Source: a virus. From it: 64,000 nucleotides of DNA. Where the stretch lies: positions 20,402 through 84,401 of IMG/VR virus record IMGVR_UViG_3300032299_001015; one strand, written 5' to 3'. Both the position numbers and the translations under genes were made by a program. Of the stretch, positions 1 through 64,000 are shown piece after piece (the first letter of the stretch is position 1; every line of letters starts with the position of its first letter). The notes beneath the pieces were generated by a model. That model was not told the DNA's origin and did no database searches. It worked only from the letters and a program-made list of their open reading frames with translations.

Positions 1-663
1 TGCAAATCCTGCCTGCCAATTTTTTTGAATTGAATAATCCATAGCATCTTCATCACAAAGATGACCAATCTCAAAGCCTCTTAACTCCTGGCCTGTAAGA
101 TTATATGTCTGGAAATATGCACCCATTCTATGAGAATGTCCACGGACTAAAGAAACGCCCCAGTTATTCACATCATTACGAACAGATTCTCCTGCGTGCT
201 TAGAAATAGATTCCCCGTGATGGGCATAGATATCGCCAAACCTTTTTACGGGAGGATCTTGATAAAGATGCCACTCAAATCCTACCTTAGAATACTCATA
301 AAGAGAGTCTGGGGTCACAACATCTAGAAATGCTGGAGCCTTCTTTGCAAGATAATCGCCGTGGCGAGTCCAGCCATGATTCCCATCATGAAAATGGCAG
401 TCAGCCTTCGGGACGATAGCCCGTATGTCTTTAAGGAATTTCTTTGTTCCATCGACTCCTCCATCATTAATTGATACTGACATTTCTAGGGGCTTATCTC
501 CTGCCCAACGACTAGTAGAGTCAGCGTCGTCAATATCACCCAATAGATCTACTGCATCAGGCTTCCACCATTTCATCACCTTAAGAAATAGTTCGACCTT
601 CCTAGGGTCATGTCGTGGAAAATGTACATCTGAAACCATCATCCACTTAAGATCGTTTGTCAT
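1..663 (-). CDS. calcineurin-like metallophosphoesterase (3' end runs off the window; not in ORF track)
   Basis: Manual translation from ATG at 663: MTNDLKWMMVSDVHFP...LLGDIDD...DGNHG...HHGE...GHSH, the DxH/GD/GNH/H/GHxH motif set. Confidence 0.85.
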   Translation of the reverse strand, partial: MTNDLKWMMVSDVHFPRHDPRKVELFLKVMKWWKPDAVDLLGDIDDADSTSRWAGDKPLEMSVSINDGGVDGTKKFLKDIRAIVPKADCHFHDGNHGWTRHGDYLAKKAPAFLDVVTPDSLYEYSKVGFEWHLYQDPPVKRFGDIYAHHGESISKHAGESVRNDVNNWGVSLVRGHSHRMGAYFQTYNLTGQELRGFEIGHLCDEDAMDYSIQKNWQAGFA

Positions 664-1108
664 TATTAGCCTTTCGTCGGCATAAGCGTGAGCAATAATC
701 CCATAGATGTTCTGTAATCACAGGGACAGTATAAATCCTATCACACCAGCCACAGATTTTGTCAACCTTTATGGCCTTGCAATTGGAACTACATTTTACT
801 CTGGTCTTCATTATGGAAGGATATCCATAAAATTCAACGCCGCAATTCTTACAGTTCTTTTTAATCCATGAAGAATGTAGTTTATACATAGATACAGTCT
901 TCATGCCATGCGCTTTGTCATGCTCGCGGCGGTGGCACACAAAAAGATTTTTTAACCTATTATCCGTTTTTATTCCATTGATATGATGAACAGACTCATA
1001 ACTTTTTAATGGTCGCTCAAGATACTCTTCCATAATAATAATATGTTCATAGTACATATTATTAATTGATTTTGGATGTTTTGACGGTATTAAATTGTAG
1101 CCAGACAT
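647..1108 (-). CDS. HNH endonuclease (HNH_3-like) with C-terminal Cys-rich zinc fingers
   Basis: EH..VHHINGIKTDNRLKNL..H..H motif; CxxC repeats (CKNC, CSSNC, CGWC, CSRLC). Confidence 0.85.
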   Translation of the reverse strand: MSGYNLIPSKHPKSINNMYYEHIIIMEEYLERPLKSYESVHHINGIKTDNRLKNLFVCHRREHDKAHGMKTVSMYKLHSSWIKKNCKNCGVEFYGYPSIMKTRVKCSSNCKAIKVDKICGWCDRIYTVPVITEHLWDYCSRLCRRKANNDKRS

Positions 1109-1569
1109 TAACTACTTACTCTAGGTCCAGCCCCGATTGCAATATAGTGTAATTCTAGTGAAATATTTTGCTTTACTTGTTTAAGAATTTGCACTCTTGC
1201 TTCAAAGCCCGTAGTAGTAATATTAGTAATAGTAACGTTAGCCATTTGAGCCCCTCCGCCACTTTTACCAAATGCTCTATCTACAATGGAAGCAACCACT
1301 ACAATATTGTCTTTACTGAAGTTACCGCCTCTTTTAAATTTAACATCTAGGTTGACAGTAATATCTTTAGCCTTAATATCAAACTGGTGTACGTCAGATA
1401 CTACCTTGACAGTATCTTGTTCTGACATGCCAAGGCTAGGACCATATACCTCGACATTCTGACCGAAATCCTCTGGAACATCTTTGATTTTATTAACCTC
1501 AGATATAATCTGATTTAATAATTCATATGTCAGAGGCTGACCGTCAGAGATGCCATTAACTCTCGCCAT
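1108..1569 (-). CDS. putative virion protein with H-type-lectin-like C-terminus
   Basis: NITTTGF...LHYIAIG pattern; end of tail gene block. Confidence 0.5.
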   Translation of the reverse strand: MARVNGISDGQPLTYELLNQIISEVNKIKDVPEDFGQNVEVYGPSLGMSEQDTVKVVSDVHQFDIKAKDITVNLDVKFKRGGNFSKDNIVVVASIVDRAFGKSGGGAQMANVTITNITTTGFEARVQILKQVKQNISLELHYIAIGAGPRVSS

Positions 1570-1726
1570 CTAGTTTGGCCTCTAATTCAATAATCTTCTT
1601 GTCGCGTGCCTGAATTTGCTCAGTAGCCTGAGCCTTCATTACTGCTAGTTTTGTTTCATAGTCGCTAGTCATTTGACCAATGCGCTGCTGTAGTTCCTGG
1701 ACAATAAGTTCTAGTGTATTTGACAT
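1556..1726 (-). CDS. small coiled-coil protein (56 aa, not in ORF track)
   Basis: MSNTLELIVQELQQRIGQMTSDYETKLAVMKAQ...; start overlaps upstream stop (TAATG). Confidence 0.7.
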   Translation of the reverse strand: MSNTLELIVQELQQRIGQMTSDYETKLAVMKAQATEQIQARDKKIIELEAKLDGES

Positions 1727-1998
1727 TAAATTTCCTCTTCTATTTCTGGGTACTGAATGTTTAATTCATTCAACTTGTTCTCTAGTACTTGCTCTTTCAA
1801 TGAGTATTGTAGCATTTCATTAGAAAATGATTCAAGTAAAATTTCTGATGGGTTAGGCAACGAATTTTCTTGAAGAATGTTTAGTTCCAGACCATATCTA
1901 TTTAATTGAATATTTTTTAATTGTGATTTAATTACCTGCTTTTTTTCTTGTACCGATAATTCTAGATATTCTGACATTTTTCCTCCTTTCAATATCAC
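1726..1998 (-). CDS. hypothetical coiled-coil protein (probable start MSEY after AAGGAGG)
   Basis: ORF with strong Shine-Dalgarno; heptad-like L/Q/E pattern. Confidence 0.6.
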   Translation of the reverse strand: MILKGGKMSEYLELSVQEKKQVIKSQLKNIQLNRYGLELNILQENSLPNPSEILLESFSNEMLQYSLKEQVLENKLNELNIQYPEIEEEI

Positions 1999-2003
1999 TT
2001 ATA

Positions 2004-4115
2004 TTATACAGTAAATGTAGAAGATGTTGTCCATGCGCTGACTCCAACTGCATTTACAGATCTTACTCTAGCCTGGTGTGTACCTTCTGTAATGCCTGTG
2101 ATTGTTGTGGTAAAAGTAGAAGAAGAAAATGTTCCAACAGCAGTCCAACTAGCACCACCTATTTTCTGCCTTTCTACTTGATATCCTGTTATTGGACTTC
2201 CTCCCGTTGAAGAAGCCGCCCCCCAGTCTATTCTGAATGATGTTCTTGAAAGCCTTGTTCCGCTAACACTACTCGGTGCCCCTGGAATAGTTGGGGTAGT
2301 TTGTGAGGTGGTATTTGAATAAGAACTTGCACCAACTGCATTAAAAACCCTCATTCTGTATACATATACACTTCCTGCCGACAAACCAGAGTCTAAATAT
2401 GTGGTTGTGCCAACCGCAACATTTGTTAAAAATTGATAATTCGCAGAATTTACCGACCTCTCTATTTGTTGTGCTGTTATTGCGCTCCCACCATTAGAAC
2501 CTAAAGACCAAGATAGATTTATAGAATTTATTCCTACTAATCCAGAAGAAAGACTTGGCGCAGCGGGAACCGTTGGTATAAAAACTGATTGAGCAGTAGA
2601 GAATGGTCCCGTCCCTGCTTCATTAATTGCAGCAACCCTATGCCAATATGTAACTCCTGAGGTAAATCCAGAAAATGATATTGAATTTCCTGAAGTGTTT
2701 TGAATAAAACTGAACCCAGATGTTGAACTTGTTGTTGACCTTTCAATCCGGTATAGAGAAATTGTTCCTCCACCATCAGATGGAGTAGTCCATGATAAAT
2801 CTATTCCAGTTGTTCCGTTTAAAGTTGCAGTAAGAGATGGAGTTCCAGGAAGATTCGGCGTTGGGGTGGTAAAACTTACAGAATCTTCTGATGAACCGAA
2901 CTGGTTTCCAAGTGTGACCGTTGCGTTATAGGTTATGCCTCCAACTACAGACATGACAACTGAAGTTGCTCCAGAAGTTACTGTTCCAGTATCTACCGCA
3001 CCAAAATCTAACTGTACCCGATATGTTGTTTGATTTGTTGAGTTCCATGATATTGTTGCATTTCTAGTAGTAATACTGGTGGCAGTAACATTACTTATAG
3101 TTGGCTTATATCCAACAGTACCTAATGTAGACGGTGCTAAAACGTCGGTCCAATCTGAAAATGTTGAGGCAAGTAAAAGTCTGGCTCCAACCCTGCAAGT
3201 AACATAATATCCATTGTCGGATGCTGATAGGGTGTAGGTAGAAGATGTTGCACCTGAAATATCTGTCCAGGTAGAATTATTTAAACTTCTTACCCATTGA
3301 TACCTATAGTATAAAGTTCCTGTTCCTGACCATGTGCCATTTGTTACTGATCTAGATTCCCCAATAGCCCTTGATCCAGATATTTCTGGAAGAACAGTAT
3401 TTACTGGTGGGGGAGGTGGGTCGGTAGTAAAATCAGAACCTGTCTGTGCCGCAGTATTTCCAGTAGAAGACGCAATTATTATTTGCGGAGTGTAGGTAGT
3501 GCTTGGATCTAATCCAGTAAAAGTATATGTTCTTGCAGAAGTACTTGATATTGTCCCAGAATCTATCTGGCCTGTGCCATCGCCAGAAGGAAAATATAAA
3601 ATTATTCTATATGTTGTTTGATTTGTAGAATTCCATGAGAAAGAAGCCTGATTAAAAGTTTTAGAAGTAAGAGTAAAATTGCTAACAGTAGGAATAACAG
3701 GAATTATCGCTATTGTTGTATCCGAAGCCATAGTGTTTGTTTCTGAATACACTCTTAAAACAATAGAATATACCACTCCCGTAGACAGTCCAGTAATAGT
3801 ATATGTTTTTAAGTTTGTATACACAAGTCCTGTTTGCTGTTGGGTTCCTCCTTGCGGAGTATATAATATATTAATATATTCCTGATACTCTGAATCCCAA
3901 TTTATAGTTATGGAATTTGCTCCATAACTAATACTAGTTATAGATACTGTTGGAGTTAGGGTTCCAAATACTACCGTCCATCCAGTCATAGTGGATGCTG
4001 CTGGTTCATAAACCCATGCTACATTAACATTTCTCCAATTTGCACCATCAAAAACTGAAGGTTGATTTACTAGTCTCCAATTAGAGCCATCGAAAACACG
4101 CATTTCTTTAGCCAT
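2004..4115 (-). CDS. fibronectin type III / Ig-like repeat tail fibre or decoration protein
   Basis: Repeated FN3 signatures (LSWTTPSDGGGTISLYRIE, YWHRVAAINEAGTGPFS, GGSPITGYQVE). Confidence 0.85.
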   Translation of the reverse strand: MAKEMRVFDGSNWRLVNQPSVFDGANWRNVNVAWVYEPAASTMTGWTVVFGTLTPTVSITSISYGANSITINWDSEYQEYINILYTPQGGTQQQTGLVYTNLKTYTITGLSTGVVYSIVLRVYSETNTMASDTTIAIIPVIPTVSNFTLTSKTFNQASFSWNSTNQTTYRIILYFPSGDGTGQIDSGTISSTSARTYTFTGLDPSTTYTPQIIIASSTGNTAAQTGSDFTTDPPPPPVNTVLPEISGSRAIGESRSVTNGTWSGTGTLYYRYQWVRSLNNSTWTDISGATSSTYTLSASDNGYYVTCRVGARLLLASTFSDWTDVLAPSTLGTVGYKPTISNVTATSITTRNATISWNSTNQTTYRVQLDFGAVDTGTVTSGATSVVMSVVGGITYNATVTLGNQFGSSEDSVSFTTPTPNLPGTPSLTATLNGTTGIDLSWTTPSDGGGTISLYRIERSTTSSTSGFSFIQNTSGNSISFSGFTSGVTYWHRVAAINEAGTGPFSTAQSVFIPTVPAAPSLSSGLVGINSINLSWSLGSNGGSAITAQQIERSVNSANYQFLTNVAVGTTTYLDSGLSAGSVYVYRMRVFNAVGASSYSNTTSQTTPTIPGAPSSVSGTRLSRTSFRIDWGAASSTGGSPITGYQVERQKIGGASWTAVGTFSSSTFTTTITGITEGTHQARVRSVNAVGVSAWTTSSTFTV

Positions 4116-5371
4116 TATGTATACCTTAAATGTATATCGCCAGTCGTTCTGCCAGAACCAGGCGGGTCTCCTGTACCAAAAGTTATTTTATTTGCTGGGG
4201 TCGGGGTAGTTATTGCATTTTTGTAAGCATTTCCCGCAGCGATATTGGTAAGTTGAGATCCATCGCCATAAAAAACTGAAGCAACAACGCTAGCGGTTGT
4301 TATCTTTCCATATACTAATAAATTTTTACTGGAGACATTAGTTCCTACAGAAGCATCACCCCCAACAACAAGAGTCGTTGAAGTGGATATAGCGTTGGTC
4401 TCTGGATCAATATCTCCTATATAAAAAGTATTTATGCCGCTAGAAATAGATTCTAAACTAATAATTGATCCGCCGTCAGTACCTATAGACATTCCAGTAT
4501 ATGTTGTCGCCCCTTGGCTATACCTGACAGCATTAGAATATGCTGTTCTAGAGTTTGTGCTGTCATACCATTCTATGCGTCCCTGTGGAAGAATTTGAAT
4601 TCTATCTACTGCTGCTCCAGGTAGTGCTGTTCTAAAGACTAAACCAGTAAATGACCCACTTGTAATAGAGTTTCCACTTATGGATGTTACATAACTATTT
4701 ACCTCTGATCCTTCAATAAACCCAGAAATATCACTATCAGTGGCATATCCACCTATCGTTACCGTTCCAGTATTTGCATTAATATTAAATGTCTGACTGC
4801 CTGATGTATTATAAGCAGTAAGACCAGAGTTATTTAAAACTAATCCTCCAGTTGTAGAAGCAGTTTCAGATGTAAGAAGCCCACCATTTACTATGAGATT
4901 TCCAGATATTTCACCCTCTGTTGCCTCAATTCTGCCTCTAACCGCCACGTTTGTAAAAATGGCATTACCGCCAGAAGTAATAGTCCAACCCTGACTACCT
5001 AAATCTTTATTATCCCAATCTTCATATCTAACATCTACTTGATCAGTAAAGTCATAAACGACCGCCGTTAATTCATTATTATCATCTATGTATCCTATAG
5101 TTATATTTGTTGACGGAGTATCTTCTAAATCTATATCATCATATGACACTGAGACAACTGCATAATAATTTTGATTATCTAATAGTATAAGCATTCCAGG
5201 CTTGATATCTTCAGCATCTATAGTTTCTTCTATTACTGGGATGGTGCCGTTGAAATTTGATGAAGACAGGTACGGAGATATAAATTTAAAACCGCCATCG
5301 TCATCTATATAATATTGGGCAGAGTTAAGATTGGAGTTAGAAATTTCTGGATTAAAATTATTTGTTGTCAT
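4115..5371 (-). CDS. minor tail / tail fibre protein
   Basis: GWTITSGGNAIFTNVAVRGRIEA and FYGDGSQLT phage-fibre motifs; position. Confidence 0.7.
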   Translation of the reverse strand: MTTNNFNPEISNSNLNSAQYYIDDDGGFKFISPYLSSSNFNGTIPVIEETIDAEDIKPGMLILLDNQNYYAVVSVSYDDIDLEDTPSTNITIGYIDDNNELTAVVYDFTDQVDVRYEDWDNKDLGSQGWTITSGGNAIFTNVAVRGRIEATEGEISGNLIVNGGLLTSETASTTGGLVLNNSGLTAYNTSGSQTFNINANTGTVTIGGYATDSDISGFIEGSEVNSYVTSISGNSITSGSFTGLVFRTALPGAAVDRIQILPQGRIEWYDSTNSRTAYSNAVRYSQGATTYTGMSIGTDGGSIISLESISSGINTFYIGDIDPETNAISTSTTLVVGGDASVGTNVSSKNLLVYGKITTASVVASVFYGDGSQLTNIAAGNAYKNAITTPTPANKITFGTGDPPGSGRTTGDIHLRYT

Positions 5372-6259
5372 CTACTTATTCCCTCCTTCTTTTGCCTTGC
5401 CCCATATAGCCTCATCAGATGAGTTAGTCTGAACCCATTCTTTTTTCCATGTGTCACCATTGTATGTATATCTAGCAATGGCTACATAAAAAATAAAATT
5501 TTCTTTATCGTTAATAGTAAAGTTAGATGAGTAAGATTTCTGACCACGATATTTTATCACAGCATCTCTATTTGGGGGATTTTTGTCATTCACTTCATTA
5601 TCATCAACCATCAACTTTCTTTTAACCCCAGCGCTATTATTTCCTTTAAATCTTTTATAGGCAAATATAGGAATATCTTCCATCATCCCGCCTTTTTTTG
5701 GACCAGGAAGAACTTCAGTAACGAGTCCATCTAAAACTTCTTTTGGAATACTTACTGTATATTTTCTTGTTTTTACAGATCCAGTAATTTCTTCTAAAGA
5801 TCCTGATGCATTGCCAGAGGCTTGAGTTGGTTGAAAAGAATTACTTACCCTTAAAAATATATAGCGAGCATCTTGATTAGTATCTTTAATTACCTTAAAA
5901 TTTCTGTTATTTAATTGAGCAAGTTTGGGATCTGATGATACCAGATTTATTGTTTCTCCTGGTTGTAACTCATTGGCCTGCTTTGCATTGTTTAGTAAAA
6001 TTTTTAATTTATAGAAACTGCCGCCAATATTTGCACCTTTTGCATATTTAGAAAAACCATAGTTTCCTTTTGTTTTTTCTCTCTCTGGCCCTTTTTCATT
6101 TTTTAGAGTAATGTTTTCTATTCTACTTAATAGAGGCGCAGCATTTGGAGTATCAAAATCGAACTCCATGTTTTTTCCATATCCAAAAAATGACATTTCT
6201 ACTCTAAATGTAATTTTTTTATTAGGGTCAAGATTCTTGTCTATGCTTAGGCTGCTCAT
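5372..6259 (-). CDS. hypothetical protein (tail region)
   Basis: 295-aa ORF coupled to neighbours. Confidence 0.6.
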   Translation of the reverse strand: MSSLSIDKNLDPNKKITFRVEMSFFGYGKNMEFDFDTPNAAPLLSRIENITLKNEKGPEREKTKGNYGFSKYAKGANIGGSFYKLKILLNNAKQANELQPGETINLVSSDPKLAQLNNRNFKVIKDTNQDARYIFLRVSNSFQPTQASGNASGSLEEITGSVKTRKYTVSIPKEVLDGLVTEVLPGPKKGGMMEDIPIFAYKRFKGNNSAGVKRKLMVDDNEVNDKNPPNRDAVIKYRGQKSYSSNFTINDKENFIFYVAIARYTYNGDTWKKEWVQTNSSDEAIWGKAKEGGNK

Positions 6260-7212
6260 GCCACTCCATGATTAAAATCTATTGCTAAAGAATATTCTAT
6301 TGTAAGTGGTATGCCTGCTGGCTTTCTTATTGGAGATGGAAGGGTTGCCCTAGAAACCATTCCAGTAGTAGTATCAATAACATAGGAGCCGATATCTATT
6401 CTCAGTCCGTCCAAGTATATTGGACTGGCACTGTTCTGCCAAATTCTTGAAGAAGTAATAGTATTCCAAGAAGGATTGCCATTAATTACAGCCGCACCTT
6501 TCTGTATTTCAGACAGGTAATATCCTGAGGCACTAGGAATAGGAAATACTAAATCATAATAGTTTAATGAATCTGTATAAAATCTAAAGTTTACACTAGA
6601 ACTTTGAGTATTTATATCAAATCCAGCAAGCCTAAAAGTATCTTGAGAGGAATAGTTTCCTATTACTGACAAAGTATTATCTGTTGCCCCGTATGAAATA
6701 TAAGAATTTACCCCATCTGTAGTAGGTAGATAGAACAATGATGTTCCTATTCTAGCCTCCACTGCTTCTACTAAAAATGAGCCAGATGCAGTTCCAAATT
6801 TATTGAATAGATCTACTCTATCAAAATCAAATATCGTAGAACCTGCTAAACCAACATTAGCATTACGAACTTGTGAAGGGAATAGGCCCACTTCATAGAT
6901 TTGATATTGATACGGATCAGTTAGTGTGGCTGTATAGATTAAAACATCATTATTATTAGATATATCTAAGGATGAGCCTATTACTGCCGCCCTTCCTAAT
7001 TCAAACTGCAAGGACTTATCAGTTACTAATTTAGTGGTAGGATTTATTGAATTTGCTTTATCACCAATTCCATAGGCAATGCTGCCAGCAAAATTAGGAA
7101 TAATGCCAAGAAGAGATTTAATAGCGATTGTTCTGCCATTTTCGGTCAGGGCATTTTTTTGTTCGGCTATCAACTCATCATTACAATAGAATCTATATAT
7201 TCCAGTTATCAT
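6256..7212 (-). CDS. minor tail / baseplate protein
   Basis: N-terminal KNALTENGR...IAYGIG...EVGLF pattern typical of tail-collar/baseplate proteins. Confidence 0.6.
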   Translation of the reverse strand: MITGIYRFYCNDELIAEQKNALTENGRTIAIKSLLGIIPNFAGSIAYGIGDKANSINPTTKLVTDKSLQFELGRAAVIGSSLDISNNNDVLIYTATLTDPYQYQIYEVGLFPSQVRNANVGLAGSTIFDFDRVDLFNKFGTASGSFLVEAVEARIGTSLFYLPTTDGVNSYISYGATDNTLSVIGNYSSQDTFRLAGFDINTQSSSVNFRFYTDSLNYYDLVFPIPSASGYYLSEIQKGAAVINGNPSWNTITSSRIWQNSASPIYLDGLRIDIGSYVIDTTTGMVSRATLPSPIRKPAGIPLTIEYSLAIDFNHGVA

Positions 7213-8381
7213 GTATTATCGTTGTCGTCCTCTACTAAATAAAGCGTAAGATCATCTACTAGATCTCCAGTTAGTTCTATACTAAATCTAAAAAATGGTG
7301 TTCCTGATCCATTATACCGTAATTCAAATAGATCTAAGAACTCTAAGTAATTATAGTTGGGACTACTTTTATCACCTTTTGAAATAAGTTCATCTATTAA
7401 TGTTTTTACTGTTTCTGCCCGTTCTTCCGCCAACCCTGACTCGGACTCGGGGGGAGCATTATAATCTGGAAGTGGATAATACGGTCTACCATCTTCTCCT
7501 ATTATTTCATTTTCTGCAATATAATCAATTCCATAAAAATCTATTCCACCCTCAATAAATTCCTTAGCAAAATTAATAATTTGAAGATGTAATTTTTCTA
7601 CCTCTCTAGTAATTTTTTTATCAAGGTTGGGCATACCAAGATGTTCAGCCTTTTTTGATATGGCATAGTCGGCTCTATTGGCAGGCTTAGGTATATCTAT
7701 CTTCTTACCACCGCCTTTAACAGTAGGATCTCCTGGTGGACCCTCTGGCGCCTGTACTTCTTCAGTATCTGGGACTACATCTTCGTCATCATCTATATCG
7801 TCAACATCTGGAATTCCATCATTATCGTCATCGGGGTCTTTATTGTCTGGGATGCCATCCCCATCTGTATCCACAGGAGTAGTTGGAGTTGGGGTAGGCG
7901 TAACTTTTTTATTAACAAGTTTATTAAAAAGTTCATTTAGATGCTCTCTATCTTTTGACCCAAAACCTCCTTTTTCACTGGCTCTTTGCCTTGCTTCTTT
8001 TTTAAGGCGATCCTTGTTATCATTGGATAATTTGTCTGACTCATTGACCCTTTTAATAAATTTTTGAAGATCAGTTTCTGTTTCACCAGGCCCTTTATCG
8101 TCCTTTACAGGCTTCTTGTCCTCTTTTACTAATTTTTTATCTTCCTTGGTATCTGGTTTTGGAATACTAAAGCCACCATCTTTTTTGTCTTCTCTCCCCT
8201 TTTTATTTAAAGCGTCGTCTAACTGTTTATTGATCTTCTTTTTTTCTTCATCATTTAAAGCGCCTTTAGCATTTGCAAATTTTTTAGCACGATCTTTTAA
8301 CTCTTGCGCCTCCGACTGAGTTATGTATCCTTGAGATCTAGTAAAATTAATTTTATCCAATATTCTTTGTAGATCAGTCAT
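7209..8381 (-). CDS. hypothetical protein with thrombospondin type-3-like Ca-binding repeat
   Basis: DTDGDGIPDNKDPDDDNDGIPDVDDIDDD after a PT-rich linker. Confidence 0.65.
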   Translation of the reverse strand: MTDLQRILDKINFTRSQGYITQSEAQELKDRAKKFANAKGALNDEEKKKINKQLDDALNKKGREDKKDGGFSIPKPDTKEDKKLVKEDKKPVKDDKGPGETETDLQKFIKRVNESDKLSNDNKDRLKKEARQRASEKGGFGSKDREHLNELFNKLVNKKVTPTPTPTTPVDTDGDGIPDNKDPDDDNDGIPDVDDIDDDEDVVPDTEEVQAPEGPPGDPTVKGGGKKIDIPKPANRADYAISKKAEHLGMPNLDKKITREVEKLHLQIINFAKEFIEGGIDFYGIDYIAENEIIGEDGRPYYPLPDYNAPPESESGLAEERAETVKTLIDELISKGDKSSPNYNYLEFLDLFELRYNGSGTPFFRFSIELTGDLVDDLTLYLVEDDNDNT

Positions 8382-11300
8382 TATGACTCACCTACTTCAA
8401 TAAGATCAATGTTAGTGGAAGGACCAGCAGGACTTACACTATGAGATATAGATGAAATAACAAAAGTCTTAGGTCCAAACTTAGTGTTAGATTCATTATA
8501 CCCGCGAGATTTATCAAATATTCTAACCTTATCTCCTAGTTCAATAATGGGGTTTGCAAATGTCTCAATGCTTAGTTTTATTCTTGGTCTATTGCAGTGT
8601 TTTGAAATCCATCTCATAAGATCTCTTGCATGAGAAATTGACTGAATGTATTGACTATCTAGTGTGAAAGATTGTGCCCCGTAGATTGATATATTTTTTT
8701 CTCTTTCTGTCACACGCTTCTTATCATCCTGAGTCATGTCATAATAATCTTTCATATTGACGGCACCAGTATTTATTTCTTCGGCAGATATACCAACAAT
8801 ATAAATAGGAAGATCGCTGCTGTCCCCCAAAGTTATAGGCCCGCCAGAACTATTAACTAGTGTAAGTTTGGCTCCAAAAGATGTTGACTCATAATTTTTA
8901 ATAAAATACTTAGGATTAATTTTTGAAATATCTAAAAGTGCTGAAACATAGGCTGGAGCAGAGAATCTAACATTATATTCCTTCACTTCTCTAGCCAATC
9001 TAGCAAAATCGTTAAAGTAAAACTGTATTCCCTTGTCAGAGTCTTTAAATAGGAAGTTTTTGTTAACAGGGATAATTCCCTTTTCTAATTGATTGTTAAA
9101 GTATTTATAGTTTTTTAGCCAATCCTTTTCATTATTCTTTGAGATAACTCCACTATATGGACGAGCAGCAGCCATCACATACTCATAAATGGCTTGCGAA
9201 TCATTTCTTACAAATAGGAATATATCTCTAGAGTTTACTCCAACTGCTTTTCCAATTGGTTCAGTGTATGAACCTATCTTTTGTCCACCGTAAAATATTG
9301 AGTATTCCATTCCATTTTCATATTTATTTATTATGATATCTAATTCAAATACGGGATCGGTTGGAACATCATCATTTTTAATAACTTCTATAGAGGTATC
9401 AAATACAGTAAACCCTGCCACTCCTGCGCGTAATAATAGTTCTGGTTCATACTCAGTCTTTCCATTGTCCTGAGATTTTAAAGATATTTTATAAAATCTT
9501 AAATTATATTTCCAGGCATTCTTTTCAACAACATTCTTGCCCGATCCAGCAGACTCTACTTCTAGGAAATACCCTTCATTATCATTATTAAGTCCAAAGC
9601 CTATTCCAGCAATAGATGAATTAGTGGACATAATATCTTGCTGATTTTTAATTTGTCTTCTTGGAGAGTAAAGCCTCATTCTTGTTGAGATAGCATTAGG
9701 CTGGAAATCTAAAGTTATCCTTTGACCATATATATTTCTTTCCCCCTGCATAAAAACGTAATCATCAAAGGACTCCCCTGGAACATCTTTATCTACTTGT
9801 TTATTCAACTCTTGCAGCCTTCTAGCAACATTTTTGTTTCTGTTAGAATCCAGGATAGATAAAAGAATATCTGTATCTTCCTTAGGAGATGTTGGTCCAG
9901 ATAGATGGAGGAATCCTAAATAACTTTGCAATGATTCTGACGGAATAGTTCCTAGATTCTTTCTAGCAGACTTATATCTCACCTTGTCTAAGAAGTTAAA
10001 TTTTGTAGTTGCTTTTAGATTTCCAGGCATACTCCTAGACTCTGATAATGATCCACCAAGCATAAGTTTAAATCTGTTACTGTCTTCTATACCATCGGAA
10101 TCCTCTGCTAAAGCAAAGTGTGTACCAGGCTTACTCTTTAATGCTGCACGACCGTCACCAATAACTTTGTACTGATATTTATCATCGCTCTTACCAACGA
10201 TTTGAGTTTTAACGTCGATAACTAATCCTCTAAACGATAACGAATCGCCCTTTCTCATAGTAGATTTCAATTGATTAAAATCATCTTTTGTAAAAATAAT
10301 TTGATATCTAGATAAATTAGATGATGTACTAGCAATATAATATAGTTTTCCGCGATACCTTATATATTCATTATCAATAAGAACAATTCCTTCAAACGGG
10401 TCCAGAGTTAATCCTTCATTAGTATCAAGATAGATGATCAAAGATCTTCTATCTAAATCATCATTTGCTGAAGTATTATATAACTGTGTTATTAAATCAT
10501 TTTCATCTACTGCTACATATGTTCCTGGAAAGGCAGTTTTTAATCTTTGTAAAGGAATATCTCTAACTAAATTAGATGCACCTAAAGCAGACTCATTATT
10601 ATCCCCAGCACTCCATAAAATAGTAGAGGTATATCCATAGTTTGAAAATGCTAAAGAGGCCATAGGAACTTCATCTATGTTTAATTGTTCAAGAACTTTT
10701 GACTTCTCTTTTTGAAGACTATCTACTAATGCACTTTTTCTTGGACCATAAGTATGATAAGTAATCTCTCCATCTGTAAGAGGGCTTATTTTTTGCTCTG
10801 ACAAAGAAGCAATATTAGCCTTGTATCCATTGATGTAAGAATATTCTGGGTCCGCCACCGAATAATCTTCATCGCCTAAAAACCAAAAGTCTGTTCCAGG
10901 AGACTGTGCTGGAACTGGATGATCCTCAGAAACCCAAAACCCATAGTAATCACTATAGGTCCACTCTGTTTCAGATGGAAGAGCGTCAGTATTCCCTCCG
11001 TAGAAGAACCAATTATTGTTGTACCAAACATATTTATATCGGTCTGGGTTTAAAATAATTATTTGTGAAGAGTCTTCTATAGTAGCATTCTCTGTTAATT
11101 TTTCTTTTGTAAGTACATTTAATCTACCAACAGCATCGTAAAACATAGAACATTGTGTAGCCAAAGCAATTTGTTCTAGCACTTCTGCAACGGTTTGTTC
11201 TTTTTTACAGAAAAAGTTTTTTATTCTAGTATCCTCTTTATCATAACTTATTTCATCAGAAGATTTTTTAAATTCCATCCCAGTAATGCCAACATTATCT

Positions 11301-12652
11301 AGTAAAATTAAAATTATTGAAGATAGGGCAGCATTAGATGAAAATAAAATGTCTGGAGCATTAGTTTCTCTAAGAAACTTCATTCCATCTTCTAGATTAA
11401 TTGATACTGAGTAATCTTCTCCAACATTCCATTCATTAGAATATAGAACCTTCATCGGTACAGTTAAAGTCTGAGATGCTGATGGAGTATATACCTTCTG
11501 ATAAAAAGAGAACTTAACATCTTGATTTAACATTTTTAATGAACTGAGTGTGCTAGATATTAAGAATTGATTATCTTCATTAGATAGACTCACCGCCCCT
11601 GCACCAGTTACAATAGATCCAACAGGTAAACCAAAACTAGTTGAGTCTCCAATAGATGAATCAAAGTTAAAAGATTCTGTATATGCACTAAGATCAATTT
11701 CTAGTCTTGGAGATATTTCAATTAACTCTAAGGACCCTGGGCTATATGTTACTACAAGGGGCTCGGCGTCAGACTTAACCAATGATAACTGTTCTACTTT
11801 AAACCTAACCCCATTTATCTTTTGTAACTCTGTAGGATTAACAGCAGTTAATTGATTTATATCATCTACTCTAGATACCGTTTTAGACCACGTTCCCGCA
11901 TTGTAATACAAGTTTAAAATTCCATTAGAAAAATCAATAGTGCTAGATGACGAATAAACTGTTGACCAACTGGATGAATTTGTTAAAATATCTACATAGA
12001 ATTTTACAGGTATAGATAGATGATTTTGTACCTTAATCGTAATTTTATTACATGGAACTCCAGATGCTGTTTCATATACGACAAAAGGATTTGCATGAGC
12101 AATCTTTCCACTTACTGCATCTGATATACCATAACTAGCCTGAGAGTACAAGTTAAAGTTTTGCTCCCCCGCCGCAACTGGGATTAAATCCATTAACTTG
12201 GCAGAATTAAAATAATCGTATAATCTATTTTTAGATCCAGGATAGTATCTAGCGCTTGAAGTTGTCATACTTGCAACTTTTATATTATCGCTTGATGGGG
12301 CAAAAGTCATATTTCCAAAATTTTGTAATAATATAATTCCTGGATCTGGCCTATCTGGTTTAAAGACTGATGCTAAGTCTGAAAAATATTCTTGTGATGG
12401 ATCTACTTGTTTAGATCCATCATCATACACTAAGTAATTTTGTCCACCAAAAATATCTGATACTGAAGAGGATGCATTATATATGTTTGATACACCAAAT
12501 CCTGGCTGATTAGTTCCAGGAAATCCTCTGTATACGCCGTATTCTTTAATAGGAATATATTTATTCATATTCCATTCAGCAATTACCTGATGTTGGCTAT
12601 TAATTCGGTCGGTGCTTTTATATAAATTTCTTATTTGACTAAAGTCTAACAT
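8381..12652 (-). CDS. large minor tail (tail tip / central fibre) protein
   Basis: 1423 aa two genes after the TMP; MFYDAVGRL and NPIIELGDKVRI hub-like motifs. Confidence 0.75.
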   Translation of the reverse strand: MLDFSQIRNLYKSTDRINSQHQVIAEWNMNKYIPIKEYGVYRGFPGTNQPGFGVSNIYNASSSVSDIFGGQNYLVYDDGSKQVDPSQEYFSDLASVFKPDRPDPGIILLQNFGNMTFAPSSDNIKVASMTTSSARYYPGSKNRLYDYFNSAKLMDLIPVAAGEQNFNLYSQASYGISDAVSGKIAHANPFVVYETASGVPCNKITIKVQNHLSIPVKFYVDILTNSSSWSTVYSSSSTIDFSNGILNLYYNAGTWSKTVSRVDDINQLTAVNPTELQKINGVRFKVEQLSLVKSDAEPLVVTYSPGSLELIEISPRLEIDLSAYTESFNFDSSIGDSTSFGLPVGSIVTGAGAVSLSNEDNQFLISSTLSSLKMLNQDVKFSFYQKVYTPSASQTLTVPMKVLYSNEWNVGEDYSVSINLEDGMKFLRETNAPDILFSSNAALSSIILILLDNVGITGMEFKKSSDEISYDKEDTRIKNFFCKKEQTVAEVLEQIALATQCSMFYDAVGRLNVLTKEKLTENATIEDSSQIIILNPDRYKYVWYNNNWFFYGGNTDALPSETEWTYSDYYGFWVSEDHPVPAQSPGTDFWFLGDEDYSVADPEYSYINGYKANIASLSEQKISPLTDGEITYHTYGPRKSALVDSLQKEKSKVLEQLNIDEVPMASLAFSNYGYTSTILWSAGDNNESALGASNLVRDIPLQRLKTAFPGTYVAVDENDLITQLYNTSANDDLDRRSLIIYLDTNEGLTLDPFEGIVLIDNEYIRYRGKLYYIASTSSNLSRYQIIFTKDDFNQLKSTMRKGDSLSFRGLVIDVKTQIVGKSDDKYQYKVIGDGRAALKSKPGTHFALAEDSDGIEDSNRFKLMLGGSLSESRSMPGNLKATTKFNFLDKVRYKSARKNLGTIPSESLQSYLGFLHLSGPTSPKEDTDILLSILDSNRNKNVARRLQELNKQVDKDVPGESFDDYVFMQGERNIYGQRITLDFQPNAISTRMRLYSPRRQIKNQQDIMSTNSSIAGIGFGLNNDNEGYFLEVESAGSGKNVVEKNAWKYNLRFYKISLKSQDNGKTEYEPELLLRAGVAGFTVFDTSIEVIKNDDVPTDPVFELDIIINKYENGMEYSIFYGGQKIGSYTEPIGKAVGVNSRDIFLFVRNDSQAIYEYVMAAARPYSGVISKNNEKDWLKNYKYFNNQLEKGIIPVNKNFLFKDSDKGIQFYFNDFARLAREVKEYNVRFSAPAYVSALLDISKINPKYFIKNYESTSFGAKLTLVNSSGGPITLGDSSDLPIYIVGISAEEINTGAVNMKDYYDMTQDDKKRVTEREKNISIYGAQSFTLDSQYIQSISHARDLMRWISKHCNRPRIKLSIETFANPIIELGDKVRIFDKSRGYNESNTKFGPKTFVISSISHSVSPAGPSTNIDLIEVGES

Positions 12653-13177
12653 TTATACCTCCACCAATGTCATGGAAATATTCCAAAGATCGTGAGTCGA
12701 ACCCCTCTTTTTTATGGTATAACTAAAGTCATCAAAAAATACGTTGTAGTTTTCTAATCTATATCTTAATGGGAGGGCTGAAGCAGTTGGGGTGTCATAC
12801 ACTAAAGTAAGATAAAAACTATCTGTATTATTTTTATGCCAGTCAAGCATCTGCTGGCATGACGCCCAATTATTTCCTGTCCCAAACATAGATTCGGATA
12901 TTTCTATTTTTGCAGAAGGTAAATCTTCCCAGTTTACTGAGAAGGTTTTCTTATCGGCAACATGATACGATCTCATTCGACCATTAATCATTCGTTTCTT
13001 ATATTCTATTCTTTCTAAAGAAACTTGCATTTCTGATCTACTATCATCTGTCAGATACAGAAAACTAGATCCTAGATCCCACTGGCCTAGTTCTGAATTA
13101 ACTGCTACAGGTTGAGACTCTGAAAAAATCATCAGCGCTGGGCGCGTCCAAATTCTATCTAATGTCGTTGTTGGCAC
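12653..13177 (-). CDS. distal tail-like minor tail protein
   Basis: Directly after TMP; KKRMINGRMRSYHVADK...WNISMTLVEV. Confidence 0.65.
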   Translation of the reverse strand: MPTTTLDRIWTRPALMIFSESQPVAVNSELGQWDLGSSFLYLTDDSRSEMQVSLERIEYKKRMINGRMRSYHVADKKTFSVNWEDLPSAKIEISESMFGTGNNWASCQQMLDWHKNNTDSFYLTLVYDTPTASALPLRYRLENYNVFFDDFSYTIKKRGSTHDLWNISMTLVEV

Positions 13178-16100
13178 TACCCAGCACTCCTACTATGATT
13201 TCTTCTACCGTTTGCTTGATTTATCATACTAATAACTTTATTAGCAATTGCGTTACTACTCTTTCCACCCGCACCATTAATAACAATATTTACTTTACTG
13301 GAATTCCTTACTGAAGAACTGTTAGATCCACCATAACTATTTGCAATGTTGGCGTTCATGCTTGAGGGGTTTATTGTCTCCACCTGGGGGACACCAAATG
13401 TTGGAGTAGCCGTAGACATAGATCCTACAAAACCACCACCAGCATATTTGGCGGGAGAAACCATTCTTGGAGCGGTAGTAGCAAGACCACCCATTCCAAA
13501 TTGTCCAGCATTAACCTGATCCATAAATCCTTTACCATATTTTGCAACAGATGATGCTTTAACTACATACTCTCCGTTAGAAAGCATTGCTGGAATCATA
13601 TCAGATCTTGGTCCGCCTGGTCCAGATACTGCTCCTCCCCCTGCGGAAAGTTTCATTATTCCGCCAGAAGCCTTATACTTCCATGAATTCCAAAAAGCAG
13701 CAGTCCTTGTTTCTGTAGCATCTGCCCAGGTTGGGCGGGGGTTATAGTAACTCCAGTCCCAAGAATAATTCCCATTATTATCCACCCTCATAGCCCACGG
13801 TAAGAAGTTTTTACCACTCTGAGATACATTCTTGTATGCAACGCTAGAGTTGTAAACTGGATCATTTAATATTTTATCATCTGATATCCACCACGGCTGG
13901 CTTCCATAACTTGGTTTATTTAATTGGAATATCCCATAATCACCTGTATCATAAATATTCCTGCCACCAGATTCTCTCATAGCAATAGACCATGCTAATC
14001 TTTGCAAGTTTGTGGGCCATCCTCCTGCACGGATATGTCCAAGAGTTCTATTAGCATCTTCTACAGTATATCCATCTGGAATATTAGAAAATTGTATATT
14101 TCCTGTTGGCTCATTAGTACTTCCGTTATTATTTGAATTAGACTGTTTATCAGAAACAGGCGTTCCAGCCATAGATAAAATTCCAAATAGTCCTTTTTTA
14201 GGAGCGGCAATCGATGGAGTTATCTGTACGGAAGAAGCGCCTGAGCCACCATTATTAGTTTCAGAAGTTTCTCCTCTATTAGTTTCAGAAGTTTCTCCTC
14301 CACCCTGCTCCCAGATTCTATCGGCATTTGATTGGTATAAACCAAGTGGGTATAAGGTGTCCCCTCTTTGTCCATTTGGCCTATTAGGTCCAGAGGCAGC
14401 AGCCCAGTCTTTATGGTTAATAATTTTTCCATCAAATGAAGGCCATCCAGCATACTCTTTAATTGCCGCACTCATTCTTGCAATGGTGTCAAACATCCCA
14501 GCGGTAAAGTCTTTTTTAAGACCTTGGGACTCTACCTCTATTTGCCAAAGTGTATTTGAGGCACCGCCTAGATTTTTAAGATCTTCTTTTAGTCCAGCGT
14601 ATTCTTTATTATTAAATATTTCTGCTGCATAAGATCCTTCTGTTCCTCCAGCGCCAGCGCCCCACCCAGTACCGCCATATGCAAGAATATGTGCTGTAGC
14701 GTCTCTACCAACCATAGCCTGGACGACGGGCTTCCCTGCTTCTGGATTTCTAGCCATCCATTCTAATACTCCTGGGCCAACACCAGCAGTATGATGCATC
14801 ATAATACCACTTGGCTTGCCCCCAGGCCATGACCCGTATTGGTCCCAACTAGAATAATATGACAGTCTATTCTTTGGTATCCATTTATCTAATGATTTCT
14901 TTAACTCTACTGGTCCACCATCAGCAAATTTTCCAGCATTGATAGTATCCATCATGTCTTTGCCGTACTTGCTTACACTAGAGGCTTGAACTACATATTC
15001 TCCGTTTGAAAGCATTGCTGGGATTACATCAGACTTGGGACCACCTGGACCAGAAATATAACCGCCATATGCTACATTTGGAAGATTTTTTTTGGGAATT
15101 GGTGGCAAGAAGGAAGAAAGTCCAAGTTTTCCTCTTAAGTCTTCATAACTACCGACTCCGCCATAGCCACTATTACTAGTAGGAGTGCCTCCAAAATATG
15201 CTGCTCCAAATAAATCATTATACATTTGTACTAATTGCTTTTCTGCATCAAGTCGCTCAATATCCCCAGCAGCAACTTGTTGTTTCAAAACTGCATCAAG
15301 TGAGGCAATTTGATTTTTAACTAAATCAGCGTATCTTTTTGCTAGTTGCTCGCCAAAAACTTTAGTTACTTCTTTGTAACTTTCAATTTCTCCGTTTTTA
15401 ATTCCATCAATTATATCTTTTGCCTCTTGATTCTTGCTAGATCTGTTTTCTAATCTTCTTTCCAACTCTTCATTATGCTTTTCAGTTTCATCGTCATAGT
15501 TCTTCATGTTGGTTTCGTGCATTTCAGATTCTTTATCCATTAAATCTTGAATTGAATCCATACGATCTTGCATCATCTTTTCATACTCTTCTTGTTCTTT
15601 TTGCTTTTCGCTTCTTGTTTCATCAATGGCTTCTAGTTCTAAATCTCTTCTTTCTTCAATTCCGCTAATTTGTTCATCATAGGAGAATTGTTGAGCATCC
15701 TGAGACATTTGTTCACGATCTTGCAGGAACCCAAATACATCTCCTGAAGCAAGTTTTTGCAAGGCTCCAAAAGCAGTATTTCTTTGTTGAGCGTAGAAAG
15801 AGTCGGCCTTCTGATTCTTTTGCAAAGATTTAATGTAAGCATCAGAAGACTTCTCAATCTTGTCAGATTTTTCATCTAACTGATCCATCTCTTCGTCAAA
15901 TGATTCCTTCTTGATATCCATCTCATCCTGCATTGCTTCAAGAGAATCCTCACGGGCCTTCTGTTCCAACTCAAAGTTCTCTTGAATAGACTCTTTCTCT
16001 TTCTCCCTAGACTTGGCATAACTTTCAATCTTATCTTGCATTTTATCCACAGATTCAGAGATATCATCCATGGCTATAGTAATTGGGGAAGAGTCTGCAA

Positions 16101-19100
16101 AATCTAACAGCGCCTGTTTTGTATCATCTAAGGCTGCATTAAGTGTTGCTAGCCTACTCGCATTTTCTATTGCTGCTCTTGCAAGAGCATCATCAAATTG
16201 TCCAGCAGCATTTTTTGCTTCTGTTAAGGGAACTCCTAGCGCAGTCATTTGAATCGCTAAGGCTTGAGTCTCTGCAGTAGAGTTTTGTAGTTGATCTAAA
16301 AGTTGATTAATTACTGGATCATCTAACTCGCCCATCATATTTTTAAATTCATCAAATGCCATCTCACGGGCAGACGTTCCCATTCCAAGAATATCACCCG
16401 CATCTTCATTTAGTGCTAAGTAAGATTCTCTAATTTTATCTAGATTTTGAGCAACTAGTTCTGGCGCAGTCTGAGATATTTCTATAGAACTCTTTAATGC
16501 TTGAACAAACTCTGGCCCACCAGCCAGAACATTCTTAAAATTACGACTAGCAACTTGAGGTGTACTTCTTCCATATAACCCAGGGTTATCAATTGCTTGC
16601 TGTCTCATTGCTTCACTTGCTGCTGTTTGTTGGCCTGCTACTGACTCTGGGCTAATATTGTCTACTGTTTGTTGATATGCCTCTTCTATTGTTTTTGCTT
16701 CTAATAAACCATTAGAGAATGCGCTAGCAAATGCAATTCCACCTTTATATCCAGCCTCTGCTGATATAGCCTTAATTGCATCCTGAGCCTCTTGTGCACT
16801 CATTCCAGAAATAATCATCTTGGTGTATGCAGCACCAAGGTCGGCTGCTCCAACAGTAGTAACTGAAGTTTTCAATTTTTCAATAAGGCCTGCATAGTCT
16901 TCACTAACAGCCATACGCAATTCAGAGTTTATTGAGGATAGTTCTTTTGATGCTCCTGCTGCCTGGATGTTTTCCAGCGCACTTCCAAGACTGTCGATAG
17001 TCTTGCCAAAGAATTCCGCAGTCTTGGCTGGTTCAGCAAAGGCGGCATTTGCTTTTTCTTTTGCTTCATCAAGAGATTTCTTATACATGTATAGGCCAGC
17101 AGCAGTAATAACTAATGGAATTGCTACTGCTGCTACCGTTCCTGCTGCTGCGGCACCGCCTCCTGCTAAAGCCCCTCCAATTCCAGTCAAGGCCTTGCCT
17201 CCTCCACCAAGTAGACCTGCTGTTAGTGCGCCTCTTCCTGCTGCTGCTGCGGTGGCGCGTGCACCAAGGCCAGCCATGCCACCACCCATTTTTTTCACAC
17301 CGCCAACAATGCCCCCGCCAATACCTGTTCCTGAAAATGCCTGTAGTGCAAAAATAGCAGTAGTTAATGCTGTTGTAAACATCATTATTTTGGAAGATGC
17401 TTCGCTGGTAGCCCCACTAAACATCGTTACAGTGCTTGCTAGCATGGAGGCCCCCATAGCCGCATTCATTGCCCCTGCACCACGCATACCCCCAGACCCC
17501 CGTGCATCAGTTAAACTTTTTCCAGGGCCTACATTATTTAAATACGCTTCTCTTCTTTGTGCAGCAAGAGCCTTTCTTTGATCCATTGATATATCGCCAA
17601 ATCTAGATGGTCTATTTGCTCCACTAGCAGCATAGGGAGACACCCCGCCCATAAGATATGATCCTGGGGTAAACATCGTTCCTTCTTGAACAGATCTTTT
17701 TACTATTGATTGATTTAATTGCTTCTCTGCTATAGCCTTAGATTCTGCTGCATTTGCAGCATTTCTTTCTGCTCTTTCTCTGATTGAAATAATATCTCTT
17801 AATTTCTTTTCCTCGGCGGCAAGTAGAGATTCTTCTTGGGCAAGTTTATCTAAAGCAGCAGCACGTTTTGTTCCTGCAACTGTTCCATCTTTATGTACCC
17901 ATCTACCAGTTTCTAGATCCTTTGTCCAGTTTGCAAGAACAATGTTATGTTGTTTTTGTTGGACAACAATTCTTTGTTTTGTATCTGCAATAAGACCAGT
18001 TTGTTGAGTTTCCTTAATTAGGGCTTTTTCTAGAAGTTTCCTAGCATTTTCTTCTCTTTGATATACGGTTGCTGTAGATCTAGATTCTAATCCTGGGCCT
18101 ATAGGTCCAGTTCTAACTTGCTTAGATGTAGCAATTCTAAGCCCTCTTTCTAGACCAATAATTGCGCCGTTACCAATATTCTTACCAGCCTTTTCTCCAA
18201 TTGAATCTGCCTTTTTTGATGGAGAAGAAGATTGAATTGCTCTAACAACTCCTTCGTCTAATGCTCTTTCAAGATCCACCGTTGACTTTCTCGCCCATGA
18301 ATCTGCTGCGAGCCTTGAACCTTTATAAGTACCAGTTCCAGATGTTGAAACTCCTAAAGCCATTCTTCCTGGTCTTTCTTTTCCTTCATTAGTTCTTAAA
18401 TATTCAACAGTCCCATATTGTTTTGATAGTGCAAGAAGTCTTTGCGCGGCAATATCTCCCGCATTTGACAGTTTAACTAATTCTGCCTCTACTAGTCTGT
18501 AAAGTTGTGGATCATTAATTAATTCACCTTCTAGTCTAGCCATTGCAGAAGTTATACCTGTAATAGTTGGTTGAAGTTGATCAAATGACAGGCCAGTCGC
18601 TTTCATCATTAATGACCATCTTTCCCGATCTTTTAGTTCAGCAGCCAGAATGCTCTTTTTTACACCCTTACCCTCTACTTCTGTGTTTAATGCATCATTG
18701 GTTGCTTTACTAAGGCTAACGACTAGGTTATTAAATAGTTTTACTTCTGTAATTCCATCTGCTAGCATTTGTTGAAGTACTCTTCTTGCTCCAGACGTAG
18801 CAGAATCCATTGCACTTGTTATGGGTACAGTTACAGATCTAGTTAAATGTGCAAGCCTAGATGTTCCTCCACCATTTTCATACCCCTTTAATGTTCCACG
18901 ATTCATCTGCATGAGGACGGGAGCATATTTTTCTGTAGCCGCACGATTAACAATAAATTCACCAGGCTCAAGCATCGCGGGAATTTTATCTCCCCGACCT
19001 GAACCAGGAACAAATTCTGGTCTGGTAGAACCAGCCTGTCTTCTAATTGGAACGGCACCCCTAGGTGCTGGAGCCACTCCAGGAACAAATAATGCTGGGT

Positions 19101-21003
19101 TAGATGTACTTAATTTTCTTAAAGAAGTTTCATATGCAGACATTACCCCAACAAGTCTCTTCATTGCTGTTTCTTGGGTTGTAAAAGATGCTGTAAGATT
19201 GTCTACTCCAAATTTTGCCGCCATAACCTCTGAGTTGAGAAGTTCAAATCTTTCAACTTTAAGGCCAGACATTCTAGCGCCAAGCCTAGTAACCATCATT
19301 CCAAATTTAAGGCCATTGGCAATTAAATTACCAAATAGACCAACCAACATAATAATTGGTCCTGCCAAAGCAGCAATAGCAACACCTAACTTGGCAAAGT
19401 TTTTAATTGGCCCTGGTAAATCTTGGAAGAATCCTGAAAATTTTTGAATGCCTTCGCCAATAAATGAAAGTATTGGAATCAATGTTTCTGTGAGGGCCTG
19501 ACCAATAGGCATGATTGCATTCTTTAAATCTTCCAAGGTTCTTTGGAATTTAACTGCGGTTGATTCTGTGAGAGTTTTAATTTCTTGATTTGCTACTGCC
19601 GCCAAATCAGTAGAACTTTTTGCCGCTAATTCTATTACTGATTGTGTCTGAGATCCTGTTCTTCCAATATTATCAAATAGAGCAGAAACTCTGGCAAACT
19701 GATACTTACCAAAAATTTGCTCAATTACTCTAGATCTTCCAAATTCATCCAGACCATCTAGAGCATTCTTCATAGCATAAATTGTGGGCATTAACTGGCC
19801 CTTATTTGCATCAACAATTCCTACTAAATCTATACCAAACTTCTTAGCCACCTCACTAGCCTGCTTTGTTGGATTAATCAGGGAGGCGAGGCCAGATTTT
19901 AATGCATTCGCTGCTTCTGCGGCTGGGATGCCACCCTCTCGCATAGCCACAAGTAGAGTTGCAAGATCTTTAACATCTCCACCTAAACTTCTAACTACTG
20001 GACCAACTTTAGGAATAGCAGTTGATAAATCTTGAAGAGTTGCAGATGTTTGGTTTTCAACAGCGTTAAGGAAGTTAATTGACTCTGCTAATTCATCTGT
20101 ATTAAGTCTGAATGCTGACTGCAGGGCAAGAGTTGCTTTCATTGCTTCTTGTCTATCTACTTCACCAAGGACCGCCAATCTAGTGGTTTGCTGGACAGAG
20201 TTAATCAGATCTTCGCCTTCTGCTCCAGTTGCAGCAATATCTGCAGCAAGAGCGGCAGTATCTTTAGCAGCGATTCCATAGGTACGAGATATTTCGTAAG
20301 CCAATTGTTGAATTTGTTCTCTCATGCGAGTAGTTGACTCACTAATTGCGCCACCAAGATCAGAACCATAAACCTTTTGGAACCTTGTCAATTCTTTGTC
20401 AAGGTCTCTGAACTGTTTAGAGGCTAAGGCTGTAAACATCGCCAAAGGAATGCTAAATCCAACCATCAGTTGGCGACCAGCCCACTGAGTATTTTTACCC
20501 CAGTTAAGCATAGATGTGGCACCGTTGTCAATTAGTTGATTGAAAATAGAAAATTTTTGAGCAGCCATTGCTGCAGAGTTTCCAGTAGCAGCAATAGATG
20601 TAGGGGTAAGCATCATCATCTGCCCACCGCCCATTGGCACAGAAACAGACTGCTGGTATCTAACTTGCTGTTGAGCAAGTTGCTTCATTAAACTATTTTG
20701 CTTTGTATATCCTGCAACTGCTTCACGGAATGACTCTCGCATAGTCAGGCGGTTGGCAGCAATTTGCTTACCAAAATTTTCTACGGCATTATGAGCCTGT
20801 ATTGTTTTAGCAGTAAATCCACCAATTTGTCCAACACCAGTAGCAAATGTTGCTGCTAGGCTTCTTTGCGCTGAAAGAGCAGATTTATCTAAGGTGTTAA
20901 AGGCAGCACTTAAAGCGCTAATCTGACCAGTAAGTGCTTTAATTTGAGCCTGGGCAGGAGAAAGGTTCGCGTTATATGTAATAACTGAATTAATATTAGC
21001 CAA
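13177..21003 (-). CDS. tape measure protein with C-terminal amidase_2 and lysozyme/SLT-like domains
   Basis: 2608 aa; TP901-like TMP core; coiled coil; HHTAG..EVES..HKDW amidase motif; IAMRESGG..GIFQLN transglycosylase motif. Confidence 0.92.
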   Translation of the reverse strand: MANINSVITYNANLSPAQAQIKALTGQISALSAAFNTLDKSALSAQRSLAATFATGVGQIGGFTAKTIQAHNAVENFGKQIAANRLTMRESFREAVAGYTKQNSLMKQLAQQQVRYQQSVSVPMGGGQMMMLTPTSIAATGNSAAMAAQKFSIFNQLIDNGATSMLNWGKNTQWAGRQLMVGFSIPLAMFTALASKQFRDLDKELTRFQKVYGSDLGGAISESTTRMREQIQQLAYEISRTYGIAAKDTAALAADIAATGAEGEDLINSVQQTTRLAVLGEVDRQEAMKATLALQSAFRLNTDELAESINFLNAVENQTSATLQDLSTAIPKVGPVVRSLGGDVKDLATLLVAMREGGIPAAEAANALKSGLASLINPTKQASEVAKKFGIDLVGIVDANKGQLMPTIYAMKNALDGLDEFGRSRVIEQIFGKYQFARVSALFDNIGRTGSQTQSVIELAAKSSTDLAAVANQEIKTLTESTAVKFQRTLEDLKNAIMPIGQALTETLIPILSFIGEGIQKFSGFFQDLPGPIKNFAKLGVAIAALAGPIIMLVGLFGNLIANGLKFGMMVTRLGARMSGLKVERFELLNSEVMAAKFGVDNLTASFTTQETAMKRLVGVMSAYETSLRKLSTSNPALFVPGVAPAPRGAVPIRRQAGSTRPEFVPGSGRGDKIPAMLEPGEFIVNRAATEKYAPVLMQMNRGTLKGYENGGGTSRLAHLTRSVTVPITSAMDSATSGARRVLQQMLADGITEVKLFNNLVVSLSKATNDALNTEVEGKGVKKSILAAELKDRERWSLMMKATGLSFDQLQPTITGITSAMARLEGELINDPQLYRLVEAELVKLSNAGDIAAQRLLALSKQYGTVEYLRTNEGKERPGRMALGVSTSGTGTYKGSRLAADSWARKSTVDLERALDEGVVRAIQSSSPSKKADSIGEKAGKNIGNGAIIGLERGLRIATSKQVRTGPIGPGLESRSTATVYQREENARKLLEKALIKETQQTGLIADTKQRIVVQQKQHNIVLANWTKDLETGRWVHKDGTVAGTKRAAALDKLAQEESLLAAEEKKLRDIISIRERAERNAANAAESKAIAEKQLNQSIVKRSVQEGTMFTPGSYLMGGVSPYAASGANRPSRFGDISMDQRKALAAQRREAYLNNVGPGKSLTDARGSGGMRGAGAMNAAMGASMLASTVTMFSGATSEASSKIMMFTTALTTAIFALQAFSGTGIGGGIVGGVKKMGGGMAGLGARATAAAAGRGALTAGLLGGGGKALTGIGGALAGGGAAAAGTVAAVAIPLVITAAGLYMYKKSLDEAKEKANAAFAEPAKTAEFFGKTIDSLGSALENIQAAGASKELSSINSELRMAVSEDYAGLIEKLKTSVTTVGAADLGAAYTKMIISGMSAQEAQDAIKAISAEAGYKGGIAFASAFSNGLLEAKTIEEAYQQTVDNISPESVAGQQTAASEAMRQQAIDNPGLYGRSTPQVASRNFKNVLAGGPEFVQALKSSIEISQTAPELVAQNLDKIRESYLALNEDAGDILGMGTSAREMAFDEFKNMMGELDDPVINQLLDQLQNSTAETQALAIQMTALGVPLTEAKNAAGQFDDALARAAIENASRLATLNAALDDTKQALLDFADSSPITIAMDDISESVDKMQDKIESYAKSREKEKESIQENFELEQKAREDSLEAMQDEMDIKKESFDEEMDQLDEKSDKIEKSSDAYIKSLQKNQKADSFYAQQRNTAFGALQKLASGDVFGFLQDREQMSQDAQQFSYDEQISGIEERRDLELEAIDETRSEKQKEQEEYEKMMQDRMDSIQDLMDKESEMHETNMKNYDDETEKHNEELERRLENRSSKNQEAKDIIDGIKNGEIESYKEVTKVFGEQLAKRYADLVKNQIASLDAVLKQQVAAGDIERLDAEKQLVQMYNDLFGAAYFGGTPTSNSGYGGVGSYEDLRGKLGLSSFLPPIPKKNLPNVAYGGYISGPGGPKSDVIPAMLSNGEYVVQASSVSKYGKDMMDTINAGKFADGGPVELKKSLDKWIPKNRLSYYSSWDQYGSWPGGKPSGIMMHHTAGVGPGVLEWMARNPEAGKPVVQAMVGRDATAHILAYGGTGWGAGAGGTEGSYAAEIFNNKEYAGLKEDLKNLGGASNTLWQIEVESQGLKKDFTAGMFDTIARMSAAIKEYAGWPSFDGKIINHKDWAAASGPNRPNGQRGDTLYPLGLYQSNADRIWEQGGGETSETNRGETSETNNGGSGASSVQITPSIAAPKKGLFGILSMAGTPVSDKQSNSNNNGSTNEPTGNIQFSNIPDGYTVEDANRTLGHIRAGGWPTNLQRLAWSIAMRESGGRNIYDTGDYGIFQLNKPSYGSQPWWISDDKILNDPVYNSSVAYKNVSQSGKNFLPWAMRVDNNGNYSWDWSYYNPRPTWADATETRTAAFWNSWKYKASGGIMKLSAGGGAVSGPGGPRSDMIPAMLSNGEYVVKASSVAKYGKGFMDQVNAGQFGMGGLATTAPRMVSPAKYAGGGFVGSMSTATPTFGVPQVETINPSSMNANIANSYGGSNSSSVRNSSKVNIVINGAGGKSSNAIANKVISMINQANGRRNHSRSAG

Positions 21004-21334
21004 GTTCTGCGCCCTCCGCTATTTGATAAATTACTCCCATATCTGGAGTTAAACCTTGGCTTATGGCTCCCGCAGCACTTTTATCACCAGTCAACCTCTC
21101 CACCGCCCTGGCTTGAATTTCTTCAATAGTCGGTATTCTGCTTATTTCTGCATCGATATCTTCATCGATTTTTTCGTCAAGGTCTACGCCTTGAAGTGCA
21201 GCCATAAACTTTTGCCTCCTACGTTCAGATTCATATACTGCTTTTAGTGTTGCAGCAAGTTCTGGCATTGATAGCGACGATTCAAGTTCATCGTAGTCCT
21301 TCCAGTGACCCAGAAGAAATACTTCCCCTAGCAT
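20996..21334 (-). CDS. tail assembly chaperone, downstream (-1 frame) part
   Basis: Reading frame stays open upstream to the slippery site (..GSGTRWEDLDLASMLGEVFLLGHWKDY). Confidence 0.75.
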   Translation of the reverse strand: MLGEVFLLGHWKDYDELESSLSMPELAATLKAVYESERRRQKFMAALQGVDLDEKIDEDIDAEISRIPTIEEIQARAVERLTGDKSAAGAISQGLTPDMGVIYQIAEGAELG

Positions 21335-21345
21335 AGAGGCTAGAT

Positions 21346-21687
21346 CTAGATCCTCCCAGCGAGTTCCTGAGCCGTCGCTACTAGGTTTGGGTCATTCAAC
21401 TTGATATCAGCAGCGACCTCAAGAATCTTGTACATGGTCTGAAGATCTACTGCTTCTTCAAGTTTTTCTGTGTCGTCTGCCAAATCTGGTGCAAACTGAC
21501 GGAATGCAATAGAGGTACATTTGATAAGAACATCAAGGAACTGATCTTCATTCTCTACCTCTGAAGCCTTCTGCCATTCCTTCATAACCTCTCTTAAATT
21601 CTTAAGGTTAAGTGGCTTGACGATAATAGTTTGACCGTCAAGAAGTTCTAGTTCGACCGTTTCAAAAACCTTAGTAGCCATTAACAA
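21346..21687 (-). CDS. tail assembly chaperone (gpG-like)
   Basis: Between tail tube and TMP; contains a slippery site. Confidence 0.8.
   Translation of the reverse strand: MLMATKVFETVELELLDGQTIIVKPLNLKNLREVMKEWQKASEVENEDQFLDVLIKCTSIAFRQFAPDLADDTEKLEEAVDLQTMYKILEVAADIKLNDPNLVATAQELAGRI
21385..21391 (-). promoter_or_regulatory. programmed -1 ribosomal frameshift heptamer C CCA AAC
   Basis: X XXY YYZ in frame at codons D-P-N; the -1 frame continues into 20996..21334. Confidence 0.8.
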
Positions 21688-21730
21688 ATCCTTTCGTTGT
21701 TTACAAATATTATACCGTATAAATGATAAA

Positions 21731-21752
21731 GACGCAGCAAAAATGCTGCGTC
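21731..21752 (-). terminator. intrinsic terminator after the tail tube gene
   Basis: GACGCAGCA-TTTT-TGCTGCGTC followed by TTTATCATTT. Confidence 0.75.
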
Positions 21753-21776
21753 CCTATCATAAACTGTATTAAATTA

Positions 21777-22550
21777 TTAGAAGATACGGTCAACAATCTT
21801 GCCGTATGCAGCGTTACCGTCAGGAGCCTGGTTATCGGTTGTGGTTGAGGGAAGAACGCGGAAGTTAACAGGGAATACAGTAGCATCGTCACGACGAACG
21901 CCAACACCGACTGCTTCAACAGAAACAGCGCGGTAAACCATGTAGATTCTTTCAGCCTTCTTGCCTGCACCAGCAGATTCAGCAACTGATGTGGGAGCAG
22001 AACCAACAAAGCACATAGAACGTTCTACAGGAGAAATACCTAGAGCGCCACCGTTAAGGTGGAGAAGGTTTTGAACCTGAGCCTGTGCTGAAGCGCCAGC
22101 AAATACTGCGCTTGCACCAGCAACGCCTAATGAACTTGCAGAACCGTCAGCGACAGCGATCTGGTTGTATGATGCGCCTGCGGAGGCAGTTTGGTAATCA
22201 CCTGTAGCACCGCCTGCACCACCAATAGCAACGTAAAGATTCTCAAGTGATGCTTCAGTCAAAGATGTAGCAACGCTAACTCTTTGCTGAGTCTTGAACA
22301 GACGAGCAGTATCAAGCAACTGGTCAACCATAACGTCATTGAAGGTAGGCTCAATGTTGAGTGTGACACCCTCCATGGTGAAACCAAGGTGGTACCAATC
22401 ACCACTGGGAATGGATGTAACGTTTTGGGGATCTTGTGCGGTTGCGGTAGCAGAAGATACATTGATTCTATTATTTTCTGAACCATTCTTGCCTACATAG
22501 ACAACGGCTGCACCAACGATAATATTCTTAGCATTAAAGTCTCTTGCCAT
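21777..22550 (-). CDS. major tail (tube) protein
   Basis: NIIVGAAVVY..LGFTMEGV..VDQLLD..TSLTEASLENL; strong SD; optimised codons. Confidence 0.88.
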   Translation of the reverse strand: MARDFNAKNIIVGAAVVYVGKNGSENNRINVSSATATAQDPQNVTSIPSGDWYHLGFTMEGVTLNIEPTFNDVMVDQLLDTARLFKTQQRVSVATSLTEASLENLYVAIGGAGGATGDYQTASAGASYNQIAVADGSASSLGVAGASAVFAGASAQAQVQNLLHLNGGALGISPVERSMCFVGSAPTSVAESAGAGKKAERIYMVYRAVSVEAVGVGVRRDDATVFPVNFRVLPSTTTDNQAPDGNAAYGKIVDRIF

Positions 22551-22617
22551 TTATTTTTCACCTCCTTGGAGCGATAATATATACGCTTCCTCGTTAATTA
22601 TACTATCATGTACAAGA

Positions 22618-23112
22618 TTATTTTGTATATTCGTAGCAGACTTTAAGGCAAGTGATAAATTTAGGTTGAAAACTATCTATCCTTCTTTCATCTGCTATAA
22701 AATTTTCTTGAAATACATTAATGTATTTAAATTTTGTTAGATATCCCTGCGAGGCTAGATGGTTATTTATATTTCTAGCACTTTCATCCCACCGTTCCAG
22801 TGATTCAACAATCCAGTTCTTGACATAAAATATTTGAGGAAGATCTCCTACAATAATATAATCTGCATCTTCTTTTTGCATAGGCCAAAATGTTCCTGAT
22901 CCTGGAACAAACATGTAGTCATAGAGAATGTATGGAAGAGTGGCTGAATCTGGAGCAAGATTCTCGCTCACTGGATAGAATGGTGTAAAAGAATAATTGT
23001 TAGTGTTCCAAACAGCACTTGCTATTGCTGGCTGACCAACAACATTTCCCTTTGCTAAATCCCATAAATAATTATTAATTAGAACTATAGGAAGTTCTGT
23101 ATAACTAGGCAT
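22618..23112 (-). CDS. tail terminator / completion protein (putative)
   Basis: Position before tail tube; PYILYDY motif. Confidence 0.55.
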   Translation of the reverse strand: MPSYTELPIVLINNYLWDLAKGNVVGQPAIASAVWNTNNYSFTPFYPVSENLAPDSATLPYILYDYMFVPGSGTFWPMQKEDADYIIVGDLPQIFYVKNWIVESLERWDESARNINNHLASQGYLTKFKYINVFQENFIADERRIDSFQPKFITCLKVCYEYTK

Positions 23113-23809
23113 AAATTGTTACCACTCCATCAGCAATGTTCATTGCGTCCATTTTACCACGCATAGAAGCATCTGTGACCATTCCAGAATTAATTCTAGG
23201 AATCATAAGTCGTCTTTTATTTATCATACCTTGCTCAATCTTTTTAAAGAATCCTAATCTATTAAGTATGACTGGACCTTGGCTGGCAATAAACCCTCTG
23301 AATGTTGATTCAAAACTTCCTCTGACCTGAGTGCCGCCAGGGTTATTAATAACTGATTTCTTTGAAGTTACAAACCTACCGTCTTCTAATTCATATCTTA
23401 AATATTCTGCTTTTTTAGGAGTAACAATAACTGTTTGTCCTGCCTCCATTATTTCGGCTTTGTTAGGGAAAGGAAAACCCTCTCTATTAGGCTCTTTGGC
23501 TGGAGTAAAGGAATAATTTATTATTGCTGAACCATCTGACGTATTAGAAATGACTGCATTAAATAATCTAGCAGAAGGATTTCCTGTTTTATCAAATTCA
23601 TATACATGGTGATAGGCTGATGGATTTTGCCTAGCCCTTGAGTCAATATACTGATTAAAATAATTTTTAATAAGTAGCGCAGCCCCACGATTTATTTTTT
23701 GTTTATTTATTGGGTTTACATAAAGACTTTGTAATAAAGTACCATCATATGTTGACAAGGCCAAAACTTTTTCAGAAAACTTTCCCGTATCGAATGCTTT
23801 GGTTGCCAT
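23105..23809 (-). CDS. neck / tail completion protein (putative)
   Basis: Head-tail gene order. Confidence 0.5.
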   Translation of the reverse strand: MATKAFDTGKFSEKVLALSTYDGTLLQSLYVNPINKQKINRGAALLIKNYFNQYIDSRARQNPSAYHHVYEFDKTGNPSARLFNAVISNTSDGSAIINYSFTPAKEPNREGFPFPNKAEIMEAGQTVIVTPKKAEYLRYELEDGRFVTSKKSVINNPGGTQVRGSFESTFRGFIASQGPVILNRLGFFKKIEQGMINKRRLMIPRINSGMVTDASMRGKMDAMNIADGVVTIYA

Positions 23810-24249
23810 TATATGAACCTTTGTATTTCTTGTCTCATAAGTACGGTTTCGTACTCAATTACTGACCCATCAAAATTAATAAGTGGAGTGCTTCCCCTGG
23901 GCTCAAATATCGTAGATTGATTGGGATATCTTTCTGATGATGGGTCTTGATTTTCTAGAAAAATTATTCCATCTTCATTTCTTACATTTGCAACTCGGCG
24001 GTCGTATGAAATGGGCGTCGTAGTTCTTAATTTAACCATTGAGTTTAATATATTTAAATAATTATTTACTTCTACAGCAGTGGAGTTTTCTCCAATTCCT
24101 TTACGAACGACTCCTCTTGCAACACAGTCAACAGTTCTTTCGTACGTCCAAACTTTTTGAACAATTCCAGAGTTAACATCTTGGGTGACGGAGGCAGAGT
24201 AAATATCTGCTTGCATAGTATAGGCTGTAGAAGTGATGCAATTAGCCAT
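23809..24249 (-). CDS. head closure (stopper) protein (putative)
   Basis: Position and size; beta-rich. Confidence 0.55.
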   Translation of the reverse strand: MANCITSTAYTMQADIYSASVTQDVNSGIVQKVWTYERTVDCVARGVVRKGIGENSTAVEVNNYLNILNSMVKLRTTTPISYDRRVANVRNEDGIIFLENQDPSSERYPNQSTIFEPRGSTPLINFDGSVIEYETVLMRQEIQRFI

Positions 24250-25164
24250 TTAAACCACCATATAACGTGCTTCTTTATATTTAGCGATAAGGTTATCAAC
24301 CACTAAATTGCCCGTCCCTGTGGAGAAGTCTGAGCCATACTTAATATTATAGGAGTCGTTAGACAGTTGGCTAATATTTTTATTACGAATGTTAAAATCA
24401 TTACAAAGATAGTCTTCTACCAATAATGCCGTTGCAAGTTCTATATCTGATGGAACATACTCCCATCCCCAAATTCCATCAATCTTGTAGGCAAAATCTT
24501 TTCTAAAAATTCCCTCGTAATAGAAAACTGAGAACTTAGGGAATTCAAGAATTTCTTTATTATTTGTTGAAGAGTTAACAATTTTAATTCTTGTTTTTGA
24601 ACTGTCAATTTCCAAGGGGAAATCTAATTGATAATCTGGGTTATCTTTTTCATAAACAATTAGATCATCTTCATATATTTTATCAATTCTTTGAATAGGA
24701 ATTGGAGTGGTAATAATATCTGCGTTCTGCCCAAAAACTGTCAATGTTCTTTTTTCTTTATAAAAATTATCACCAATGTATGAATTTAAACTCAAGCGTG
24801 CCTTCTTCTCTAACTGTCTCAAAAGATTAGTATTGGCTGACGCAGAACTTGGGATATCTGCAAGTTCTATAATTCTATTCGGTGTTGCGTATGGTCTAAC
24901 TAGAGCAAGATATTGTATTTCTGAAAATGCTCCACCTTGACTTGTAGTAACAAATTCAATTTTTATATTTCTATCATATTCTGTAGTATCTTTATTAAGA
25001 CTAATCGTGTAATTAAAAGATGCTGTTGGCCCCGCCCCTTTGCCACCTTGTAGGTATTCATTCGTATCAAGGTCATAGACTTCATAGAAAACATTGGTAG
25101 CATATGAACTAGCAGTATAAATAAAATTATACGCAGCGCCGTCCTGTCTTAAAAGTTCTTTCAT
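24250..25164 (-). CDS. head-tail adaptor
   Basis: PYATP..GWEYVPSDIELATALLV..GNLVVDNLIAKY; follows MCP. Confidence 0.7.
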   Translation of the reverse strand: MKELLRQDGAAYNFIYTASSYATNVFYEVYDLDTNEYLQGGKGAGPTASFNYTISLNKDTTEYDRNIKIEFVTTSQGGAFSEIQYLALVRPYATPNRIIELADIPSSASANTNLLRQLEKKARLSLNSYIGDNFYKEKRTLTVFGQNADIITTPIPIQRIDKIYEDDLIVYEKDNPDYQLDFPLEIDSSKTRIKIVNSSTNNKEILEFPKFSVFYYEGIFRKDFAYKIDGIWGWEYVPSDIELATALLVEDYLCNDFNIRNKNISQLSNDSYNIKYGSDFSTGTGNLVVDNLIAKYKEARYMVV

Positions 25165-25219
25165 GTAACACCGCCGTTATTAGATTAATTATATTTTACT
25201 ATATTTTGGAATATGGAAA

Positions 25220-25241
25220 GGGGGCCGCTTGCGCGACCCCC
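25220..25241 (-). terminator. intrinsic terminator after major capsid gene
   Basis: GGGGGTCGC-GCAA-GCGGCCCCC (GNRA loop) then TTT. Confidence 0.75.
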
Positions 25242-25262
25242 AAACCAAAAGATATTTAATTA

Positions 25263-26381
25263 TCAGCCAGTTACGGCGTTAGCCTTAGCCATTGCAGAAA
25301 GTTCTTCAATGTTAAGACCCATGCGGACGTAAACTGTGTACTCTACGGTGTCTTTCTTTGGCTTGAACTCACGGTGAACCGTAACGTCTCTCTGGAAGCC
25401 CCAGATTCTGTTTTGGGGGAATGTGAGATCAACGTAGTGATCTGGGTATAGTGGAACTTCCATTACGGGAATACCGTAAATAGAAGTTGTCATACCAGCA
25501 GGACCGCCTACGCGAGGGGGAGTACCACGAAGGATGCCAGAAGCGATATCCTCAGGTACACCACCTGAACCAATCTGACGGAGATCCGTAAGAAGGGTTT
25601 GAACGTTCTTTGTTGAAGCATAGAACTTCAATTCGCCACGACGAGCCTTGTACTTACGACCAAGGCTGTTGTAGAGATTCTCAAAGAAGGCAATTGCAGA
25701 ACCTGACTTCAGTTGACCTGCGGTGGTTGCTGCGGTGAAGAATGTGGATGCTGTGGTAACAGTTGCTGCGGTACCAAAGTGAGTACCACCAGCAGCGCCG
25801 TCAGCGAGTGCAACGAAACCATTAATTGTGTATGGGTAAGTTGTACCAGCGTAGGATGCAGTTCCCTGAGCAGCAAGACCGTTGATGGCAATATCTTCAA
25901 GATCGTTACCAAATTGACTAGCCATTAGGCGGACAATGTGATCTTCAAGAGCGGAGCCTTCAATGTTATCCTCAAGTGCCTCAGTTGAGAGTTCGTAGTC
26001 CAAGCGGAACTTAGTGGTGACGATTTCGACCTTGGTGAATTGGGCACCACGGTTTGCGTAACTTACTGTGCCTGCACCAGCATCAAGAATGTTATCACTT
26101 GCTTGTGATGCTCTGCGGATCAAACGTGTACCGACCTGAATCTTATCAAATTCGGCAGTATTTGAACGCATGACTTGTCTACGACCGTCATTACCTAGAA
26201 CCATTTGATCAAACACATAGTCTAGGAACTGACGGGATTGTTCTGGAAGTAGCACGCCACCGTTCTGAGTTAGTGGGTTAGTGGTCAAGTTCTCCATATC
26301 ACCGCTTGAAGCGAGATCTGAGATGATTGCACCAGTACCAACGTTTACAGCGGCAGCGGCTTTATTAATAATGTCACTCAT
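25263..26381 (-). CDS. major capsid protein (HK97 fold)
   Basis: GGVLLPEQSRQFLDY..ELSTEALEDNIEG..GNDLEDIAING..PQNRIWGFQRDVTV. Confidence 0.92.
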   Translation of the reverse strand: MSDIINKAAAAVNVGTGAIISDLASSGDMENLTTNPLTQNGGVLLPEQSRQFLDYVFDQMVLGNDGRRQVMRSNTAEFDKIQVGTRLIRRASQASDNILDAGAGTVSYANRGAQFTKVEIVTTKFRLDYELSTEALEDNIEGSALEDHIVRLMASQFGNDLEDIAINGLAAQGTASYAGTTYPYTINGFVALADGAAGGTHFGTAATVTTASTFFTAATTAGQLKSGSAIAFFENLYNSLGRKYKARRGELKFYASTKNVQTLLTDLRQIGSGGVPEDIASGILRGTPPRVGGPAGMTTSIYGIPVMEVPLYPDHYVDLTFPQNRIWGFQRDVTVHREFKPKKDTVEYTVYVRMGLNIEELSAMAKANAVTG

Positions 26382-26413
26382 GCTTTTCTTTACACCTCTC
26401 TTTCTTATTTTAA

Positions 26414-28654
26414 TTAGTTAAATAATTCTGCGGAACTGAGGAAGCGTCCGCCCCATAATGATTTCTTCATTACGGGTTGCTCTGGGATACTGGATTCCAG
26501 TTCACCAGACTTCTTCATGGCCGTCTCTTCCTCAACGGACTCTACGCGGGTAGCGATTTCAGTCGCGGCGGAATTGAGATCGGATAAACTTTTGGTAACC
26601 TCTTCATACTTGGCTTGTAGTTGTCCAATTTTTTCATCGACTGCTTTAGCAAGTTCGACTACTGCACTGGAAATCTTGTCAAGTGATTCAGTATTTGTTT
26701 CAGTGGACTTGGTAATTGTCTCTTCTACGAAGGACTTAACCTCGCCAAGGGCCTTTTCCATATCGAAAACGTCAGAGGTGGTGTCCTCGGAAACTTCAGC
26801 CTCAACACCATCGGACTTAGCCATTGCAAGGGCTTCCGTAACTACGTCCTCTACAGTTTCTTCTACCTCAAACGTAACTTCTTCAGAAGCCTCGTTTGCA
26901 GCCTCGGCGGTGTCAAGTTCTTCATGGCTTGTATTTTCAGCCATTTCAACACCTCCTTCTCTTTTTTGTACAGTCAAACTGTTTTCCTCTATTTCGTCTG
27001 ACTTTTCCGTTGACAATGGGTGACCCTTTGGCAACAAATCTGTGTCATATGGTCTATTCTTGAATTTCCCTGTTCTTACCGCCTGCAAGAAAGCATTTAC
27101 TCTTGCATACGCCCATTGTTCAGGGGAGTACTCATTTGATTTATTCATCATGGGATTGCTTTTAAATGCAGCAACCCCTCTTTCAAAAACCTGACGAATG
27201 GCATCAAACGTGACACTCTTAAAAATAACATTACCATATTTTTCATTATGCTGAGAAACTAAGGCATTTAGATGTTCTTCATCTTCTGCCGCAAGTGATT
27301 TAATAACTACTTTACTGGCTACCTTAATTTTTGTTAAGTCTGAAATATTTTTTGTTACTAGTGTATCTGTCGGACGGAATTTGTTGTCTGACTCATTGTT
27401 ATACACTCTTACTGCCGCCATAGTATTTTCTAATACATCGACACGACCCTTTACTAATTTATTATTTTCTGTAAAGGCAACATAGTCTCCAGAAACAATA
27501 TCTCCTGCTTCTTTCTTGTATTTAATCTTTTTCTTTTTAGATGGACGGGGGATACCACTAGGAAGACCCTGTTGGGCATTACGATTAGGAGTTACTTCAT
27601 TAGTAACAGTTTCTTTTCTTACGCCCTCATCATCCATATCATCTTCTACATCATCTTCCATGTCTTCATGATGCATTTTATCAAGGGAGGATATTCTTCT
27701 AAGAGTACTCATTTTGTGACCGACGCGAGTGTCTGATGCCGCCCAGCCTTCTGCACCTTTACGATAAACTCTAATAAGTACCGCTGGATCTCCCTCTTCT
27801 GCATTAATAGTAAAATCTGAGTCGGGGACATTAATGGAGCCAGAACGGGCAATTCTTTCTACTTTACCTCTAGCCGTTCCGCCGCTTGAATTCCATGAAA
27901 CAAAGTCTCCTACACTTAAAGATTCTGCTTTAATGAGGGCATCAACAAGTTTACCCATCTCTTGATTTTTATTAACGTCTGATGATTCTACCCAACCAAT
28001 TTCAATCATTTCTGACTTACATACTGGACATTTGAATGTGTCTGATTTTTCAGTTAATGCAATTTTATCTGTGCTGCACCAGAATACATTTTCAGTAGAG
28101 AATTCAGTAGCAATGCCTGAGGTGATAAGTTCATCCCCAAGTTTTTGAATAGAAAGAATATTAGCAAATTGATTGGCGGGGGAATCGACTAAGGATAGTT
28201 CCATAAGTTCGTATTCTTTTACAACTCTTACCCCTGGATATTCTTTACCGTCATCCATTTTTGTTTCGTAGTCTACAATTCTGCCACCGATTGAAAATCC
28301 TGTAAGTGTGCCGTCTAGAACCATTTGCCAGATATTTTCAGCACCTTTAGAAATATATGCATCAACAAAGATTCCGCTGTACATTTTTCCAGATTCCTTG
28401 TCATAGAAAGTATTCTCTCTAAATGAAACCACTTTTCCAGCAGGAATTGGTTGGTGCATTAAACGCACATTTCCTCGGAAATTTTCAAATGCTTTACGAG
28501 AAGCCTCTGTTAATAAAACATCACCCTGGCGATCTACATTGTCCAGGGTGGCAAATCCACTAACTATTCTACGCTCTTCATCGATTTTAGCGATGGGCAT
28601 AGTGAGACGAACATTGTCTCCGTCTACGTCAAAATGTGCTTTATTAATAATCAT
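26414..28654 (-). CDS. prohead protease fused to accessory domains and C-terminal scaffold
   Basis: SGFAT.DNVDRQGD..MHQ..GFSIGG..ELSLVDSPANQ protease motifs; acidic coiled-coil C-terminus. Confidence 0.9.
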   Translation of the reverse strand: MIINKAHFDVDGDNVRLTMPIAKIDEERRIVSGFATLDNVDRQGDVLLTEASRKAFENFRGNVRLMHQPIPAGKVVSFRENTFYDKESGKMYSGIFVDAYISKGAENIWQMVLDGTLTGFSIGGRIVDYETKMDDGKEYPGVRVVKEYELMELSLVDSPANQFANILSIQKLGDELITSGIATEFSTENVFWCSTDKIALTEKSDTFKCPVCKSEMIEIGWVESSDVNKNQEMGKLVDALIKAESLSVGDFVSWNSSGGTARGKVERIARSGSINVPDSDFTINAEEGDPAVLIRVYRKGAEGWAASDTRVGHKMSTLRRISSLDKMHHEDMEDDVEDDMDDEGVRKETVTNEVTPNRNAQQGLPSGIPRPSKKKKIKYKKEAGDIVSGDYVAFTENNKLVKGRVDVLENTMAAVRVYNNESDNKFRPTDTLVTKNISDLTKIKVASKVVIKSLAAEDEEHLNALVSQHNEKYGNVIFKSVTFDAIRQVFERGVAAFKSNPMMNKSNEYSPEQWAYARVNAFLQAVRTGKFKNRPYDTDLLPKGHPLSTEKSDEIEENSLTVQKREGGVEMAENTSHEELDTAEAANEASEEVTFEVEETVEDVVTEALAMAKSDGVEAEVSEDTTSDVFDMEKALGEVKSFVEETITKSTETNTESLDKISSAVVELAKAVDEKIGQLQAKYEEVTKSLSDLNSAATEIATRVESVEEETAMKKSGELESSIPEQPVMKKSLWGGRFLSSAELFN

Positions 28655-28684
28655 AACAATTAAATTATATTATATATAGTCTTA

Positions 28685-30310
28685 TTAATTTTGCTGCCTA
28701 CCTTCTCCTTGTGTCGCCCGTCCTGTTTCATCTATGTCTGGGGCGTTAGAAGATCTATTTTGGTCTCTTACTCTATTGCGAGTTGTCTGAGCCGTTTGCT
28801 CTGCTCTTTGTTGAGCATTAAGAACAACTGGCTCATCACCACTAGGAAGTGTAGACATTCCTAGTCTTTCTCTTACTTCATTGGGAACAATTACTTGCAT
28901 TCTCAAATAGCGCTCGTCAATCTTAGATCTAGTTTCTTCATCAGTAAGAGTAAGTTCATTAAATTCAAATTTGAATGCGTCTGTTTTTTCAGCAATGATC
29001 CTATTGATTTTCTTTTCAAGGGCATCCTGTGCTGGGCGACATACTTGCTCCTTGAATGTTCTATCTGATTCTCTTGCTGCCGCCAAACCAATACCGTCCG
29101 TAGCACCAACCTTTGAGGCAGGAACGCGGTGAGCCATAAGGATTTCATCCTTATTCATCTTCTTATAGTTATTGAATGATGAGTCTTGAATATTAGTTTC
29201 AATTGGCTCCATCTTCATTTCTACCTTATTATCTGGTGTATCTCCAGGGATAGGAATGATAGCGGTTCTATGGGACTGTCCGCGCAGATTACCTTGAAAA
29301 AATTCAAATAATCTTTCTTCCGCTGCGCGGCTCATCTTTGCACCCTTAAGCCAGAAAATATAGCGGGGGACAGCCTTGTTCTCAAAATACTCTAGATTAA
29401 AGCGAGAGGCAAATTCATTTCCTGCCATTGCATTCTTTGCCGCCACAATTGCAGGTAGTCCATAGTAAGTATTTGTTGGAGTGTAATTCTTAATATGAAT
29501 TATTTCGTTTGGTCTAGGGTCGGTGGTAATAGGATTCTTTTCTTCACCTTGGAAATTACGGAAGAATACAGCCTTACCGTTAACAATTTGAACAAATCCG
29601 TCACGGAGGCGACGTACTCTCATCGTAGGAGCAGGGATATGACCAATGTAACCAATTTCTCCAGTTGTCTTTCTACCTATTTCAATGTACCCGTTTCCTG
29701 TTGATTCAGCATCAATATAGGCTTTCATAAGTGTCATAGTAAAGGTATCATCGTCATTTCTTGTTTCTAGCCAGTCAACAATGCGGTGCTTTTGACGAGC
29801 AAGGTTTCTTCTTACTCTCCCAAGTTCTTCTTCACTACTAATAGACTCAAGTCTCTCCATAACGTTAATTGTTGGAACAAGATCGTACCCAAGTCCAACA
29901 ATATTTGCTACTTTAGCGTTGATGGCTGAATAGTTTGCAGCGGAAAGTTCATAAATTTTAGCAAGTGCCGCCTGATTGTAAAGAGGCTCAACAACATCAA
30001 AGATGCCGTAACCGTACTTATCTGGAATGATTTGCTTAGAGGTAGCCCCATCACCAGAGTACATATTGTCTTCAGCGGTTACTATTTCTCCGCCAGCAGT
30101 AATTAATGACTTGCTAATTTTTCTACGAGCAGAACGCTTAAAGTTTTGAGAGAGTCCGTTTAACGACAAAATATCGTCAGCATCCTGACGAAAGTCATCT
30201 TTTTCTGAAGCAATAAAGGATTCTTGACCTATAGACTTGCTAAGGTTTACTTCATTGATCCAAAGATCTTCTGGTTCTTGCTGCATCTTTCCATGCTCCC
30301 GTATCTCCAT
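28685..30310 (-). CDS. portal protein
   Basis: TGNGYIEIGR..EIIHIKNY..YYGLP..FENKAVP..EILMAHRVP..PNEVRERLG. Confidence 0.92.
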   Translation of the reverse strand: MEIREHGKMQQEPEDLWINEVNLSKSIGQESFIASEKDDFRQDADDILSLNGLSQNFKRSARRKISKSLITAGGEIVTAEDNMYSGDGATSKQIIPDKYGYGIFDVVEPLYNQAALAKIYELSAANYSAINAKVANIVGLGYDLVPTINVMERLESISSEEELGRVRRNLARQKHRIVDWLETRNDDDTFTMTLMKAYIDAESTGNGYIEIGRKTTGEIGYIGHIPAPTMRVRRLRDGFVQIVNGKAVFFRNFQGEEKNPITTDPRPNEIIHIKNYTPTNTYYGLPAIVAAKNAMAGNEFASRFNLEYFENKAVPRYIFWLKGAKMSRAAEERLFEFFQGNLRGQSHRTAIIPIPGDTPDNKVEMKMEPIETNIQDSSFNNYKKMNKDEILMAHRVPASKVGATDGIGLAAARESDRTFKEQVCRPAQDALEKKINRIIAEKTDAFKFEFNELTLTDEETRSKIDERYLRMQVIVPNEVRERLGMSTLPSGDEPVVLNAQQRAEQTAQTTRNRVRDQNRSSNAPDIDETGRATQGEGRQQN

Positions 30311-30578
30311 AAGATAGAAGGCCGTTTTCCATTCTATACTTGTCTTCTTGGTATTCTTCTTCTGTTACCCGACCAATTCCAGGAATGAATACTGCTTGTC
30401 CTTCTGGCTGTCCATAATGAGCGGCGGCTTTACGAATTTCCGCCATCTTTGTGATATCTCCTCTTTCAGAAGGAATATTAAGAACGTTGTTATCATCATC
30501 CTTAAAGACTCCGCCTTCTGGCAGAAGCCATACATATATACCGTAACTGCTCTTATCTCTTACTACTTGTAGTCCCAT
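30252..30578 (-). CDS. hypothetical protein upstream of portal
   Basis: ORF preceded by TG-A-TATTAT. Confidence 0.65.
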   Translation of the reverse strand: MGLQVVRDKSSYGIYVWLLPEGGVFKDDDNNVLNIPSERGDITKMAEIRKAAAHYGQPEGQAVFIPGIGRVTEEEYQEDKYRMENGLLSYGDTGAWKDAARTRRSLDQ

Positions 30579-30596
30579 GTACCTGATAATATCATA

Positions 30597-31445
30597 TTAA
30601 GTGTTATTTGGCTGTATTCTGTTCACATATGAAGCAATTTTTACCCTAGCAGGGCTAATTGTGAACGACGCACTAGACTTTGCAAAGAATGTATTTGACA
30701 AATACTGACCATAGAGAACTTTAAATATATCTCCAACAGATGCACTTACTATAGATAAATTAGATGATGCTGTAAGTTCATACACCTGATTATCTGCTAG
30801 AGATAAAACTTTAGACCCTGGAATTAGTCCAACGGTGTCTACATAAAGATTATCATTAGTCATCAAAGACGCTGAAACAAATCTAGATAGACTGTCTTCC
30901 GTCGCTGCGTATAGATCAAAGGCGTACCTATTTTGATTCTTCAATGGCTGATAGATGACATTTGTTGATGCTGAAATAAAATTAGTTTCTATCGCATCAG
31001 TAATATTAAAAGAATAAGATGCTGAGTCAGATACACGGACCTTCATGCTGGTCCCGCCCGTAAATTCTTCATGTAAGAACGCAGCGGCAGAGGAACTAAA
31101 TGAATTATCTAAAATATAAACATTTTGTAGGTTGAAATTACTTGAACCAGAATGACCAAATCTAATAAGGAAATTATTATTGTCATAGGTCCATAACTTA
31201 TTGTCAAAGGATAATGTCAAGTGCGCCCATTGTTGGGACGGCAGAACTGATGCAGTATATCCATTGACATATATAGATGTTGAGGCGGTATTGATTCTTA
31301 CCGATCCGTTCAAATTATTGACACTTGCAGAAAATAGCAATTCAGAAGCGGCGGAGGAAGAAAAAATTTCCAATAACTTATACGTCTTATTTTCACTATC
31401 ATTAAGACGTATAAAAGCACCGACTGATCCTAAATATTTAAGCAT
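30597..31445 (-). CDS. putative virion protein (LamG-like fragment), SAS/TAS-rich
   Basis: IYVNG..QWAHLTLSF; nine [ST]AS motifs. Confidence 0.55.
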   Translation of the reverse strand: MLKYLGSVGAFIRLNDSENKTYKLLEIFSSSAASELLFSASVNNLNGSVRINTASTSIYVNGYTASVLPSQQWAHLTLSFDNKLWTYDNNNFLIRFGHSGSSNFNLQNVYILDNSFSSSAAAFLHEEFTGGTSMKVRVSDSASYSFNITDAIETNFISASTNVIYQPLKNQNRYAFDLYAATEDSLSRFVSASLMTNDNLYVDTVGLIPGSKVLSLADNQVYELTASSNLSIVSASVGDIFKVLYGQYLSNTFFAKSSASFTISPARVKIASYVNRIQPNNT

Positions 31446-31458
31446 ACTTAATTATAGA

Positions 31459-31839
31459 TCAATTCCAGTCAATATCTGATCCAGACTTAGCATATGATTT
31501 TGATGATAGTAATAGGTCTTTACCAATATGTTGAGCCTTTACCTCAAAAGAATATTTTCTTTCCCCGCTATTTGTATCTATCCATGAAGTTTCTTTAATA
31601 ACTCCATTAACAATTACTTGCTCCCCGCGATTAAATTCACCAGCAATATTTTCTGCCAGCCGATCCCAAGCAGTAATATTCCAGCCAGATGTATCATGGT
31701 CTTCCCACTCACCAAAGGCATTCTTACGGCGGTCATTAGTAATTAGTCTAAATCTTGCTACTGACGTTCCACTCGGCAGAGTCTTAAACTCTACATCATT
31801 TGCCACTCTACCAATTAAAGTAATATTAGGGTTAGACAT
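31459..31839 (-). CDS. ssb: single-stranded DNA-binding protein
   Basis: ITLIGRVAND..TLPSGTSVARFRL..AWDRLAENI..GEQVIVNG; acidic/aromatic tail. Confidence 0.9.
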   Translation of the reverse strand: MSNPNITLIGRVANDVEFKTLPSGTSVARFRLITNDRRKNAFGEWEDHDTSGWNITAWDRLAENIAGEFNRGEQVIVNGVIKETSWIDTNSGERKYSFEVKAQHIGKDLLLSSKSYAKSGSDIDWN

Positions 31840-32804
31840 TATTCTCCTTCCGTTAAAATTTCAAAAAGTCTATTCCATTCTTTTGCTCTACGCTCCCAGT
31901 TATAATACTTATTGAAGTAGTCTGACTGTTCGCGTATTAATTCTTGATTATCTTTTGTCCAGTAATTATCTATTTGTTCGTTAAGAAGTTCTGCATATGT
32001 ATTAGCGATTTGCTCTTCATTTGGTTTAATTATACACATTTTTGCATATGCTGCACCAGTTTCTGGTAAAGCCCCGACATCAGTAGTAACTAAGTTACAT
32101 CCTGCTGCGCCTGCCTCAATCATTGACAAGCAGGCGGTTTCTTCAAAAATGCTAGGGTAGGCAAATATGTGAGCATCTTGTACTGCTTTATGAATTTCAT
32201 TATTTTCGGCGTACCCAATGTAATTGACACCTTTTGTCTCACGGGCGCGATTGAATAGATCTTCATATACCCCATAATAATGTGCCTCGTAGCCTGATCC
32301 ATATACAGAAGTTGATGAATATACATCTAACTCAATATCATCGCGGTCAAGTTGCTCCATAACATCTAGCAAAATGCTAAGACCCCTAAATGGAGTTGAT
32401 GTGTAAATTAACTTTAACTTGCCACCTTTTGATTTTGGTTTAAATTCTATTGGTTCTATGGCATTACGAATAACATATGCATTATGAAGCGGAACCTGAA
32501 AGAGATACCTAAATTTCTCTAGTTGCCAATGTGACACATAAACTGTTGCATCAATAGACTTCATAAAAGCATTATCCTTCATTGGAGCAAGAGACTCATC
32601 TGAATAGTTTAGATGCTGCCATAAAATATTCTTTTTAGTAAATCTAACTTTAGATGGGTCTGGAGTTGCAACTAATAAATTTAAATTATCATACTCTGAA
32701 AATTTAGAATGTTTTATCATTCCGTCTTTTAGTAATTCCGTCCCGCCTCGTGCAGGCTTTACGTTGCTGTCATTAGAAATTCTTTGTAACCAATCAGCCA
32801 TCAT
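31839..32804 (-). CDS. GT-B glycosyltransferase (GT4-like)
   Basis: GGTE N-terminal motif; YTSTPFRGL; YPSIFEETACLSMIEA (EX7E); start MMADW after GGAGAAG. Confidence 0.85.
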   Translation of the reverse strand: MMADWLQRISNDSNVKPARGGTELLKDGMIKHSKFSEYDNLNLLVATPDPSKVRFTKKNILWQHLNYSDESLAPMKDNAFMKSIDATVYVSHWQLEKFRYLFQVPLHNAYVIRNAIEPIEFKPKSKGGKLKLIYTSTPFRGLSILLDVMEQLDRDDIELDVYSSTSVYGSGYEAHYYGVYEDLFNRARETKGVNYIGYAENNEIHKAVQDAHIFAYPSIFEETACLSMIEAGAAGCNLVTTDVGALPETGAAYAKMCIIKPNEEQIANTYAELLNEQIDNYWTKDNQELIREQSDYFNKYYNWERRAKEWNRLFEILTEGE

Positions 32805-32823
32805 CTTCTCCAAATTTTTGCAC

Positions 32824-33543
32824 TCACAGGTAACTCTTCTTACTCCAGAATTGACTCTTATATGATCTAACAATTTTAGACTTTAACTTAAAACCATTTT
32901 TTTTATTGGCATCCTCATCAAACTCTACCTGTGATGATCTCCAGTCCTCTCTTTTGAAAGGAATCATTTGACATATGGGAGTCCCTGCTTCAAGAACAAA
33001 AATCTCTTCTTTGATTGTGTTAAGAAGTTGGAAGGGAAATTCGACTCCTAGTTCATAGGAGTCTGTATCTACCACCCCAGAAAAAGTTCTGAATGGAAGG
33101 TCGTGTCTATTAAGTGGGTGAGTGAATAAACAACTATAGCCCTTGGGGGTTATTGCCCTCCAGCCAGGACTCCATTTAAGTAAATCCATTCCGCCACCTA
33201 CTGGAGCAGGCAGCCCAGGAGCCTGATCTGGACCGTGAGAGCCTATAAAATTAACATTGGTTGCCCACCGCACATTAATTCCTTTTCCTGGATGATTTCT
33301 AAATTCTAGGTCGAATGGCAGAACAAACATATATCCAGATGTGAGTGCATCAAGGAACGGGGAGCATCCCTTAAGAGTAAGATTGCTTACCGCTACTCCG
33401 TTTTTTGATAACCCAGTTATTTTTTCGCCGTCCATATGAACAGGCATCTTTTTATACCAGCCTGGGATAGACTGTGCTGCTGGCTGCGGCCTTTCAAACA
33501 GAAGTTCTGCCTCATGACTGAATGGCTCAAATTTTATCTTCAT
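32824..33543 (-). CDS. DUF6065-like / dUTPase-like-fold protein
   Basis: LKGCSPFLDALTSGY..TPKGYSCLFTHP..SGVVDTD..GTPICQMIPFKR. Confidence 0.6.
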   Translation of the reverse strand: MKIKFEPFSHEAELLFERPQPAAQSIPGWYKKMPVHMDGEKITGLSKNGVAVSNLTLKGCSPFLDALTSGYMFVLPFDLEFRNHPGKGINVRWATNVNFIGSHGPDQAPGLPAPVGGGMDLLKWSPGWRAITPKGYSCLFTHPLNRHDLPFRTFSGVVDTDSYELGVEFPFQLLNTIKEEIFVLEAGTPICQMIPFKREDWRSSQVEFDEDANKKNGFKLKSKIVRSYKSQFWSKKSYL

Positions 33544-34211
33544 GGCTTTACCCAATTCAACTTAAATGTCTTTTGATGTAGAACTCTTACAGATGGGTCT
33601 ACCCAAATGTCAAATCCTGACTTGATCGCTTTTGTACACCATGAAAGGTCTTCTCCAATAAGAAGGAAATCTTCAGTTGTTTCCCCTGTTTCTTCATCTA
33701 CACTAGGAACGCTTTCTGGTCCAAACCAGGGTCTGGGCATATTCTCAAATACCCCTGATTTTACTGCAAGGAATCCAAATCCACATCCTGCTACTTTAAA
33801 AGGCTTATGATACTGATCAAGAAGTTCTTCTGGCATCATACCGCCGCGAGGTTGTTGATAAATCGGAATGTGTCTGTCTTCCATGAGATAGCATCCAGAA
33901 ATAATTTTCTTATCAGACTTATATAGTCTAAAAACGTCGGCGGGACTCCATGCAATATCTGAATCAATCCACATAATCATGTCATAGGTAAATTCACCGC
34001 TACATGGCTGAGTCATTTTTACATTATTTGTATCGTATCCACCAATGGTTGACTCTCTAGCCATGGCAACAAGTGACCCCCCCTGACTAAGAAAATTCCA
34101 ACTTACCCCCTCTTGATTCAGGGCATTAGTAGTAATAAGCAGACTTCTTAGATAGTCTGGAGTAAAAGAATTTGCTGGAGTAGCAAATACTATATTAAAA
34201 TGCGGTTTCAT
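33540..34211 (-). CDS. GT-A glycosyltransferase (GT2-like)
   Basis: ATP..AR..WIDSDI (DxD)..GFGF..PWF..GEDLSWC..DPSVRVLH. Confidence 0.8.
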   Translation of the reverse strand: MKPHFNIVFATPANSFTPDYLRSLLITTNALNQEGVSWNFLSQGGSLVAMARESTIGGYDTNNVKMTQPCSGEFTYDMIMWIDSDIAWSPADVFRLYKSDKKIISGCYLMEDRHIPIYQQPRGGMMPEELLDQYHKPFKVAGCGFGFLAVKSGVFENMPRPWFGPESVPSVDEETGETTEDFLLIGEDLSWCTKAIKSGFDIWVDPSVRVLHQKTFKLNWVKP

Positions 34212-34871
34212 TTATCCCCTTATAGCGATCTTCTTATGATGACATACTTTTATGCTGGGGTCAAGATAAATTTTATATCCTGCTTCCCCCGCTTTTTTGC
34301 ACCAGGAAAAATCTTCTCCCCAAGGTATATACATCTCTTTAGTTTTATCTTCATTCTCTATTTTTTGAAATACTACGTCGAACCATGGGCGAGGAATATT
34401 TTCAAATACCCCAGATTTCATTGAAACAAATCCGAATCCTACTGCAAAGACCTCAAACGGGTATTCTTTTCTTTTTAATAAGTCGTGGTCAAAATAAATA
34501 TCGTCTTCTTTGAAACTAAAGAGCGGTACGTTTTCTTCATTATAGTAGACTCCAGAAACTACATCGTATGACGATTCGTACAACTTCATAAATTGATCTG
34601 GTTCCCAAGAAATATCTGAGTCTATCCAAACTATTTTGTCATACGTTACCTGACTGTTTACTGGTTCTGTGGCAAAAGCATGAAGAAAACGTGATCCCAT
34701 TATTGTTGCTTCCCGCGCTGCATTTACTTGAGAGGAATACTCATTTAGATATAAATAAGATATGCCTATTTTTTCTAAATGGGAAATAGTTGCAACAAGA
34801 CTTCTTACATATTCTGCCTCCATCATTCTTCCAGGAGTGCAAATTAATACATTATAGTGGGGCTTCAACAT
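34212..34871 (-). CDS. GT-A glycosyltransferase (GT2-like), tandem paralogue
   Basis: Same motifs (WIDSDI, GFGF, GEDFSWC); clearly similar to 33540..34211. Confidence 0.8.
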   Translation of the reverse strand: MLKPHYNVLICTPGRMMEAEYVRSLVATISHLEKIGISYLYLNEYSSQVNAAREATIMGSRFLHAFATEPVNSQVTYDKIVWIDSDISWEPDQFMKLYESSYDVVSGVYYNEENVPLFSFKEDDIYFDHDLLKRKEYPFEVFAVGFGFVSMKSGVFENIPRPWFDVVFQKIENEDKTKEMYIPWGEDFSWCKKAGEAGYKIYLDPSIKVCHHKKIAIRG

Positions 34872-35682
34872 TCCTCCAAAACTCTAATCCATTATATTTA
34901 TTAAGAATATAAGGTGAAAGATATTCACCAATATTTATTCTACGATGCTCAATTGATTGGCGAACGTTGTGTAACCCTTCAATACCGTAGATTCTATCAT
35001 CTTCTGGGGTTATATTAACTATTTTATTATAGTTATGATCAAAGTATTCTAGGCCAAGGAAGTCATAGATGCCCTTGATAGTTTCATCTGTCCTGCCAAC
35101 CAAATTGTCATACTCAACAATGTGAAAATATTGTCTATTTTCTTCTAGCATCGCATAGGCAATTCCATACAAACACTCATCAATAAGTCCTTTTGGACGC
35201 ATCAAATGGTCACATCTAATTTCATCAGGATGGCGGTAGTAATAAAACTCCTGCCTTGCTTCTATTTCCTGATCAATAAATGAAGTCTTCTGTGGATTTT
35301 GATTAATCATATAGATAAAAGAGGCAAGAATTTCATTTATGTTTCTCACCGTCAAAATTACCTTAGGGTCATAGGGGAGATTTCTTAGTAGTGTTCCAAA
35401 GTTTTCTTTTGTTGACCATGATCGTGACTTATCAATAATATTAGGCTTATTTATATCTGAATAATAATTTTCTAGTACCCCATAAACCGTGGGAGAAATG
35501 ACATGAGGTTTTGGGTATGCATTATATTGTTCAGACGCTAAAATACTACGTTCAAGATTAACCATCATCCCACACATGGGGGAGTTTGGTCCTGAATAAA
35601 TTTCTGGGTTTTGATTTAAAATTGATGATAAAAGTGTGCTTCCAGACCTTGGAAGGCCGGAAAGAAAATAAAACTTACTCAA
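34852..35682 (-). CDS. sulfotransferase
   Basis: PAPS-binding loop GLPRSGSTLL; IDKS; VRN..ILASF; YDNLV..IYDFLG. Confidence 0.88.
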   Translation of the reverse strand: MSKFYFLSGLPRSGSTLLSSILNQNPEIYSGPNSPMCGMMVNLERSILASEQYNAYPKPHVISPTVYGVLENYYSDINKPNIIDKSRSWSTKENFGTLLRNLPYDPKVILTVRNINEILASFIYMINQNPQKTSFIDQEIEARQEFYYYRHPDEIRCDHLMRPKGLIDECLYGIAYAMLEENRQYFHIVEYDNLVGRTDETIKGIYDFLGLEYFDHNYNKIVNITPEDDRIYGIEGLHNVRQSIEHRRINIGEYLSPYILNKYNGLEFWRNVEAPL

Positions 35683-35695
35683 TGGTTTTTCCTAT

Positions 35696-38600
35696 CTACT
35701 CTAGGCCAATTATATCATTTACAGTTGATGCAGATACAGGAATTGTGACGGTAGTCCATATAGTTAAATCAGTAGACGAATATACAGCATTAGTTCCTTG
35801 AATTTGATAGGTGCTGCCAAATTTTGCCATTTTTTGTAGGGAATCATTAATTAAAGAATAGGGCAAAGAAGTTCTTAATTTTCCTGTGTTTCCTCCTGCA
35901 ATCCATAGGCCGTTGCCGTAGGCTACGGAGCGGATTAAGGTAGTTCCAAAGTTAGAAGTTTGGGTTGTCCAGGTCACGCCATCGGTGGAGGTGCGAAGTT
36001 GCCCTTGCTCTGCTGATGCTATCCATATGCCATTGCCATAGGCTATGGAGTGGATGGTGGTGTTGCCAAAGTTAGAGTTTTGGGTGGTCCAGGCAACACC
36101 ATTAGTGGAGGTTCTTAGTTGTCCTGCAACGCCTCCTGCTATCCATAGGCCGTTGCCGTAGGCTACGGAGCGGATGCTGGTGCTACCAAAGTTAGAGGTT
36201 TGGGTTGCCCAGGTTATGGTGTCGGTGGACGTACGGATTTGGCCTGTGTATCCGCCTGCTATCCATAGACCGTTGCCATAGGCTACGGATTGGATTTGGG
36301 TGTTGCCAAAGTTAGAAACTACTGATACCCAGGTTGTATTATCTGTAGATGTTGAAATATTTCCTAAAGTAGTTACTATCACCCACCTATTACTATTATG
36401 TGACACAGATGTAATACCGTTTGTAGTTAATCTATCTTCTCCGTCCCAGGTTACGCCATCGGGGGAGGTACGGAGTTGACCTGTGTAGCCTCCTGCAATC
36501 CATAGGCCGTTGCCGTAGGCGACGGAGAGGATCATGCTGTTGCCAAAGTTAGAAGTTCGGGTAGTCCAGGTCACGCCATCGGTGGAGGTGCGGATTTGGC
36601 CCGTTAATCCGCCTGCTATCCATAAGCCGTTGCCATAGGCTACGGAGCGGATGTTGGTGTTGCCAAAGTTAGAAGTTCGGGTTGTCCAGGTAGTGCCATT
36701 GGTGGAGGTACGGAGGGTGCCTGTGTATCCTCCTGCAATCCATAGGCCGTTGCCATAGGCTACGGAGAGGATAGCGGTACCGCCAAAGTTAGAAGTTCGG
36801 GTAGTCCAGGTCACGCCATCGGTGGAGGTTCTCATTTGGCTATCGCTGCCTGACACTATCCATAGGCCGTTGCCATAGGCTACGGAGAAAATGGTGTTGG
36901 TAGAGCCAAAGTTAGAGGTTCGGCTAGTCCAGGTAGTGCCATCGGTGGAGGTTCTCAATTGGCCTCCGCTACTTCCTGCTATCCATAGGCCGTTGCCATA
37001 GGCTACGGAGTAGATAGGATTGCTCCCAATAAAGCCAGAAGTTTGGGTAGTCCAAGTAACGCCATTGGTGGAAGTGCGGATTTGGGCACCTTCCCCTACT
37101 GCTATCCATAGGCCGTTGCCATAGGCTACGGAGCGGATGTTGGTAGCGCCAAAGTTGGAGGTTTGGGTAGTCCAGGTTGTGCCATTAGTGGAGGTGCGGA
37201 TTTGGCCTGTTAATCCGCCTGCTATCCATAGACCGTTGCCATAGGCTACGGAGTAGATTGCGGTGGTACCAAAGTTAGATGCTATTCCACTAGTTCCAAT
37301 ATTAAAGTTTACTGTATTCCAAGTAATGGTGTCTGTGGAAGTTCTACCCTGACCACTATACGCACCTGCTATCCATATGCCATTGCCATAGGCTACGGAG
37401 TAGACGCTGACGCTGCCAAAGTTAGAGTTTTGCGTAGTCCAGGTTACGGTATCGGTGGAGGTGCGGATTTGACCTGCACTTCCTACTGCTACCCATAGAC
37501 CGTTGTTATATCCTACGGAGAATATTACACTATTTCCAAAGTTAGAGGTTTGCTCTTTCCAAGTAGCACCTTGAATTCCCCCAGATGAAGAACTAGCGAA
37601 TACTTGAGTGACCCATGTACTTCCATCTGTTGACCGCCAAAATGTTCCAGAATTTACAACGGCAAAAGCGGTGGAAGCAGTAGAAAACATTCCATTTACC
37701 GCCGTTGGTCCAGATACTGTTGTCCAAGTTTCTGCATTTGTTGAACTTAAAGTAGATGATGCTGATGAAAAGGCGTAAAAAGAATTATTGAAAGAATGTA
37801 ATTTATAGTTATTTGGCAATATTGATGAGTTTTCAGAGGTGCGGAGTTGTCCGGTGCTGCCTCCTGCTATCCATAGGCCGTTGCCATAGGCTACGGAGTT
37901 GATGTTAGTGGCACCAAAGTTGGAGGTTTGGGTAGTCCAGGTTACGCCATCGGTGGAGGTACGGATTTGTCCTGTGTATCCGCCTGCTATCCATAGGCCG
38001 TTGCCATAGGCGACGGAGAGGATGTTAGTGCTGCCAAAGTTGGAGGTTTGGGTGGTCCAGGTTGTGCCATTGGTGGACGTACGGATTTGTCCTGCGTAGC
38101 CCCCTGCAATCCATAAACCGTTGCCGTAGGCTACGGAGGCGATGGTGGTGTTTAAGTTAGAGGTTTGCGTGGTCCAAGTGACGCCATTGGTGGAGGTTCT
38201 TAATTGGCCTGCGTTACCTCCTGCTATCCATAAGCCGCTGCTATAGGCTACGGAGCGGATGATATTGAAACCAAAGTTAGAGGTTTGTGTTGTCCAGGTT
38301 ACGCCATTGGTGGAGGTGCGGATTTCTCCGTCGCCTCCTCCTGCAATCCATAGGCCGTTGCCATAGGCTACGGAAAAGATTCCGAGGATGTTGGTGATAC
38401 TAAAGTTAGAGGTTTGGGTAGTCCAGGTTACGCCATCGGTGGAGGTTCTCAATTGGCCGCCGGAGGCTCCTGCAATCCATAGGCCATTGCCATAGGCTAA
38501 GGAGCGGATGGTGGTGTTGCCAAAGTTGGAGGTTTGGGTTGTCCAGGTGACGCCATTGGTAGAGGTTCTCAGTTGTCCTGAAAGACCTCCTGCAATCCAT

Positions 38601-38911
38601 AGGCCATTGCCATAGGCTACGGAGTTGATGGTGGTGCTACCAAAGTTAGAGTTTTGGGTGGTCCAGGAAACTCCTAATCTATTATATATAGTATTAAATG
38701 TTCCTAAAGATTGTGTTGCTTGAAGTGATCTTAGAACTACTCCATTACTCAATACAGCCGACCAAATGTTATTAGCATAAGCAATAGAAGAAATACTTCC
38801 ACTAGTAACGGCGGGGGAAATAAAGGTAGTGCTATTGGTAGCATCTGGATCAAGGTTTATTGTTGCACTTGACCAAGTAATGCTATTTGTAGAATATCTA
38901 ATTTCTGTCAT
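35696..38911 (-). CDS. beta-propeller (BNR/Asp-box-like) repeat adhesin B
   Basis: 7 + 14 tandem ~40-aa blades; start MTEIRY after AGGCGGTGAT. Confidence 0.8.
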   Translation of the reverse strand: MTEIRYSTNSITWSSATINLDPDATNSTTFISPAVTSGSISSIAYANNIWSAVLSNGVVLRSLQATQSLGTFNTIYNRLGVSWTTQNSNFGSTTINSVAYGNGLWIAGGLSGQLRTSTNGVTWTTQTSNFGNTTIRSLAYGNGLWIAGASGGQLRTSTDGVTWTTQTSNFSITNILGIFSVAYGNGLWIAGGGDGEIRTSTNGVTWTTQTSNFGFNIIRSVAYSSGLWIAGGNAGQLRTSTNGVTWTTQTSNLNTTIASVAYGNGLWIAGGYAGQIRTSTNGTTWTTQTSNFGSTNILSVAYGNGLWIAGGYTGQIRTSTDGVTWTTQTSNFGATNINSVAYGNGLWIAGGSTGQLRTSENSSILPNNYKLHSFNNSFYAFSSASSTLSSTNAETWTTVSGPTAVNGMFSTASTAFAVVNSGTFWRSTDGSTWVTQVFASSSSGGIQGATWKEQTSNFGNSVIFSVGYNNGLWVAVGSAGQIRTSTDTVTWTTQNSNFGSVSVYSVAYGNGIWIAGAYSGQGRTSTDTITWNTVNFNIGTSGIASNFGTTAIYSVAYGNGLWIAGGLTGQIRTSTNGTTWTTQTSNFGATNIRSVAYGNGLWIAVGEGAQIRTSTNGVTWTTQTSGFIGSNPIYSVAYGNGLWIAGSSGGQLRTSTDGTTWTSRTSNFGSTNTIFSVAYGNGLWIVSGSDSQMRTSTDGVTWTTRTSNFGGTAILSVAYGNGLWIAGGYTGTLRTSTNGTTWTTRTSNFGNTNIRSVAYGNGLWIAGGLTGQIRTSTDGVTWTTRTSNFGNSMILSVAYGNGLWIAGGYTGQLRTSPDGVTWDGEDRLTTNGITSVSHNSNRWVIVTTLGNISTSTDNTTWVSVVSNFGNTQIQSVAYGNGLWIAGGYTGQIRTSTDTITWATQTSNFGSTSIRSVAYGNGLWIAGGVAGQLRTSTNGVAWTTQNSNFGNTTIHSIAYGNGIWIASAEQGQLRTSTDGVTWTTQTSNFGTTLIRSVAYGNGLWIAGGNTGKLRTSLPYSLINDSLQKMAKFGSTYQIQGTNAVYSSTDLTIWTTVTIPVSASTVNDIIGLE

Positions 38912-40830
38912 TTTAATCACCGCCTACAAAATATGAAATAAAAGAACCTGCTGATGCAGAGGTTCTCAGTTGGCCTGCGTTACCTACTGCTATCCATAGA
39001 CCGTTGCCATAGGCTACGGAGTTGATGTTAGTGGCACCAAAGTTAGAGGTTTGGGTGGTCCAGGTGACGCCATTGGTGGAGGTGCGAAGTTGCCCTTGCT
39101 CTGCTCCTGCCATCCATAGACCGTTGCCATAGGCTACGGAGCGGATGGTGGTGTTGCCAAAGTTGGAGGTTTGGGTAGTCCAGGTTACGCCATCGGTGGA
39201 GGTACGGATTTGTCCTGTGTATCCGCCTGCTATCCATAGGCTATTGCCATAGGCTACGGATCGGATGTTGGTGCTACCAAAGTTGGAGGTTTGGGTGGTC
39301 CAGGTTACGCCATTGGTGGAAGTGCGGATTTCTGTGTATCCGCCTGCTATCCATAGGCTATTGCCATAGGCTACGGAGCGGATGGTGGTGTTGCCAAAGT
39401 TGGAAGTTTGGGTGGTCCAGGTTGTGCCATTGGTGGACGTACGTAGTTGGCCTGTGTTTCCTCCTGCTATCCATAGGCCGTTGCCATAGGCTACGGAGCG
39501 GATGGGGGTAGCGCCAAAGTTAGAGGTTTGTGTGGTCCAGGTAACGCCATTGGTAGAGGTGCGTATTTCTCCTGTGTTACCTACTGCTATCCATAGACCA
39601 TTGCCATAGGCTATGGAGAATATGTTGGTAGCGCCAAAGTTAGAGGTTTGGGTTGCCCAGGTTATGGTGTCGGTAGAGGTACGGATTTGTCCGGCGTAGC
39701 CTCCTGCAATCCATAGGCCATTGCCATAGGCTACGGGGAAGATATTGGTATTGCCAAAGTTAGAGTTTTGAGTAACCCAAAAAACTCCAGCAGGTTGAGT
39801 ATCACCTCCACCATATTCTACAACTTTAATATTTCCTGTCATTCCTGTATTTACTGAAGTCCAAGATGTTAAATTGGTGGAGGAGAATAATTTTCCATCG
39901 TCCGCCGCCACAAATGTAGTAGATGCTGATGGGATATATTCTATGTCGTTTATTGGGGAATATGCTGATGTATATGTCTGAGGTGAAGTTATAATTTGGC
40001 CTGCGAATCCTCCTGCAATCCATAGGCCGTTGCCATAGGCGACGGAGAGGATACGGGTCGCCCCAAAGTTAGAGTTTCGGGTTGTCCAGGTAACGCCATC
40101 GGTGGAGGTACGGATTTGGCCTGTGTATCCGCCTGCTATCCATAGGCCGTTGCCATAGGCGACGGAGAGGATGGTAGTGCTGCCAAAGTTGGAGGTTTGG
40201 GTGGTCCAGGTGACGCCATTGGTGGACGTGCGGATTTGTCCAGACCGTCCTCCTGCTATCCATAGGCCGTTGCCATAGGCTACGGAGTTTATGTTGGTGC
40301 TACCAAAGTTGGAGGTTTGGGTGGTCCAGGTAGTGCCATCGGTGGAGGTACGGAGTTGTCCGTATTCGCCTCCTGCAATCCATAGGCCGTTGCCATAGGC
40401 GACGGAGAGAATGGCGCTTTCGAAGTTGGAGGTTCGCGTGGTCCAGGTAGTGCCATCGGTGGAAGTGCGGATAGCGATGGACAAAAATTCTGGGGTGCCT
40501 CCTCCTGCAATCCATAGGCCGTTGCCATAGGCTACGGAGTTGATTTGGGTGTTGCCAAAGTTAGACGTTCGGGTTGTCCAGGTAGTGCCATCGGTGGAGG
40601 TGCGGATTTGTCCTGTGTATCCGCCTGCTATCCATAGGCCGTTGCCATAGGCTATGGAGTTGATGGTGGTGTTGCCAAAGTTAGACGTTCGGGTTGTCCA
40701 GGTAGTGCCATTGGTGGACGTACGTAGTTGGCCTGTGGTTCCTCCTGCTATCCATAGGCCGTTGCCATAGGCTACTGAGCGGATGATGGTGGTACCAAAA
40801 TTAGAGTTTTGTGTGGTCCAGGTAACGCCA
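35870..40830 (-). repeat. ~120-bp coding tandem repeats (35 units in four blocks), GC-richer than their flanks
   Basis: Recurring + strand core atccataggccgttgccataggctacggag and ccaaagttagaggtttggg. Confidence 0.95.
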
Positions 40831-41006
40831 GTATTTGCGGGGTCTGGAGTAGTTCCCTGTCCAGTATTAAATCCAGATATTTGAGCGGTAGTGTTAGTTG
40901 AATCAATAGAATAAAGAAGGCCAGATGAGGTGCCAAAGAGGAACTGTCTTACCCCCGCCGATATTTTTTTAGAACTAGAAAGAATACCTACCCAAATACC
41001 ACTCAT
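38913..41006 (-). CDS. beta-propeller repeat adhesin A
   Basis: 7 + 7 tandem ~40-aa blades; follows the fibre gene. Confidence 0.8.
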   Translation of the reverse strand: MSGIWVGILSSSKKISAGVRQFLFGTSSGLLYSIDSTNTTAQISGFNTGQGTTPDPANTGVTWTTQNSNFGTTIIRSVAYGNGLWIAGGTTGQLRTSTNGTTWTTRTSNFGNTTINSIAYGNGLWIAGGYTGQIRTSTDGTTWTTRTSNFGNTQINSVAYGNGLWIAGGGTPEFLSIAIRTSTDGTTWTTRTSNFESAILSVAYGNGLWIAGGEYGQLRTSTDGTTWTTQTSNFGSTNINSVAYGNGLWIAGGRSGQIRTSTNGVTWTTQTSNFGSTTILSVAYGNGLWIAGGYTGQIRTSTDGVTWTTRNSNFGATRILSVAYGNGLWIAGGFAGQIITSPQTYTSAYSPINDIEYIPSASTTFVAADDGKLFSSTNLTSWTSVNTGMTGNIKVVEYGGGDTQPAGVFWVTQNSNFGNTNIFPVAYGNGLWIAGGYAGQIRTSTDTITWATQTSNFGATNIFSIAYGNGLWIAVGNTGEIRTSTNGVTWTTQTSNFGATPIRSVAYGNGLWIAGGNTGQLRTSTNGTTWTTQTSNFGNTTIRSVAYGNSLWIAGGYTEIRTSTNGVTWTTQTSNFGSTNIRSVAYGNSLWIAGGYTGQIRTSTDGVTWTTQTSNFGNTTIRSVAYGNGLWMAGAEQGQLRTSTNGVTWTTQTSNFGATNINSVAYGNGLWIAVGNAGQLRTSASAGSFISYFVGGD

Positions 41007-43708
41007 ACTGTTAAATCACCTATAGCAACCCAAGTATCTGTTCCACGTTTTATTAACGTAGCAGCAGACCATTGACCAACAAGTTTTGTCGCACCTCCGC
41101 TAGAGTTTAGGGTGACACCAGAAACATATGATGCTGTTACTTGTCCTGCACCAGTCTGAAGTATATCAATTTTAGTTCCTGTTGGAAATGCTTGAGTTGA
41201 ATTAAGTGGAATAACTAATGTTATTGGGCTAGCGTTATTTAATTCAACCAAGTCTCCAGCATCACTTAATACTAATGAATAAGATGTTCCAGACTGAGCA
41301 TTAGTAATAATATTCATTGCAGTAGTTATAGAGATCTGACCATTTTGTAAATCGGTTAGTGTAGCGCTTGCCGCACCAGTTACAATTCCTGTTAAATTAA
41401 TTCCAATAATAGGATCGGGTTTATTTGTAACTCCATCCCAATTAATACTAGAGGCACTTGTTGAAAAACTAGTATTTGTTACAATAGATATTTGTCCATT
41501 TGCTAAGTCAGTAAGCGTTGCTGAAGCAGCGCCAGTAGTATTTCCAGTAAGTGAAACCCCTATTACTGGATCTGGTATATCTGTGACTCTGCTCCAATTT
41601 ATAGAAGATGCAGTATTAGCATTTCCTAAAAGAGCGCCTGTAAATGTTTGAGCAGATGCATTACCACTTATAATTGCTGATCCAATTACATGCAGTTCAG
41701 TAACGGGACTAAAAGTACCTATACCAACCCTTTTACTGCTAGTAAGATTTAATACTGGAGTTGGACTTCCTACTGAATCTCCTGTATAAAAAGACATATT
41801 AGATGGAATACCACTAGCAGAACTATTTGCAACTGATTCTACAGTTATATATGAAGAATTTTTTACTACTCCATTAATGTCAGGTCCTTGGAAAATAATT
41901 GTTCCAAGATCCATTCCAATTAGGGCTGCAGATGCACCAGGAGATTTAGAAAATATTAAATACCCTGAATTATCTAAAGCATTAGTATTTCTAATAACAA
42001 GTTGTGGGCTAAATTCAGTTGCCTGAGATAAAATTAAATTACCGCTTAATGTTCCTAAACTTGTTAAACTTGAGTTAACAATAGATGAGGGAAGAGTTGT
42101 TCCTGTAATTAATGAAGAATTAATGGATGATGCTGTGTTAGCATGATTAGCCGTACTTCCAATAGACATATATAATGTAGAGGCAGTGGTTCTAGTTAGA
42201 TATGCCTGAGATGCAGATACAGGAATATATCCAGAAACTATTGCAGCAGATGATGTGACTCTAATATATGCTGATGCTGCATCTGATTGTTTAAGATATG
42301 TAGCGCTTGCTCCAGCGGCATTTTGATAGTATAATCCATGTTGACCATCAAGCATATCTGCGTTAAAGTTAGTGACGGTTACACTTGAAGAAACTTCTAA
42401 TGCTGCTATCTGTAGTACCCCAAATTCTACAGATGGATCTGAATAGTTAATAGTATTATTGACTGCTGCTGGCCCTTTTGAAAGAAGTTTCCATTTATTT
42501 TGTGAAGCATCTCTTGCAAAAGATGTATGATAATGATTTGCAGAAGATGTTGTACCATCGCCATAAGATCCAACTATACCAATATCTACAGCATCTGTTG
42601 TATATTGTTCATGTGCCAGTTGAATAAGTGAGTCTGTAAGTGCTAAGTTTGTTGAAGTAATTGTTGTAGCACTTCCTGTAATAACTAAGTTATTAATATT
42701 AACGGTTCCATGGAACGTTGTTGTTCCCGTTCTTTCTTGGGTTGCACTAGAAGTATTAAGAAAATATGATGCATGTTGACCATCAAGTAAATCGGCATCT
42801 ATTCCTGATCCCGCTCCGTCAACCTCTGTAATAGCCGTTGCAAGATTTTGATTAAACCATACACTAGATGACGCATTGTATGAAATAATGTCATTGTTTG
42901 TAACACTATTTATTAAAACGTCATGTAGTTCACCTAACTCATAACCGTTCTGAACATTAACAAAAAGTTGACCATTTCCAGCATTTGCTCTTTCTACAAC
43001 ACCAATAAAAACTGTATGTTTTGGAGCAGAAGGTTTAACGCTAGTAAATTTACCAGCAGAAGCAGATAACCATAAAGTATCTCCAGGTGAATATGCACTT
43101 AAGTTAAGTTTATCGACAACGCCAAATATAGTAACAAAACCTTGACCTCCTGTTGTTATTGCCTCTGCTACCACCCCTAAACTTTTAGCAGATGTGGAAT
43201 CTGATGTGTTAATTGCTTTTTTAACAGATGCTCTATCTCCTGACGCTCCAAATAAATAAACAACATCACCTTTAACAAGAGGGGAACCTTCAGCATTTGT
43301 TACATATGCATGAACATGCTGTCCGATATGAGCAGTAATGTTACCGCCGATTAAACCAATTTCGGGAGTTCCAAAAGAAGAATTCCATTGGAATCTACCT
43401 ACGCCTAGAGGTACTGTTCCAGAAAGATCAAGGTCTATACCGCCAATAGAAAATATTCCAGAAGCACTTCTAGAAACTAATGTGTTAGGTATATTTAGAG
43501 GAGTTCCAGAGGCTGATCCACCTCCGCGACCGTCACCAACTAGAACCCATGTAGACGCTGAAGACCATGCATATAGGCTACTTGCACTAATCCATAGTTG
43601 TCCAATAAAAGGATTTGATGGTGATGAGGAGGAATAGTTAACAAGGTTAGTAGAATCGCCAACAATAAGGCCGTTCTTAACTTTAAAGTCTTTATCAATG
43701 CTAGCCAA
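41003..43708 (-). CDS. tail fibre protein
   Basis: DKDFKVKNGL start; GSGIDADLLDGQHASY fibre motifs; C-terminal GQWSAATLIKRGTDTWVAIGDL. Confidence 0.8.
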   Translation of the reverse strand: MASIDKDFKVKNGLIVGDSTNLVNYSSSSPSNPFIGQLWISASSLYAWSSASTWVLVGDGRGGGSASGTPLNIPNTLVSRSASGIFSIGGIDLDLSGTVPLGVGRFQWNSSFGTPEIGLIGGNITAHIGQHVHAYVTNAEGSPLVKGDVVYLFGASGDRASVKKAINTSDSTSAKSLGVVAEAITTGGQGFVTIFGVVDKLNLSAYSPGDTLWLSASAGKFTSVKPSAPKHTVFIGVVERANAGNGQLFVNVQNGYELGELHDVLINSVTNNDIISYNASSSVWFNQNLATAITEVDGAGSGIDADLLDGQHASYFLNTSSATQERTGTTTFHGTVNINNLVITGSATTITSTNLALTDSLIQLAHEQYTTDAVDIGIVGSYGDGTTSSANHYHTSFARDASQNKWKLLSKGPAAVNNTINYSDPSVEFGVLQIAALEVSSSVTVTNFNADMLDGQHGLYYQNAAGASATYLKQSDAASAYIRVTSSAAIVSGYIPVSASQAYLTRTTASTLYMSIGSTANHANTASSINSSLITGTTLPSSIVNSSLTSLGTLSGNLILSQATEFSPQLVIRNTNALDNSGYLIFSKSPGASAALIGMDLGTIIFQGPDINGVVKNSSYITVESVANSSASGIPSNMSFYTGDSVGSPTPVLNLTSSKRVGIGTFSPVTELHVIGSAIISGNASAQTFTGALLGNANTASSINWSRVTDIPDPVIGVSLTGNTTGAASATLTDLANGQISIVTNTSFSTSASSINWDGVTNKPDPIIGINLTGIVTGAASATLTDLQNGQISITTAMNIITNAQSGTSYSLVLSDAGDLVELNNASPITLVIPLNSTQAFPTGTKIDILQTGAGQVTASYVSGVTLNSSGGATKLVGQWSAATLIKRGTDTWVAIGDLTV

Positions 43709-43733
43709 GGTTCCCTATCCCCTCGTTTTATTA

Positions 43734-45422
43734 TTATGCATCTATTGCAGTACGGACTGCCTTAATTATAATATTTGTAGATGCAGCATCTGGAGATGAA
43801 CCCGTTAATGATACTGTTCCGCCAGATTCGGTAGCGCTAAATGTTAGATTGGCAGCACCTGTTGCAGCATCCATTATTGAGTATTCTGATAGTGAAACAT
43901 CTGTTCCATCCCACATAACAAGAATCTTTTCTACTGTCATTTTTGTACCCTGCTTTGCTCTTATCGTATATTCAGCGGTGGTGAATGAAGAGACAGCAAA
44001 AGTATCAATTGTTGTTGGGGTACTATTTGCTGTTATTGTGGCGGAAGAAGAAGTAATTCTGCCTTCTGGTAGGTCTACACCAGCAAATGTAGGAGTTGAT
44101 GTAGTAGCAATATTTTGTGGAAGGCTAAGTACAACAGATGCACTTTCTACACCAGATCCTGCGACCAAAATTTGGCTTGGCGTGCCATATATGCCATCAA
44201 CATAGTTGCCTGTGGTATCTGTTCCAAGAGCAATAGAATTTGCAGCAATAGTAAGAGCAATACTTGCACTATCAAGATTGGATACAGTTCCTGTACCAGT
44301 AACATCACCTGTAAAAACAAGATTAAAATCTTTTTCTACAGTTGCAGTCAGTGTACCAGAACCTAGATCTGTTAACGTTACATTGCCTGAAAGGTCTCCA
44401 CCTAGAGTTATTGTTGGACTTGGCTTGCTAAGAATATCTGCCCATTCGACATTGGCATCAATCGTTCCTTTAGTTCCACTAAAAACTTCAGATGAATTAG
44501 TAGCATCTGGAATAAAGGTAAACTTGCCACTAGAATCGTCAAAACCAAAGAATCCAACTTTTGCAGAAGTTCCATTATGGTATCTAAATTCAATGCCGCG
44601 ATCTTTATTGTCATCTAAAGTTGGAGCGGTATCTCCACCAAGAGTAAAGATTGGATCATCAATAGTAACTACTGTTGAATTAATAACTACTGTAGATCCT
44701 GAAATAACAAGATTTTCACCAACAGTTAGTGATCCCGCAATAGTTACATTATCTGGAAGACCAATTTGAATATTTCCAGTTGAGGCTGATACAGTAATTT
44801 CATTAGCCGTTCCAGAAACAGATTGAACTCCAGACATTCCAAGAAGTTCAAGTACTGAGTAACCACCTAGATATTGTGAGTTAAGGTTATTAACCTGTAC
44901 AGATGATGAAACTACTAGTGGTGCGCCTGTAAGAGCAGTTGAAGTAATGGTATTGAAGGATACATTTGCTGAAGTGGCTACGTCCTGACCAATTGATATT
45001 GCTGATACAGCACCTTCTCCTGCTGAAGAAGATACAGAAACACCTGTTCCTGCAGAAATTCCAGCAATATAGTTTCCAGTTGTATCTGTACCTAATGCAA
45101 TAGAATTTCCTGCAATTGTAGTAGCAATAGAAATTTGACCATTTCCAAGATTTGTAAGTGTGGCACTAGCAGCACCAGTAATGTCTCCAGTTAATTCAAC
45201 ACCAATTACTGGATCAGGGACATTAGTAATATTATTGAAATCTAGGTAGTAAGAACCATGATTACCGTCTAAAAGATCGGCAGAAAGGTTGCCAACGTTT
45301 GCAGAAGATGTAACAGTAAACGGTGGAAGTGAAGATGTAGTGGATACAATCTGGACGCCTTGAACATTAGCGCCAGCCACCACACCATTCTTAACAACAA
45401 AGTCTTTATTTACAGTAGCCAT
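43734..45422 (-). CDS. fibre / virion structural protein
   Basis: NKDFVVKNG start (as in neighbour); ADLLDG; two IALGTDTTGNY repeats; DDNKDRGIEF. Confidence 0.75.
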   Translation of the reverse strand: MATVNKDFVVKNGVVAGANVQGVQIVSTTSSLPPFTVTSSANVGNLSADLLDGNHGSYYLDFNNITNVPDPVIGVELTGDITGAASATLTNLGNGQISIATTIAGNSIALGTDTTGNYIAGISAGTGVSVSSSAGEGAVSAISIGQDVATSANVSFNTITSTALTGAPLVVSSSVQVNNLNSQYLGGYSVLELLGMSGVQSVSGTANEITVSASTGNIQIGLPDNVTIAGSLTVGENLVISGSTVVINSTVVTIDDPIFTLGGDTAPTLDDNKDRGIEFRYHNGTSAKVGFFGFDDSSGKFTFIPDATNSSEVFSGTKGTIDANVEWADILSKPSPTITLGGDLSGNVTLTDLGSGTLTATVEKDFNLVFTGDVTGTGTVSNLDSASIALTIAANSIALGTDTTGNYVDGIYGTPSQILVAGSGVESASVVLSLPQNIATTSTPTFAGVDLPEGRITSSSATITANSTPTTIDTFAVSSFTTAEYTIRAKQGTKMTVEKILVMWDGTDVSLSEYSIMDAATGAANLTFSATESGGTVSLTGSSPDAASTNIIIKAVRTAIDA

Positions 45423-45461
45423 ACGAACCTCACAAAAGATGAATTTAATAAAATTATATCA

Positions 45462-45938
45462 TTATAAGTTTATTATTGTTCTGAAAAATTTGACAACTGC
45501 GGAAGAAGTATCTCCATCCGATATCAAGCATGACAATAGTGTATTGGGACCAGAAATATCAGCAGAGAGAACATAAGCAATGCTTCCACCCATCTCCACC
45601 TTGCCGTATTCTGATATCCCCGCATTTGTACCATCATGCAGAACAGTAGATTTTACATTTGTATACTTAGCCCCTTGGCTAATTTGTATATTATACTCTG
45701 CACTTCTATAGGCACTGGCAGAAAAAGAGTCTATTGTGGTTGAAAGATTAGTATTGATATTAATTACGGCAGAAGAATGAGATGTTTGACCAAACTTAAC
45801 TCCACCAAAAATAGGAGAATCAGTAGTCTTAACCCCTTGGTCCAAATAACCATCATGAACCGACAACGTATCTCTAAGATCATTGTGATCTTGTAAATGT
45901 CCAGATTGTCCATGGTCCCTAATGGGAGGGATAGCCAT
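45462..45938 (-). CDS. virion structural protein (related to C-terminal domain of 43734..45422)
   Basis: TIDSFSASAYRSAEYNIQ..HDGT..SEY vs TIDTFAVSSFTTAEYTIR..WDGT..SEY. Confidence 0.65.
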   Translation of the reverse strand: MAIPPIRDHGQSGHLQDHNDLRDTLSVHDGYLDQGVKTTDSPIFGGVKFGQTSHSSAVININTNLSTTIDSFSASAYRSAEYNIQISQGAKYTNVKSTVLHDGTNAGISEYGKVEMGGSIAYVLSADISGPNTLLSCLISDGDTSSAVVKFFRTIINL

Positions 45939-45982
45939 AAAAACTCCTCATATTTATTTATTTAATATTAACATAAAAACGA

Positions 45983-48900
45983 TCAGTACATGGGGAACGA
46001 TTCATTAAGCCACCGTTCAATTCTTTCTCTGTCTTTTATAGAATTGATACCTTCATATAGAACCACTGCTGAAATATCTCCTCTAAGTTGTCTTCCTATA
46101 AATAATCTATTTATACTTACAGAACCACTATTTGCTGATCCAGCAAAATTTCCATTAATAAATACTGACGCGCTTGTTCCATTATTTAATATCGAAAATA
46201 GTTTAAATTTGTTATCTGACAAAGAATACCTTTGGGGGCTTCCATACGATACAAAATAACTAGCACTATTAGAATAAAGTATTGATGCAGTGGTTGATTG
46301 TATTAGTATAGAATTTCCAAAATTTCTTGCAACTACATATAAAGAATTACTATTTATTGAAGATGCAGATGACTGAACAAATGTTGTAGTTCCATTAAAT
46401 TTTATTGTGGGAAAGTCGTTTAAACTTAGTGGCTTAATCCATTGTGAGATATAAGATCCTGATGTTACTGGGTATAACCCTAAATTATCCCATGATACAT
46501 AATCTCTTGAGTCATTAGACCCGTTATAAAATCTTACTATTGATCTAGTAGTAGATGAAGCAGTAGTAAATATAGCGGAAAGAGAGTATATTCCTTTTGA
46601 ATTATTAGATGCTATAGATGATGCAGAAAATACTTCAGTACCTCCGCGTTCTTCAAATATAATTATTTTTCTTGCATTAATATTAAGGCTAGATGCAGTT
46701 TGAGGTTTATCTAATTTTATAGAACCTATTACAGTATAACTTTGACTAGAAAATGTGCCTATTGAAGCAGTATTAAATGTTAAATCTATATATGAATTGT
46801 TAGATAAATTATTTGGTGTAACCTTTAACCCTTTATTACCGTTTATGGCAGAAGATACAGAAGATTCTACTGTTGAGTTTATAGGTATTATAAAATTCAA
46901 TGAATCTGTATCTGATCCATTTAACTGATTACTTGTAAAAAGATTCAAGGACTGCGATCTATATATTGGTGATAAAGAACTAGTAGTTTGTGTAGCATGA
47001 AAATTATTTCCTGATAAATCTTGCCATATTAATACCCTTGAATCATCTTCTGGTAGAGCAGCATTTAAACCATTAATAAATCTTGCATCCAACCACAACT
47101 TTAATCCATTAATAACTCTTGGGTCTAAAGGCTTAGACATAATATTTTCAGAAAAGTCAGATATTGTTCTATTCATGCTAATACCAGAATTATCAGTCAT
47201 AAAAATTGTTGGAGTATATCTTATTTCAGGAAGAAATACGGTTGATGATGTTGGATAAAGTTTATAGTCTGGACCAGCATCGTCTCTCATTGATAAATAT
47301 TGTTCAGTTGACTTAAATGTCTGCATTTGGAAGTATTTAATTTTAGGTGGATAGTTAATGCAATCTTCTGAGTACACTTCAAAGTCAAACTTAAGATACG
47401 AGTCTGAAAGGTTTTTATTGTTTATAAATGATAAATAATTTTCATGAGAGAGTAAGGTTTTTGGATAAATGACGCTTCCGCTATAAGATAAATGTGTTAC
47501 ATAAAAGTATACCTGTGAAGCAGAATTAATATCTGGGTAACCAACCTTTATTACATTAGCAAAAAGTTTCTGCTCACTGTCTGAGATATACTCCGAAAAA
47601 TTAATAGAATGAATATTAAAACTACCGTACCCGTATGATGAAACTTTAAATCTATTTTTTTCAGAGTCGTAGACGAATCTATATCTATCTTTTCTATATG
47701 AATTTAAATGTTGAAATGTTGATGAGGCGGAAAAATCTTTTTGAACAACTAAAAACTCTTCAAACGATCCATTGAATTGACTAACGTCATAAACGCTGTC
47801 AGTAAAACTGAATTCATTATAGTTTAATGAACTTCCTATTCTTAAAGATATATCGGCGGACGGGGGAAAGTATGGTGTCAGAGGGTCTATACCATACCCG
47901 CCCGAACTAACATAATTAAAAGATGCGGATTGAATAGATTGATTTTCTTGTGCAAAAAATACTGTAGTGTTTCCAGAAAACTTCATACCAATATAAAATG
48001 ACGGGCTTGAACTTATATTAGATACAGGAAAAGAAATAGAAGATGAGCCAGGTACATTGGCTACAACCCTATAAGTGTTTTGATCATTATATAAATCAAA
48101 GTTAATTATCTCATTCTCAGGAAACTTTCCATAGGACACTAATCTTTGAGATAGGTATGGGAATGGAAGTTGTCCATTGAGTTTAAATTTAACAAAAAAA
48201 GGATATTCTCCTCCGCCAATTTTGTTATATAGTTTGTCAATTTCTATATATGAAGCCTGAGTAGCACTGCTAGATCGATAAAATGAAATTCTTCCTGATG
48301 CAGTGTTTATATTGTTATCAAATGAATATAGTTTCGGATTAGAGTATTGTGCTGATTTTATTCCGTCATTTTCTAGAGAAAGGTCAAGTAGTTCTGTTAA
48401 TTTCCACTCGTTTTTATAATCCCAGTTAATATCAATAATTTTTTCAGTCGGTAATGTAGATAAGTTATACAGGTTGCCACCTCTTGTATAAAATACATCA
48501 TCAGTGACTGTCTTACCTAATCCATAAACATAATGTCTTTTGGCAACAGAAGTATTGATTGCGTTTGGATAAAATGCAATAGAATCTACCACCCAAGATT
48601 TTTGCGGAGGACCATAAAAATCAATGTAGTCATTTGCGGTATGCTGTAGGTCTATATCCAATGCAGGGATATTATCAAACGTATTAAACTGTGCGCCATT
48701 TATTGTAAGAGATAGACCAGAGAATGTTTTAGAAACTACAATATGTGTTGGCTCGGATAAGTCTACTACATCAGCAGATACTTCTGCGTAACTAGCAGTT
48801 GTGCCGTACCTAAATATTAAATAATTGTCTTTAATAAATAAACCTATATTTTTATAGTTGCGTTTTTTAAATATAGGATATTCTGTTGGAAATAAATTAT

Positions 48901-49198
48901 TTGACTGGAACCATAAAGATATAGATGAATCTTTACTAGAATAAAGTTCTGAGAATTTTCCAAGGGCTGGAATAGATAGTCCCACGGCGGAACTTGAAAG
49001 GCTTAATGCTAGACCTCCGCCAAAAACTATGGGGTTATTCATAACATCTGTATTAGAAATATTTATAGAAGCACTATATGAATTCTGGTTGCTATTAAAA
49101 AAATTTATAGGCTTAGATATTGATGAGGAGTTGGTAATATCATCTAAAGGCCAAACAATTTCTGCAGAGTCTCGTAAAATAAGTTTACTGTAAGACAC
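45983..49198 (-). CDS. LamG / concanavalin-A-like domain virion protein
   Basis: WPLDD..SISLWF..HIVV; LKLWLDA..WQDLSGN..GDISAVVLY. Confidence 0.75.
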   Translation of the reverse strand: MSYSKLILRDSAEIVWPLDDITNSSSISKPINFFNSNQNSYSASINISNTDVMNNPIVFGGGLALSLSSSAVGLSIPALGKFSELYSSKDSSISLWFQSNNLFPTEYPIFKKRNYKNIGLFIKDNYLIFRYGTTASYAEVSADVVDLSEPTHIVVSKTFSGLSLTINGAQFNTFDNIPALDIDLQHTANDYIDFYGPPQKSWVVDSIAFYPNAINTSVAKRHYVYGLGKTVTDDVFYTRGGNLYNLSTLPTEKIIDINWDYKNEWKLTELLDLSLENDGIKSAQYSNPKLYSFDNNINTASGRISFYRSSSATQASYIEIDKLYNKIGGGEYPFFVKFKLNGQLPFPYLSQRLVSYGKFPENEIINFDLYNDQNTYRVVANVPGSSSISFPVSNISSSPSFYIGMKFSGNTTVFFAQENQSIQSASFNYVSSGGYGIDPLTPYFPPSADISLRIGSSLNYNEFSFTDSVYDVSQFNGSFEEFLVVQKDFSASSTFQHLNSYRKDRYRFVYDSEKNRFKVSSYGYGSFNIHSINFSEYISDSEQKLFANVIKVGYPDINSASQVYFYVTHLSYSGSVIYPKTLLSHENYLSFINNKNLSDSYLKFDFEVYSEDCINYPPKIKYFQMQTFKSTEQYLSMRDDAGPDYKLYPTSSTVFLPEIRYTPTIFMTDNSGISMNRTISDFSENIMSKPLDPRVINGLKLWLDARFINGLNAALPEDDSRVLIWQDLSGNNFHATQTTSSLSPIYRSQSLNLFTSNQLNGSDTDSLNFIIPINSTVESSVSSAINGNKGLKVTPNNLSNNSYIDLTFNTASIGTFSSQSYTVIGSIKLDKPQTASSLNINARKIIIFEERGGTEVFSASSIASNNSKGIYSLSAIFTTASSTTRSIVRFYNGSNDSRDYVSWDNLGLYPVTSGSYISQWIKPLSLNDFPTIKFNGTTTFVQSSASSINSNSLYVVARNFGNSILIQSTTASILYSNSASYFVSYGSPQRYSLSDNKFKLFSILNNGTSASVFINGNFAGSANSGSVSINRLFIGRQLRGDISAVVLYEGINSIKDRERIERWLNESFPMY

Positions 49199-49208
49199 TT
49201 ACCCTCCA

Positions 49209-51143
49209 CTATGCCGAATTAATATCTACCGTTTCACAATACCCTGCGGCACAGGCTAAGTCCTGGCTCCCAGTAGTACCATCTGATGATTCATAGTAAC
49301 TCAGCCATGCCCAGTCAATATTATTCGGAGTTTTTTCTAATAATTCATTATACTCTACATCGGTTATATCCTGGTATGGGGCCTGCTGATAAGTATGGTC
49401 TGAGTATGGTAAGAATGAGACTCCAGATAATTCATCCATATGTTCATATACCCATGCCCCAACAGCCATCCATTCATTTTCTTTTACAGAAATAGTGATT
49501 GATGGTTTATGCTCTGACCAGTGTCTTTGATACATTAGCCAAAGTTCTAGATGTTGTATAGCAGTAAGATCTTTTCTTGTAAGAGAACCTTTTGGAGCCT
49601 TAATAGGAAATGTAAACACTGTTGTCTCTGAAGGTTTCATTACATCTGGCTCAGAGATAATTCCAAAATCTTTTAGCATAGTGGTAATGGGGTCTTTATT
49701 GTCTCCACGGATAGTACGGGCGTAGAATTCATTGTGCCAAGGATGCATTCCTGATGAGCAGCCGACCAACTGAGATACCGTTCCAGAAGGCTTTACACAG
49801 GTAATAGCAGCGGCAGGATTAATATCTAGTGTCTTTGCCCACTCTGCATTTACTTCAACAGCCTTCTCTCTCATGGCATTAAGCCAGTCAATAAGTTTCG
49901 CCTCTCCTTTACTACCATTAAGAATTTTATGCCCAAGTTGACCAGTTAATGATACTCCAAGCAATCTTTCCTCTTCACAATTTTTTTGCCATTGCTTGCG
50001 TAGATATTTAAATCTTGTGAATGTAGACTGGAATGTTCCAAGAATAGTTGCCACCTCAACTTTTTCTAAAAGGTCTTCTAATGTGTCATCCTCTCTCACA
50101 ACAATTTCTGTAAGATTACAAAATTCAAACGGTTTAAGAATAATTTCGCTGCATGGATTAGTGCCAAATTCTGCTGTTGCATCCCTGCGACCATTTACTG
50201 CTGCTACTTTACGAGCGGCATCTCTAGAAAAAATACCTCTTTCTCCACTCTTAGAGTCATACAATGATTTCCATTCAGCCATGAATACTTCCATGCTTGG
50301 CTTTGATTCATATACGGCAGAGTTATTAGCAAGAGCGCGTTGTCCGTTATATTCCCACCATGAGCCAGACTTAGATGATGCCATATTACGGTCTTCAAGA
50401 TCAGAGAGGGAGATCATCGCAGAGCGTCGAACGCCACCGACAACTACAACTTCTGCAATCTTACACATAATGTCATGAGCCTCTAATGGAGTAAGTTTTC
50501 TTCCAGCAGCACTTTTAACTGTTTCAACGGTGAATTTAAAAAGACGTTCTAAAGGTTCTGGTCCTGATGCTCTTCCACCAAAAGTTTTAAGTCTTGCGCC
50601 TGCGGGACGAACATTAGAAACATCCCATGATGGAACCTGTCCCTGATAAAGAAGAGCGATAAGTTCTCTTAGGGCTTTAGCCCACCCAGCCTTAGAATCA
50701 TCTACAACAATGGATGTTGATGAATTCTCAAAGTGTTCATTGATGACAGGGAGTTGGTTAATGTATTTTGATTCTACTGAATACCCGACACCAGTTCCAC
50801 ACATAAGGATGTACATTGCTTCATCAAACGAGCGAAGTGAATCAACAGGGAGATAGGAGCAATTATATAAACATGTGCTATCTCTTTCTAATGCTGGTCC
50901 AGCGGTCATAAGACCACGCATAGAAGGCATTACGTTAGTATGAAGTATTGATTGCTCTATTCTTTCTTTTACTTCATCTGATACTTGATAATCATTATGT
51001 TTATCAAGAGTTTCGACTATATAGTTTACAAATCTTCTAACAGTTTCATGCCAGTCCTCTCTACGGTTTTCTTCTTCTATCCATCTTGCATATCGTGTTT
51101 TATGGATAACCTGTTGGTAGGCGGTTGGTAATGAAACTGTCAT
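49209..51143 (-). CDS. nrdJ: class II (adenosylcobalamin-dependent) ribonucleotide reductase
   Basis: YNCSY; VVVGGVRRSA; TNPCSEI; CVKPSGTVS; C-terminal CAAGYC; no small subunit. Confidence 0.9.
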   Translation of the reverse strand: MTVSLPTAYQQVIHKTRYARWIEEENRREDWHETVRRFVNYIVETLDKHNDYQVSDEVKERIEQSILHTNVMPSMRGLMTAGPALERDSTCLYNCSYLPVDSLRSFDEAMYILMCGTGVGYSVESKYINQLPVINEHFENSSTSIVVDDSKAGWAKALRELIALLYQGQVPSWDVSNVRPAGARLKTFGGRASGPEPLERLFKFTVETVKSAAGRKLTPLEAHDIMCKIAEVVVVGGVRRSAMISLSDLEDRNMASSKSGSWWEYNGQRALANNSAVYESKPSMEVFMAEWKSLYDSKSGERGIFSRDAARKVAAVNGRRDATAEFGTNPCSEIILKPFEFCNLTEIVVREDDTLEDLLEKVEVATILGTFQSTFTRFKYLRKQWQKNCEEERLLGVSLTGQLGHKILNGSKGEAKLIDWLNAMREKAVEVNAEWAKTLDINPAAAITCVKPSGTVSQLVGCSSGMHPWHNEFYARTIRGDNKDPITTMLKDFGIISEPDVMKPSETTVFTFPIKAPKGSLTRKDLTAIQHLELWLMYQRHWSEHKPSITISVKENEWMAVGAWVYEHMDELSGVSFLPYSDHTYQQAPYQDITDVEYNELLEKTPNNIDWAWLSYYESSDGTTGSQDLACAAGYCETVDINSA

Positions 51144-51168
51144 TTTTACTCCTATTAAAATATAAATT

Positions 51169-51193
51169 GGTCGCCAGCACTAGTATGGCGACC
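51169..51193 (-). promoter_or_regulatory. hairpin in the nrdJ 5' leader
   Basis: GGTCGCCA-N9-TGGCGACC perfect 8-bp stem. Confidence 0.5.
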
Positions 51194-51256
51194 TTAATTA
51201 TTCTACTACGTCTAGCATCTAAAAGATATCATTTTAGTCTGTGATATTATATCGAC

Positions 51257-51469
51257 ATGATTACAATCCAAGAACTTCATGCGTACAAAAAATTATCTGA
51301 ATTGGGTCTAGTTCCATCTTTAGTTTGCCCAGTAGATGTATTTCATACAGAAGTGTTTCCATGGATAGATGAAGAGGACAAAATATGTTTATGGTGCATA
51401 TTTTGTAATGCAAAAGTTTATCTAGGTGAATTTAAAGAAGACTATATTAAAGGGTTACTTCATCGGTAA
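51257..51469 (+). CDS. small zinc-binding protein, probably leaderless
   Basis: CPVD..H..CLWCIFC; TG-A-TATTAT 6 nt before ATG. Confidence 0.65.
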   Translation: MITIQELHAYKKLSELGLVPSLVCPVDVFHTEVFPWIDEEDKICLWCIFCNAKVYLGEFKEDYIKGLLHR

Positions 51470-51788
51470 CAAAAATGTTACCAGTCATTAGTGTTGTAAC
51501 TACACTAGAAGAAGAAATCATTTGAACATCGTATACCCAGTTTTTACTTGCATCTAATAATGTAGAATTTATTGAATTTAATGTAAACAGAACTCTTCCT
51601 GATGATGCAGATGTTATGCTGCTATCGAAACTGGCTGTAGGGGTAGCAGTTCCTTTTTTCTTTACTGCTCCAGAAAAAGTTGTTCCACTAGGAATTAAGT
51701 ATGCGCTACCACTAGTTTGTAATGTAAGTGAAAACCTTAAAGTATCACCTTTATACAATTCAAAAGAGTTATATGCTGGCATTGTCAT
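51447..51788 (-). CDS. BppU-N-like virion protein
   Basis: LYKGDT..YDVQM..TLMTGNIFV. Confidence 0.6.
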   Translation of the reverse strand: MTMPAYNSFELYKGDTLRFSLTLQTSGSAYLIPSGTTFSGAVKKKGTATPTASFDSSITSASSGRVLFTLNSINSTLLDASKNWVYDVQMISSSSVVTTLMTGNIFVTDEVTL

Positions 51789-52153
51789 TTTTGTACAACC
51801 ACCTTATATCCATTGAGATCTATTACAGACTTAATTTTAACACTATTGGCATTAAGCACTTCTAGATCTGATATAACTAAGTTATTATTCAAATTATATA
51901 AAGAAATAATCGGTGTACTTTGCTGAAGATTGTGATTGATGGTGTAGGAATAAATTCCTAATGAGGCGGAAACAGATGGAAGGGTGGCGCTGGCGGTAAG
52001 TACAACATTTCCAGTTAATCCATTAACGGAAAAAACACTTTGAGCATCTGCTCCTAATGATAAGACAATTGTATCTATTTCATTTGTATATTCTATATCG
52101 ATGGCGTCAATAGAGTTGCTATAGTTAATAGTTATATTATCGATATCAGACAT
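51785..52153 (-). CDS. virion fibre-associated protein
   Basis: SVNGLTGNVVL and TINHNL motifs. Confidence 0.55.
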   Translation of the reverse strand: MSDIDNITINYSNSIDAIDIEYTNEIDTIVLSLGADAQSVFSVNGLTGNVVLTASATLPSVSASLGIYSYTINHNLQQSTPIISLYNLNNNLVISDLEVLNANSVKIKSVIDLNGYKVVVQK

Positions 52154-52508
52154 TTGTATCTCCAGATTCTAAAGCATGTACTCTTTTTTCTATTCTATTG
52201 ACAGCATCTCTTAAAGACATTCCAGAGTTGGGTCGAAGTTCATAGTCTATTCTGTCTAGTTTATACTCTATTGCAGAAAATCTTTCAGTTCCTACTTCTA
52301 AACTTTTTTCTATACTAGAAATTCTTTGAGAAATTCCTGGTCTAGGTGGAACTCCTGGCCTTTCTTCTTCTCCAAGAAAGTCATCAAAGAAGTGAACTGT
52401 TCTCTTTATAAATTTACTTGTTTTAATTGTGGCAATGATAATTACTGTTGCTGCTGTAAGAAGTGCAGCAATTGCAATTATATTTTCTGCAATCAGCCAG
52501 TTGTTCAT
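52146..52508 (-). CDS. membrane protein of the lysis cassette
   Basis: N-terminal TM; ELRPNSGMSLRDAVNRIE. Confidence 0.65.
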   Translation of the reverse strand: MNNWLIAENIIAIAALLTAATVIIIATIKTSKFIKRTVHFFDDFLGEEERPGVPPRPGISQRISSIEKSLEVGTERFSAIEYKLDRIDYELRPNSGMSLRDAVNRIEKRVHALESGDTNV

Positions 52509-52530
52509 ATTTAGTTATCTCCCGATTAAA

Positions 52531-53415
52531 CTATGGTTTATCCTTTCCAAATAATTTAATCCAGGTTGTCTTATTGGGAAGACCATCACGACGATCTTCC
52601 TTGATTCCAATGGACTGTTGGAAAGACTTAAGTGCTGCTGTTGGGAATGTTTGCTTACCAATGGCAAGAGGTTTTTGCTTTCTAAAACCTAGATCATACA
52701 GCCTGCAAGCAACTCTCCACGCAGCCTTATTATTAATCTTTTGAGTAGCGGATTGAGTTGAAATAGCACGGGAAGGAATTGTGCCATCCCATGTAGCAGC
52801 CTTGAGGCGATACTTCTTTGCCTCATTACGCCAGAAGTTTTGATCATAGAACTGCCGCAAGGTGTCATTTTTACGGTATCGGAATGGGCCATAATTCTTT
52901 TCACCTAGGAATGGTCCAGAGTCAGTCCAGTCCCCGTGTGTAACGATTCGTGAACCATCTTCAGGCCATTCATTGAGATCCCAAAGAGCGGCAAGTGTTC
53001 TTGCCACTTGTTCAATCTGGTACTTGTTAATAGTTTTTGACTGGCCTGGATCATCGATTTCAATACCCCATGCACGCCAATGTAGAACATTGCCTGTACC
53101 TACACCTACTGCACTCCAGGGGCCACCGTCTCCAGAGTGATAAGTTGCTCCTGCACTAAGGTACCAGTTTGTGCCTGGATCTTTTCCTACAAGTTGATTA
53201 GCAACAGCCATAGGAGCATATGCAGTAACAGCCCAGTAAAGTGAAGGTGCGCCATTACCATCTACAGCAGATTGAGTAGAAGTGTGGTGAACTACACAGG
53301 CTTGCATACCGTTAGACCAAGGGTTACCTTTTTTGTCCCAGTCTTTATAGTATTGAGCGTCAACACCGTGATCGACGAGGGCTTGACGAATTTGAGCGGG
53401 AGTAGGATTAACCAT
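52531..53415 (-). CDS. endolysin: N-acetylmuramoyl-L-alanine amidase + peptidoglycan-binding domain
   Basis: VVHHT..YHSG..GIEI..THGDW; C-terminal ALKSFQ..DGLPNKTTW; start MVNP after GAGGA. Confidence 0.88.
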   Translation of the reverse strand: MVNPTPAQIRQALVDHGVDAQYYKDWDKKGNPWSNGMQACVVHHTSTQSAVDGNGAPSLYWAVTAYAPMAVANQLVGKDPGTNWYLSAGATYHSGDGGPWSAVGVGTGNVLHWRAWGIEIDDPGQSKTINKYQIEQVARTLAALWDLNEWPEDGSRIVTHGDWTDSGPFLGEKNYGPFRYRKNDTLRQFYDQNFWRNEAKKYRLKAATWDGTIPSRAISTQSATQKINNKAAWRVACRLYDLGFRKQKPLAIGKQTFPTAALKSFQQSIGIKEDRRDGLPNKTTWIKLFGKDKP

Positions 53416-53539
53416 TGGGGTCCTCATTCTTGTCAGATGCTGGGAAGGGTAGTTCATCTTGCTCTGGAACCCATCCAGCGGGAACAGGTTGATTGGTATC
53501 AATATCTGCTAGATCTAAGTCTCCATTAACTTCAGGCAT
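53408..53539 (-). CDS. small acidic protein (43 aa, not in ORF track)
   Basis: MPEVNGDLDLADIDTNQPVPAGW...; overlaps holin stop and endolysin start. Confidence 0.55.
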   Translation of the reverse strand: MPEVNGDLDLADIDTNQPVPAGWVPEQDELPFPASDKNEDPNG

Positions 53540-53771
53540 CTTTAGCCACCTCTGAAGCAACTAAACTGGGGCTATGTTCTTTAGTTATCCCAGCAGAAAC
53601 AATTGATGTAGCATAAGAAAGAAGTGCGCCCCCTAGGGCTAGCCCAATATTTGTCTTCCAATCGACAGTGAAGACATTAAGGGCTCCTGCGGAACCAAGA
53701 ACAATAATAAATTGAGCAAGTGTCTTTAATGCTCTTTCGGTGGACTGTATCCAGAAAACTTTATTAAACAT
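53532..53771 (-). CDS. holin (r1t-type)
   Basis: FW..TERALKTLAQ..DW..ALLSYATSI; two TM segments. Confidence 0.85.
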   Translation of the reverse strand: MFNKVFWIQSTERALKTLAQFIIVLGSAGALNVFTVDWKTNIGLALGGALLSYATSIVSAGITKEHSPSLVASEVAKDA

Positions 53772-54030
53772 TTAATTCTCCATTTCTAGTAGGTAACGAT
53801 TGTGCATCAGTTTGATATGTTCTTACATCTTCATACGCTGCGCCACCGATATATGCTGCCACAACTGTTCCTATCAGTGCAAAAGAAGAAAGAACTAAAG
53901 TCTGAGCAAGAGATGTATCATTCCATCGAACCAATGTATAAACAATTACTGCCATGGCAAACAGCATTGAGCCAAAGACTGCGCGGCGGCGCAGTTTCCA
54001 AGATGGTTTCATTAACGTCTCTTGGTTCAT
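53764..54030 (-). CDS. two-TM membrane protein (holin-like)
   Basis: SWKLRRR..two hydrophobic helices..AYIGGAAYED. Confidence 0.65.
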   Translation of the reverse strand: MNQETLMKPSWKLRRRAVFGSMLFAMAVIVYTLVRWNDTSLAQTLVLSSFALIGTVVAAYIGGAAYEDVRTYQTDAQSLPTRNGELNV

Positions 54031-54216
54031 CTTTCCTTGACTCCCTCATTTACTCATGATTATAATGTTCTTACAGATTCAAATATATCAAATATATTTA
54101 ACATTTGAATATCTTTAATAATTATACTTCTTTAATGTTATTAAAAACACAAGCACCAAATCGAAATCCGAAACCGAAAACAGAATATAATAAACCTACC
54201 ACCTCTGAGGAGAAAA

Positions 54217-54453
54217 ATGCCTACGGCAACTGATAACATGACAGCATCTGCAACTACCGTTGATTTATTTTTGAATAAGCAAGATCGTTGTGATACTGGG
54301 AACTGTCCCGCCCAAGCCTGGGTATTGGTTAAATTTCTTACGGGGGAACTCTTGTTTTGCTCCCACCACTTTGATACATTTGAAGCCGCACTGATTAAGG
54401 ACGCCTACGAAGTTATTGATGAAAGGCATCGAATAAACTCTAAGTCCGAATAA
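54217..54453 (+). CDS. small zinc-binding protein (actinobacterial DRCD..AQA..FCxHH type)
   Basis: DRCDTGNCPAQAW..LLFCSHH. Confidence 0.7.
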   Translation: MPTATDNMTASATTVDLFLNKQDRCDTGNCPAQAWVLVKFLTGELLFCSHHFDTFEAALIKDAYEVIDERHRINSKSE

Positions 54454-54473
54454 TCTGCCTAACTTAATAGCGA

Positions 54474-54555
54474 GCGGCGGTATCGGTCTCGTCTTATAAG
54501 CGAGGGATTATAATGCCGTAATTGGTCCATGTGGGTTCAATTCCCACCCGCCGTA
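54474..54555 (+). tRNA. atypical tRNA-like RNA, anticodon UAU (Ile), lacking a D-arm, with a long variable arm
   Basis: Acceptor GCGGCGG/CCGCCGT; anticodon arm CTCGT-CTTATAA-GCGAG; T arm GTGGG-TTCAATT-CCCAC; discriminator A. Confidence 0.7.
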
Positions 54556-54561
54556 CAACAC

Positions 54562-54634
54562 GCCTCAGTAACTCAGGGGATAGAGTAACGCACTTCTAAT
54601 GCGTAAGTCGTAGGTTCGATTCCTACCTGGGGCA
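54562..54634 (+). tRNA. tRNA-Arg(UCU)
   Basis: Canonical cloverleaf; ACGCA-CTTCTAA-TGCGT. Confidence 0.92.
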
Positions 54635-54666
54635 CAAAGCGAAAGTCGAAAATAGAAAAGGCAACC

Positions 54667-55356
54667 ATGAACATTCTTGATAAAGGTTATATTAAATTAG
54701 TTAGTACTATGGGCTCTGATGTAGAAGTAGTTAATTCTGCAAGAGTCTCTTTTGATAAATCTATTACTACTCTAGGTAGAAGAGACTATTCACTTCTTGA
54801 TTATTTAATCTCTCACCGCCATGATTCTGTTTTGAGACATTGTGCTATGAGTTTTGAGATTTATGCTCCACTATTTGTAGCCAGACAATGGTGGAAGCAC
54901 CATATTGCTGCTACCGCATCGGAAGCACAAGACGGCTGGAATGAGTCCTCTCGCAGATATGTCACAGAGGAGCCAGAGTTCTATGTACCTGGCCCTTGGA
55001 GGGCCGCTAGCGATAATAAAAAACAAGGCAGCAGCGGAGAGATGTCAGAAGATATTTCTGGAAAGTATTCGAAGACTTTAGAGTACTTTATAGAAACAGG
55101 AATCAACATGTACGAGCAGGCCATGGCAGATGGTGTGGCACCAGAACAGGCTCGTTTGTTTCTTCCCGCCTACAGTATGTATATTCGGTGGCGGTGGACG
55201 GCTAGCCTTAATGCCATCCTTCATTTCTGTGACCTAAGACTAGATGAACATGCACAATGGGAAATACAACAATACGCTCATGAGGTATACTCTTTAGTTC
55301 AGGATAAATTTCCTGCAACTGTGACAAGTTGGGAAAAGTTTAGGAGAAGTCGTTGA
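54667..55356 (+). CDS. thyX: flavin-dependent thymidylate synthase
   Basis: NSARVSF..H.SVLRH..PLFVARQW.KH..NESSRRY..EQARLFLP..LRLDEHAQWEI. Confidence 0.92.
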   Translation: MNILDKGYIKLVSTMGSDVEVVNSARVSFDKSITTLGRRDYSLLDYLISHRHDSVLRHCAMSFEIYAPLFVARQWWKHHIAATASEAQDGWNESSRRYVTEEPEFYVPGPWRAASDNKKQGSSGEMSEDISGKYSKTLEYFIETGINMYEQAMADGVAPEQARLFLPAYSMYIRWRWTASLNAILHFCDLRLDEHAQWEIQQYAHEVYSLVQDKFPATVTSWEKFRRSR

Positions 55357-55580
55357 GTTCAGATAAATTTGCAGAAGATATCAACGAAAACCTGGGAGCA
55401 GTGCTTTATATTATGCTTGGTCGTATATACGACATGCTGATTCTTCTTGCAGATGCATCAGGTAAAGGTGAGGATGCTCTGCAATTAATCAATCTGCACT
55501 CACAGGGGCAATTAATGTCTCCCCCGCCCAGTTTGATGTTAGAAGATGATACATCAGAGGACGATGATGACAAGGAATGA
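55353..55580 (+). CDS. hypothetical protein
   Basis: Coupled to thyX. Confidence 0.6.
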   Translation: MSSDKFAEDINENLGAVLYIMLGRIYDMLILLADASGKGEDALQLINLHSQGQLMSPPPSLMLEDDTSEDDDDKE

Positions 55581-55923
55581 GAAAAGAAATTTAGAACGTA
55601 AACGTAAATGGGCTATATCTGGTCTTATTAAGACTTCAAGAGGATGTGAAAGTGGCAGTTGCCCCCTTCCGTCCGATTTTTTATTTGAATCTGTAGATTT
55701 AGATTTTGATCATGTCGATCCTAATGATAAAAAAGCCAATGTGTCTGATTTAATCCGCTCCGATTATGCATGGCCTACTATTCAAAATGAAATCAATAAG
55801 TGTCGTGTTATTTGTAAATTATGTCATGCACGACATTCCCGTGATACCCGCGCTTCTTATAATCAACATAAGACCGATATTTGTGATGAGCCGACCAGTA
55901 TTTCACATTTCCTTGGTATCTGA
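55546..55923 (+). CDS. HNH-like endonuclease
   Basis: GC..C..LDFDHVDP..EINKCRVICKLCH. Confidence 0.75.
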   Translation: MIHQRTMMTRNEKRNLERKRKWAISGLIKTSRGCESGSCPLPSDFLFESVDLDFDHVDPNDKKANVSDLIRSDYAWPTIQNEINKCRVICKLCHARHSRDTRASYNQHKTDICDEPTSISHFLGI

Positions 55924-55937
55924 CCGTTATCAAATTG

Positions 55938-56378
55938 TTACCTTTTAAGGTAATCTATAGCGCTTTGCAAAAATTTTATATTGTCTTTAAACTGACCCAA
56001 TCCATTATTGCAATGTCTACAAAGAAGTCCACGAATCTTTCCTGTGGCATGACAATGATCAACATGTGCAGATTTATTAATGTCAGAATTACATATAGCA
56101 CAAGAATAACTTTGAGTCTCTAATAAGTTAAAAAATTCTTCCTTAGTTATTCCATAGAATAACTTTCTTCTTGTCCATAAAGATGAGTCTTTAGATGCCT
56201 GGGGATTTAACTCCCGCCACTTTTTATTCCTACTGAGCGAACATTCTTTGCAATATGCAGACATAAGATCTTTTCTTCCTTTATCTTGGTAGAAATCATT
56301 TCTATTTTTTACAGAGTTGCATAAACTACATTTCTTACTTTGCCTATTTGGATTAATTGTCATATAACTATTATACAC
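55938..56378 (-). CDS. endonuclease VII-domain (homing-type) nuclease
   Basis: CAIC..HVDHCHATGKIRGLLCRHCNNGLG; probable leaderless start at MTIN. Confidence 0.85.
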   Translation of the reverse strand: MYNSYMTINPNRQSKKCSLCNSVKNRNDFYQDKGRKDLMSAYCKECSLSRNKKWRELNPQASKDSSLWTRRKLFYGITKEEFFNLLETQSYSCAICNSDINKSAHVDHCHATGKIRGLLCRHCNNGLGQFKDNIKFLQSAIDYLKR

Positions 56379-56726
56379 AAAAAGATTAACACTTTTATTT
56401 TGAACAAATGTTAGTGGCTAGCGAATTTGTATAATACACGATTTTAAGTAAGATTTTCCCAATTAAGTAGTGCGCCCATACGTCATGGCATATGTCAAGC
56501 CGACACGCCGACATTATGCGGATTGTTATAAAGGTGTCTCATTCCAGCATAATGCGGATTCTATAGTTATCATCCTGTTACCTAGGCATGTCCGATTTGT
56601 ATGCGTTTCTAGCGTCTCAATGTCAGACCCCCATGCTAGGATCTACCTATAACTGAATATCTCCTAGGCAAATAAGCCCCATGAGGGATGAGCCCTAGGC
56701 CACACCGTAAGATAGAAAGGCTAGAC

Positions 56727-56921
56727 ATGAATACTCAGGCATACAAGGGTATTGCCCCTCGCACTACCGCCGCGCTTCGTGCGCGTCGCTCATTGGTCGC
56801 TCGTATTGGAAGCGATGCTGTCGCTGCACAGGATGCGGAGCGTGTGGACTACTACCGTGCGCTGATCGCGCAGGCTAAGGCTGCAGAGCGTAGACTGTCA
56901 GACCCTAGTGATAAGGTGTAA
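56727..56921 (+). CDS. hypothetical early protein
   Basis: GAAAGG SD; MNTQAYKG...LSDPSDKV. Confidence 0.7.
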   Translation: MNTQAYKGIAPRTTAALRARRSLVARIGSDAVAAQDAERVDYYRALIAQAKAAERRLSDPSDKV

Positions 56922-56923
56922 TC

Positions 56924-57019
56924 ATGAGAACATTCCTGCAGCACGTTACTTCATTCGTCATCATTAGCGGTATCCTTACCGCTATGGCTATCGTTGGTGG
57001 AATAGAGGGAGGCTTCTAA
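56924..57019 (+). CDS. small membrane peptide (31 aa), leaderless
   Basis: MRTFLQHVTSFVIISGILTAMAIVGGIEGGF. Confidence 0.6.
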   Translation: MRTFLQHVTSFVIISGILTAMAIVGGIEGGF

Positions 57020-57276
57020 TGATTACCCGCGCAGAAGGTATCGTCAATGCTAAGGCTAAGATCGCGCATCCTATGGCCGATGAGGTTTCTATCGCTATGG
57101 GGCAGGGAGCGTATGCACGCTTTCCCTATTCCGTCGAACTTGCATTCTTCAAGAATGGAGATTGGGTAACTGAGCCTCTGCCAGAGTTTGCTGCACTCTA
57201 CTCTAATGAGGTCTACCCCTATGTCCCGCTGATCTACTTCGCACAGTTCCTTGAGAACTACGGCGCGGGAGGGTAG
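57019..57276 (+). CDS. hypothetical protein
   Basis: TAATG coupling. Confidence 0.65.
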   Translation: MITRAEGIVNAKAKIAHPMADEVSIAMGQGAYARFPYSVELAFFKNGDWVTEPLPEFAALYSNEVYPYVPLIYFAQFLENYGAGG

Positions 57277-57281
57277 TAGCC

Positions 57282-57308
57282 AAAAACCCTTATAAATAAA
57301 GGGTTTTT
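57282..57308. terminator. bidirectional intrinsic terminator
   Basis: AAAAACCCTT..AAGGGTTTTT. Confidence 0.65.
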
Positions 57309-57517
57309 CAGTACTTGACAAATCGCTTCTGCGGGGCCGGGCCGCGAATCGGACATATCACCTAGGTTACGATTACGTTACGATGATCACGAATTACGGC
57401 ATGTCGATTTGACAGACATATTGGACATATCACCGTTACCAACCTGTTATGAAAGTTGTCCGTTTTGTATACATTCTGGATTAGGTAATGTCAGACCCCT
57501 AGTGTAGAGTCAGAGAC

Positions 57518-57676
57518 ATGAACAAGCAAAGAGTATGGAAGTACCAAGTAACCCTTACCGATCACCGCTCCTTCGTGGTGTCTGTCTTCTCCGCTGACCG
57601 TGATCCTTCCACGGTTGTCCGTCCCGAATTGCGGGACATGATCCTTGACGTAACTACCCTTGAGAGTGTAGGTTAG
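57518..57676 (+). CDS. hypothetical protein (52 aa), leaderless
   Basis: ATG 7 nt after TAGAGT. Confidence 0.65.
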   Translation: MNKQRVWKYQVTLTDHRSFVVSVFSADRDPSTVVRPELRDMILDVTTLESVG

Positions 57677-57680
57677 TACC

Positions 57681-57965
57681 ATGATTGATTCAGTAGATCG
57701 TATCGTCACCACTCCGATTAGAGAGTGCCCTCCACTAGTTGAGGCCGTTGTCCTTACGGATAGCCCTATCCTAAATACTTTTTGGGTCACCATCGAACAA
57801 GATGGGCCTACCGATTACTTTGTAATCACTGAGGTAATTAGTGGATATGAGGAGATTGTATCTGGCTCTACTGTAGTAAAGTGGCTCAAGCCTGAGGACA
57901 TGAATGACCCCGTGATTCAGGCGGAATTGGTAGCGGGACTGGCTTCTATGGGATTGGAATTCTAA
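57681..57965 (+). CDS. hypothetical protein
   Basis: TTGACG-N18-TAGGTT-N6-ATG. Confidence 0.65.
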   Translation: MIDSVDRIVTTPIRECPPLVEAVVLTDSPILNTFWVTIEQDGPTDYFVITEVISGYEEIVSGSTVVKWLKPEDMNDPVIQAELVAGLASMGLEF

Positions 57966-58147
57966 TGTTTGATCTTCACGACTCCCGCTCAGGATTGACG
58001 TATCGCTGGAATCAATCCCACGGCGTGAGTATCTATAACCGCGAATGGGAAGAGATCGACTACTTCGAATTTGGATACATGGCAGATGGATCGCGCCCTA
58101 CCTTTGTAGAGTTTTGCGCGGCGGTTTCTAGGAGGACTAGTGAGTAA
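57965..58147 (+). CDS. hypothetical protein
   Basis: TAATG coupling. Confidence 0.6.
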   Translation: MFDLHDSRSGLTYRWNQSHGVSIYNREWEEIDYFEFGYMADGSRPTFVEFCAAVSRRTSE

Positions 58148-58337
58148 AGTAATAGAACGCCGTCCATTCGATATCAATATGACAATGCAATGGAATGACA
58201 TTCAGGAATTGCTCACACGATGCAAGCGCATGTGGGCATGTGCTGAGAATCCTGGCGACTTCCAAACTTTGGAAGAATTGGAGAAGTCTCTACACATTCT
58301 TGCGGAGAATATTCGAACTAGACTTGACAAATCCTGA
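58140..58337 (+). CDS. hypothetical protein
   Basis: AGGAGG SD; ends inside a TTGACAA arm. Confidence 0.6.
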   Translation: MSKVIERRPFDINMTMQWNDIQELLTRCKRMWACAENPGDFQTLEELEKSLHILAENIRTRLDKS

Positions 58338-58441
58338 AAGACGGGCCGGGCCGCGTTTTGAAAATGTTATATAAATAATTACGTTACGACTTGACAAGTA
58401 ACGGGAATTTTGATAGGTTCGACCTGTCGAAAGGAGATATC

Positions 58442-58567
58442 ATGGGTTCTGTCATTATTCCCGTCGCGTGTGACTGGCACGCAGTCTACTCCATCCATGA
58501 GGATGGCGTATGGTATGGCCTCTACTGCGAGGAGTGTGATGAAACCTACCCGCCTGTGGCGGAGTAG
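58442..58567 (+). CDS. small Cys/His protein (41 aa)
   Basis: AAGGAG SD; CDWH..CEEC. Confidence 0.6.
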   Translation: MGSVIIPVACDWHAVYSIHEDGVWYGLYCEECDETYPPVAE

Positions 58568-58629
58568 GCCCCGGCTCGCTGTCAGACCCCTGTGCTAGTC
58601 TTACGATACACATACGAAAGGACACGAAA

Positions 58630-58761
58630 ATGGCTCGCTGTGAAGATTACCCGTGCTGTGGACACACCGATGGCCTTGGCTGCAACTATGCCCCCGATAT
58701 GGAGGCAATCTATGCCTCTGTCCAGCGCCGTCTTGATGACGACTACTACGACTACTACTGA
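58630..58761 (+). CDS. small Cys-rich acidic protein (43 aa)
   Basis: GAAAGGA SD; MARCEDYPCCGH..DDDYYDYY. Confidence 0.65.
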   Translation: MARCEDYPCCGHTDGLGCNYAPDMEAIYASVQRRLDDDYYDYY

Positions 58762-58874
58762 AAGGCCCGGCCTGAAAATCTTCACATTGTCAAGTCTTAC
58801 GATGTGAAATACGACACACACGAAAACGGTCACGGGGATGCCTGAGTGTCAGACCCCTATGATAAAGTCATCCT

Positions 58875-59021
58875 ATGAGTGAAAGTACAGAGATGCATTA
58901 TTACCCCGCCGACGAGGATTGGTTCGCTCGTCACCATGACGAGATGGAGGCTATGAAGTTGGGCCTTGACCTTGACCCTAACCCTTGGCTGTCAGACCCC
59001 CATGATAAGGTGAAGCCATGA
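58875..59021 (+). CDS. hypothetical protein (48 aa), leaderless
   Basis: ATG 6 nt after TAAAGT; ends LSDPHDKVKP. Confidence 0.55.
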   Translation: MSESTEMHYYPADEDWFARHHDEMEAMKLGLDLDPNPWLSDPHDKVKP

Positions 59022-59155
59022 CCAACTACTACCGCGTGTTCTACTTGAACCGATTCAAGAAGGCATTCAATACCCGCGATAAGGCTCTGAAGTATGTTTC
59101 CTCTCAGGACGTACCTGAAGACTATGAGATTCTAGATTGGAGTGATGAACTGTGA
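59018..59155 (+). CDS. hypothetical protein (45 aa), leaderless
   Basis: ATG 6 nt after TAAGGT. Confidence 0.6.
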   Translation: MTNYYRVFYLNRFKKAFNTRDKALKYVSSQDVPEDYEILDWSDEL

Positions 59156-59307
59156 AGTGCAATAAGTTTGGCGTAGAGTTTGAGAAGGCATGGCTAGATA
59201 ACTACTACATGCTTGGCGACCATGCTTTCGACTATGCGCGATGCATGTATCTGGATGACGGCACTCTGATTGTCGATGGGGTGCGCTATGAGGAGGTGCC
59301 TTTCTGA
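59152..59307 (+). CDS. hypothetical protein (51 aa)
   Basis: GTGA and TGATG overlaps with neighbours. Confidence 0.55.
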   Translation: MKCNKFGVEFEKAWLDNYYMLGDHAFDYARCMYLDDGTLIVDGVRYEEVPF

Positions 59308-59522
59308 TGTGGCAGGATGGTGCAGCGTGCAAGGATGCGGATAGCAATCTTTTTCTTAGTGGTGTGACCTCGCGTGTAGAACAGGCTAAGAAGATTTGTG
59401 CAACGTGCAGCGTTGTGCAGGAGTGTCTAGAGTTTGCAATTCGCAATGAGGATTTTGAGCCTCATGTCTATGGTGGAATGACAGGTCAAGAAAGACGGCG
59501 TGTTTCCTTGACAAATGCCTGA
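59307..59522 (+). CDS. whiB: WhiB-family Fe-S transcription factor
   Basis: WQDGAAC..LF..AKKICATCSVVQECLEFA..VYGGMT.QERR. Confidence 0.92.
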   Translation: MWQDGAACKDADSNLFLSGVTSRVEQAKKICATCSVVQECLEFAIRNEDFEPHVYGGMTGQERRRVSLTNA

Positions 59523-59613
59523 AAGTGGGCCGGGCTGCAATTCCAAGAATACTCATAGATTTACGACCTCTTACGATTTGACACGGGGATCACGGTCATG
59601 ATAGGATCACTCT

Positions 59614-59760
59614 ATGAGTAATCGTGTCAGCCCCCGCCGTAGCACGGAGCATAATCGTATCGTTGTTGAGCGTCGTCGCTCTAATGCCGCGCAGCCTCAT
59701 AAGAATAAGGCCAAGTATTCGCGCAAGGACAAGCATCGTAACCGTTTCGTTACCGACTGA
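59614..59760 (+). CDS. small very basic protein (48 aa), leaderless
   Basis: RRRSNAAQPHKNKAKYSRKDKHRNR; TTGACA-N18-TAGGAT-N6-ATG. Confidence 0.7.
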   Translation: MSNRVSPRRSTEHNRIVVERRRSNAAQPHKNKAKYSRKDKHRNRFVTD

Positions 59761-59809
59761 TCCCAATATTCCCCCTTTCAATGTCAGACCCTAGTGCTAG
59801 GATCATTCC

Positions 59810-60367
59810 ATGATTACAGTTACCGCCCCTGAGGGCACACTCGCATACGCTACCTACGCCGCTCGCTTTGAGAGCCTTATCATGACCGCCACCCTTTCGC
59901 AGACTGAGGCTGCTAGCGTCTGGTACCATGACGCCGCTGCCGTTGCCTCTGAGGTTGCTCGTAACCTTGGCACCTCGCTTGAGGTTGGCGCGTCTATCGT
60001 TGCAGCATTCTCCCCGCGTGAGCGCTGGTCCACTAACGTCGCTAAGGCTATCGCGTACTCGCTTGGCTCGCGTCCCGCTGGCCTTGGCAATAATCTCCGC
60101 ATGGCTGACGCATCCGTAGCGGCAGGCTTTGATGCGCTCAAGGGTCAGAAGACTAACGCTTTCGCTCGCGCTATCGCAGGCGACACTAACGCGGTTGTCA
60201 TTGACGTTTGGATGATGCGTGCGGCAGGCATGGAGACTGACTCTCCTAATAAGACTCAATACGCTCTACTGTCTGAGGCTGTTGAGTCCGTTGCTGCACA
60301 GTTTGGAATCACACCGCGCACCGCGCAGGCTCTTATTTGGATCATCGTGCGAGGGGGTGCGGCGTGA
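59810..60367 (+). CDS. HhH-glycosylase-like phage protein (DUF7178-like)
   Basis: WY..AAFSPR..W..N..KT.AF..VVIDVWM..Y..TPRTAQALIW. Confidence 0.6.
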   Translation: MITVTAPEGTLAYATYAARFESLIMTATLSQTEAASVWYHDAAAVASEVARNLGTSLEVGASIVAAFSPRERWSTNVAKAIAYSLGSRPAGLGNNLRMADASVAAGFDALKGQKTNAFARAIAGDTNAVVIDVWMMRAAGMETDSPNKTQYALLSEAVESVAAQFGITPRTAQALIWIIVRGGAA

Positions 60368-60424
60368 ACGATATCACGCTAGAGAACTTTCGGGAGATGC
60401 TGCGCGATTTTGTGGGAGTGTGAT

Positions 60425-60502
60425 ATGGAGATTTTTCTCGTAACTATTGCGCTATTTCTAGGTATTGGAATCCTGATAGGCCTACTTGACAAAAGGCCCT
60501 AA
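60425..60502 (+). CDS. small membrane peptide (25 aa)
   Basis: MEIFLVTIALFLGIGILIGLLDKRP. Confidence 0.45.
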   Translation: MEIFLVTIALFLGIGILIGLLDKRP

Positions 60503-60671
60503 AGGGCCCGGCCCGCAAATCCTAATCTTGTCAAGTATTTACGACGACATTTAAGAAGTCACTGGAAATTGTCACTGAAATGTTATCTAAATAATCTAAT
60601 AGAAATCCTTGAGACTGTCAGACCTAGAGTGTATAGTTCTTCTATAAGTTCAATCAACTAAGGAGATACAT

Positions 60672-61667
60672 ATGGCACACGCAGTAGAGGTTGGCGCTAA
60701 CGGCGAGCAGGCTTTTGCTTCCTTCCGCGAACCCGCATGGCATGGTCTTGGTACCGTGTTCTTTGAGGAGAAGTCCACCCGCGAGATGCTGGATGCGGCT
60801 TACCTTTCCAACTGGAACGTCCGCCTTGAGGCCGTTCCTTACCCTTCCACCTACAATGTCATCACGCCTTCCTACATGGTACTGCGTGACAATCCCTTTG
60901 ACCAGGGTACTGACGTTCTCGCTACCGTTGGCGAGCGTTACCACGTTCTTCAGAACGAGGATCTTTTCGACTTTGGTGATGCGCTGCTTGACGGTGGTCG
61001 CTGGGAGACTGCTGGCTCTATTCGTCAGGGTCGCGTTGTGTTCGGTTCGCTTGCGCTTGAGCGTAAGACTGTTCTTGATCCCAAGGGCGTGTCGGATGTT
61101 GTGAAGTCCTACCTTCTTGTCCACACCTCGCATGACGGTTCTACCGCTGTGCAGGCTTCCATCACTCCCGTCCGCGTTGTGTGCCAGAACACTCTCAACA
61201 TGGCTCTTCAGGGTGTGAAGCAGTCCTTCAAGATTCGTCACACGCAGACCGTAGGCGGTAAGGTCATGGCTGCACGCGAGGCTCTTTCTCTCGCCAATCA
61301 GTACCTCGACACCTTCGACAAGGAGGCTCAGGCTCTCATCGCCAAGGAGATCACCAAGGCTAAGTTCGATGCCATTCTTGAGGCTGTCTACCCGCGTCCT
61401 GAGGCTGATGCTAAGGGTGCTGTCAAGAAGTGGGAGACTAAGGTCGATCTGCTGGAGGAGATTTACTCTTCCGATACCACCAACATGATCGCAGGCACCG
61501 CGTGGGGTGCGTTCAATGCTCTCACGGAGCGTCTGGACTGGTTCCGCAAGGGTCGTGGCGAGCGGGGTGCTGAGAATGTTCTCGCTGCCGCTAGCGGTTT
61601 CGATCCTGTCACCAATGCGGAGAAGGGTCGCATCCTGAAGGCTGTCAAGGAGATCGCCTTCGCGTAA
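60672..61667 (+). CDS. DUF932/DUF945 (LGT_TIGR03299-like) protein
   Basis: MAH..PAWHGLG..YHVLQNE..ETAGS..SHDGS..TPVRVVCQNTL..GTAWGAFNALTE. Confidence 0.88.
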   Translation: MAHAVEVGANGEQAFASFREPAWHGLGTVFFEEKSTREMLDAAYLSNWNVRLEAVPYPSTYNVITPSYMVLRDNPFDQGTDVLATVGERYHVLQNEDLFDFGDALLDGGRWETAGSIRQGRVVFGSLALERKTVLDPKGVSDVVKSYLLVHTSHDGSTAVQASITPVRVVCQNTLNMALQGVKQSFKIRHTQTVGGKVMAAREALSLANQYLDTFDKEAQALIAKEITKAKFDAILEAVYPRPEADAKGAVKKWETKVDLLEEIYSSDTTNMIAGTAWGAFNALTERLDWFRKGRGERGAENVLAAASGFDPVTNAEKGRILKAVKEIAFA

Positions 61668-61704
61668 GGCTATCCTGACATGGATGCCATGTCGTGGTAT
61701 CCTA

Positions 61705-61732
61705 ACATCCTGGGCATGATGTAAAACTGCCC
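61705..61732 (+). ncRNA. H-type pseudoknot motif, copy 1
   Basis: ACATC-CT-GGGCA-T-GATGT-AAAAC-TGCCC. Confidence 0.6.
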
Positions 61733-61735
61733 CGA

Positions 61736-61803
61736 TCCACCCGCGCTGGGCGCAGACGGGCCTCCAAAACCTGTCGGGCAGAGTTCGATCCTCTGGGGTG
61801 GGG
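61736..61803 (+). tRNA. atypical compact tRNA-Trp(CCA)-like RNA
   Basis: TCCACCC/GGGTGGG acceptor; GCGC-TGG-GCGC mini D arm; CTCCAAA loop; CAGAG-TTCGATC-CTCTG T arm; discriminator G. Confidence 0.65.
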
Positions 61804-61974
61804 CTTGACAAATCTAATAAAAACGGGCCGGGATAAATAATTCATTTTGTCAATATTTACGATTACGATTAAGAAATCACAGGAATATTTCACAGGAATT
61901 TTTAAGAATGCACCCTTGACGATCACGGCAATATCGTGTACTTTAGAGGCATAACTGAAGAGGGGAGGAAATAG

Positions 61975-62184
61975 ATGGGTGAATACCTAGTTGTTGATAA
62001 GTTATATGGGTTCTCTATAGAACATAATGATATTCTCCGCACCGCCGACGGAAATGAGATAGTCGTTTCCTTTGTAGATTCGGTGGAAGGAGGGTATGAT
62101 ATTCACTATAAAGACCTTGACGGAGAGGAAGATATCTACCACCTCCCCGAAGATGACATGATCGACCTACTCATTCTAGAATAA
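61975..62184 (+). CDS. hypothetical acidic protein
   Basis: GGAGG SD. Confidence 0.65.
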   Translation: MGEYLVVDKLYGFSIEHNDILRTADGNEIVVSFVDSVEGGYDIHYKDLDGEEDIYHLPEDDMIDLLILE

Positions 62185-62194
62185 GGAGAAACAA

Positions 62195-62350
62195 ATGGCT
62201 AAGAAGAAGGAAAACAAGTTCTCATATCTTGAGACTTGGAACACTCGCTACGGGGTTCAGACTCGTATTGTCACCCGCATTGATGGCAAGTTCGTTGATT
62301 CAACACCCGCACTTGAGACACTCCGCAAGGGCGTCCCTGCTGGTCGCTGA
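62195..62350 (+). CDS. hypothetical protein (51 aa)
   Basis: AAGGAG SD; MAKKKENKFSYLETW... Confidence 0.65.
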   Translation: MAKKKENKFSYLETWNTRYGVQTRIVTRIDGKFVDSTPALETLRKGVPAGR

Positions 62351-62358
62351 CCAGTTGG

Positions 62359-62389
62359 GCGAACCTGGGCATGTTCGCTAAAACTGCCC
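62359..62389 (+). ncRNA. H-type pseudoknot motif, copy 2
   Basis: GCGAAC-CT-GGGCA-T-GTTCGC-TAAAAC-TGCCC. Confidence 0.6.
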
Positions 62390-62467
62390 AATGCGGTTGA
62401 GATCCTAGTAAGTTGTGGGATAGGTTATGTAGAGGATCTGCGATGACACTCCCCACACACCGCATAA

Positions 62468-62548
62468 GCCTGAGTGGTGGAATTGGCAGACACGCACGAC
62501 TCAAAATCGTGTTCCATTGGAGTGTGGGTTCAAGTCCCACCTTAGGCA
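62468..62548 (+). tRNA. tRNA-Leu(CAA)
   Basis: Class II cloverleaf; CACGA-CTCAAAA-TCGTG. Confidence 0.92.
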
Positions 62549-62616
62549 CATAAAGTCTTGACTAATGTCAGACCCTCATGATAGAGTTTCACTACCTACT
62601 ACAGAAAGGCACTCTC

Positions 62617-63006
62617 ATGGGTGACCGCGCTAATTTCGGACTTCGACAGGTCGATGGCAACATCATCTACGTCTACGGACATTGGGCAGGCGAGGGTATG
62701 CTTGCTAGGTTTGCTAATGCTCTTGACCGTGTTCAGGATGCTGGACGCATTGACGACCAGGCTTATGCTAATCGCATCATCATTTCACGTTTGGTTGGCG
62801 ATGCATGGTCTAGTGACTATAACTGGGGTGTTACCGTCAATTACCTTACAGACAACGAGCATAAGGTTCCTGTCTTTGACTTTGCATTCAAGACCGTTAC
62901 TCTCTATGACTATGACTGGACGGCGGGAGTGCTGACTGATATCATTGTAGAGTTCTCGCTGAACGAGTTCATCAACAAGTACGCTAATACCTTGATGGAG
63001 GTGTGA
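62617..63006 (+). CDS. hypothetical protein (MGDRANF..YVYGHWAG)
   Basis: GAAAGG SD downstream of a promoter box. Confidence 0.7.
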   Translation: MGDRANFGLRQVDGNIIYVYGHWAGEGMLARFANALDRVQDAGRIDDQAYANRIIISRLVGDAWSSDYNWGVTVNYLTDNEHKVPVFDFAFKTVTLYDYDWTAGVLTDIIVEFSLNEFINKYANTLMEV

Positions 63007-63007
63007 C

Positions 63008-63430
63008 ATGATTGATCCTAGTATGACTGACATTCATCCATTCCCGCCCACGATGCAGGAATTGGAGCGGCAGGTCATCGAACTTCAGAGCAATCTGGAT
63101 TCTATGACCGCTGACCGTGATTTCTGGCAGGGTAAGGCCCATGAGCGGAAGTTGATGATTGACAACCTTGAGGAATACATCAAGGATCAGTTTGACTACA
63201 TTGATGAGAATGTATCTCAGAGCATTGTCGATATCTTTGGTTTCAATATCACCAAGGACTACGATGTGACAATTACCGTCACATTCTCTGGTATTGTGAC
63301 TGCTCCTCTCAATTTCGACATGGATAGCCTTGAGGATTCTCTGAATGCTAGTCTTGATGTGTCCTACTACAGCGATCTAGAGTCTGATTTCTCAGAGGAT
63401 CATATGGAGATTGACTGGACAAAGAGTTAG
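63008..63430 (+). CDS. hypothetical acidic coiled-coil protein
   Basis: GGAGG SD. Confidence 0.65.
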   Translation: MIDPSMTDIHPFPPTMQELERQVIELQSNLDSMTADRDFWQGKAHERKLMIDNLEEYIKDQFDYIDENVSQSIVDIFGFNITKDYDVTITVTFSGIVTAPLNFDMDSLEDSLNASLDVSYYSDLESDFSEDHMEIDWTKS

Positions 63431-63437
63431 TAAGGCC

Positions 63438-63513
63438 GCTCCCATCGTCTAGAGGCCAAGGACGCCGCCCTTTCAAGGCGGTAGCACGGGTTCGAATCCC
63501 GTTGGGAGTACCA
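63438..63513 (+). tRNA. tRNA-Glu(UUC), CCA encoded
   Basis: CCGCC-CTTTCAA-GGCGG; canonical T arm. Confidence 0.92.
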
Positions 63514-63747
63514 CCCTAGGGGGAATGTGCGGCACCCGCCACCAACCCCACCATGCCGCGCGCCCCCTAGGGTCCATCTGGGCGGAGGAGAGTGACGGTC
63601 TCCTCTCCTCCGCTCTCCCAATACCCGGCCCCAAACTACCCTATTTGTCAAATCATATTTACGATCATCTTACGAAAGTCACAGGAATTTTCGCTGGAAT
63701 ATGTCAGACCCCTCTGCTACGATTTATCTATACATCTAGGAGGAGAT

Positions 63748-63888
63748 ATGAGCAATCCATACGTTGTAGAGGTAACGTGCATGGTTCTTGTCCATGCCGA
63801 AGACCTTGATTCTGCCACCGACTCTGCTATCGCAGAGTTGGAGGAGATCGCCTTTGACATTGACGTTCTTTCCACTAAGCCCTGGTAG
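63748..63888 (+). CDS. hypothetical protein (46 aa)
   Basis: AGGAGG SD. Confidence 0.6.
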   Translation: MSNPYVVEVTCMVLVHAEDLDSATDSAIAELEEIAFDIDVLSTKPW

Positions 63889-63896
63889 GAGTAAAC

Positions 63897-64000
63897 ATGG
63901 CAACCATCACATTCTCAGTAGAACTTATCTACGAGGGAACTGGTCACTTTATGGATTTTGAATATGACTATGAGACTTGGGATGATATGACCCAAGAGGA
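63897..64000 (+). CDS. hypothetical protein (partial)
   Basis: AGGAG SD; open to window end. Confidence 0.55.
   Translation, partial: MATITFSVELIYEGTGHFMDFEYDYETWDDMTQE

Follow-up and report, generated by a model that had tools for sequence, protein, structure and literature searches.

The 64,000-nucleotide stretch analysed here (the window; positions 20,402 to 84,401 of IMG/VR record IMGVR_UViG_3300032299_001015) carries, in the tail-fibre region of an uncultured freshwater phage, two adjacent genes, A and B, that together encode 42 β-propeller blades, 35 of them in five near-identical seven-blade propellers. These five propellers are referred to below as satellites (P1 to P5) and the remaining, diverged blades as hub blades; all features lie on the minus strand. 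Gene A (38913..41006, 697 aa) contains, in order, an N-terminal motif, hub blade 1, P1, blade 2 with strand A of blade 3, P2, and strand B of blade 3. Gene B (35696..38911, 1071 aa from its ATG, with a GTG at 38920 as an alternative start) continues with strands C and D of blade 3, then blade 4, P3, blades 5 and 6, P4 and P5, blade 7 and a closing strand.

The pair adjoins a fibre-like gene (41003..43708, 901 aa) with PHROG matches to tail fibre and minor tail protein. Consistent with the preliminary description, which placed a fibre gene at 41003, gene A directly follows it, the stop of the one overlapping the start of the other in ATGA (GTATGAGTGGT). The C-terminal domain of the fibre-like product (..QWSAATLIKRGTDTWVAIGDL..) is found fused to single propellers in other phages (P0026, P0046, P0105 and P0148). 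Moreover, five other phage contigs (L038, L040, L041/42 and L043) show the same succession of a fibre gene, A, B, a sulfotransferase-like gene and glycosyltransferases.

Satellite blocks and hub blades

Units of the ~40-residue satellite repeat were counted with a regular-expression anchor and a unit HMM. Gene A holds 14 units in two blocks (A62-345 and A409-687), and gene B holds 20 strong units (68-86 bits each) plus one degenerate unit (B821-859, 7.3 bits), giving 35 for the pair. The B units are distributed as a block of seven (B82-363) and a block of 14 (B450-1019) that is read as 7+7. The block sizes given earlier, 7 and 7 in A and 7 and 14 in B with one unit degenerate, are thus borne out, as are five satellites when counted by units; the number of insertion sites is only four, since P4 and P5 stand in tandem as a single insert of 14 units. 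P1 (39972..40823, A62-345) is absent from L003, a relative of 86% identity, and P2 (38946..39782, A409-687) interrupts hub blade 3 in its A-B hairpin. P3 (37823..38668, B82-363) is found in nearly all B-type relatives. P4 (36692..37564, B450-740) runs without a linker into P5 (35855..36691, B741-1019), the third unit of which is the degenerate one. Each of the five consists of seven units.

The satellites differ from the intervening segments in composition. The GC content of the hub is 0.37 versus 0.52 for the satellites, in agreement with the AT-rich inter-block stretches described previously, and third-position GC within single open reading frames is 0.55 in satellites versus 0.21 in hub, a difference that is replicated in L003, L042 and L006. 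Within the satellite unit, per-blade variability is concentrated at the x positions of NFG-x-T-x-I-x-S and GG-xx-GQ (H 2.2-2.9 bits); at most other positions H is ≤1.2 bits, with a maximum of 1.84. The variable sites amount to five positions on one face of the blade, in its D-A and B-C loops. This position of the variability, together with the gene context, suggests a putative adhesin role for A and B.

The segments between the blocks were aligned with HHalign against the satellite unit profile, and all of them align in register (E 1e-5 to 5e-10). Residues A1-61 (40824..41006) comprise the motif MSGIWVGILSS.., which is common to A-type and fused relatives, hub blade 1 represented by strands B, C and D only (E 1e-5), and the N-side linker of P1, TPDPANTGV. 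Residues A346-408 (39783..39971) contain blade 2 and strand A of blade 3 (probability 93%, E 2.5e-7), and in L003, L042 and P0261 this stretch is contiguous with blade 1. The C-terminus of A (A688-697, SFISYFVGGD, 38916..38945) is strand B of blade 3. In gene B, residues 1-81 (38669..38911) provide strands C and D of blade 3 (MTEIRYSTNSITW..) and blade 4 (probability 96%, E 2e-9), while residues 364-449 (37565..37822) provide blades 5 and 6 (probability 96.6%, E 5e-10), with the best DUF6242 stretch at 370-436. Finally, residues 1020-1071 (35699..35854), which are conserved among B-type and fused relatives, contain blade 7 and the closing strand (..STVNDIIGLE; E 2.8e-5).

The seven hub blades recovered in this way are the same seven that had been proposed as diverged blades. 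Blade 3, described earlier as spanning the gene boundary, is a single contiguous canonical blade in the fused relatives P0034, P0042, P0078 and L006; in P0034 it reads uninterrupted as INAIKYMQSAYIAGGNNIIRFSTNGISW. The C-terminal TVNDII strand of B, which had been suggested as able to close the first blade, aligns by HHalign to strand A, the one strand that blade 1 lacks. At the sequence level this amounts to a Velcro signature: blade 1 without strand A, and a C-terminal strand of B that aligns to strand A. A word-index search with hub blades 5-6 gave no matches, and jackhmmer searches from the hub segments drifted to a generic blade, which demonstrates homology and is of no use for a census.

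The gene split and cassette differences among relatives

The junction between A and B reads ...GGT GAT TAA A ATG ACA, with a spacer of one nucleotide and B in a different frame from A. The same cut recurs in the family. At least 14 A-type clusters end at the point where A ends (..Y[FYM][IVL]GG), and at least 25 B-type clusters begin where B begins (M..I[RK]YST[DN]..W). In a distant phage, L042, an A-type and a B-type gene lie next to each other and overlap in TAATG, as opposed to TAA-A-ATG in the window; a scan with B-type N-termini yielded no further split pairs. A +1 frameshift fusing A and B was considered and rejected, because GAT-TAA-A is not a plausible slippery site and both the junction and the frame differ in L042.

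Close relatives differ in their satellites. The A|B junction of L003 is the same as in the window, whereas P1 and its linkers are cleanly missing (..AQITGFNAGGSAINDIEY..) and an additional seven-unit satellite lies between blade 7 and the closing strand. In L038/L039 a cassette is found within the A-B hairpin of blade 7, with unchanged linkers (PDNVNTGSTW...TSPQLY), and in P0128 and P0034 P1 is located inside the blade-2 hairpin. L006, a fused protein of 1721 aa, has five seven-unit satellites separated by hub pieces of 52|59|87|42|66|36 residues. The residues outside the units number 362 in the window, 359 in L003, 342 in L006, ~353 in P0034 and ~320 in P0042; total length spans 854-1768 aa while the non-unit part stays at ~320-362. 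Together, these comparisons support the view that, at the sequence level, the satellites behave as autonomous plug-in cassettes, which one close relative has and another lacks.

Relatives lacking the inserts, for which the preliminary description had proposed a search, were found in part: L003 is without P1, and none fully reduced to a hub was found in IMG/VR or in metagenomes. Searches with hub-specific alignments gave four loci in IMG/VR and three in metagenomes, and all of them (4/4 and 3/3) have satellites. Four short, apparently insert-less relatives (P0269, P0302, P0261 and P0299) were rejected as such, since they look as if assembly had collapsed them from one unit to another. A Megablast search of GenBank phages with the region returned zero matches, and tblastn only distant single-propeller matches. 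Among metagenome cluster representatives, 36,121 contain blades of this type at E 1e-3 or better.

Structure models and competing readings

Single-chain AF2 models were made of two fused homologues, P0034 and P0042. For P0034, MAFFT was unable to co-align A-type and B-type rows, the satellites attracting each other whichever group was larger, and hub-only partial rows were also misplaced; B-type rows alone were therefore used, and the first half of the model, left without alignment rows, is unfolded. For P0042 the rows were fused relatives. The satellites of the P0042 model have pLDDT values of 70-94, and DSSP assigns them D0, six full blades and A7B7C7. In the PDB, model residues 175-446 and 546-820 are best matched by propellers of seven blades (Z 26-30, rmsd 2.3-2.7, 260-274 residues aligned). 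By homology with this model (same unit, blocks of seven), the window satellites are predicted to be closed seven-blade propellers.

The hub is modelled less well. In P0042, blades 2-3 have pLDDT 51-73 and blades 1 and 4 <50 (pTM 0.41), blades 5-7AB (residues 444-552) are unstructured, and the closing strand is called E at pLDDT <50. In P0034, blade 4 and the N-terminal C/D hairpin form part of the neighbouring satellite and not of a hub, and residues 414-764 are best matched by 8-bladed propellers (Z 29-31.5, ~300-313 residues aligned). Hub pLDDT is mostly <70 in both models, which disagree on whether blade 4 is part of the neighbouring satellite. Because of this low confidence and this disagreement, we infer from sequence only that the seven hub blades may close into one ring and that A and B may co-fold.

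We consider it rather probable that A and B form a single modular assembly for receptor binding in a freshwater phage of the siphovirus type, a split seven-blade hub with inserted satellites. The conserved scaffold would be an Asp-box-like β-propeller of seven blades and ~350 residues with linkers. Gene A would give blade 1 its strands B-D, blade 2 in full, and blade 3 its strands A-B. Gene B would complete blade 3 with strands C-D, add blades 4-7 and end in a strand serving as strand A of blade 1; divided in this way, the chains would interlock at two blades. The satellites would occupy four hub connections: three are D-to-A loops, following blades 1, 4 and 6, and the fourth is the A-B hairpin within blade 3. 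The first strand of each satellite, the outer strand D0, would close the last blade of that satellite, which would bring its two ends together and allow it to be placed in a loop as a cassette. Recombination would then gain, lose and homogenise cassettes, and the outcome would be a multivalent, quickly changeable ligand-binding surface carried at the fibre.

A simpler arrangement, which we regard as unlikely, is that of beads on a string, with independent satellites, hub blades that are leftover linkers or pack locally without forming a ring, and A and B as separate fibre subunits. The hub of both AF2 models, low in confidence or unstructured, fits such an arrangement, as do the empty hub-specific word searches for blades 5-6 and the many other phages that string single propellers in separate genes (L011, L024, L026 and others). 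However, leftover linkers would not be expected to number exactly seven blades of constant total size regardless of satellite number, to be kept across distant relatives, or to show the Velcro signature of a blade 1 without strand A and a C-terminal strand aligned to it. Moreover, the cut falls within a blade that is contiguous in the fused forms, and it is difficult to account for half a blade at the terminus of a chain unless a partner completes it.

It is considerably less probable that the hub blades join adjacent satellites as eight-blade rings and that no separate hub exists. The 8-bladed matches of P0034 residues 414-764 point in this direction, but that model had no alignment rows for its unfolded half, which holds strands A-B of blade 3, and the P0042 model has seven-blade satellites at the same position. 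In addition, 42 blades are 5x8+2, the additional satellite of L003 adjoins just one closing strand, and cassettes placed between complete blades change no hub blade count. That the pair is an artefact, either a mis-assembled repeat array or one gene split by a frameshift error, is scarcely credible even though metagenome assemblies collapse such repeats, as seems to have happened in the four relatives rejected above, since the independent contig L003 has the identical junction, L041/L042 are split with a different junction and frame, dozens of protein clusters begin or finish at the split point, and a fused ORF of 1731 codons (1721 aa from ATG) is common to six IMG/VR contigs.

Known propellers and consequences for the phage family

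Both proteins score above the gathering cut-off of DUF6242 (PF19755; 29 bits), A with 36.0 and B with 39.2 bits. The summed scores for Kelch_6 (PF13964) are 51.1 and 43.3 bits against a cut-off of 25.3; the matched stretches are only ~17-21 residues long, and single stretches that pass alone number none in A and one in B. Kelch repeats typically give six-blade propellers, and the window blocks have seven units. The unit consensus RTSTNGVTW / RTSTDGVTW corresponds to S-T-[DN]-G-x-T-W, one residue short of the Asp-box S-x-D-x-G-x-T-W. Neither A nor B matches Pfam BNR or PSII_BNR, and some relatives carry precomputed PF02012, PF13088 or PF14870. PF25852 is listed for many relatives.

The sole phmmer match in the PDB is marginal (E 0.0094), to the Ycf48-like structure 5OJP, and relatives are annotated in their sources as ‘photosystem II stability/assembly factor-like’. 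Ycf48/HCF136 shares with the window a blade of ~40 residues, a turn of the S-x-D-G-x-T-W type between strands C and D, and seven blades; the window genes differ in their phage fibre context, with no link to photosystem assembly, and in the nested multi-propeller layout.

The nesting of one propeller in another has a precedent in the solved structure of Trm734, where a whole seven-blade propeller (BPB) interrupts a blade of a second propeller between its strands c7 and d7, and a terminal strand completes the blade of a distant propeller (PMC6847430). Trm734 and the DDB1-type triple WD40 clusters are single-chain eukaryotic scaffolds with one level of nesting and one insert. The window has instead five satellites at four insertion sites, which are A-B hairpins and D-A loops, with cassettes that vary among close relatives and a host propeller that would be divided over two polypeptides. 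At the sequence level, P2 interrupts hub blade 3 between its strands A and B, at a hairpin that is uninterrupted in the relatives P0128 and P0034. The pair would work like the nested WD40 clusters and is not a member of them, because its blades are Asp-box-like and no WD40 Pfam match was found in A or B at E up to 1.

One closed propeller made from two polypeptides is found in Sec13-Nup145C and Seh1-Nup85, where a whole blade is donated to an open six-blade propeller. The cut proposed for the window would instead pass through blade 3 (2+2 strands) and a Velcro blade 1 (1+3), and the window family holds fused and split forms together. For the P4+P5 tandem, a model is offered by PDB 2YMU, in which fourteen near-identical repeats make two seven-blade propellers and which matched the P0042 model over 515 residues; unlike the window satellites, it is a plain tandem, not placed within another propeller.

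Propellers are also host-recognition or glycan-binding modules at phage tails, as in the phi11 RBP and the K1F endosialidase (PMC4901313, PMC13564897). There, the gene adjoins fibre genes, as in the window, and each chain has a single five- or six-blade propeller in a trimeric spike; these proteins are not known to have nested, arrayed or split propellers.

The A/B pair is probably a fast-evolving host-binding device, on a three-dimensional scaffold that we infer. A more specific version, to which we give an even chance, is that of a plug-board: a two-chain interlocked hub, divided within blade 3 and within the Velcro blade, whose loops on both faces take recombination-swappable propellers with their own linkers and codon usage. 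If the hub is real, it would be the most elaborate natural example of propellers nested domain within domain, with five or six satellites compared with one in Trm734, and a two-chain propeller cut inside its blades, in a family that has both fused and split versions. It would thereby provide a ready natural experiment on fragment complementation and propeller evolution, and the hub-plus-satellite design could inspire multivalent display scaffolds. A real hub would also suggest that host range changes by the insertion or deletion of whole binding domains at defined sockets. If the plug-board is true, close phage relatives would differ by which sockets are filled, host range would evolve by plug and play at the level of domains, and the five loop positions per blade would add a second layer of variation.

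Repeat units and codon usage

The two propeller genes are adjacent on the minus strand, gene A at 38913-41006 (697 aa) and gene B at 35696-38911 (1071 aa counted from the ATG). The stop codon of the preceding fibre gene overlaps the start of gene A (ATGA), and the TAA of gene A is separated by one base from the start of gene B, which lies in a different frame. Units were located with a sequence anchor together with a profile of the unit (consensus WTTQTSNFGNTNIRSVAYGNGLWIAGGYTGQIRTSTNGVT). Gene A carries 14 units (residues 62-345 and 409-687) and gene B carries 20 strong units (residues 82-363 and 450-1019) plus one degenerate unit (821-859), for a total of 35 units arranged as blocks of 7, 7, 7 and 14, exactly as the preliminary description had counted. 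The strong units score 68-86 bits each against the profile and the degenerate unit 7.3 bits. Mean DNA identity among units is 76% and reaches 97-99% for some pairs from different blocks, which indicates that gene conversion among them is still active. Variation is focused on five positions (NFG-x-T-x-I-x-S and GG-xx-GQ), which we take, from propeller topology, to be the D-A and B-C loops on one propeller face. ORFs of 64-79 aa are also present in alternative frames inside the array (38406-38600, 39043-39237, 40069-40263 and 40289-40528); these were rejected as genes, being by-products of the periodic sequence.

Within 35699-41006, and in the same reading frames, GC3 is 0.55 in the satellite blocks against 0.21 in the segments between them (the hub). 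In this the hub is like the neighbouring fibre genes (0.15-0.17), and the satellites prefer C-ending codons for Thr, Gly, Ser and Ala (ACC, GGC, TCC, GCC). The contrast is repeated in three related phage contigs, with satellite and hub values of 0.53 and 0.20 (L003), 0.49 and 0.20 (L042) and 0.39 and 0.13 (L006). Its recurrence even in L042, where the units are far more diverged, indicates that the two layers differ in history or constraint; the satellites might be foreign, or biased gene conversion or selection on codons might have produced the difference.

Proposed hub blades, split and fused relatives, and variable cassettes

Profile-profile comparison of family alignments of the inter-block segments with a tandem pair of satellite units placed every segment in register. 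Blades 5 and 6 (probability 96.6%, E 5e-10) and strands C and D of blade 3 with blade 4 (96%, E 2e-9) gave the strongest matches, followed by blade 2 with strand A of blade 3 (93%, E 2.5e-7), blade 1 (82%, E 1e-5) and blade 7 with the last strand (74%, E 2.8e-5). Blade 1 matches strands B, C and D only, and the C-terminal VNDII strand aligned to strand A of a following blade; taken together, the two features amount to the Velcro signature that is classical for closed propellers. The end of gene A (..SYFVGGD) is strand B of blade 3, and the start of gene B (MTEIRYSTNSITW) supplies its strands C and D. The seven diverged blades originally proposed, including the one divided by the gene boundary, are thus upheld by the in-register alignments and the Velcro signature.

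With an E-value limit of 1e-3, an exhaustive profile search with B returned 36,121 cluster representatives, showing that this blade type is very common in metagenomes. The hub is common to three protein classes. B-type proteins (for example clusters P0085, P0031, P0047, P0052, P0067, P0251 and P0238-P0247) have an identical start point (M..I[RK]YST[DN]..W) and end ..[IV]NDII.., and A-type proteins (for example P0092, P0128, P0158, P0186, P0050, P0240, P0248, P0300 and P0303) begin with M.R.KIGIFASS.. or MSGIWVGILSS.. and have the C-terminal sequence ..Y[FYM][IVL]GG. Fused proteins (for example P0034, P0042, P0023, P0078, P0018, P0004 and P0001, and the IMG/VR genes of L006-L010/L018, 1721 aa, and L013) combine the A-type start with the B-type end, and their blade 3 is unbroken; one of them, P0034 (900 aa), reads colinearly as a P0128-like protein and then a P0085-like one. 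All A-type and fused forms conserve the N-terminal motif (M.R.KIGIFASS / MPILGIIASA / MSGIWVGILSS; A residues 1-16, window 40959-41006), which the P0042 model predicts, with low confidence, to be a short helix; the motif may dock onto the fibre or plug the hub channel. Four clusters considered as insert-poor natural forms (P0269, P0302, P0261 and P0299) have 3-5 units and mismatched hub ends, and were set aside because they look like assemblies collapsed across repeats.

Satellites are gained and lost around this hub. The closest relative, L003, is an independent contig, 86% identical and with an identical A|B junction, yet its satellite set differs. Its gene A is without P1, the first satellite, and the P1 linkers, so that hub blades 1, 2 and 3A follow one another without interruption (..AQITGFNAGGSAINDIEY..), and in its gene B one more satellite, of seven units, separates blade 7 from the closing strand (..WTTVTNSSTYSSPDTVNTGVNW[7 units]SPQNTSQINDIIGLE). 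The same two linkers, PD-x-x-NTG-x-x-W preceding the cassette and TSPQ-x-Y following it, flank cassettes at other sockets, lying within the blade 7 A-B hairpin in contigs L038/L039 and within the blade 2 hairpin in P0128 and P0034. In the fused L006 protein, which has five seven-unit satellites, the hub pieces of 52, 59, 87, 42, 66 and 36 residues parse to seven blades plus the closing strand. Among genes A and B of the window and the relatives compared, residues outside canonical units number 320-362 against total lengths of 854-1768 aa. Insertion sites are D-to-A connections or A-B hairpins, which by the usual propeller convention would lie on opposite faces.

Structural models and competing arrangements

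AlphaFold2 was applied to the fused P0042 protein with 13 fused relatives as rows. Two satellites were modelled confidently, each with the strand pattern D0, six full blades, A7-B7-C7, and in the PDB they match seven-blade propellers best (Z 26-30, rmsd 2.3-2.7, 260-274 residues aligned). According to this model each satellite closes on itself as a seven-blade domain, and its two termini are neighbours, which is what insertion as a cassette requires. The hub was modelled poorly: blades 2-3 have pLDDT 51-73, blades 1 and 4 are below 50, blades 5-7AB are unstructured, and the closing strand is recognised as such with low confidence. The seven in-register blades and the Velcro signature speak for closure of the proposed hub propeller, which this model does not show.

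We consider it reasonably probable that A and B share one seven-blade hub bearing plug-in propellers. The two chains would then be locked together twice, in blade 3, where each contributes two strands (2+2), and in the Velcro blade 1 (1+3). In the main rival, with which the poor P0042 hub is compatible, the propellers are strung together independently and the blades between the blocks close no common ring; set against the alignments and the closing signature, it is considerably less probable.

A further reading, that the satellites are eight-blade rings, arises from the AlphaFold2 model of P0034, which was built with B-type rows only, as MAFFT misplaced A-type and B-type rows together, and in which the first half is unfolded. 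In the second half every hub blade is a four-stranded sheet (pLDDT ~54-84), blade 4 and the orphaned C/D hairpin are built into the adjoining satellite, and residues 414-764 match eight-blade propellers (Z ~30). However, this was not reproduced in the P0042 model and the bookkeeping fails across relatives, so eight-blade rings are unlikely. An artefact is very unlikely indeed: the metagenome contigs L041/L042 also carry neighbouring A-type (442 aa) and B-type (499 aa) genes, between a fibre gene and the window's type of sulfotransferase-like gene, with a junction (TAATG) unlike the window's in sequence and frame, so that the split is ancient and maintained rather than an error.

Propellers completed in trans exist, as in the Sec13/Seh1 type. 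The closest sequence families for the blades are Asp-box/Ycf48-like propellers (5OJP, E 0.0094) and Pfam DUF6242. The propeller-in-propeller principle is already known from the solved structure of Trm734, in which propeller BPB sits between strands c7 and d7 of BPA (PMC6847430); Trm734, however, is a WD40 protein with one insert in one chain. Phage receptor-binding propellers were found in the literature, but no nested or split ones.

The fibre genes and the probable host

The window derives from an 84.4-kb IMG/VR virus record (CheckV completeness 69%) of a siphovirus-like phage that encodes a 2608-aa tape measure protein, a portal and a prohead protease. On the minus strand a ribonucleotide reductase, a 1071-aa structural protein and fibre-like genes of 562 and 901 aa precede genes A and B. 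Next come a sulfotransferase-like gene, a pair of GT-A-like genes, an unknown gene and a GT gene, and beyond these lie an ORF of 282 aa that is unannotated and then the portal and head genes. The sulfotransferase-like gene (phrog_27463) and the GT-A-like paralogues (phrog_1574; together 31839-35682) also lie immediately downstream of the propeller gene(s) in L038, L039, L041, L042 and L043, and L040 has two GT-A-like genes there without the sulfotransferase-like gene. This conserved synteny hints at a functional link, for example modification of glycans of the fibre or host surface.

The two fibre genes (41006-45422) have an internal repeat in common (..PDPVIGV.LTGD/N.TGAASATLT.L.NGQISI..) and very AT-rich third codon positions. 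The C-terminal ~120 aa domain of the 901-aa fibre (41003-43708; ..QWSAATLIKRGTDTWVAIGDL..) recurs in other phages, where it ends proteins that bear the blades as well (P0026, P0046, P0105 and P0148; L032, L040 and L042). Propeller and fibre domain are thus tips of a single fibre system, used together or one in place of the other. Other IMG/VR phages (L011, L012, L016, L024, L026-L028, L033 and L034) have two or three tandem genes, each encoding a single seven-unit propeller of this type between a 'MNKG..' domain at the N-terminus and a short '..GWIK' tail at the C-terminus, and in L015, L017 and L020 one or two propellers are joined to 'MADKNFKVKNGL' fibre N-termini; all of them are other ways to deploy the same module.

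The capsid protein is ~41% identical to those of Streptomyces phages of the Wakanda type, and there is a match to 'Actinomycetia phage DSL-LC01', which has a single propeller preceded by collagen-like fibres. On these relatives the host is probably, if tentatively, a low-GC freshwater actinobacterium. Host binding is the function suggested for the propellers by the fibre-gene overlap, the conserved synteny, the variable positions on one face, and the proteins P0026, P0046, P0105 and P0148 of other phages, in which the same satellite is fused to fibre domains.

Follow-up and report, generated by a model that had tools for sequence, protein, structure and literature searches.

Why should a phage genome in which the tetranucleotide CCGG is nearly absent hold eight copies of it in one short region of small genes, every one of them between genes? 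The question is raised by the early region of a virulent-looking freshwater (lake) phage, for which a window of 64,000 nt (the whole stretch of DNA that was analysed) was taken from an 84.4-kb record representing a genome that is about 69% complete (G000). No integrase or lysogeny functions were found in these phages. An actinobacterial host is suggested by a WhiB gene, by TGnTAnnnT promoters right before start codons and by a Streptomyces-phage-like portal; a host search with thymidylate synthase gave just ~40% matches in scattered phyla. The early region comprises three tRNAs, genes for WhiB, DUF7178 and DUF932, and ten TGTCAGACC promoter boxes, which occur on the plus strand only, and it is adjoined by an endonuclease VII gene. 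Gene calls were based on open reading frames (ORFs), and tRNAs were added to form a coding/tRNA class.

In the window 13 CCGG were counted against 87.7 (sd 9.1) in shuffled sequences, and in the record 13 against 123.5 expected under a Markov-2 model, while AGCT is absent from the record (232 expected, Markov). The selection against CCGG proposed in the initial annotation is borne out by this genome-wide, Markov-corrected deficit, which resembles restriction avoidance in being palindrome-specific, in being common to relatives and in that different relatives avoid different tetranucleotides. It is not, as had been supposed, special to the GC-rich region, but extends through genome and lineage, and AGCT is purged more completely. 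Most of 60 related loci have no CCGG at all. AGCT is missing from the relatives G001 to G004; in four whole relatives besides this phage it is at 0, and CCGG stands at 0.05-0.27 of expectation. In G005, CCGG, CGCG and GCGC are all at 0 and AGCT is normal; in G006 chiefly GATC is avoided and CCGG barely so (104/174).

Outside the early region 5 CCGG remain where 88-105 were expected (survival ratio 0.056, 5/88.5), three of them in the repeated blades of propeller-repeat genes. Since 2219 sites are a single step from CCGG and the backbone is only about 76% identical to that of G003, the presence of just 5 non-module sites indicates that selection has stayed active. Survival depends on the flanks. 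Across 392 kb from four related genomes, six of the ten NCCGGN flank classes are absent, classes with one T flank leak at 0.07-0.22 of expectation, and CCCGGC/GCCGGG is found 25 times (43 expected), solely in the centre of a module or immediately before a promoter box. A restriction-type counter-selection acting on the lineage, absolute for AGCT and about 20-fold for CCGG outside the modules, is supported by these counts.

Avoidance of short palindromic restriction sites is known from phage genomes (Rusinov et al. 2018, PMC6286503). The present case is alike in that specific 4-bp palindromes are strongly under-represented after Markov correction (AGCT 0/232, CCGG 13/124), in that relatives share the pattern with differing sites, and in that no phage methyltransferase was found: the three main Pfam families of DNA methyltransferases (PF00145, PF01555 and PF02086) had no member in G001 to G005, a set that includes three complete circular assemblies, and PF00145 and PF01555 were not found in this phage either. 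The avoidance here differs in being uneven: it follows the flank rule given above, and the survivors of one flank class are confined to a repeated element of regulatory or junction type.

A recount of the early region gave exactly the eight CCGG reported before, all intergenic. The roughly 30 that had been expected were a naive 1/256 figure; a dinucleotide model gives 24.8 and a Markov-2 model 18.6. Coding DNA was correctly described as free of CCGG, and it is free of AGCT as well: 5776 bp of coding/tRNA DNA hold no CCGG against 18.1 expected (Poisson P=1.4e-8). The 1765 bp of intergenic DNA hold 8 against 6.5 expected, where only 0.37 would survive at the ratio seen in the rest of the genome (P(>=8)=6e-9), so that the localisation of CCGG to the cores is significant.

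All eight sites share one module context, in which TTGACAA is followed after 22 nt by CCGG, after 20 nt more by TTGTCAA, and at about +30 by TTACGA (Table 1). In seven of the eight the distance to the arms is fixed: CCGG lies 22-23 nt past the first base of TTGACAA, 19-20 nt before that of TTGTCAA, or both. The initial annotation had recognised seven cores and one outlier, at 58571. The fixed arm distance of the seven holds, but the eighth is better described as a truncated module, with a core-like GGCCCCGGC, TTACGA at the usual distance and conserved counterparts in G003 and in locus L008.

Table 1. Early region, modules and CCGG sites, in window positions
Feature	Position	Strand	Parts	Surroundings
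Early region	56460..64000	+	GC-rich (~50%); small cassettes, every gene on + strand	
Module 1, left-arm type	57315..57372	+	TTGACAA 57315-57321; core GGGCCGGG 57334-57341 (CCGG 57337-57340); TTACGA 57367-57372	preceded by canonical hairpin-plus-T-run terminator, 57275-57315
Module 2, left-arm type	58324..58389	+	TTGACAA 58324-58330; core GGGCCGGG 58343-58350 (CCGG 58346); TTACGA 58384-58389	TTGACAA overlaps final codons of ORF 58140-58337
Module 3, truncated	58565..58606	+	stop codon 58565-58567; GGCCCCGGC with CCGG 58571-58574; TTACGA 58601-58606 (+30)	TGTCAGACC promoter box from 58580, where right arm would be
Module 4, right-arm type	58764..58802	+	GGCCCGGCC (CCGG 58767-58770); TTGTCAA 58787-58793; TTACGA 58797-58802	GGCCCGGCC is 6 nt past stop of ORF 58630-58761
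Module 5, left-arm type	59508..59566	+	TTGACAA 59508-59514; core GGGCCGGG (CCGG 59530-59533); TTACGA 59561-59566	TTGACAA within last codons of WhiB gene (59307-59522)
Module 6, full 49-bp palindromic	60486..60544	+	TTGACAA 60486-60492; core CCCGGCCC (CCGG 60508-60511); TTGTCAA 60528-60534; TTACGA 60539-60544	upstream of DUF932 cassette; synteny breakpoint against G003, G004, G001
Module 7, full 49-bp	61805..61868	+	TTGACAA 61805-61811; core GGGCCGGG (CCGG 61828-61831); TTGTCAA 61847-61853; TTACGA twice, 61857-61868	directly follows tRNA-Trp; synteny breakpoint
Module 8, right-arm type	63622..63675	+	core CCCGGCCC (CCGG 63625-63628); TTGTCAA 63645-63651; TTACGA 63659-63664 and 63670-63675	synteny breakpoint
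CCGG outside the early region, five in all	2748, 35657, 37851, 38460, 39691 (span 2748..39694)		TCCGGT, GCCGGA, TCCGGT, GCCGGA, TCCGGC; one T flank in all	

An 8-mer, GGGCCGGG/CCCGGCCC, forms the conserved centre and is present in 6 copies against 0.42 expected. Because identity among the modules is 0.69 in the core and 0.28 in the adjacent spacer (0.96 in the arm), because this 8-mer is in such excess, and because the centre is kept across backbones of ~72-76% identity, the surviving CCGG are supported as marks of a centre that is probably under functional constraint. Stop codons or tRNAs precede the eight modules and promoters follow them; the predicted promoters (TGTCAGACC box plus TGnTAnnnT) are 80-250 bp downstream of the arms. 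A complete sigma70-type promoter within the module was rejected, as inspection found no -10 at 16-18 nt from either TTGACA arm and a consensus scan found no promoter at the arms.

The relatives contain 34 distinct modules of 48-50 bp (69 strand-specific readings). Pairing in these is confined to the arms and the centre, positions 7-17 being at chance, so the module is not one long hairpin. The centre is lineage-specific: GGGCCGGG occurs here and in G003, GCCCGGCAC in G004, GGCGCGCGCC in L059 and GCGCGG-N12-CCGCGC in G002, and CCGG-free centres are CGGTG-N4-CACCG (G001) and CGGG-N4-CCCG (L009). Another lake actinophage has a comparable 50-bp palindromic boundary element with convergent TTGACA arms around GGCCCGGCAC. 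In sister phages the orthologous module upstream of DUF932 carries CCCA, CCTG or CCGC in place of CCGG. Judged by these centres, CCGG itself is not essential to the module family, because sister phages that likewise avoid CCGG keep the module without it. The earlier view of the core as the functional point thus stands as regards a constrained centre, but not as regards CCGG as the point of cleavage, methylation or binding, given the CCGG-free sister modules and the failure to find a methyltransferase or recombinase.

The palindromic centre could instead work as a hairpin in RNA or DNA that terminates or attenuates transcription or signals processing; GC-rich self-complementarity alone would then matter, with CCGG incidental to a GC palindrome. 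Five modules have their centres 4-9 nt past stop codons, and the clean GC stems of 5-7 bp with 4-nt loops in relatives (-8 to -17 kcal/mol), in which the stems are retained as the loops vary, would fit a structural role in RNA or DNA; the stem-loops of the PeSLs considered below are likewise G-tract/C-tract terminators (PMC2839356). The centres of this phage, however, fold weakly and inconsistently (0 to -10 kcal/mol), stems within one genome are identical in sequence and do not co-vary, and the spacing to the sequence-invariant arms is fixed. Several modules moreover have a separate canonical or tetraloop hairpin ahead of the core (57275-57315; G003). An intrinsic terminator is not supported: none of the eight centres was called as one, and the hairpin in many relatives has its T-run in front and its A-run behind, the reverse of terminator polarity. 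Overall, a hairpin function is considered rather unlikely.

The modules are also cassette junctions, and breaks in synteny fall at them. Compared with G003, G004 and G001, the DUF932 cassette and the next one have changed places, with a further permutation in G001. Identical left halves occur fused at the core to various right halves, and in the clearest case the crossover falls within up to ~12 nt of core sequence that the two have in common. Early regions are mosaic, similarity between phages far exceeding that of the backbones (DUF932 95% versus portal 56% identity), and cassettes recombine at the modules. The CCGG centres might therefore be a historical accident, imported from phages without selection against CCGG or spread by gene conversion faster than they are purged. 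A possible donor is G006, which avoids CCGG only weakly and has the same S-CCGG-S centres, 16 nt from TTGTCAA. Such an origin is very unlikely, as core CCGG is kept in this phage, G003 and G004 despite their diverged backbones, dozens of expected new CCGG are absent elsewhere, and the random spacer next to the core implies that whole-module gene conversion is not homogenising the modules.

CCGG could also be a catalytic target that is cut, nicked or methylated, for instance by a host endonuclease whose cuts, once religated, drive the shuffling. It is the exact overlap of left (...GGGCCGG) and right (CCGGCCC...) half-modules, the crossover in the clearest recombinant maps to the ~12 nt of common core just mentioned, the core, which can occur in either orientation, is inverted between some close relatives, and the neighbouring endonuclease VII gene would suit such a role. 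Several junctions, however, lose homology 25-30 nt from CCGG and not at it, G001 shows cassette permutations without any core CCGG, and family searches found no methyltransferase, recombinase or HUH enzyme. An att/attC-like recombination site was likewise rejected: serine and tyrosine recombinases and Y1/HUH transposases (PF00239, PF00589, PF01797) are absent from G000, G001, G003, G004 and G005. Catalysis at CCGG is regarded as exceedingly doubtful.

The explanation that we hold to be moderately probable combines restriction-type avoidance with a constrained, probably protein-bound core in a module at cassette boundaries. CCGG and AGCT are counter-selected by restriction-type pressure on the lineage, and the eight early-region CCGG are parts of the sequence-constrained centre GGGCCGGG/CCCGGCCC rather than random leftovers. 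This centre lies about two helical turns from a TTGACAA arm, from the inverted copy TTGTCAA, or from both; TTACGA repeats come next, then the promoter of the following cassette. The centre may be the recognition site of a DNA-binding factor that touches it and the arms from the same side of the helix. Its function would outweigh or escape restriction. A candidate binding protein was not found, the small early proteins having no annotated DNA-binding, HTH or repressor family, and no ORF tracks core type across the lineages as far as the 69%-complete record of this phage extends.

Eight cleavable sites should still be restricted, so shielding or resistance by context may be needed beside a function that outweighs the cost. 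In its strict form, shielding, which the initial annotation had suggested for proteins on the arms, would mean that core CCGG is as harmful as any other but is protected from the host endonuclease, either by a protein on arms and centre during early infection or by a G/C-clamped context that makes it a poor substrate; the core would then be free of cost and need not be strongly functional. Cleavage by some CCGG enzymes depends on sequence context. Shielding is plausible because avoidance outside the modules is equally strict here and in relatives without core CCGG, and because the loss of ~110 sites would gain the phage little if the 8 that it retains could still be cut. Survival is flank-dependent elsewhere too, where only sites with one T flank leak, and arms and centre keep a constant helical phase, in keeping with a bound complex. 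Against it, no shielding protein was identified among the early proteins, and the loss or lack of core CCGG in G001, G002 and G005 suggests a cost where it is dispensable. Shielding as the whole explanation is somewhat unlikely.

The preferred reading, a bound module at cassette boundaries, has partial parallels. Promoter-early stem-loops (PeSLs) of T4-type phages (Arbiol et al. 2010, PMC2839356; Comeau et al. 2014, PMC4122927) are likewise repeated composite intergenic motifs, which combine a G/C-rich dyad with a TTGACA resembling a -35 box and lie where small early cassettes meet, and relatives differ by cassette reordering and indels with junctions in the motif. Unlike PeSLs, the module has a constant palindromic layout of 48-50 bp in which the arms are invariant and the centre differs between lineages, its TTGACA arms have no properly spaced -10, its centre in this phage is conserved as sequence and not as a stable stem-loop, and the host clade is probably Actinobacteria. 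Stoperators are asymmetric 13-14-bp sites with an orientation bias, and Streptomyces phage phiC31 has a similar operator array in its conserved inverted repeats (CIRs). Such operator arrays of actinophages, among them the stoperators of Cluster A mycobacteriophages (PMC6550527, PMC9283540), resemble the module in that one short sequence recurs in many intergenic copies, the same throughout a genome but different from one related phage to another. Unlike stoperators and CIRs, the module has no cognate repressor that could be found and occurs in phages in which no lysogeny functions were found, and unlike stoperators its centre is embedded between distant invariant arms and accepts either orientation.

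What the restriction of cleavable sites to the joints between cassettes may mean can be put in two ways, either that an arm-bound factor shields them or that breaks made by a host CCGG endonuclease drive reshuffling; this two-sided proposal as a whole we consider quite improbable. If shielding were true, the module would be a built-in anti-restriction nucleoprotein site; if endonuclease breaks were at work, restriction would have been harnessed as a recombination engine.

Exactly eight CCGG tetranucleotides are present in the GC-rich right end of the window (56460-64000, ~50% GC vs 39% elsewhere; here called the early region), as counted in the initial annotation, and the ~30 expected there was a naive estimate, which is lowered to 24.8 by a dinucleotide model and to 18.6 by a Markov-2 model. 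With the split into coding and intergenic DNA resting on ORF-based gene calls, coding and tRNA DNA of the region was indeed found to be free of CCGG (0 vs 18.1 expected, P=1.4e-8), and intergenic DNA contains 8 vs 6.5 expected. In the rest of the genome 5 vs 88.5 expected sites were found, i.e. a survival of 0.056, and at this rate only 0.37 intergenic survivors would be expected in the early region instead of the 8 seen (P=6e-9). The purge is real, but it is record-wide and not special to the GC-rich region as had been proposed: 13 CCGG were counted over the record vs 123.5 expected. AGCT is entirely missing from the record (0 vs 232 expected), and the two are by far its most under-represented tetranucleotides. 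AGCT is avoided more strictly than CCGG, which must limit the use of codon pairs such as NAG-CTN and AGC-TNN and implies that an AluI-type restriction system is present in the host population.

The window makes up the right 64 kb of a virus record of 84,401 bp in IMG/VR (69% complete by CheckV estimate) and encodes a portal, a protease/capsid fusion, tail proteins and a 2,608-aa tape measure, the portal being ~52% identical to portals of large Streptomyces phages. From near-identical sequence in freshwater/lake metagenomes of many studies and from the WhiB gene, the TGnTAnnnT promoters and the portal a freshwater actinobacterium is inferred as host; the best cellular matches of the thymidylate synthase gene reach only ~40% and are scattered over phyla, and no near-identical phage was found in the INPHARED collection. 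The early region consists of small cassettes on the + strand, WhiB-family, DUF7178 and DUF932 genes and three tRNAs among them. Each of its ten promoters has a TGTCAGACC box with TGnTAnnnT behind it, and several lie immediately 5′ of start codons. This extended -10 element begins 2-4 nt 3′ of the box, a -35 hexamer is missing at the usual distance, and TGTCA is common to the box and to the TGTCAA of the right module arm. The recombination endonuclease VII gene is located exactly at the AT-rich/GC-rich boundary and adjoins the array of palindromic modules.

Features of the early region, CCGG sites and module centres in this phage and its relatives (G-numbers, whole relatives; L-numbers, related IMG/VR loci)
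Feature	Genome or locus	Position	Strand	Remarks
Recombination endonuclease VII gene	this phage	55938-56378	-	PF02945, E=1.5e-25
TGTCAGACC promoter boxes, n=10	this phage	56622-63710	+ only	confined to early region
WhiB-family gene	this phage	59307-59522	+	PF02467, E=6.5e-17
Early-region CCGG	this phage	57337, 58346, 58571, 58767, 59530, 60508, 61828, 63625
Non-module CCGG	this phage	2748, 35657, 37851, 38460, 39691
DUF932 + tRNA-Trp cassette	this phage	60505-61810
Next cassette	this phage	61853-63604
Tetraloop hairpin	this phage	60494-60507
Tetraloop hairpins	G003	~28350-28390, ~29590-29620, ~30745-30780
TTATCCACA	L001	14225-14300
TTATCCACA	G003 (L006 contig)	~37050-37130
TTATCCACA	G004	~5640-5700
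TTATCCACA	L021			several sites
Centre GGGCCGGG	this phage, L001, G003, L008
Centre GCCCGGCAC	G004
Centre CGGTG-N4-CACCG	G001
Centre CGGG-N4-CCCG	L009
Centre GGCGCGCGCC	L059
Centre GCGCGG-N12-CCGCGC	G002
DUF932-upstream orthologous module	CCGG clade			GCC-CGG-CCCGC
DUF932-upstream orthologous module	L004			GCC-CAC-CCCGC
DUF932-upstream orthologous module	L007			GCC-TG-CCCCG
DUF932-upstream orthologous module	L009			GCC-G-CCCCGC

One context is common to all eight early-region CCGG sites, a boundary module built from a TTGACAA arm, the CCGG centre, an inverted TTGTCAA arm and a downstream TTACGA. The left arm starts 22-23 nt 5′ of CCGG at five sites and the right arm 19-20 nt 3′ at four, the two sites with both arms being 49-bp palindromes, and TTACGA or TTACGT starts 29-34 nt 3′ of CCGG at all eight. 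Site 58571, which does lie between a stop codon and a promoter box, had been set apart as a non-module outlier; it is instead a truncated module because of its core-like GGCCCCGGC, the TTACGA at +30 and the counterparts conserved in relatives, with the promoter box occupying the position of the right arm. In five modules 4-9 nt separate the stop codon from the centre, and three left arms share sequence with the last codons of ORFs read in different frames, an argument for constraint on the DNA itself. What is conserved at the centre is an 8-mer, GGGCCGGG or, as its complement, CCCGGCCC; six exact copies vs 0.42 expected were found, all at modules. Pairwise identity of the five modules with a left arm is 0.96 for the arm, 0.28 for the spacer and 0.69 for the core; the core is therefore conserved itself and not via homogenisation of entire modules. 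In this phage the centres form weak folds (0 to -10 kcal/mol), and none of the eight scored as a terminator. Directly 5′ of the core 8-mer, short hairpins with tetraloops of the UUCG, GAAA, UUCU or UAAA type occur in several modules, so the core may be preceded by a distinct terminator or stability hairpin.

For the analysis of flanking bases, sites were pooled over this phage (G000), G001, G003 and G004 (392 kb). ACCGGT, GCCGGC, CCCGGG, TCCGGA (0/45), ACCGGC/GCCGGT and ACCGGG/CCCGGT are each absent vs 21-50 expected, and 0.07-0.22 of the expected number remains in the three classes that have a single T flank. CCCGGC/GCCGGG is present in 25 copies vs 43 expected, every one of them located either in the centre of a module or immediately 5′ of a promoter box. 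The initial observation holds with high significance, and in a sharper form than originally described. G002 obeys the same flank rule (25/27 sites T-flanked). Virtually all non-module survivors of the window and of G001-G004 have exactly one T flank (TCCGGB/VCCGGA), and the non-T classes except CCCGGC/GCCGGG amount to 0 of ~170 expected. The set of flanks matched no single enzyme specificity, and the orthologues of the five non-module CCGG of the window were not alignable in the relatives.

Site avoidance was compared among the six whole relatives, G001-G006. In each of G001-G004 (~100 kb each) AGCT is absent vs 263-316 expected, and observed/expected CCGG are 4/84, 27/101, 26/139 and 11/77, respectively. 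G005 (L035 contig, 116 kb) is devoid of CCGG (0/48), CGCG (0/30) and GCGC (0/75) and has normal AGCT; G006 (L037 contig, 95 kb) barely avoids CCGG (104/174), avoids mainly GATC (101/275) and carries S-CCGG-S centres 16 nt from TTGTCAA despite its weak CCGG avoidance. The lineages of this phage group avoid different sites, and such lineage-by-lineage variation is the look of restriction-site avoidance (PMC6286503). Non-module CCGG is avoided as strictly in the clade of this phage (0.04-0.11) as it is in G001 (0.05). Although G000 contains 2,219 one-step neighbours of CCGG and its backbone shares only ~76% identity with that of G003, just five non-module sites are present, where by a rough estimate dozens would arise neutrally; selection against CCGG has therefore stayed active. 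Together with the core sites kept by both lineages, this argues against a recent import that is not yet purged.

Among 60 related IMG/VR loci recovered by DUF932 query, most contain no CCGG in 10-21 kb, and the close clade, together with two other loci, lacks AGCT. Conservation of the module, as TTGACA-N36-38-TGTCAA (48-50 bp), extends to phages whose DUF932 is only 60-70% identical; 34 distinct copies were counted, from 69 strand-specific readings. Self-complementarity is restricted to the arms and the central 5-7 bp, and positions 7-17 pair at chance level; the module therefore consists of two elements ~20.5 bp apart, and one long hairpin (RNase III-type substrate) was rejected. The centre is the same throughout one genome and different from genome to genome. 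Upstream of DUF932, the orthologous module varies in its centre, but its right arm, its TTACGA and the promoter are conserved. CCGG is no requirement of the module family, because sister phages carry CCGG-free centres. The four central bases are one substitution from CCGG in 6 of 12 CCGG-free dyads (25% under a G/C-only null), which is only suggestive of centres lying one step from CCGG. In relatives, the module just past the window end has a CCGG core followed by two TTATCCACA 9-mers (DnaA-box consensus) and may be a candidate replication origin or DnaA-titrating site within the early region. Distant relatives possess CCGG-bearing intergenic repeats of their own: all CCGG of the 18.9-kb locus L021 sit in the motif AAAATTTCCGGRG (nine sites), and L012 has CCGG-bearing modules with GTTGCA..TGCAAC arms.

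Synteny with G003, G004 and G001 is broken at modules; the DUF932 + tRNA-Trp cassette and the next cassette are in reversed order in all three, and G001 shows one further permutation. Close relatives combine the same left half-module with various right halves; the tRNA-Trp end, for instance, is linked to three different cassettes. The clearest recombinant is L001 (vs the two G003 parents), where identity enters the shared GGGGCCGGGCCG (~12 nt) from both sides, and at two junctions the core has opposite orientations in different phages. Searches for an encoded Ser/Tyr recombinase or Y1 transposase were negative, and a dedicated recombinase or HUH enzyme was rejected. Such exchange of cassettes at the core is consistent with short-repeat recombination of the kind described for the promoter-early stem-loops (PeSLs) of T4-type phages (PMC2839356, PMC4122927). 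The early region is also mosaic relative to the remaining genome (1-56459), with 80-95% nucleotide identity (DUF932 95-96% amino acid) between phages that are more divergent elsewhere, with only ~70-76% identity in the aligned backbones and 56% in the portals (G000 vs G001).

Several further candidates were rejected. No phage methyltransferase protecting the core sites was found, three DNA methyltransferase Pfam families being absent from five relatives, of which three are complete circular assemblies. Overlapping GGCC methylation as a general shield would suit the GGCCGG/CCGGCC context of 7/8 early-region sites of this phage, but many core sites of G003 and G004 lack it. Rfam gave tRNAs only, neither a sigma70 promoter nor a terminator was found at the modules, and physical ends at modules were dismissed because the apparent direct terminal repeats are assembly overlaps of 69-127 bp. 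Metatranscriptome and 'RNA-Seq' contigs were short coding fragments of relatives (88-95% identity) with no resolvable transcript ends, and module joints in them are weak, with sides of only 20-30 nt.

The centre and arms form a putative recognition site for a DNA-binding factor, because sequence rather than structure is conserved in this phage, the stems are uniform and not co-varying within genomes, and the centre is orientation-independent. The arms would lie two helical turns from the centre on the same face of the helix, and the core sites may be kept because their function outweighs the cost of restriction. Family searches of the early proteins yielded no candidate factor, and no protein tracked the core type by presence/absence over seven genomes. 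The main rival reading is that the core CCGG are shielded or poor substrates for restriction, which has its appeal, since eight good sites would still leave a genome open to restriction. The stronger proposal of the initial annotation, that CCGG itself is the cleavage or methylation point, agrees with CCGG being the exact overlap of left and right half-modules, but loses ground because sister phages have CCGG-free centres and no modifying or cutting enzyme was found.

Avoidance of restriction sites usually appears in reports as a bulk statistic. In this phage, known restriction-site avoidance coincides with a boundary module that resembles PeSLs and has, in this clade, a sequence-constrained centre, and the near-total purge acts as a natural mutagenesis screen, in which the few remaining CCGG mark a functionally constrained element at base-pair resolution, namely the centre of the module that separates early gene cassettes in lake actinophages, which are abundant and uncultured. 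A testable fingerprint of host restriction enzymes is provided by the flank-class rule, and the site differences of G005 and G006 offer a ready-made series from which host R-M repertoires could be inferred. If the sites are shielded or used as break points, anti-restriction, early regulation and modular evolution would be linked in one 50-bp element; if neither applies, the centre is still sequence-specific in this clade, and sister phages freely replace it with CCGG-free dyads.

Follow-up and report, generated by a model that had tools for sequence, protein, structure and literature searches.

What are the palindromic modules that separate the small early genes of this phage? In the 64,000-nt stretch analyzed here (the window, part of an 84,401-bp contig), inverted TTGACAA/TTGTCAA arms and a central CCGG recur between groups of genes. 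The original prediction took these elements for site-specific recombination or nicking sites of a cassette-exchange system, with a multi-protein operator as one alternative.

Location and structure of the modules

The phage is a lytic actinophage related to the Streptomyces cluster BE phages. It is uncultured, of freshwater origin and related to Stanwilliamsviridae. At ~56,470 the GC content rises from 32–40% to about 50%, and one independent Logan contig runs across this jump. The early-gene block lying beyond it (56470–64000, plus strand, ~50% GC) is truncated by the contig end; L009, the closest relative, has a block of ~11.5 kb. The gene order ThyX, endonuclease, small early genes, DUF932 is that of the Samisti12 terminal repeat. 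An endonuclease VII-family ORF (55938–56378, minus strand; PF02945, E = 1.5e-25) sits exactly at the block border, and Samisti12 has HNH/endonuclease VII genes at the equivalent position. The counterpart of the block in Streptomyces cluster BE phages is a long terminal repeat, and this synteny suggests that the GC-rich block of the window is probably part of one. It also bears out the earlier view of the region as an early block of host-takeover type.

All seven modules of the original prediction were recovered in place, and their fixed geometry is real. The pattern TTGACAA-N(10-20)-CCGG gave nine matches over both strands (0.15 expected from dinucleotide shuffles), all within 57315–63651, which form the seven modules; a reversed-pattern control gave none. 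A scan of the full 84,401-bp contig, a check suggested at the outset, detected no further match, confirming that the motif is restricted to the early block. Similarly, GGCCGGG occurs seven times in the window, only in the seven modules. To these we added an eighth, armless core (GGCCCCGGC, 58566–58575), the sole CCGG of the early block outside the seven modules, which directly precedes a promoter at 58580. In the complete relative G002, the two-armed modules all lie inside 93.7–102.8 kb.

Three modules on the plus strand have a left arm and a core. M1 (57315–57343) consists of TTGACAA, 13 nt and the core GGCCGGGCC, the right arm being absent, and lies downstream of a hairpin (AAAAACCCTT..AAGGGTTTTT, 57283–57309). 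M2 (58324–58352) has the same core, and M4 (59508–59536) has GGCCGGGCT. M3 (58764–58793) and M7 (63623–63651), on the minus strand, combine a core (GGCCCGGCC and CCCGGCC, respectively) with the right arm TTGTCAA; M7 is preceded by a tRNA-Glu gene and a strong hairpin (63583–63617). Two modules are complete and span 49 bp. M5 (60486–60534) is composed of arm, hairpin GGCCC-TAAA-GGGCC, core CCCGGCC and arm, with the inverted repeat TACTTGACAA/TTGTCAAGTA, and M6 (61805–61853) lies directly 3' of a tRNA-Trp-like gene, which ARAGORN called as tRNA-Trp (61736–61804) and for which Rfam gave no call. As had been noticed, this tRNA and the upstream ORFs ending in LDKS (terminating within M2), LTNA (a WhiB ORF, terminating within M4) and LDKRP abut or overlap left arms. 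The distance from arm to arm was 47–50 bp in 16 of 20 distinct two-armed modules, whatever their core. The arms and this spacing are family-wide and kept across distant relatives.

Boxes, promoters and cores

The arms are identical to the sigma-A -35 consensus. They nevertheless do not look like ordinary promoters, as originally argued, since the -10 position lands on the GC core and a consensus scan found no promoter at any arm. The elements follow a constant order: gene end, tRNA or hairpin, arm ACTTGACAAA, ~12 nt, GC-rich dyad core, ~12 nt, arm TTTGTCAAGT, TTACGA boxes, C(A/T)GGAA boxes and promoter. The predicted downstream layout was recovered as well, TTACGA copies beginning 26–31 nt past each core and being followed by TCACNGG words, then a promoter. 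On the plus strand, TTACGA occurs 12 times in the 7.5-kb early block versus 12 times in the remaining 56.5 kb.

All accessory boxes described here are on the plus strand. Those of M1 (57367–57395) are TTACGA at 57367 and 57378 and TTACG at 57373, with GGACATAT boxes at 57351 and 57423; CGGACAT-type boxes also adjoin the Samisti12 palindromes. M3 (58797–58836) is followed by TTACGA at 58797, TACGA and TCACGGG at 58830, and M4 (59561–59607) by TTACGA at 59561 and 59571, which overlap a canonical promoter (TTGACA-18-TAGGAT). The boxes of M5 (60539–60580) are TTACGA, TTAAGA, TCACTGGAA and TCACTGAAA. M6 (61857–61945) has two TTACGA, TTAAGA and two TCACAGGAA, then the promoter TTGACG-17-TACTTT; M7 (63659–63729) has two TTACGA, TCACAGGAA and CGCTGGAA, then the promoter TGTCAGACCCC..TGCTACGAT. 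When M5 was compared with its orthologous modules in L009, L010, L013, L014 and L016, the boxes were conserved and the spacers differed. Judged from these six aligned genomes, the conservation is footprint-like.

Ten promoter-like sites (56621–63729, plus strand) were identified, starting at 56621, 56896, 57489, 58580, 58847, 58990, 59782, 60616, 62566 and 63702. Each consists of a box TGTCAGACC(CC) and an extended -10 (TGnTAnnnT). The box pattern gave 10 matches, all on the plus strand, when 0.33 were expected, and in relatives the box lies directly 3' of a -35 TTGACA. Every unit has its own promoter.

The core of this phage is conserved as a sequence, GGCC-S-GGCC, centred on the module. Other lineages have CGGTG-N4-CACCG (G002), GGCGCGCGCC (L067) or GCGGGG-CA-CCCCGC (L012). 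The core sequence is thus lineage-specific and follows the phage backbone, not the cassettes; median identity to G002/G004 is 77–78% for early-block genes and 49–50% for backbone genes. Because the lineages differ throughout the backbone, no single candidate for a core-binding protein stands out. CCGG is found 13 times in the contig against 123 expected, and AGCT is absent (232 expected). This strong genome-wide avoidance points to restriction pressure. Module cores nevertheless account for 8 of these 13 sites, which points to selection on the core sequence.

Retention of these sites, together with the presence of cores in both orientations and their variation between lineages, would agree with a tie to host nucleases, the cores being retained CCGG targets, decoys or Chi-like signals that stimulate nearby recombination. 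We regard this as very improbable: sister lineages with the same avoidance pattern (L015, L012 and L011, with 0 CCGG) use other cores, so that a core need not contain CCGG, the constant spacing of the core from the arms and TTACGA boxes is left without explanation, and no Chi sequence is known for these hosts. Hardly more convincing is a role at the RNA level, in which the core would be the stem-loop (terminator or attenuator) of an element similar to PeSLs, the promoter-early stem-loop mobile regulatory cassettes of T4-type phages (Arbiol et al. 2010, PMC2839356; Comeau et al. 2014, PMC4122927), and the arms incidental promoter leftovers. PeSL stem-loops are G/C tracts (PMC2839356), M2 carries GAAAGAC-core-TTTTG, and many relatives have at the module centre a good hairpin whose stem varies between modules yet stays complementary (TCGGTG-CCGC-CACCGA, GGCGGGG-CA-CCCCGCC, or an NNNNN-GAAA-NNNNN type beside the arm). 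However, the cores of this phage fold no better than shuffles (z-scores near 0, M6 and M7 not folding at all), with neither a stable hairpin nor a terminator-like call at any of them. Several central palindromes have loops of 0–2 nt, both module orientations occur in an array transcribed from one strand, and arm sequence and 47–50-bp spacing are conserved without covariation; the real terminator hairpins sit upstream of the left arm. Docking sites for DNA entry or host takeover, at which the first-entering DNA would be stopped or anchored or a host factor titrated, are an unlikely, if somewhat better, explanation. It draws on the synteny with a long terminal repeat and on the relatives, in which modules have pairs of consensus DnaA boxes where the right arm would be and the early block ends in DnaA-box clusters. 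A parallel is offered by T5, whose iss region, a part of the terminal repeat for which entry or host-factor titration has been proposed, has eight paired DnaA boxes (bioRxiv 10.1101/866236). The first 700 bp at the Samisti12 genome end, which are non-coding, also contain TTACGA + C(A/T)GGAA composites. On the other hand, the window's own modules lack a consensus DnaA box, an injection stop should be a single site and not one per operon, a downstream promoter is tied to every module, and phages of this family are not known to inject their DNA in two steps.

Cassette exchange and its likely basis

The modules bound self-contained units that relatives reorder, gain and lose; this part of the cassette-exchange proposal stood. 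Cassette B (60512–61804, plus strand) comprises a promoter, the DUF932 gene (60672–61667), a gene-end RNA motif and the tRNA-Trp-like gene, and cassette C (61854–63622, plus strand) two small ORFs, tRNA-Leu, an internal promoter, two ORFs, tRNA-Glu and a hairpin. Their order is swapped in relatives, 12 of which have B after C, and the crossover could be narrowed to ≤12 bp of core with unrelated flanks. Cassettes c2a and c2b (58351–58765, plus strand) are two promoter-plus-tiny-ORF units (40 and 43 aa). Neither is carried by L009, and c2b is located elsewhere in L025, L066 and the strain of run X18. In a population variant (run X2), 58338 is joined to 58766: the M2 left arm and the M3 right half form one complete 50-bp module in place of the 428-bp cassette lying here between half modules. 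The mini-core (58566–58575) is the junction point in two other variants, 60506->58570 and 58768->58579. Chimeric junctions in which a left and a right half module meet exactly at the core, one of the outcomes anticipated, thus exist in the population variants, which are known from assembled contigs only. At least four cassette orders occur across 13 relatives.

Where relatives share the type of core, several of the junctions fall -4 to +9 nt from CCGG, as expected from the original prediction. At M3, homology to L009 begins at 58766 and that to L014 stops at 58772; M4 has breaks at 59527 (L016) and 59541 (L009, L014). Block B homology to L010, L013, L014 and L016 begins at 60505–60507, in M5. 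At M6, homology stops at 61810–61815 and resumes at 61853 in all close relatives, and at M7 it breaks at 63604–63612 and 63658. Breakpoints per nt amounted to 0.038 in cores, 0.036 at gene edges, 0.019 in promoter boxes, 0.017 in arms and spacers and 0.002 inside genes. Plain gene and tRNA edges are thus as dense in breaks as the cores, and the pattern is one of recombination at all conserved boundaries. Promoter-like sites double as homology break points, lineages with another core exchange at the promoter box and arm instead, and core-to-TTACGA-box segments are also swapped by themselves.

These data bear on the dedicated recombination or nicking system originally proposed. Here a phage enzyme of an unsearched or unknown family would exchange cassettes at the central CCGG, the 49-bp module being the full site and the half modules and armless core hybrid or partner sites (as in attP/attB->attL/attR, or integron-like). 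A 47–50-bp dyad in which inverted arms enclose a small palindrome at the centre does resemble the attP sites of large serine recombinases. The complete module of the population variant, the B/C swap and the L009, L014 and L016 junctions a few nt from CCGG between unrelated flanks, the retention of the core despite CCGG avoidance and the endonuclease VII-family gene at the block border point the same way. Nonetheless, we judge such a system improbable. The search beyond the window for tyrosine (PF00589) or serine (PF00239) recombinases, which covered the contig and five relatives (two with complete genomes), gave no match. Breaks occur just as densely at plain gene edges and are frequent in promoter boxes and arms, lineages with different cores exchange at the promoter box and arm, core-to-box segments are also swapped by themselves, arms are frequently absent, and, in contrast to those of integrons, all cassettes come with a promoter of their own. 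Reordering, gain and loss of gene groups at the modules are most likely due to ordinary recombination between repeated control sequences, not to a dedicated cassette enzyme: the same boxes recur between every unit, which would make the modules places of ordinary recombination.

The explanation that we favour, with modest confidence, is that the modules act as protein-docking control modules of the early operons and, much as PeSL cassettes do in T4-type phages, also as hot spots of recombination. The multi-protein operator, an alternative in the original prediction, fits better than a recombination or nicking site, protein binding being a prediction from sequence. The modules would be multi-box control and boundary elements of the first-expressed operons. 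A lineage-specific, backbone-encoded DNA-binding protein (or, less likely, a host factor) may dock at the core, and family-wide or host factors at the arms and the TTACGA and C(A/T)GGAA boxes; jointly they would set early transcription or turn it off, and would keep neighbouring units insulated from one another. Short-homology or homologous recombination at the modules would swap, insert and delete promoter-equipped cassettes, a by-product possibly retained by selection because every exchanged unit brings its own promoter. Several observations count against this reading: arms are optional (five of seven modules are one-armed and the mini-core has none), core-to-promoter distance is variable, the ≤12-bp B/C crossover is short for ordinary homologous recombination, and the cores are among the two hottest breakpoint classes per nt.

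Comparison with known systems

Integron cassettes (attC/attI, IntI) likewise form arrays of small units, which occur in differing orders and contexts and are flanked by imperfect palindromes that share a conserved core. In contrast, the search of the contig and five relatives gave no integrase, the cassettes of the present phage each have a promoter and often combine several genes with tRNAs, junctions also fall outside the core, and the sites are fixed-length double-stranded dyads instead of folded single-strand attC sites.

T5 (Davison, bioRxiv 10.1101/866236) is also a siphovirus-type lytic phage with many tRNAs, whose long terminal repeat holds early genes and conserved arrays of inverted repeats, palindromes and fixed spacers. 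Its paired DnaA boxes have their equivalent in the relatives, at the distal block end. T5 differs in that its repeats make up three discrete non-coding regions, where the present phage has a module for each operon, and the window offers neither a DnaA box in its modules nor evidence of two-step entry.

Samisti12 (NC_042012, cluster BE1; PMC5764925), whose ~11-kb direct terminal repeat holds early genes punctuated by GC palindromes, has the homologous region, with ThyX and endonuclease genes at the border, small early genes, DUF932 close to the end and a GC content about 10 points over the backbone. Both phages have one GC-rich palindrome per intergenic region, confined to this part of the genome, as well as CGGACAT and TTACGA / C(A/T)GGA boxes. 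The Samisti12 palindrome (GTCSGGNYCSGAC), of which we found no published description, is present only inside the two repeat copies, after a terminator hairpin and before each early promoter. Unlike the modules described here, it is a compact 13-15-mer (TGTCGGGCCCGGACA) directly 3' of a TTCG-loop terminator, without TTGACAA arms 35 bp apart, and the TTACGA composites are at the genome end, not in each module.

PeSLs are composite repeated promoter/stem-loop motifs of hyperplastic early regions that undergo recombination-mediated indels and swaps (PMC2839356; PMC4122927). They belong to an unrelated phage group and are unrelated in sequence. The element described here is a 47–50-bp dyad with -35-like inverted arms, a lineage-specific GC core that is not a stable stem-loop in this phage, and two kinds of direct-repeat boxes, and it lies upstream of the promoter, not within it. 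In both systems, a composite motif that includes a host-type early promoter is repeated between genes and clusters in a plastic region whose small genes have no known function. Each unit has its own regulation, neither system has an evident dedicated recombinase, and close relatives differ in that units have been inserted, deleted, replaced or reordered, the junctions lying in the motifs.

A module array confined to the early block

A search of both strands of the window for TTGACAA-N(10-20)-CCGG gave nine matches, every one of them within 57315-63651, against a chance level of 0.15 matches in dinucleotide shuffles. The scan was extended to the whole 84,401-bp contig, as the original prediction had proposed, and no match was found outside this interval; a reversed-pattern control gave 0. 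The seven modules predicted from their fixed arm-core-arm geometry were all recovered by this pattern search. Two are complete 49-bp modules (60486-60534 and 61805-61853), three keep only the left arm, TTGACAA (57315, 58324 and 59508), and two only the right arm, TTGTCAA (ending at 58793 and 63651). All seven GGCCGGG occurrences of the window lie in these modules, and an eighth core without arms, GGCCCCGGC, lies at 58566-58575, immediately before the promoter at 58580. TTACGA copies start 26-31 nt past each core and are followed by TCACNGG words and then by a promoter-like site, and the array described at the outset is confirmed; on the + strand, TTACGA occurs 12 times in the 7.5-kb GC-rich early block (56470-64000) and 12 times in the remaining 56.5 kb. 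The early block is the sole location of all modules in the whole contig.

Sequence prediction placed ten TGTCAGACC plus extended -10 sites and three canonical TTGACA-17/18-TAnnnT sites after the modules, and each unit of the array has its own promoter-like site. In relatives, the TGTCAGACC box stands immediately past the -35 TTGACA and ahead of the extended -10. At the ten sites of this phage (56621-63729), the TGTCAGACC(CC) box lies between a weak or absent -35 and the extended -10, only about 10 nt from the -10, which is too near for a -35. Since this box is better conserved than the -35 itself, the sites suggest a factor-dependent class of promoters. Several of them have an ATG 6-8 nt past the -10 and would be leaderless. 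The arms were ruled out as ordinary sigma-70-type promoters: the -10 position falls on the GC core in all nine arms, as had been pointed out from the sequence, and a consensus scan made no promoter-like call at the arms. The right arm was also rejected as a rightward -35, no acceptable -10 being seen on inspection, and the arms do not qualify as DnaA boxes, since TTGTCAA(G/A/T)(T/A) does not match the CACA portion of that consensus.

The window makes up the final 64 kb of a linear IMG/VR virus contig with an estimated completeness of 69%. Positions 1 to about 53,500 hold large minus-strand genes at 34-41% GC, including one for a 2,608-aa tape-measure-like protein; + strand genes run from about 54,400 onward, and GC rises to about 50% at about 56,470, just past a minus-strand ORF of the endonuclease VII family (55938-56378). 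This ORF is of low GC and sits exactly at the border between the early block and the backbone, i.e. the rest of the genome; in the phage Samisti12, HNH/endonuclease VII genes occupy the equivalent border of the terminal repeat. An assembly chimera was ruled out as the origin of the GC jump, which is crossed by a single Logan contig of the source run, and the same junction is present in the related loci L009, L014 and L016 from other metagenomes; the terminal repeat of Samisti12 rises in GC likewise. Most early-block ORFs have no Pfam or PHROG function, and a nucleotide search of a phage collection gave no match, relatives being found at the protein level only. The DUF932 protein (331 aa, 60672-61667) shares 56-57% identity with proteins from Streptomyces cluster BE1 phages, in which the gene lies at about 1.2-2.4 kb and occurs twice per record, i.e. 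within the direct terminal repeat, which is about 11 kb long in these phages (PMC5764925). Samisti12 has the same order as the window (ThyX, endonuclease, a run of small genes, DUF932, non-coding end), and its terminal repeat exceeds its backbone by about 10 GC points, as the early block does here. From this synteny with Samisti12 we infer that the early block would be a long direct terminal repeat. In L009, the closest relative, the GC-rich block is about 11.5 kb long, and its final part is non-coding, AT-rich DNA containing TTACGA, TCACTGGAAT and DnaA boxes, so that the window holds just the first 7.5 kb or so of the block.

Rfam returned nothing but tRNAs in the window. A 69-nt tRNA-Trp-like gene called by ARAGORN at 61736-61804, with its anticodon at position 29, adjoins the left arm of the module at 61805-61853; the tRNA model of Rfam did not call it, even at E = 0.1, so the gene may encode a tRNA of atypical or reduced form. 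A conserved RNA motif at gene ends, CCTGGGCATG-N(4-6)-AAAACTGCCC, was seen at 61709-61732, after DUF932, and at 62364-62389, before tRNA-Leu. Its 108 copies in related loci are on the coding strand every time, and its stems covary (GAGCA/TGCTC 44, GGGCA/TGCCC 25, AAGCA/TGCTT 5).

Module anatomy and core types in relatives

The anatomy of the module was drawn from 60 related loci, in which the order of the elements is constant. A gene end, tRNA or terminator hairpin is followed by the arm ACTTGACAAA, about 12 nt and a GC-rich dyad core, and then by about 12 nt, the arm TTTGTCAAGT, TTACGA/TTAAGA boxes, C(A/T)GGAA-type boxes and a promoter; in distant relatives, tandem TTATCCACAGG, i.e. consensus DnaA boxes, take the place of the C(A/T)GGAA-type boxes. 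Of 20 distinct two-armed modules, 16 span 47-50 bp from arm to arm, irrespective of the sequence between the arms, and in the complete genome G002 all two-armed modules measure 48-49 bp and occur only in 93.7-102.8 kb.

The core is GGCC-S-GGCC in this phage and in L009, L010, L013, L014 and L016, CGGTG-N4-CACCG in G002 (L015), GGCGCGCGCC in L067, and GCGGGG-CA-CCCCGC in L012 and in one module of L017. When orthologous modules of six genomes were compared, the boxes were conserved and the spacers variable, a footprint-like pattern. Modules lie in both directions, though the array is transcribed from one strand. This occurrence in both orientations, the arms and spacing, which are invariant without covariation, the loops of 0-2 nt in several cores of relatives and the poor folding of the cores in this phage together suggest that proteins recognise the module as double-stranded DNA.

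Cassette order, junctions and gene flow

Among thirteen close relatives, the same units are arranged in at least four different ways. With the early units named c0 to c7, c2b being part of c2 (58351-58765), B the DUF932 unit (60512-61804) and C the unit at 61854-63622, the order is c0 c1 c2 c3 c4 B C c7 in the window and in L009 (there without c2). It ends in c4 C B c7 in L014 and L016, and reads c1 c0 c1 c4 c3 (c2b) C B in L015, L025, L066 and L067, and c0 c1 c0 c4 C B in L017 and L018. Assembly errors are an unlikely source of these orders, as exact identity between modules stays below 14 bp and every order recurs in independent samples. The evidence from public sequencing runs consists of assembled contigs, whose depth is flat by construction and whose backward-leading joints fit circles and rearranged strains alike, and the pieces from one RNA library (X18) are not evidence of transcription.

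In the B/C swap between same-core genomes, the homology of B begins at 60505-60507, within the core. The module between B and C in L009 corresponds to the left half of one L016 module (Z) and the right half of another (X), and the crossover is limited to at most 12 bp (GGGGCCGGGCCG) with unrelated flanks. Further junctions lie at 58766 (L009), 58772 (L014), 59527 (L016) and 59541 (L009 and L014). Contigs from other samples join 58338 to 58766 via CTTTGGGC, which makes one complete 50-bp module; in this phage, the module is therefore split at its core by a 428-bp two-gene cassette. Other variant contigs join 58335 to 59559 via a 40-nt full module, and 60506 to the armless core at 58570.

A census against five same-core relatives comprised 52 distinct homology breaks, taken as BLAST segment ends that may be off by a few bases. 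Breaks were densest within 10 nt of a core (6 in 160 nt, 0.038 per nt) and at gene or tRNA edges (20 in 555 nt, 0.036 per nt), followed by promoter boxes (7 in 375 nt, 0.019 per nt), arms or spacers (6 in 352 nt, 0.017 per nt) and the inside of genes (10 in 5,048 nt, 0.002 per nt). Independent exchange is also seen for segments lying between core and TTACGA boxes, and in comparison with other-core lineages the homology of block B starts at the promoter box (60600-60608) and stops in the left arm (61814-61815). The original prediction of a cassette exchange that breaks at the core is thus upheld in part: units are reordered and several junctions do lie at the core, but gene edges break just as densely.

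Compared with G002 and G004, median protein identity is 49-50% for ORFs of the backbone but 77-78% for those of the early block, with 95% for DUF932 and 100% for one small ORF, showing that early cassettes are common to otherwise distant lineages. In both identity and GC, the early block behaves as an exchanged compartment that evolves separately. Core type tracks the backbone, which suggests that the factor reading the core would be encoded there, or possibly by the host. An attempt to name the core-binding protein by comparing gene presence with core type failed, because the other-core genomes differ across the whole backbone.

Interpretation and comparison with known systems

We lean towards a reading in which DNA-binding proteins dock on the modules and thereby control or insulate the early operons, and in which recombination at recurring sequences shuffles the cassettes. 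The central GC dyad would be bound by a lineage-specific factor, and the -35-like arms, TTACGA and C(A/T)GGAA boxes by family-wide or host factors. Recombination at recurring short sequences, with selection-filtered breaks at gene edges, would yield viable reordered, gained or lost cassettes, since these sequences recur between all units and every unit brings its own promoter.

A stem-loop acting at the RNA level seems decidedly improbable. Relatives do have good hairpins at many cores or beside them, with stems that differ but remain complementary, and several have loops of 0-2 nt. The window cores, folded in 34-nt windows, behave as shuffles do (z -1.05 to +1.62); the module at 60486-60534 reaches z = -2.78 through its neighbouring GGCCC-TAAA-GGGCC hairpin only, and the cores at 61805-61853 and 63623-63651 are unfolded. 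No terminator-like call was made at the window cores, a TTTT tail follows the module at 58324 alone, and the true terminator hairpins are located upstream of the left arm. An intrinsic terminator or hairpin at the core was therefore ruled out in this phage, as was a single long RNA hairpin formed by the entire module, since the spacers lack complementarity, covariation is never seen in the arms, and five modules are one-armed. A link to host nucleases is more doubtful still and appears very remote. CCGG is strongly avoided in the contig (13 observed, 123 expected; AGCT, 0 observed, 232 expected), and 8 of the 13 sites are the seven cores and the armless one. Sister lineages with the matching avoidance pattern have zero CCGG overall and cores that lack it, so that the GC dyad rather than CCGG itself is required. 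The loci L022, L043 and L053 avoid CGCG and/or GCGC instead, which suggests that different host restriction systems lie behind the avoidance in these loci and in this phage.

The recombinase-driven cassette system of the original prediction found no support among the two recombinase families searched, and a dedicated recombinase or nickase specific for the core is unlikely. Tyrosine (PF00589) and serine (PF00239) recombinases were detected neither in the contig nor in the relative genomes G001-G005 (two of them 100% complete), with positive controls, where an integron would encode one with its array; nor are the units promoterless cassettes under a common promoter. Crossovers are not limited to one point of a site, 6 of the 52 breaks lying within 10 nt of a core, a density that gene edges equal. 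Slightly less credible is an undescribed exchange without a known recombinase at the 49-bp dyad, in which a backbone-encoded, lineage-specific protein would read core and arms and cut or exchange at the centre, so that promoter-equipped host-takeover cassettes would circulate between lineages about 50% identical in their core genome. A role in DNA entry or host-factor docking, like that of the T5 iss region, is as unlikely as the dedicated enzyme: the paired DnaA boxes of iss have counterparts in relatives, but the modules of the window contain no consensus DnaA box.

No part of phage genomes is less well understood or changes faster than the early host-takeover genes. In a large actinobacterial phage family, from uncultured freshwater to cultured Streptomyces phages, they lie in a compositionally distinct block, built of promoter-equipped cassettes linked by a conserved module; the cassettes cross between lineages whose core genomes retain about 50% protein identity, whereas the module's central core remains tied to the backbone. 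The modules provide defined DNA sites for finding early-transcription control factors in cultured cluster BE phages, and they allow one to ask whether shuffling at regulatory repeats, known for the promoter-early stem-loop (PeSL) cassettes of T4-type phages, is general. Were the core the target of a dedicated enzyme, the array would represent a new type of gene-exchange system.

A search of the actinophage literature found no published description of the module motif. DnaA-box pairs are present in relatives, inside modules and also in clusters that lie distally in the block, past the end of this contig. These clusters of consensus boxes (L011 5184-5544, L012 6928-7287, L017 11448-11884, L068 3764-4200 and L009 14253-14720), often with pairs 2-3 nt apart, resemble the paired boxes of the T5 injection stop region. 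In Samisti12 (L069), a compact palindrome, GTCSGGNYCSGAC, gives 23 strand-wise matches, only within the two repeat copies, where it follows a TTCG-loop hairpin and precedes each early promoter. Samisti12 and the freshwater phages have CGGACAT boxes and TTACGA + C(A/T)GGA composites in common: the non-coding genome end of Samisti12 (1-902) carries 3-4 TTTACGA-N(13-15)-TTCC(C)AGGA composites in early-gene orientation, and the same box pair is found with each module of the freshwater phages. PeSL elements have been proposed to work by recombination at repeated regulatory motifs (PMC2839356; PMC4122927). The array differs from them in its fixed-length dyad, with -35-like arms and a lineage-specific core, and in the two classes of direct repeats that come after it, and the modules of this phage lack the defining stem-loop, its cores forming no stable terminator or attenuator. 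It shares with them a repeated composite intergenic motif with a (here predicted) host sigma-70-type early promoter, concentration in a hyperplastic region of small function-unassigned genes, and indel or swap junctions within the motifs among close relatives. The array is thus alike in function to PeSL elements and stands outside their sequence family.
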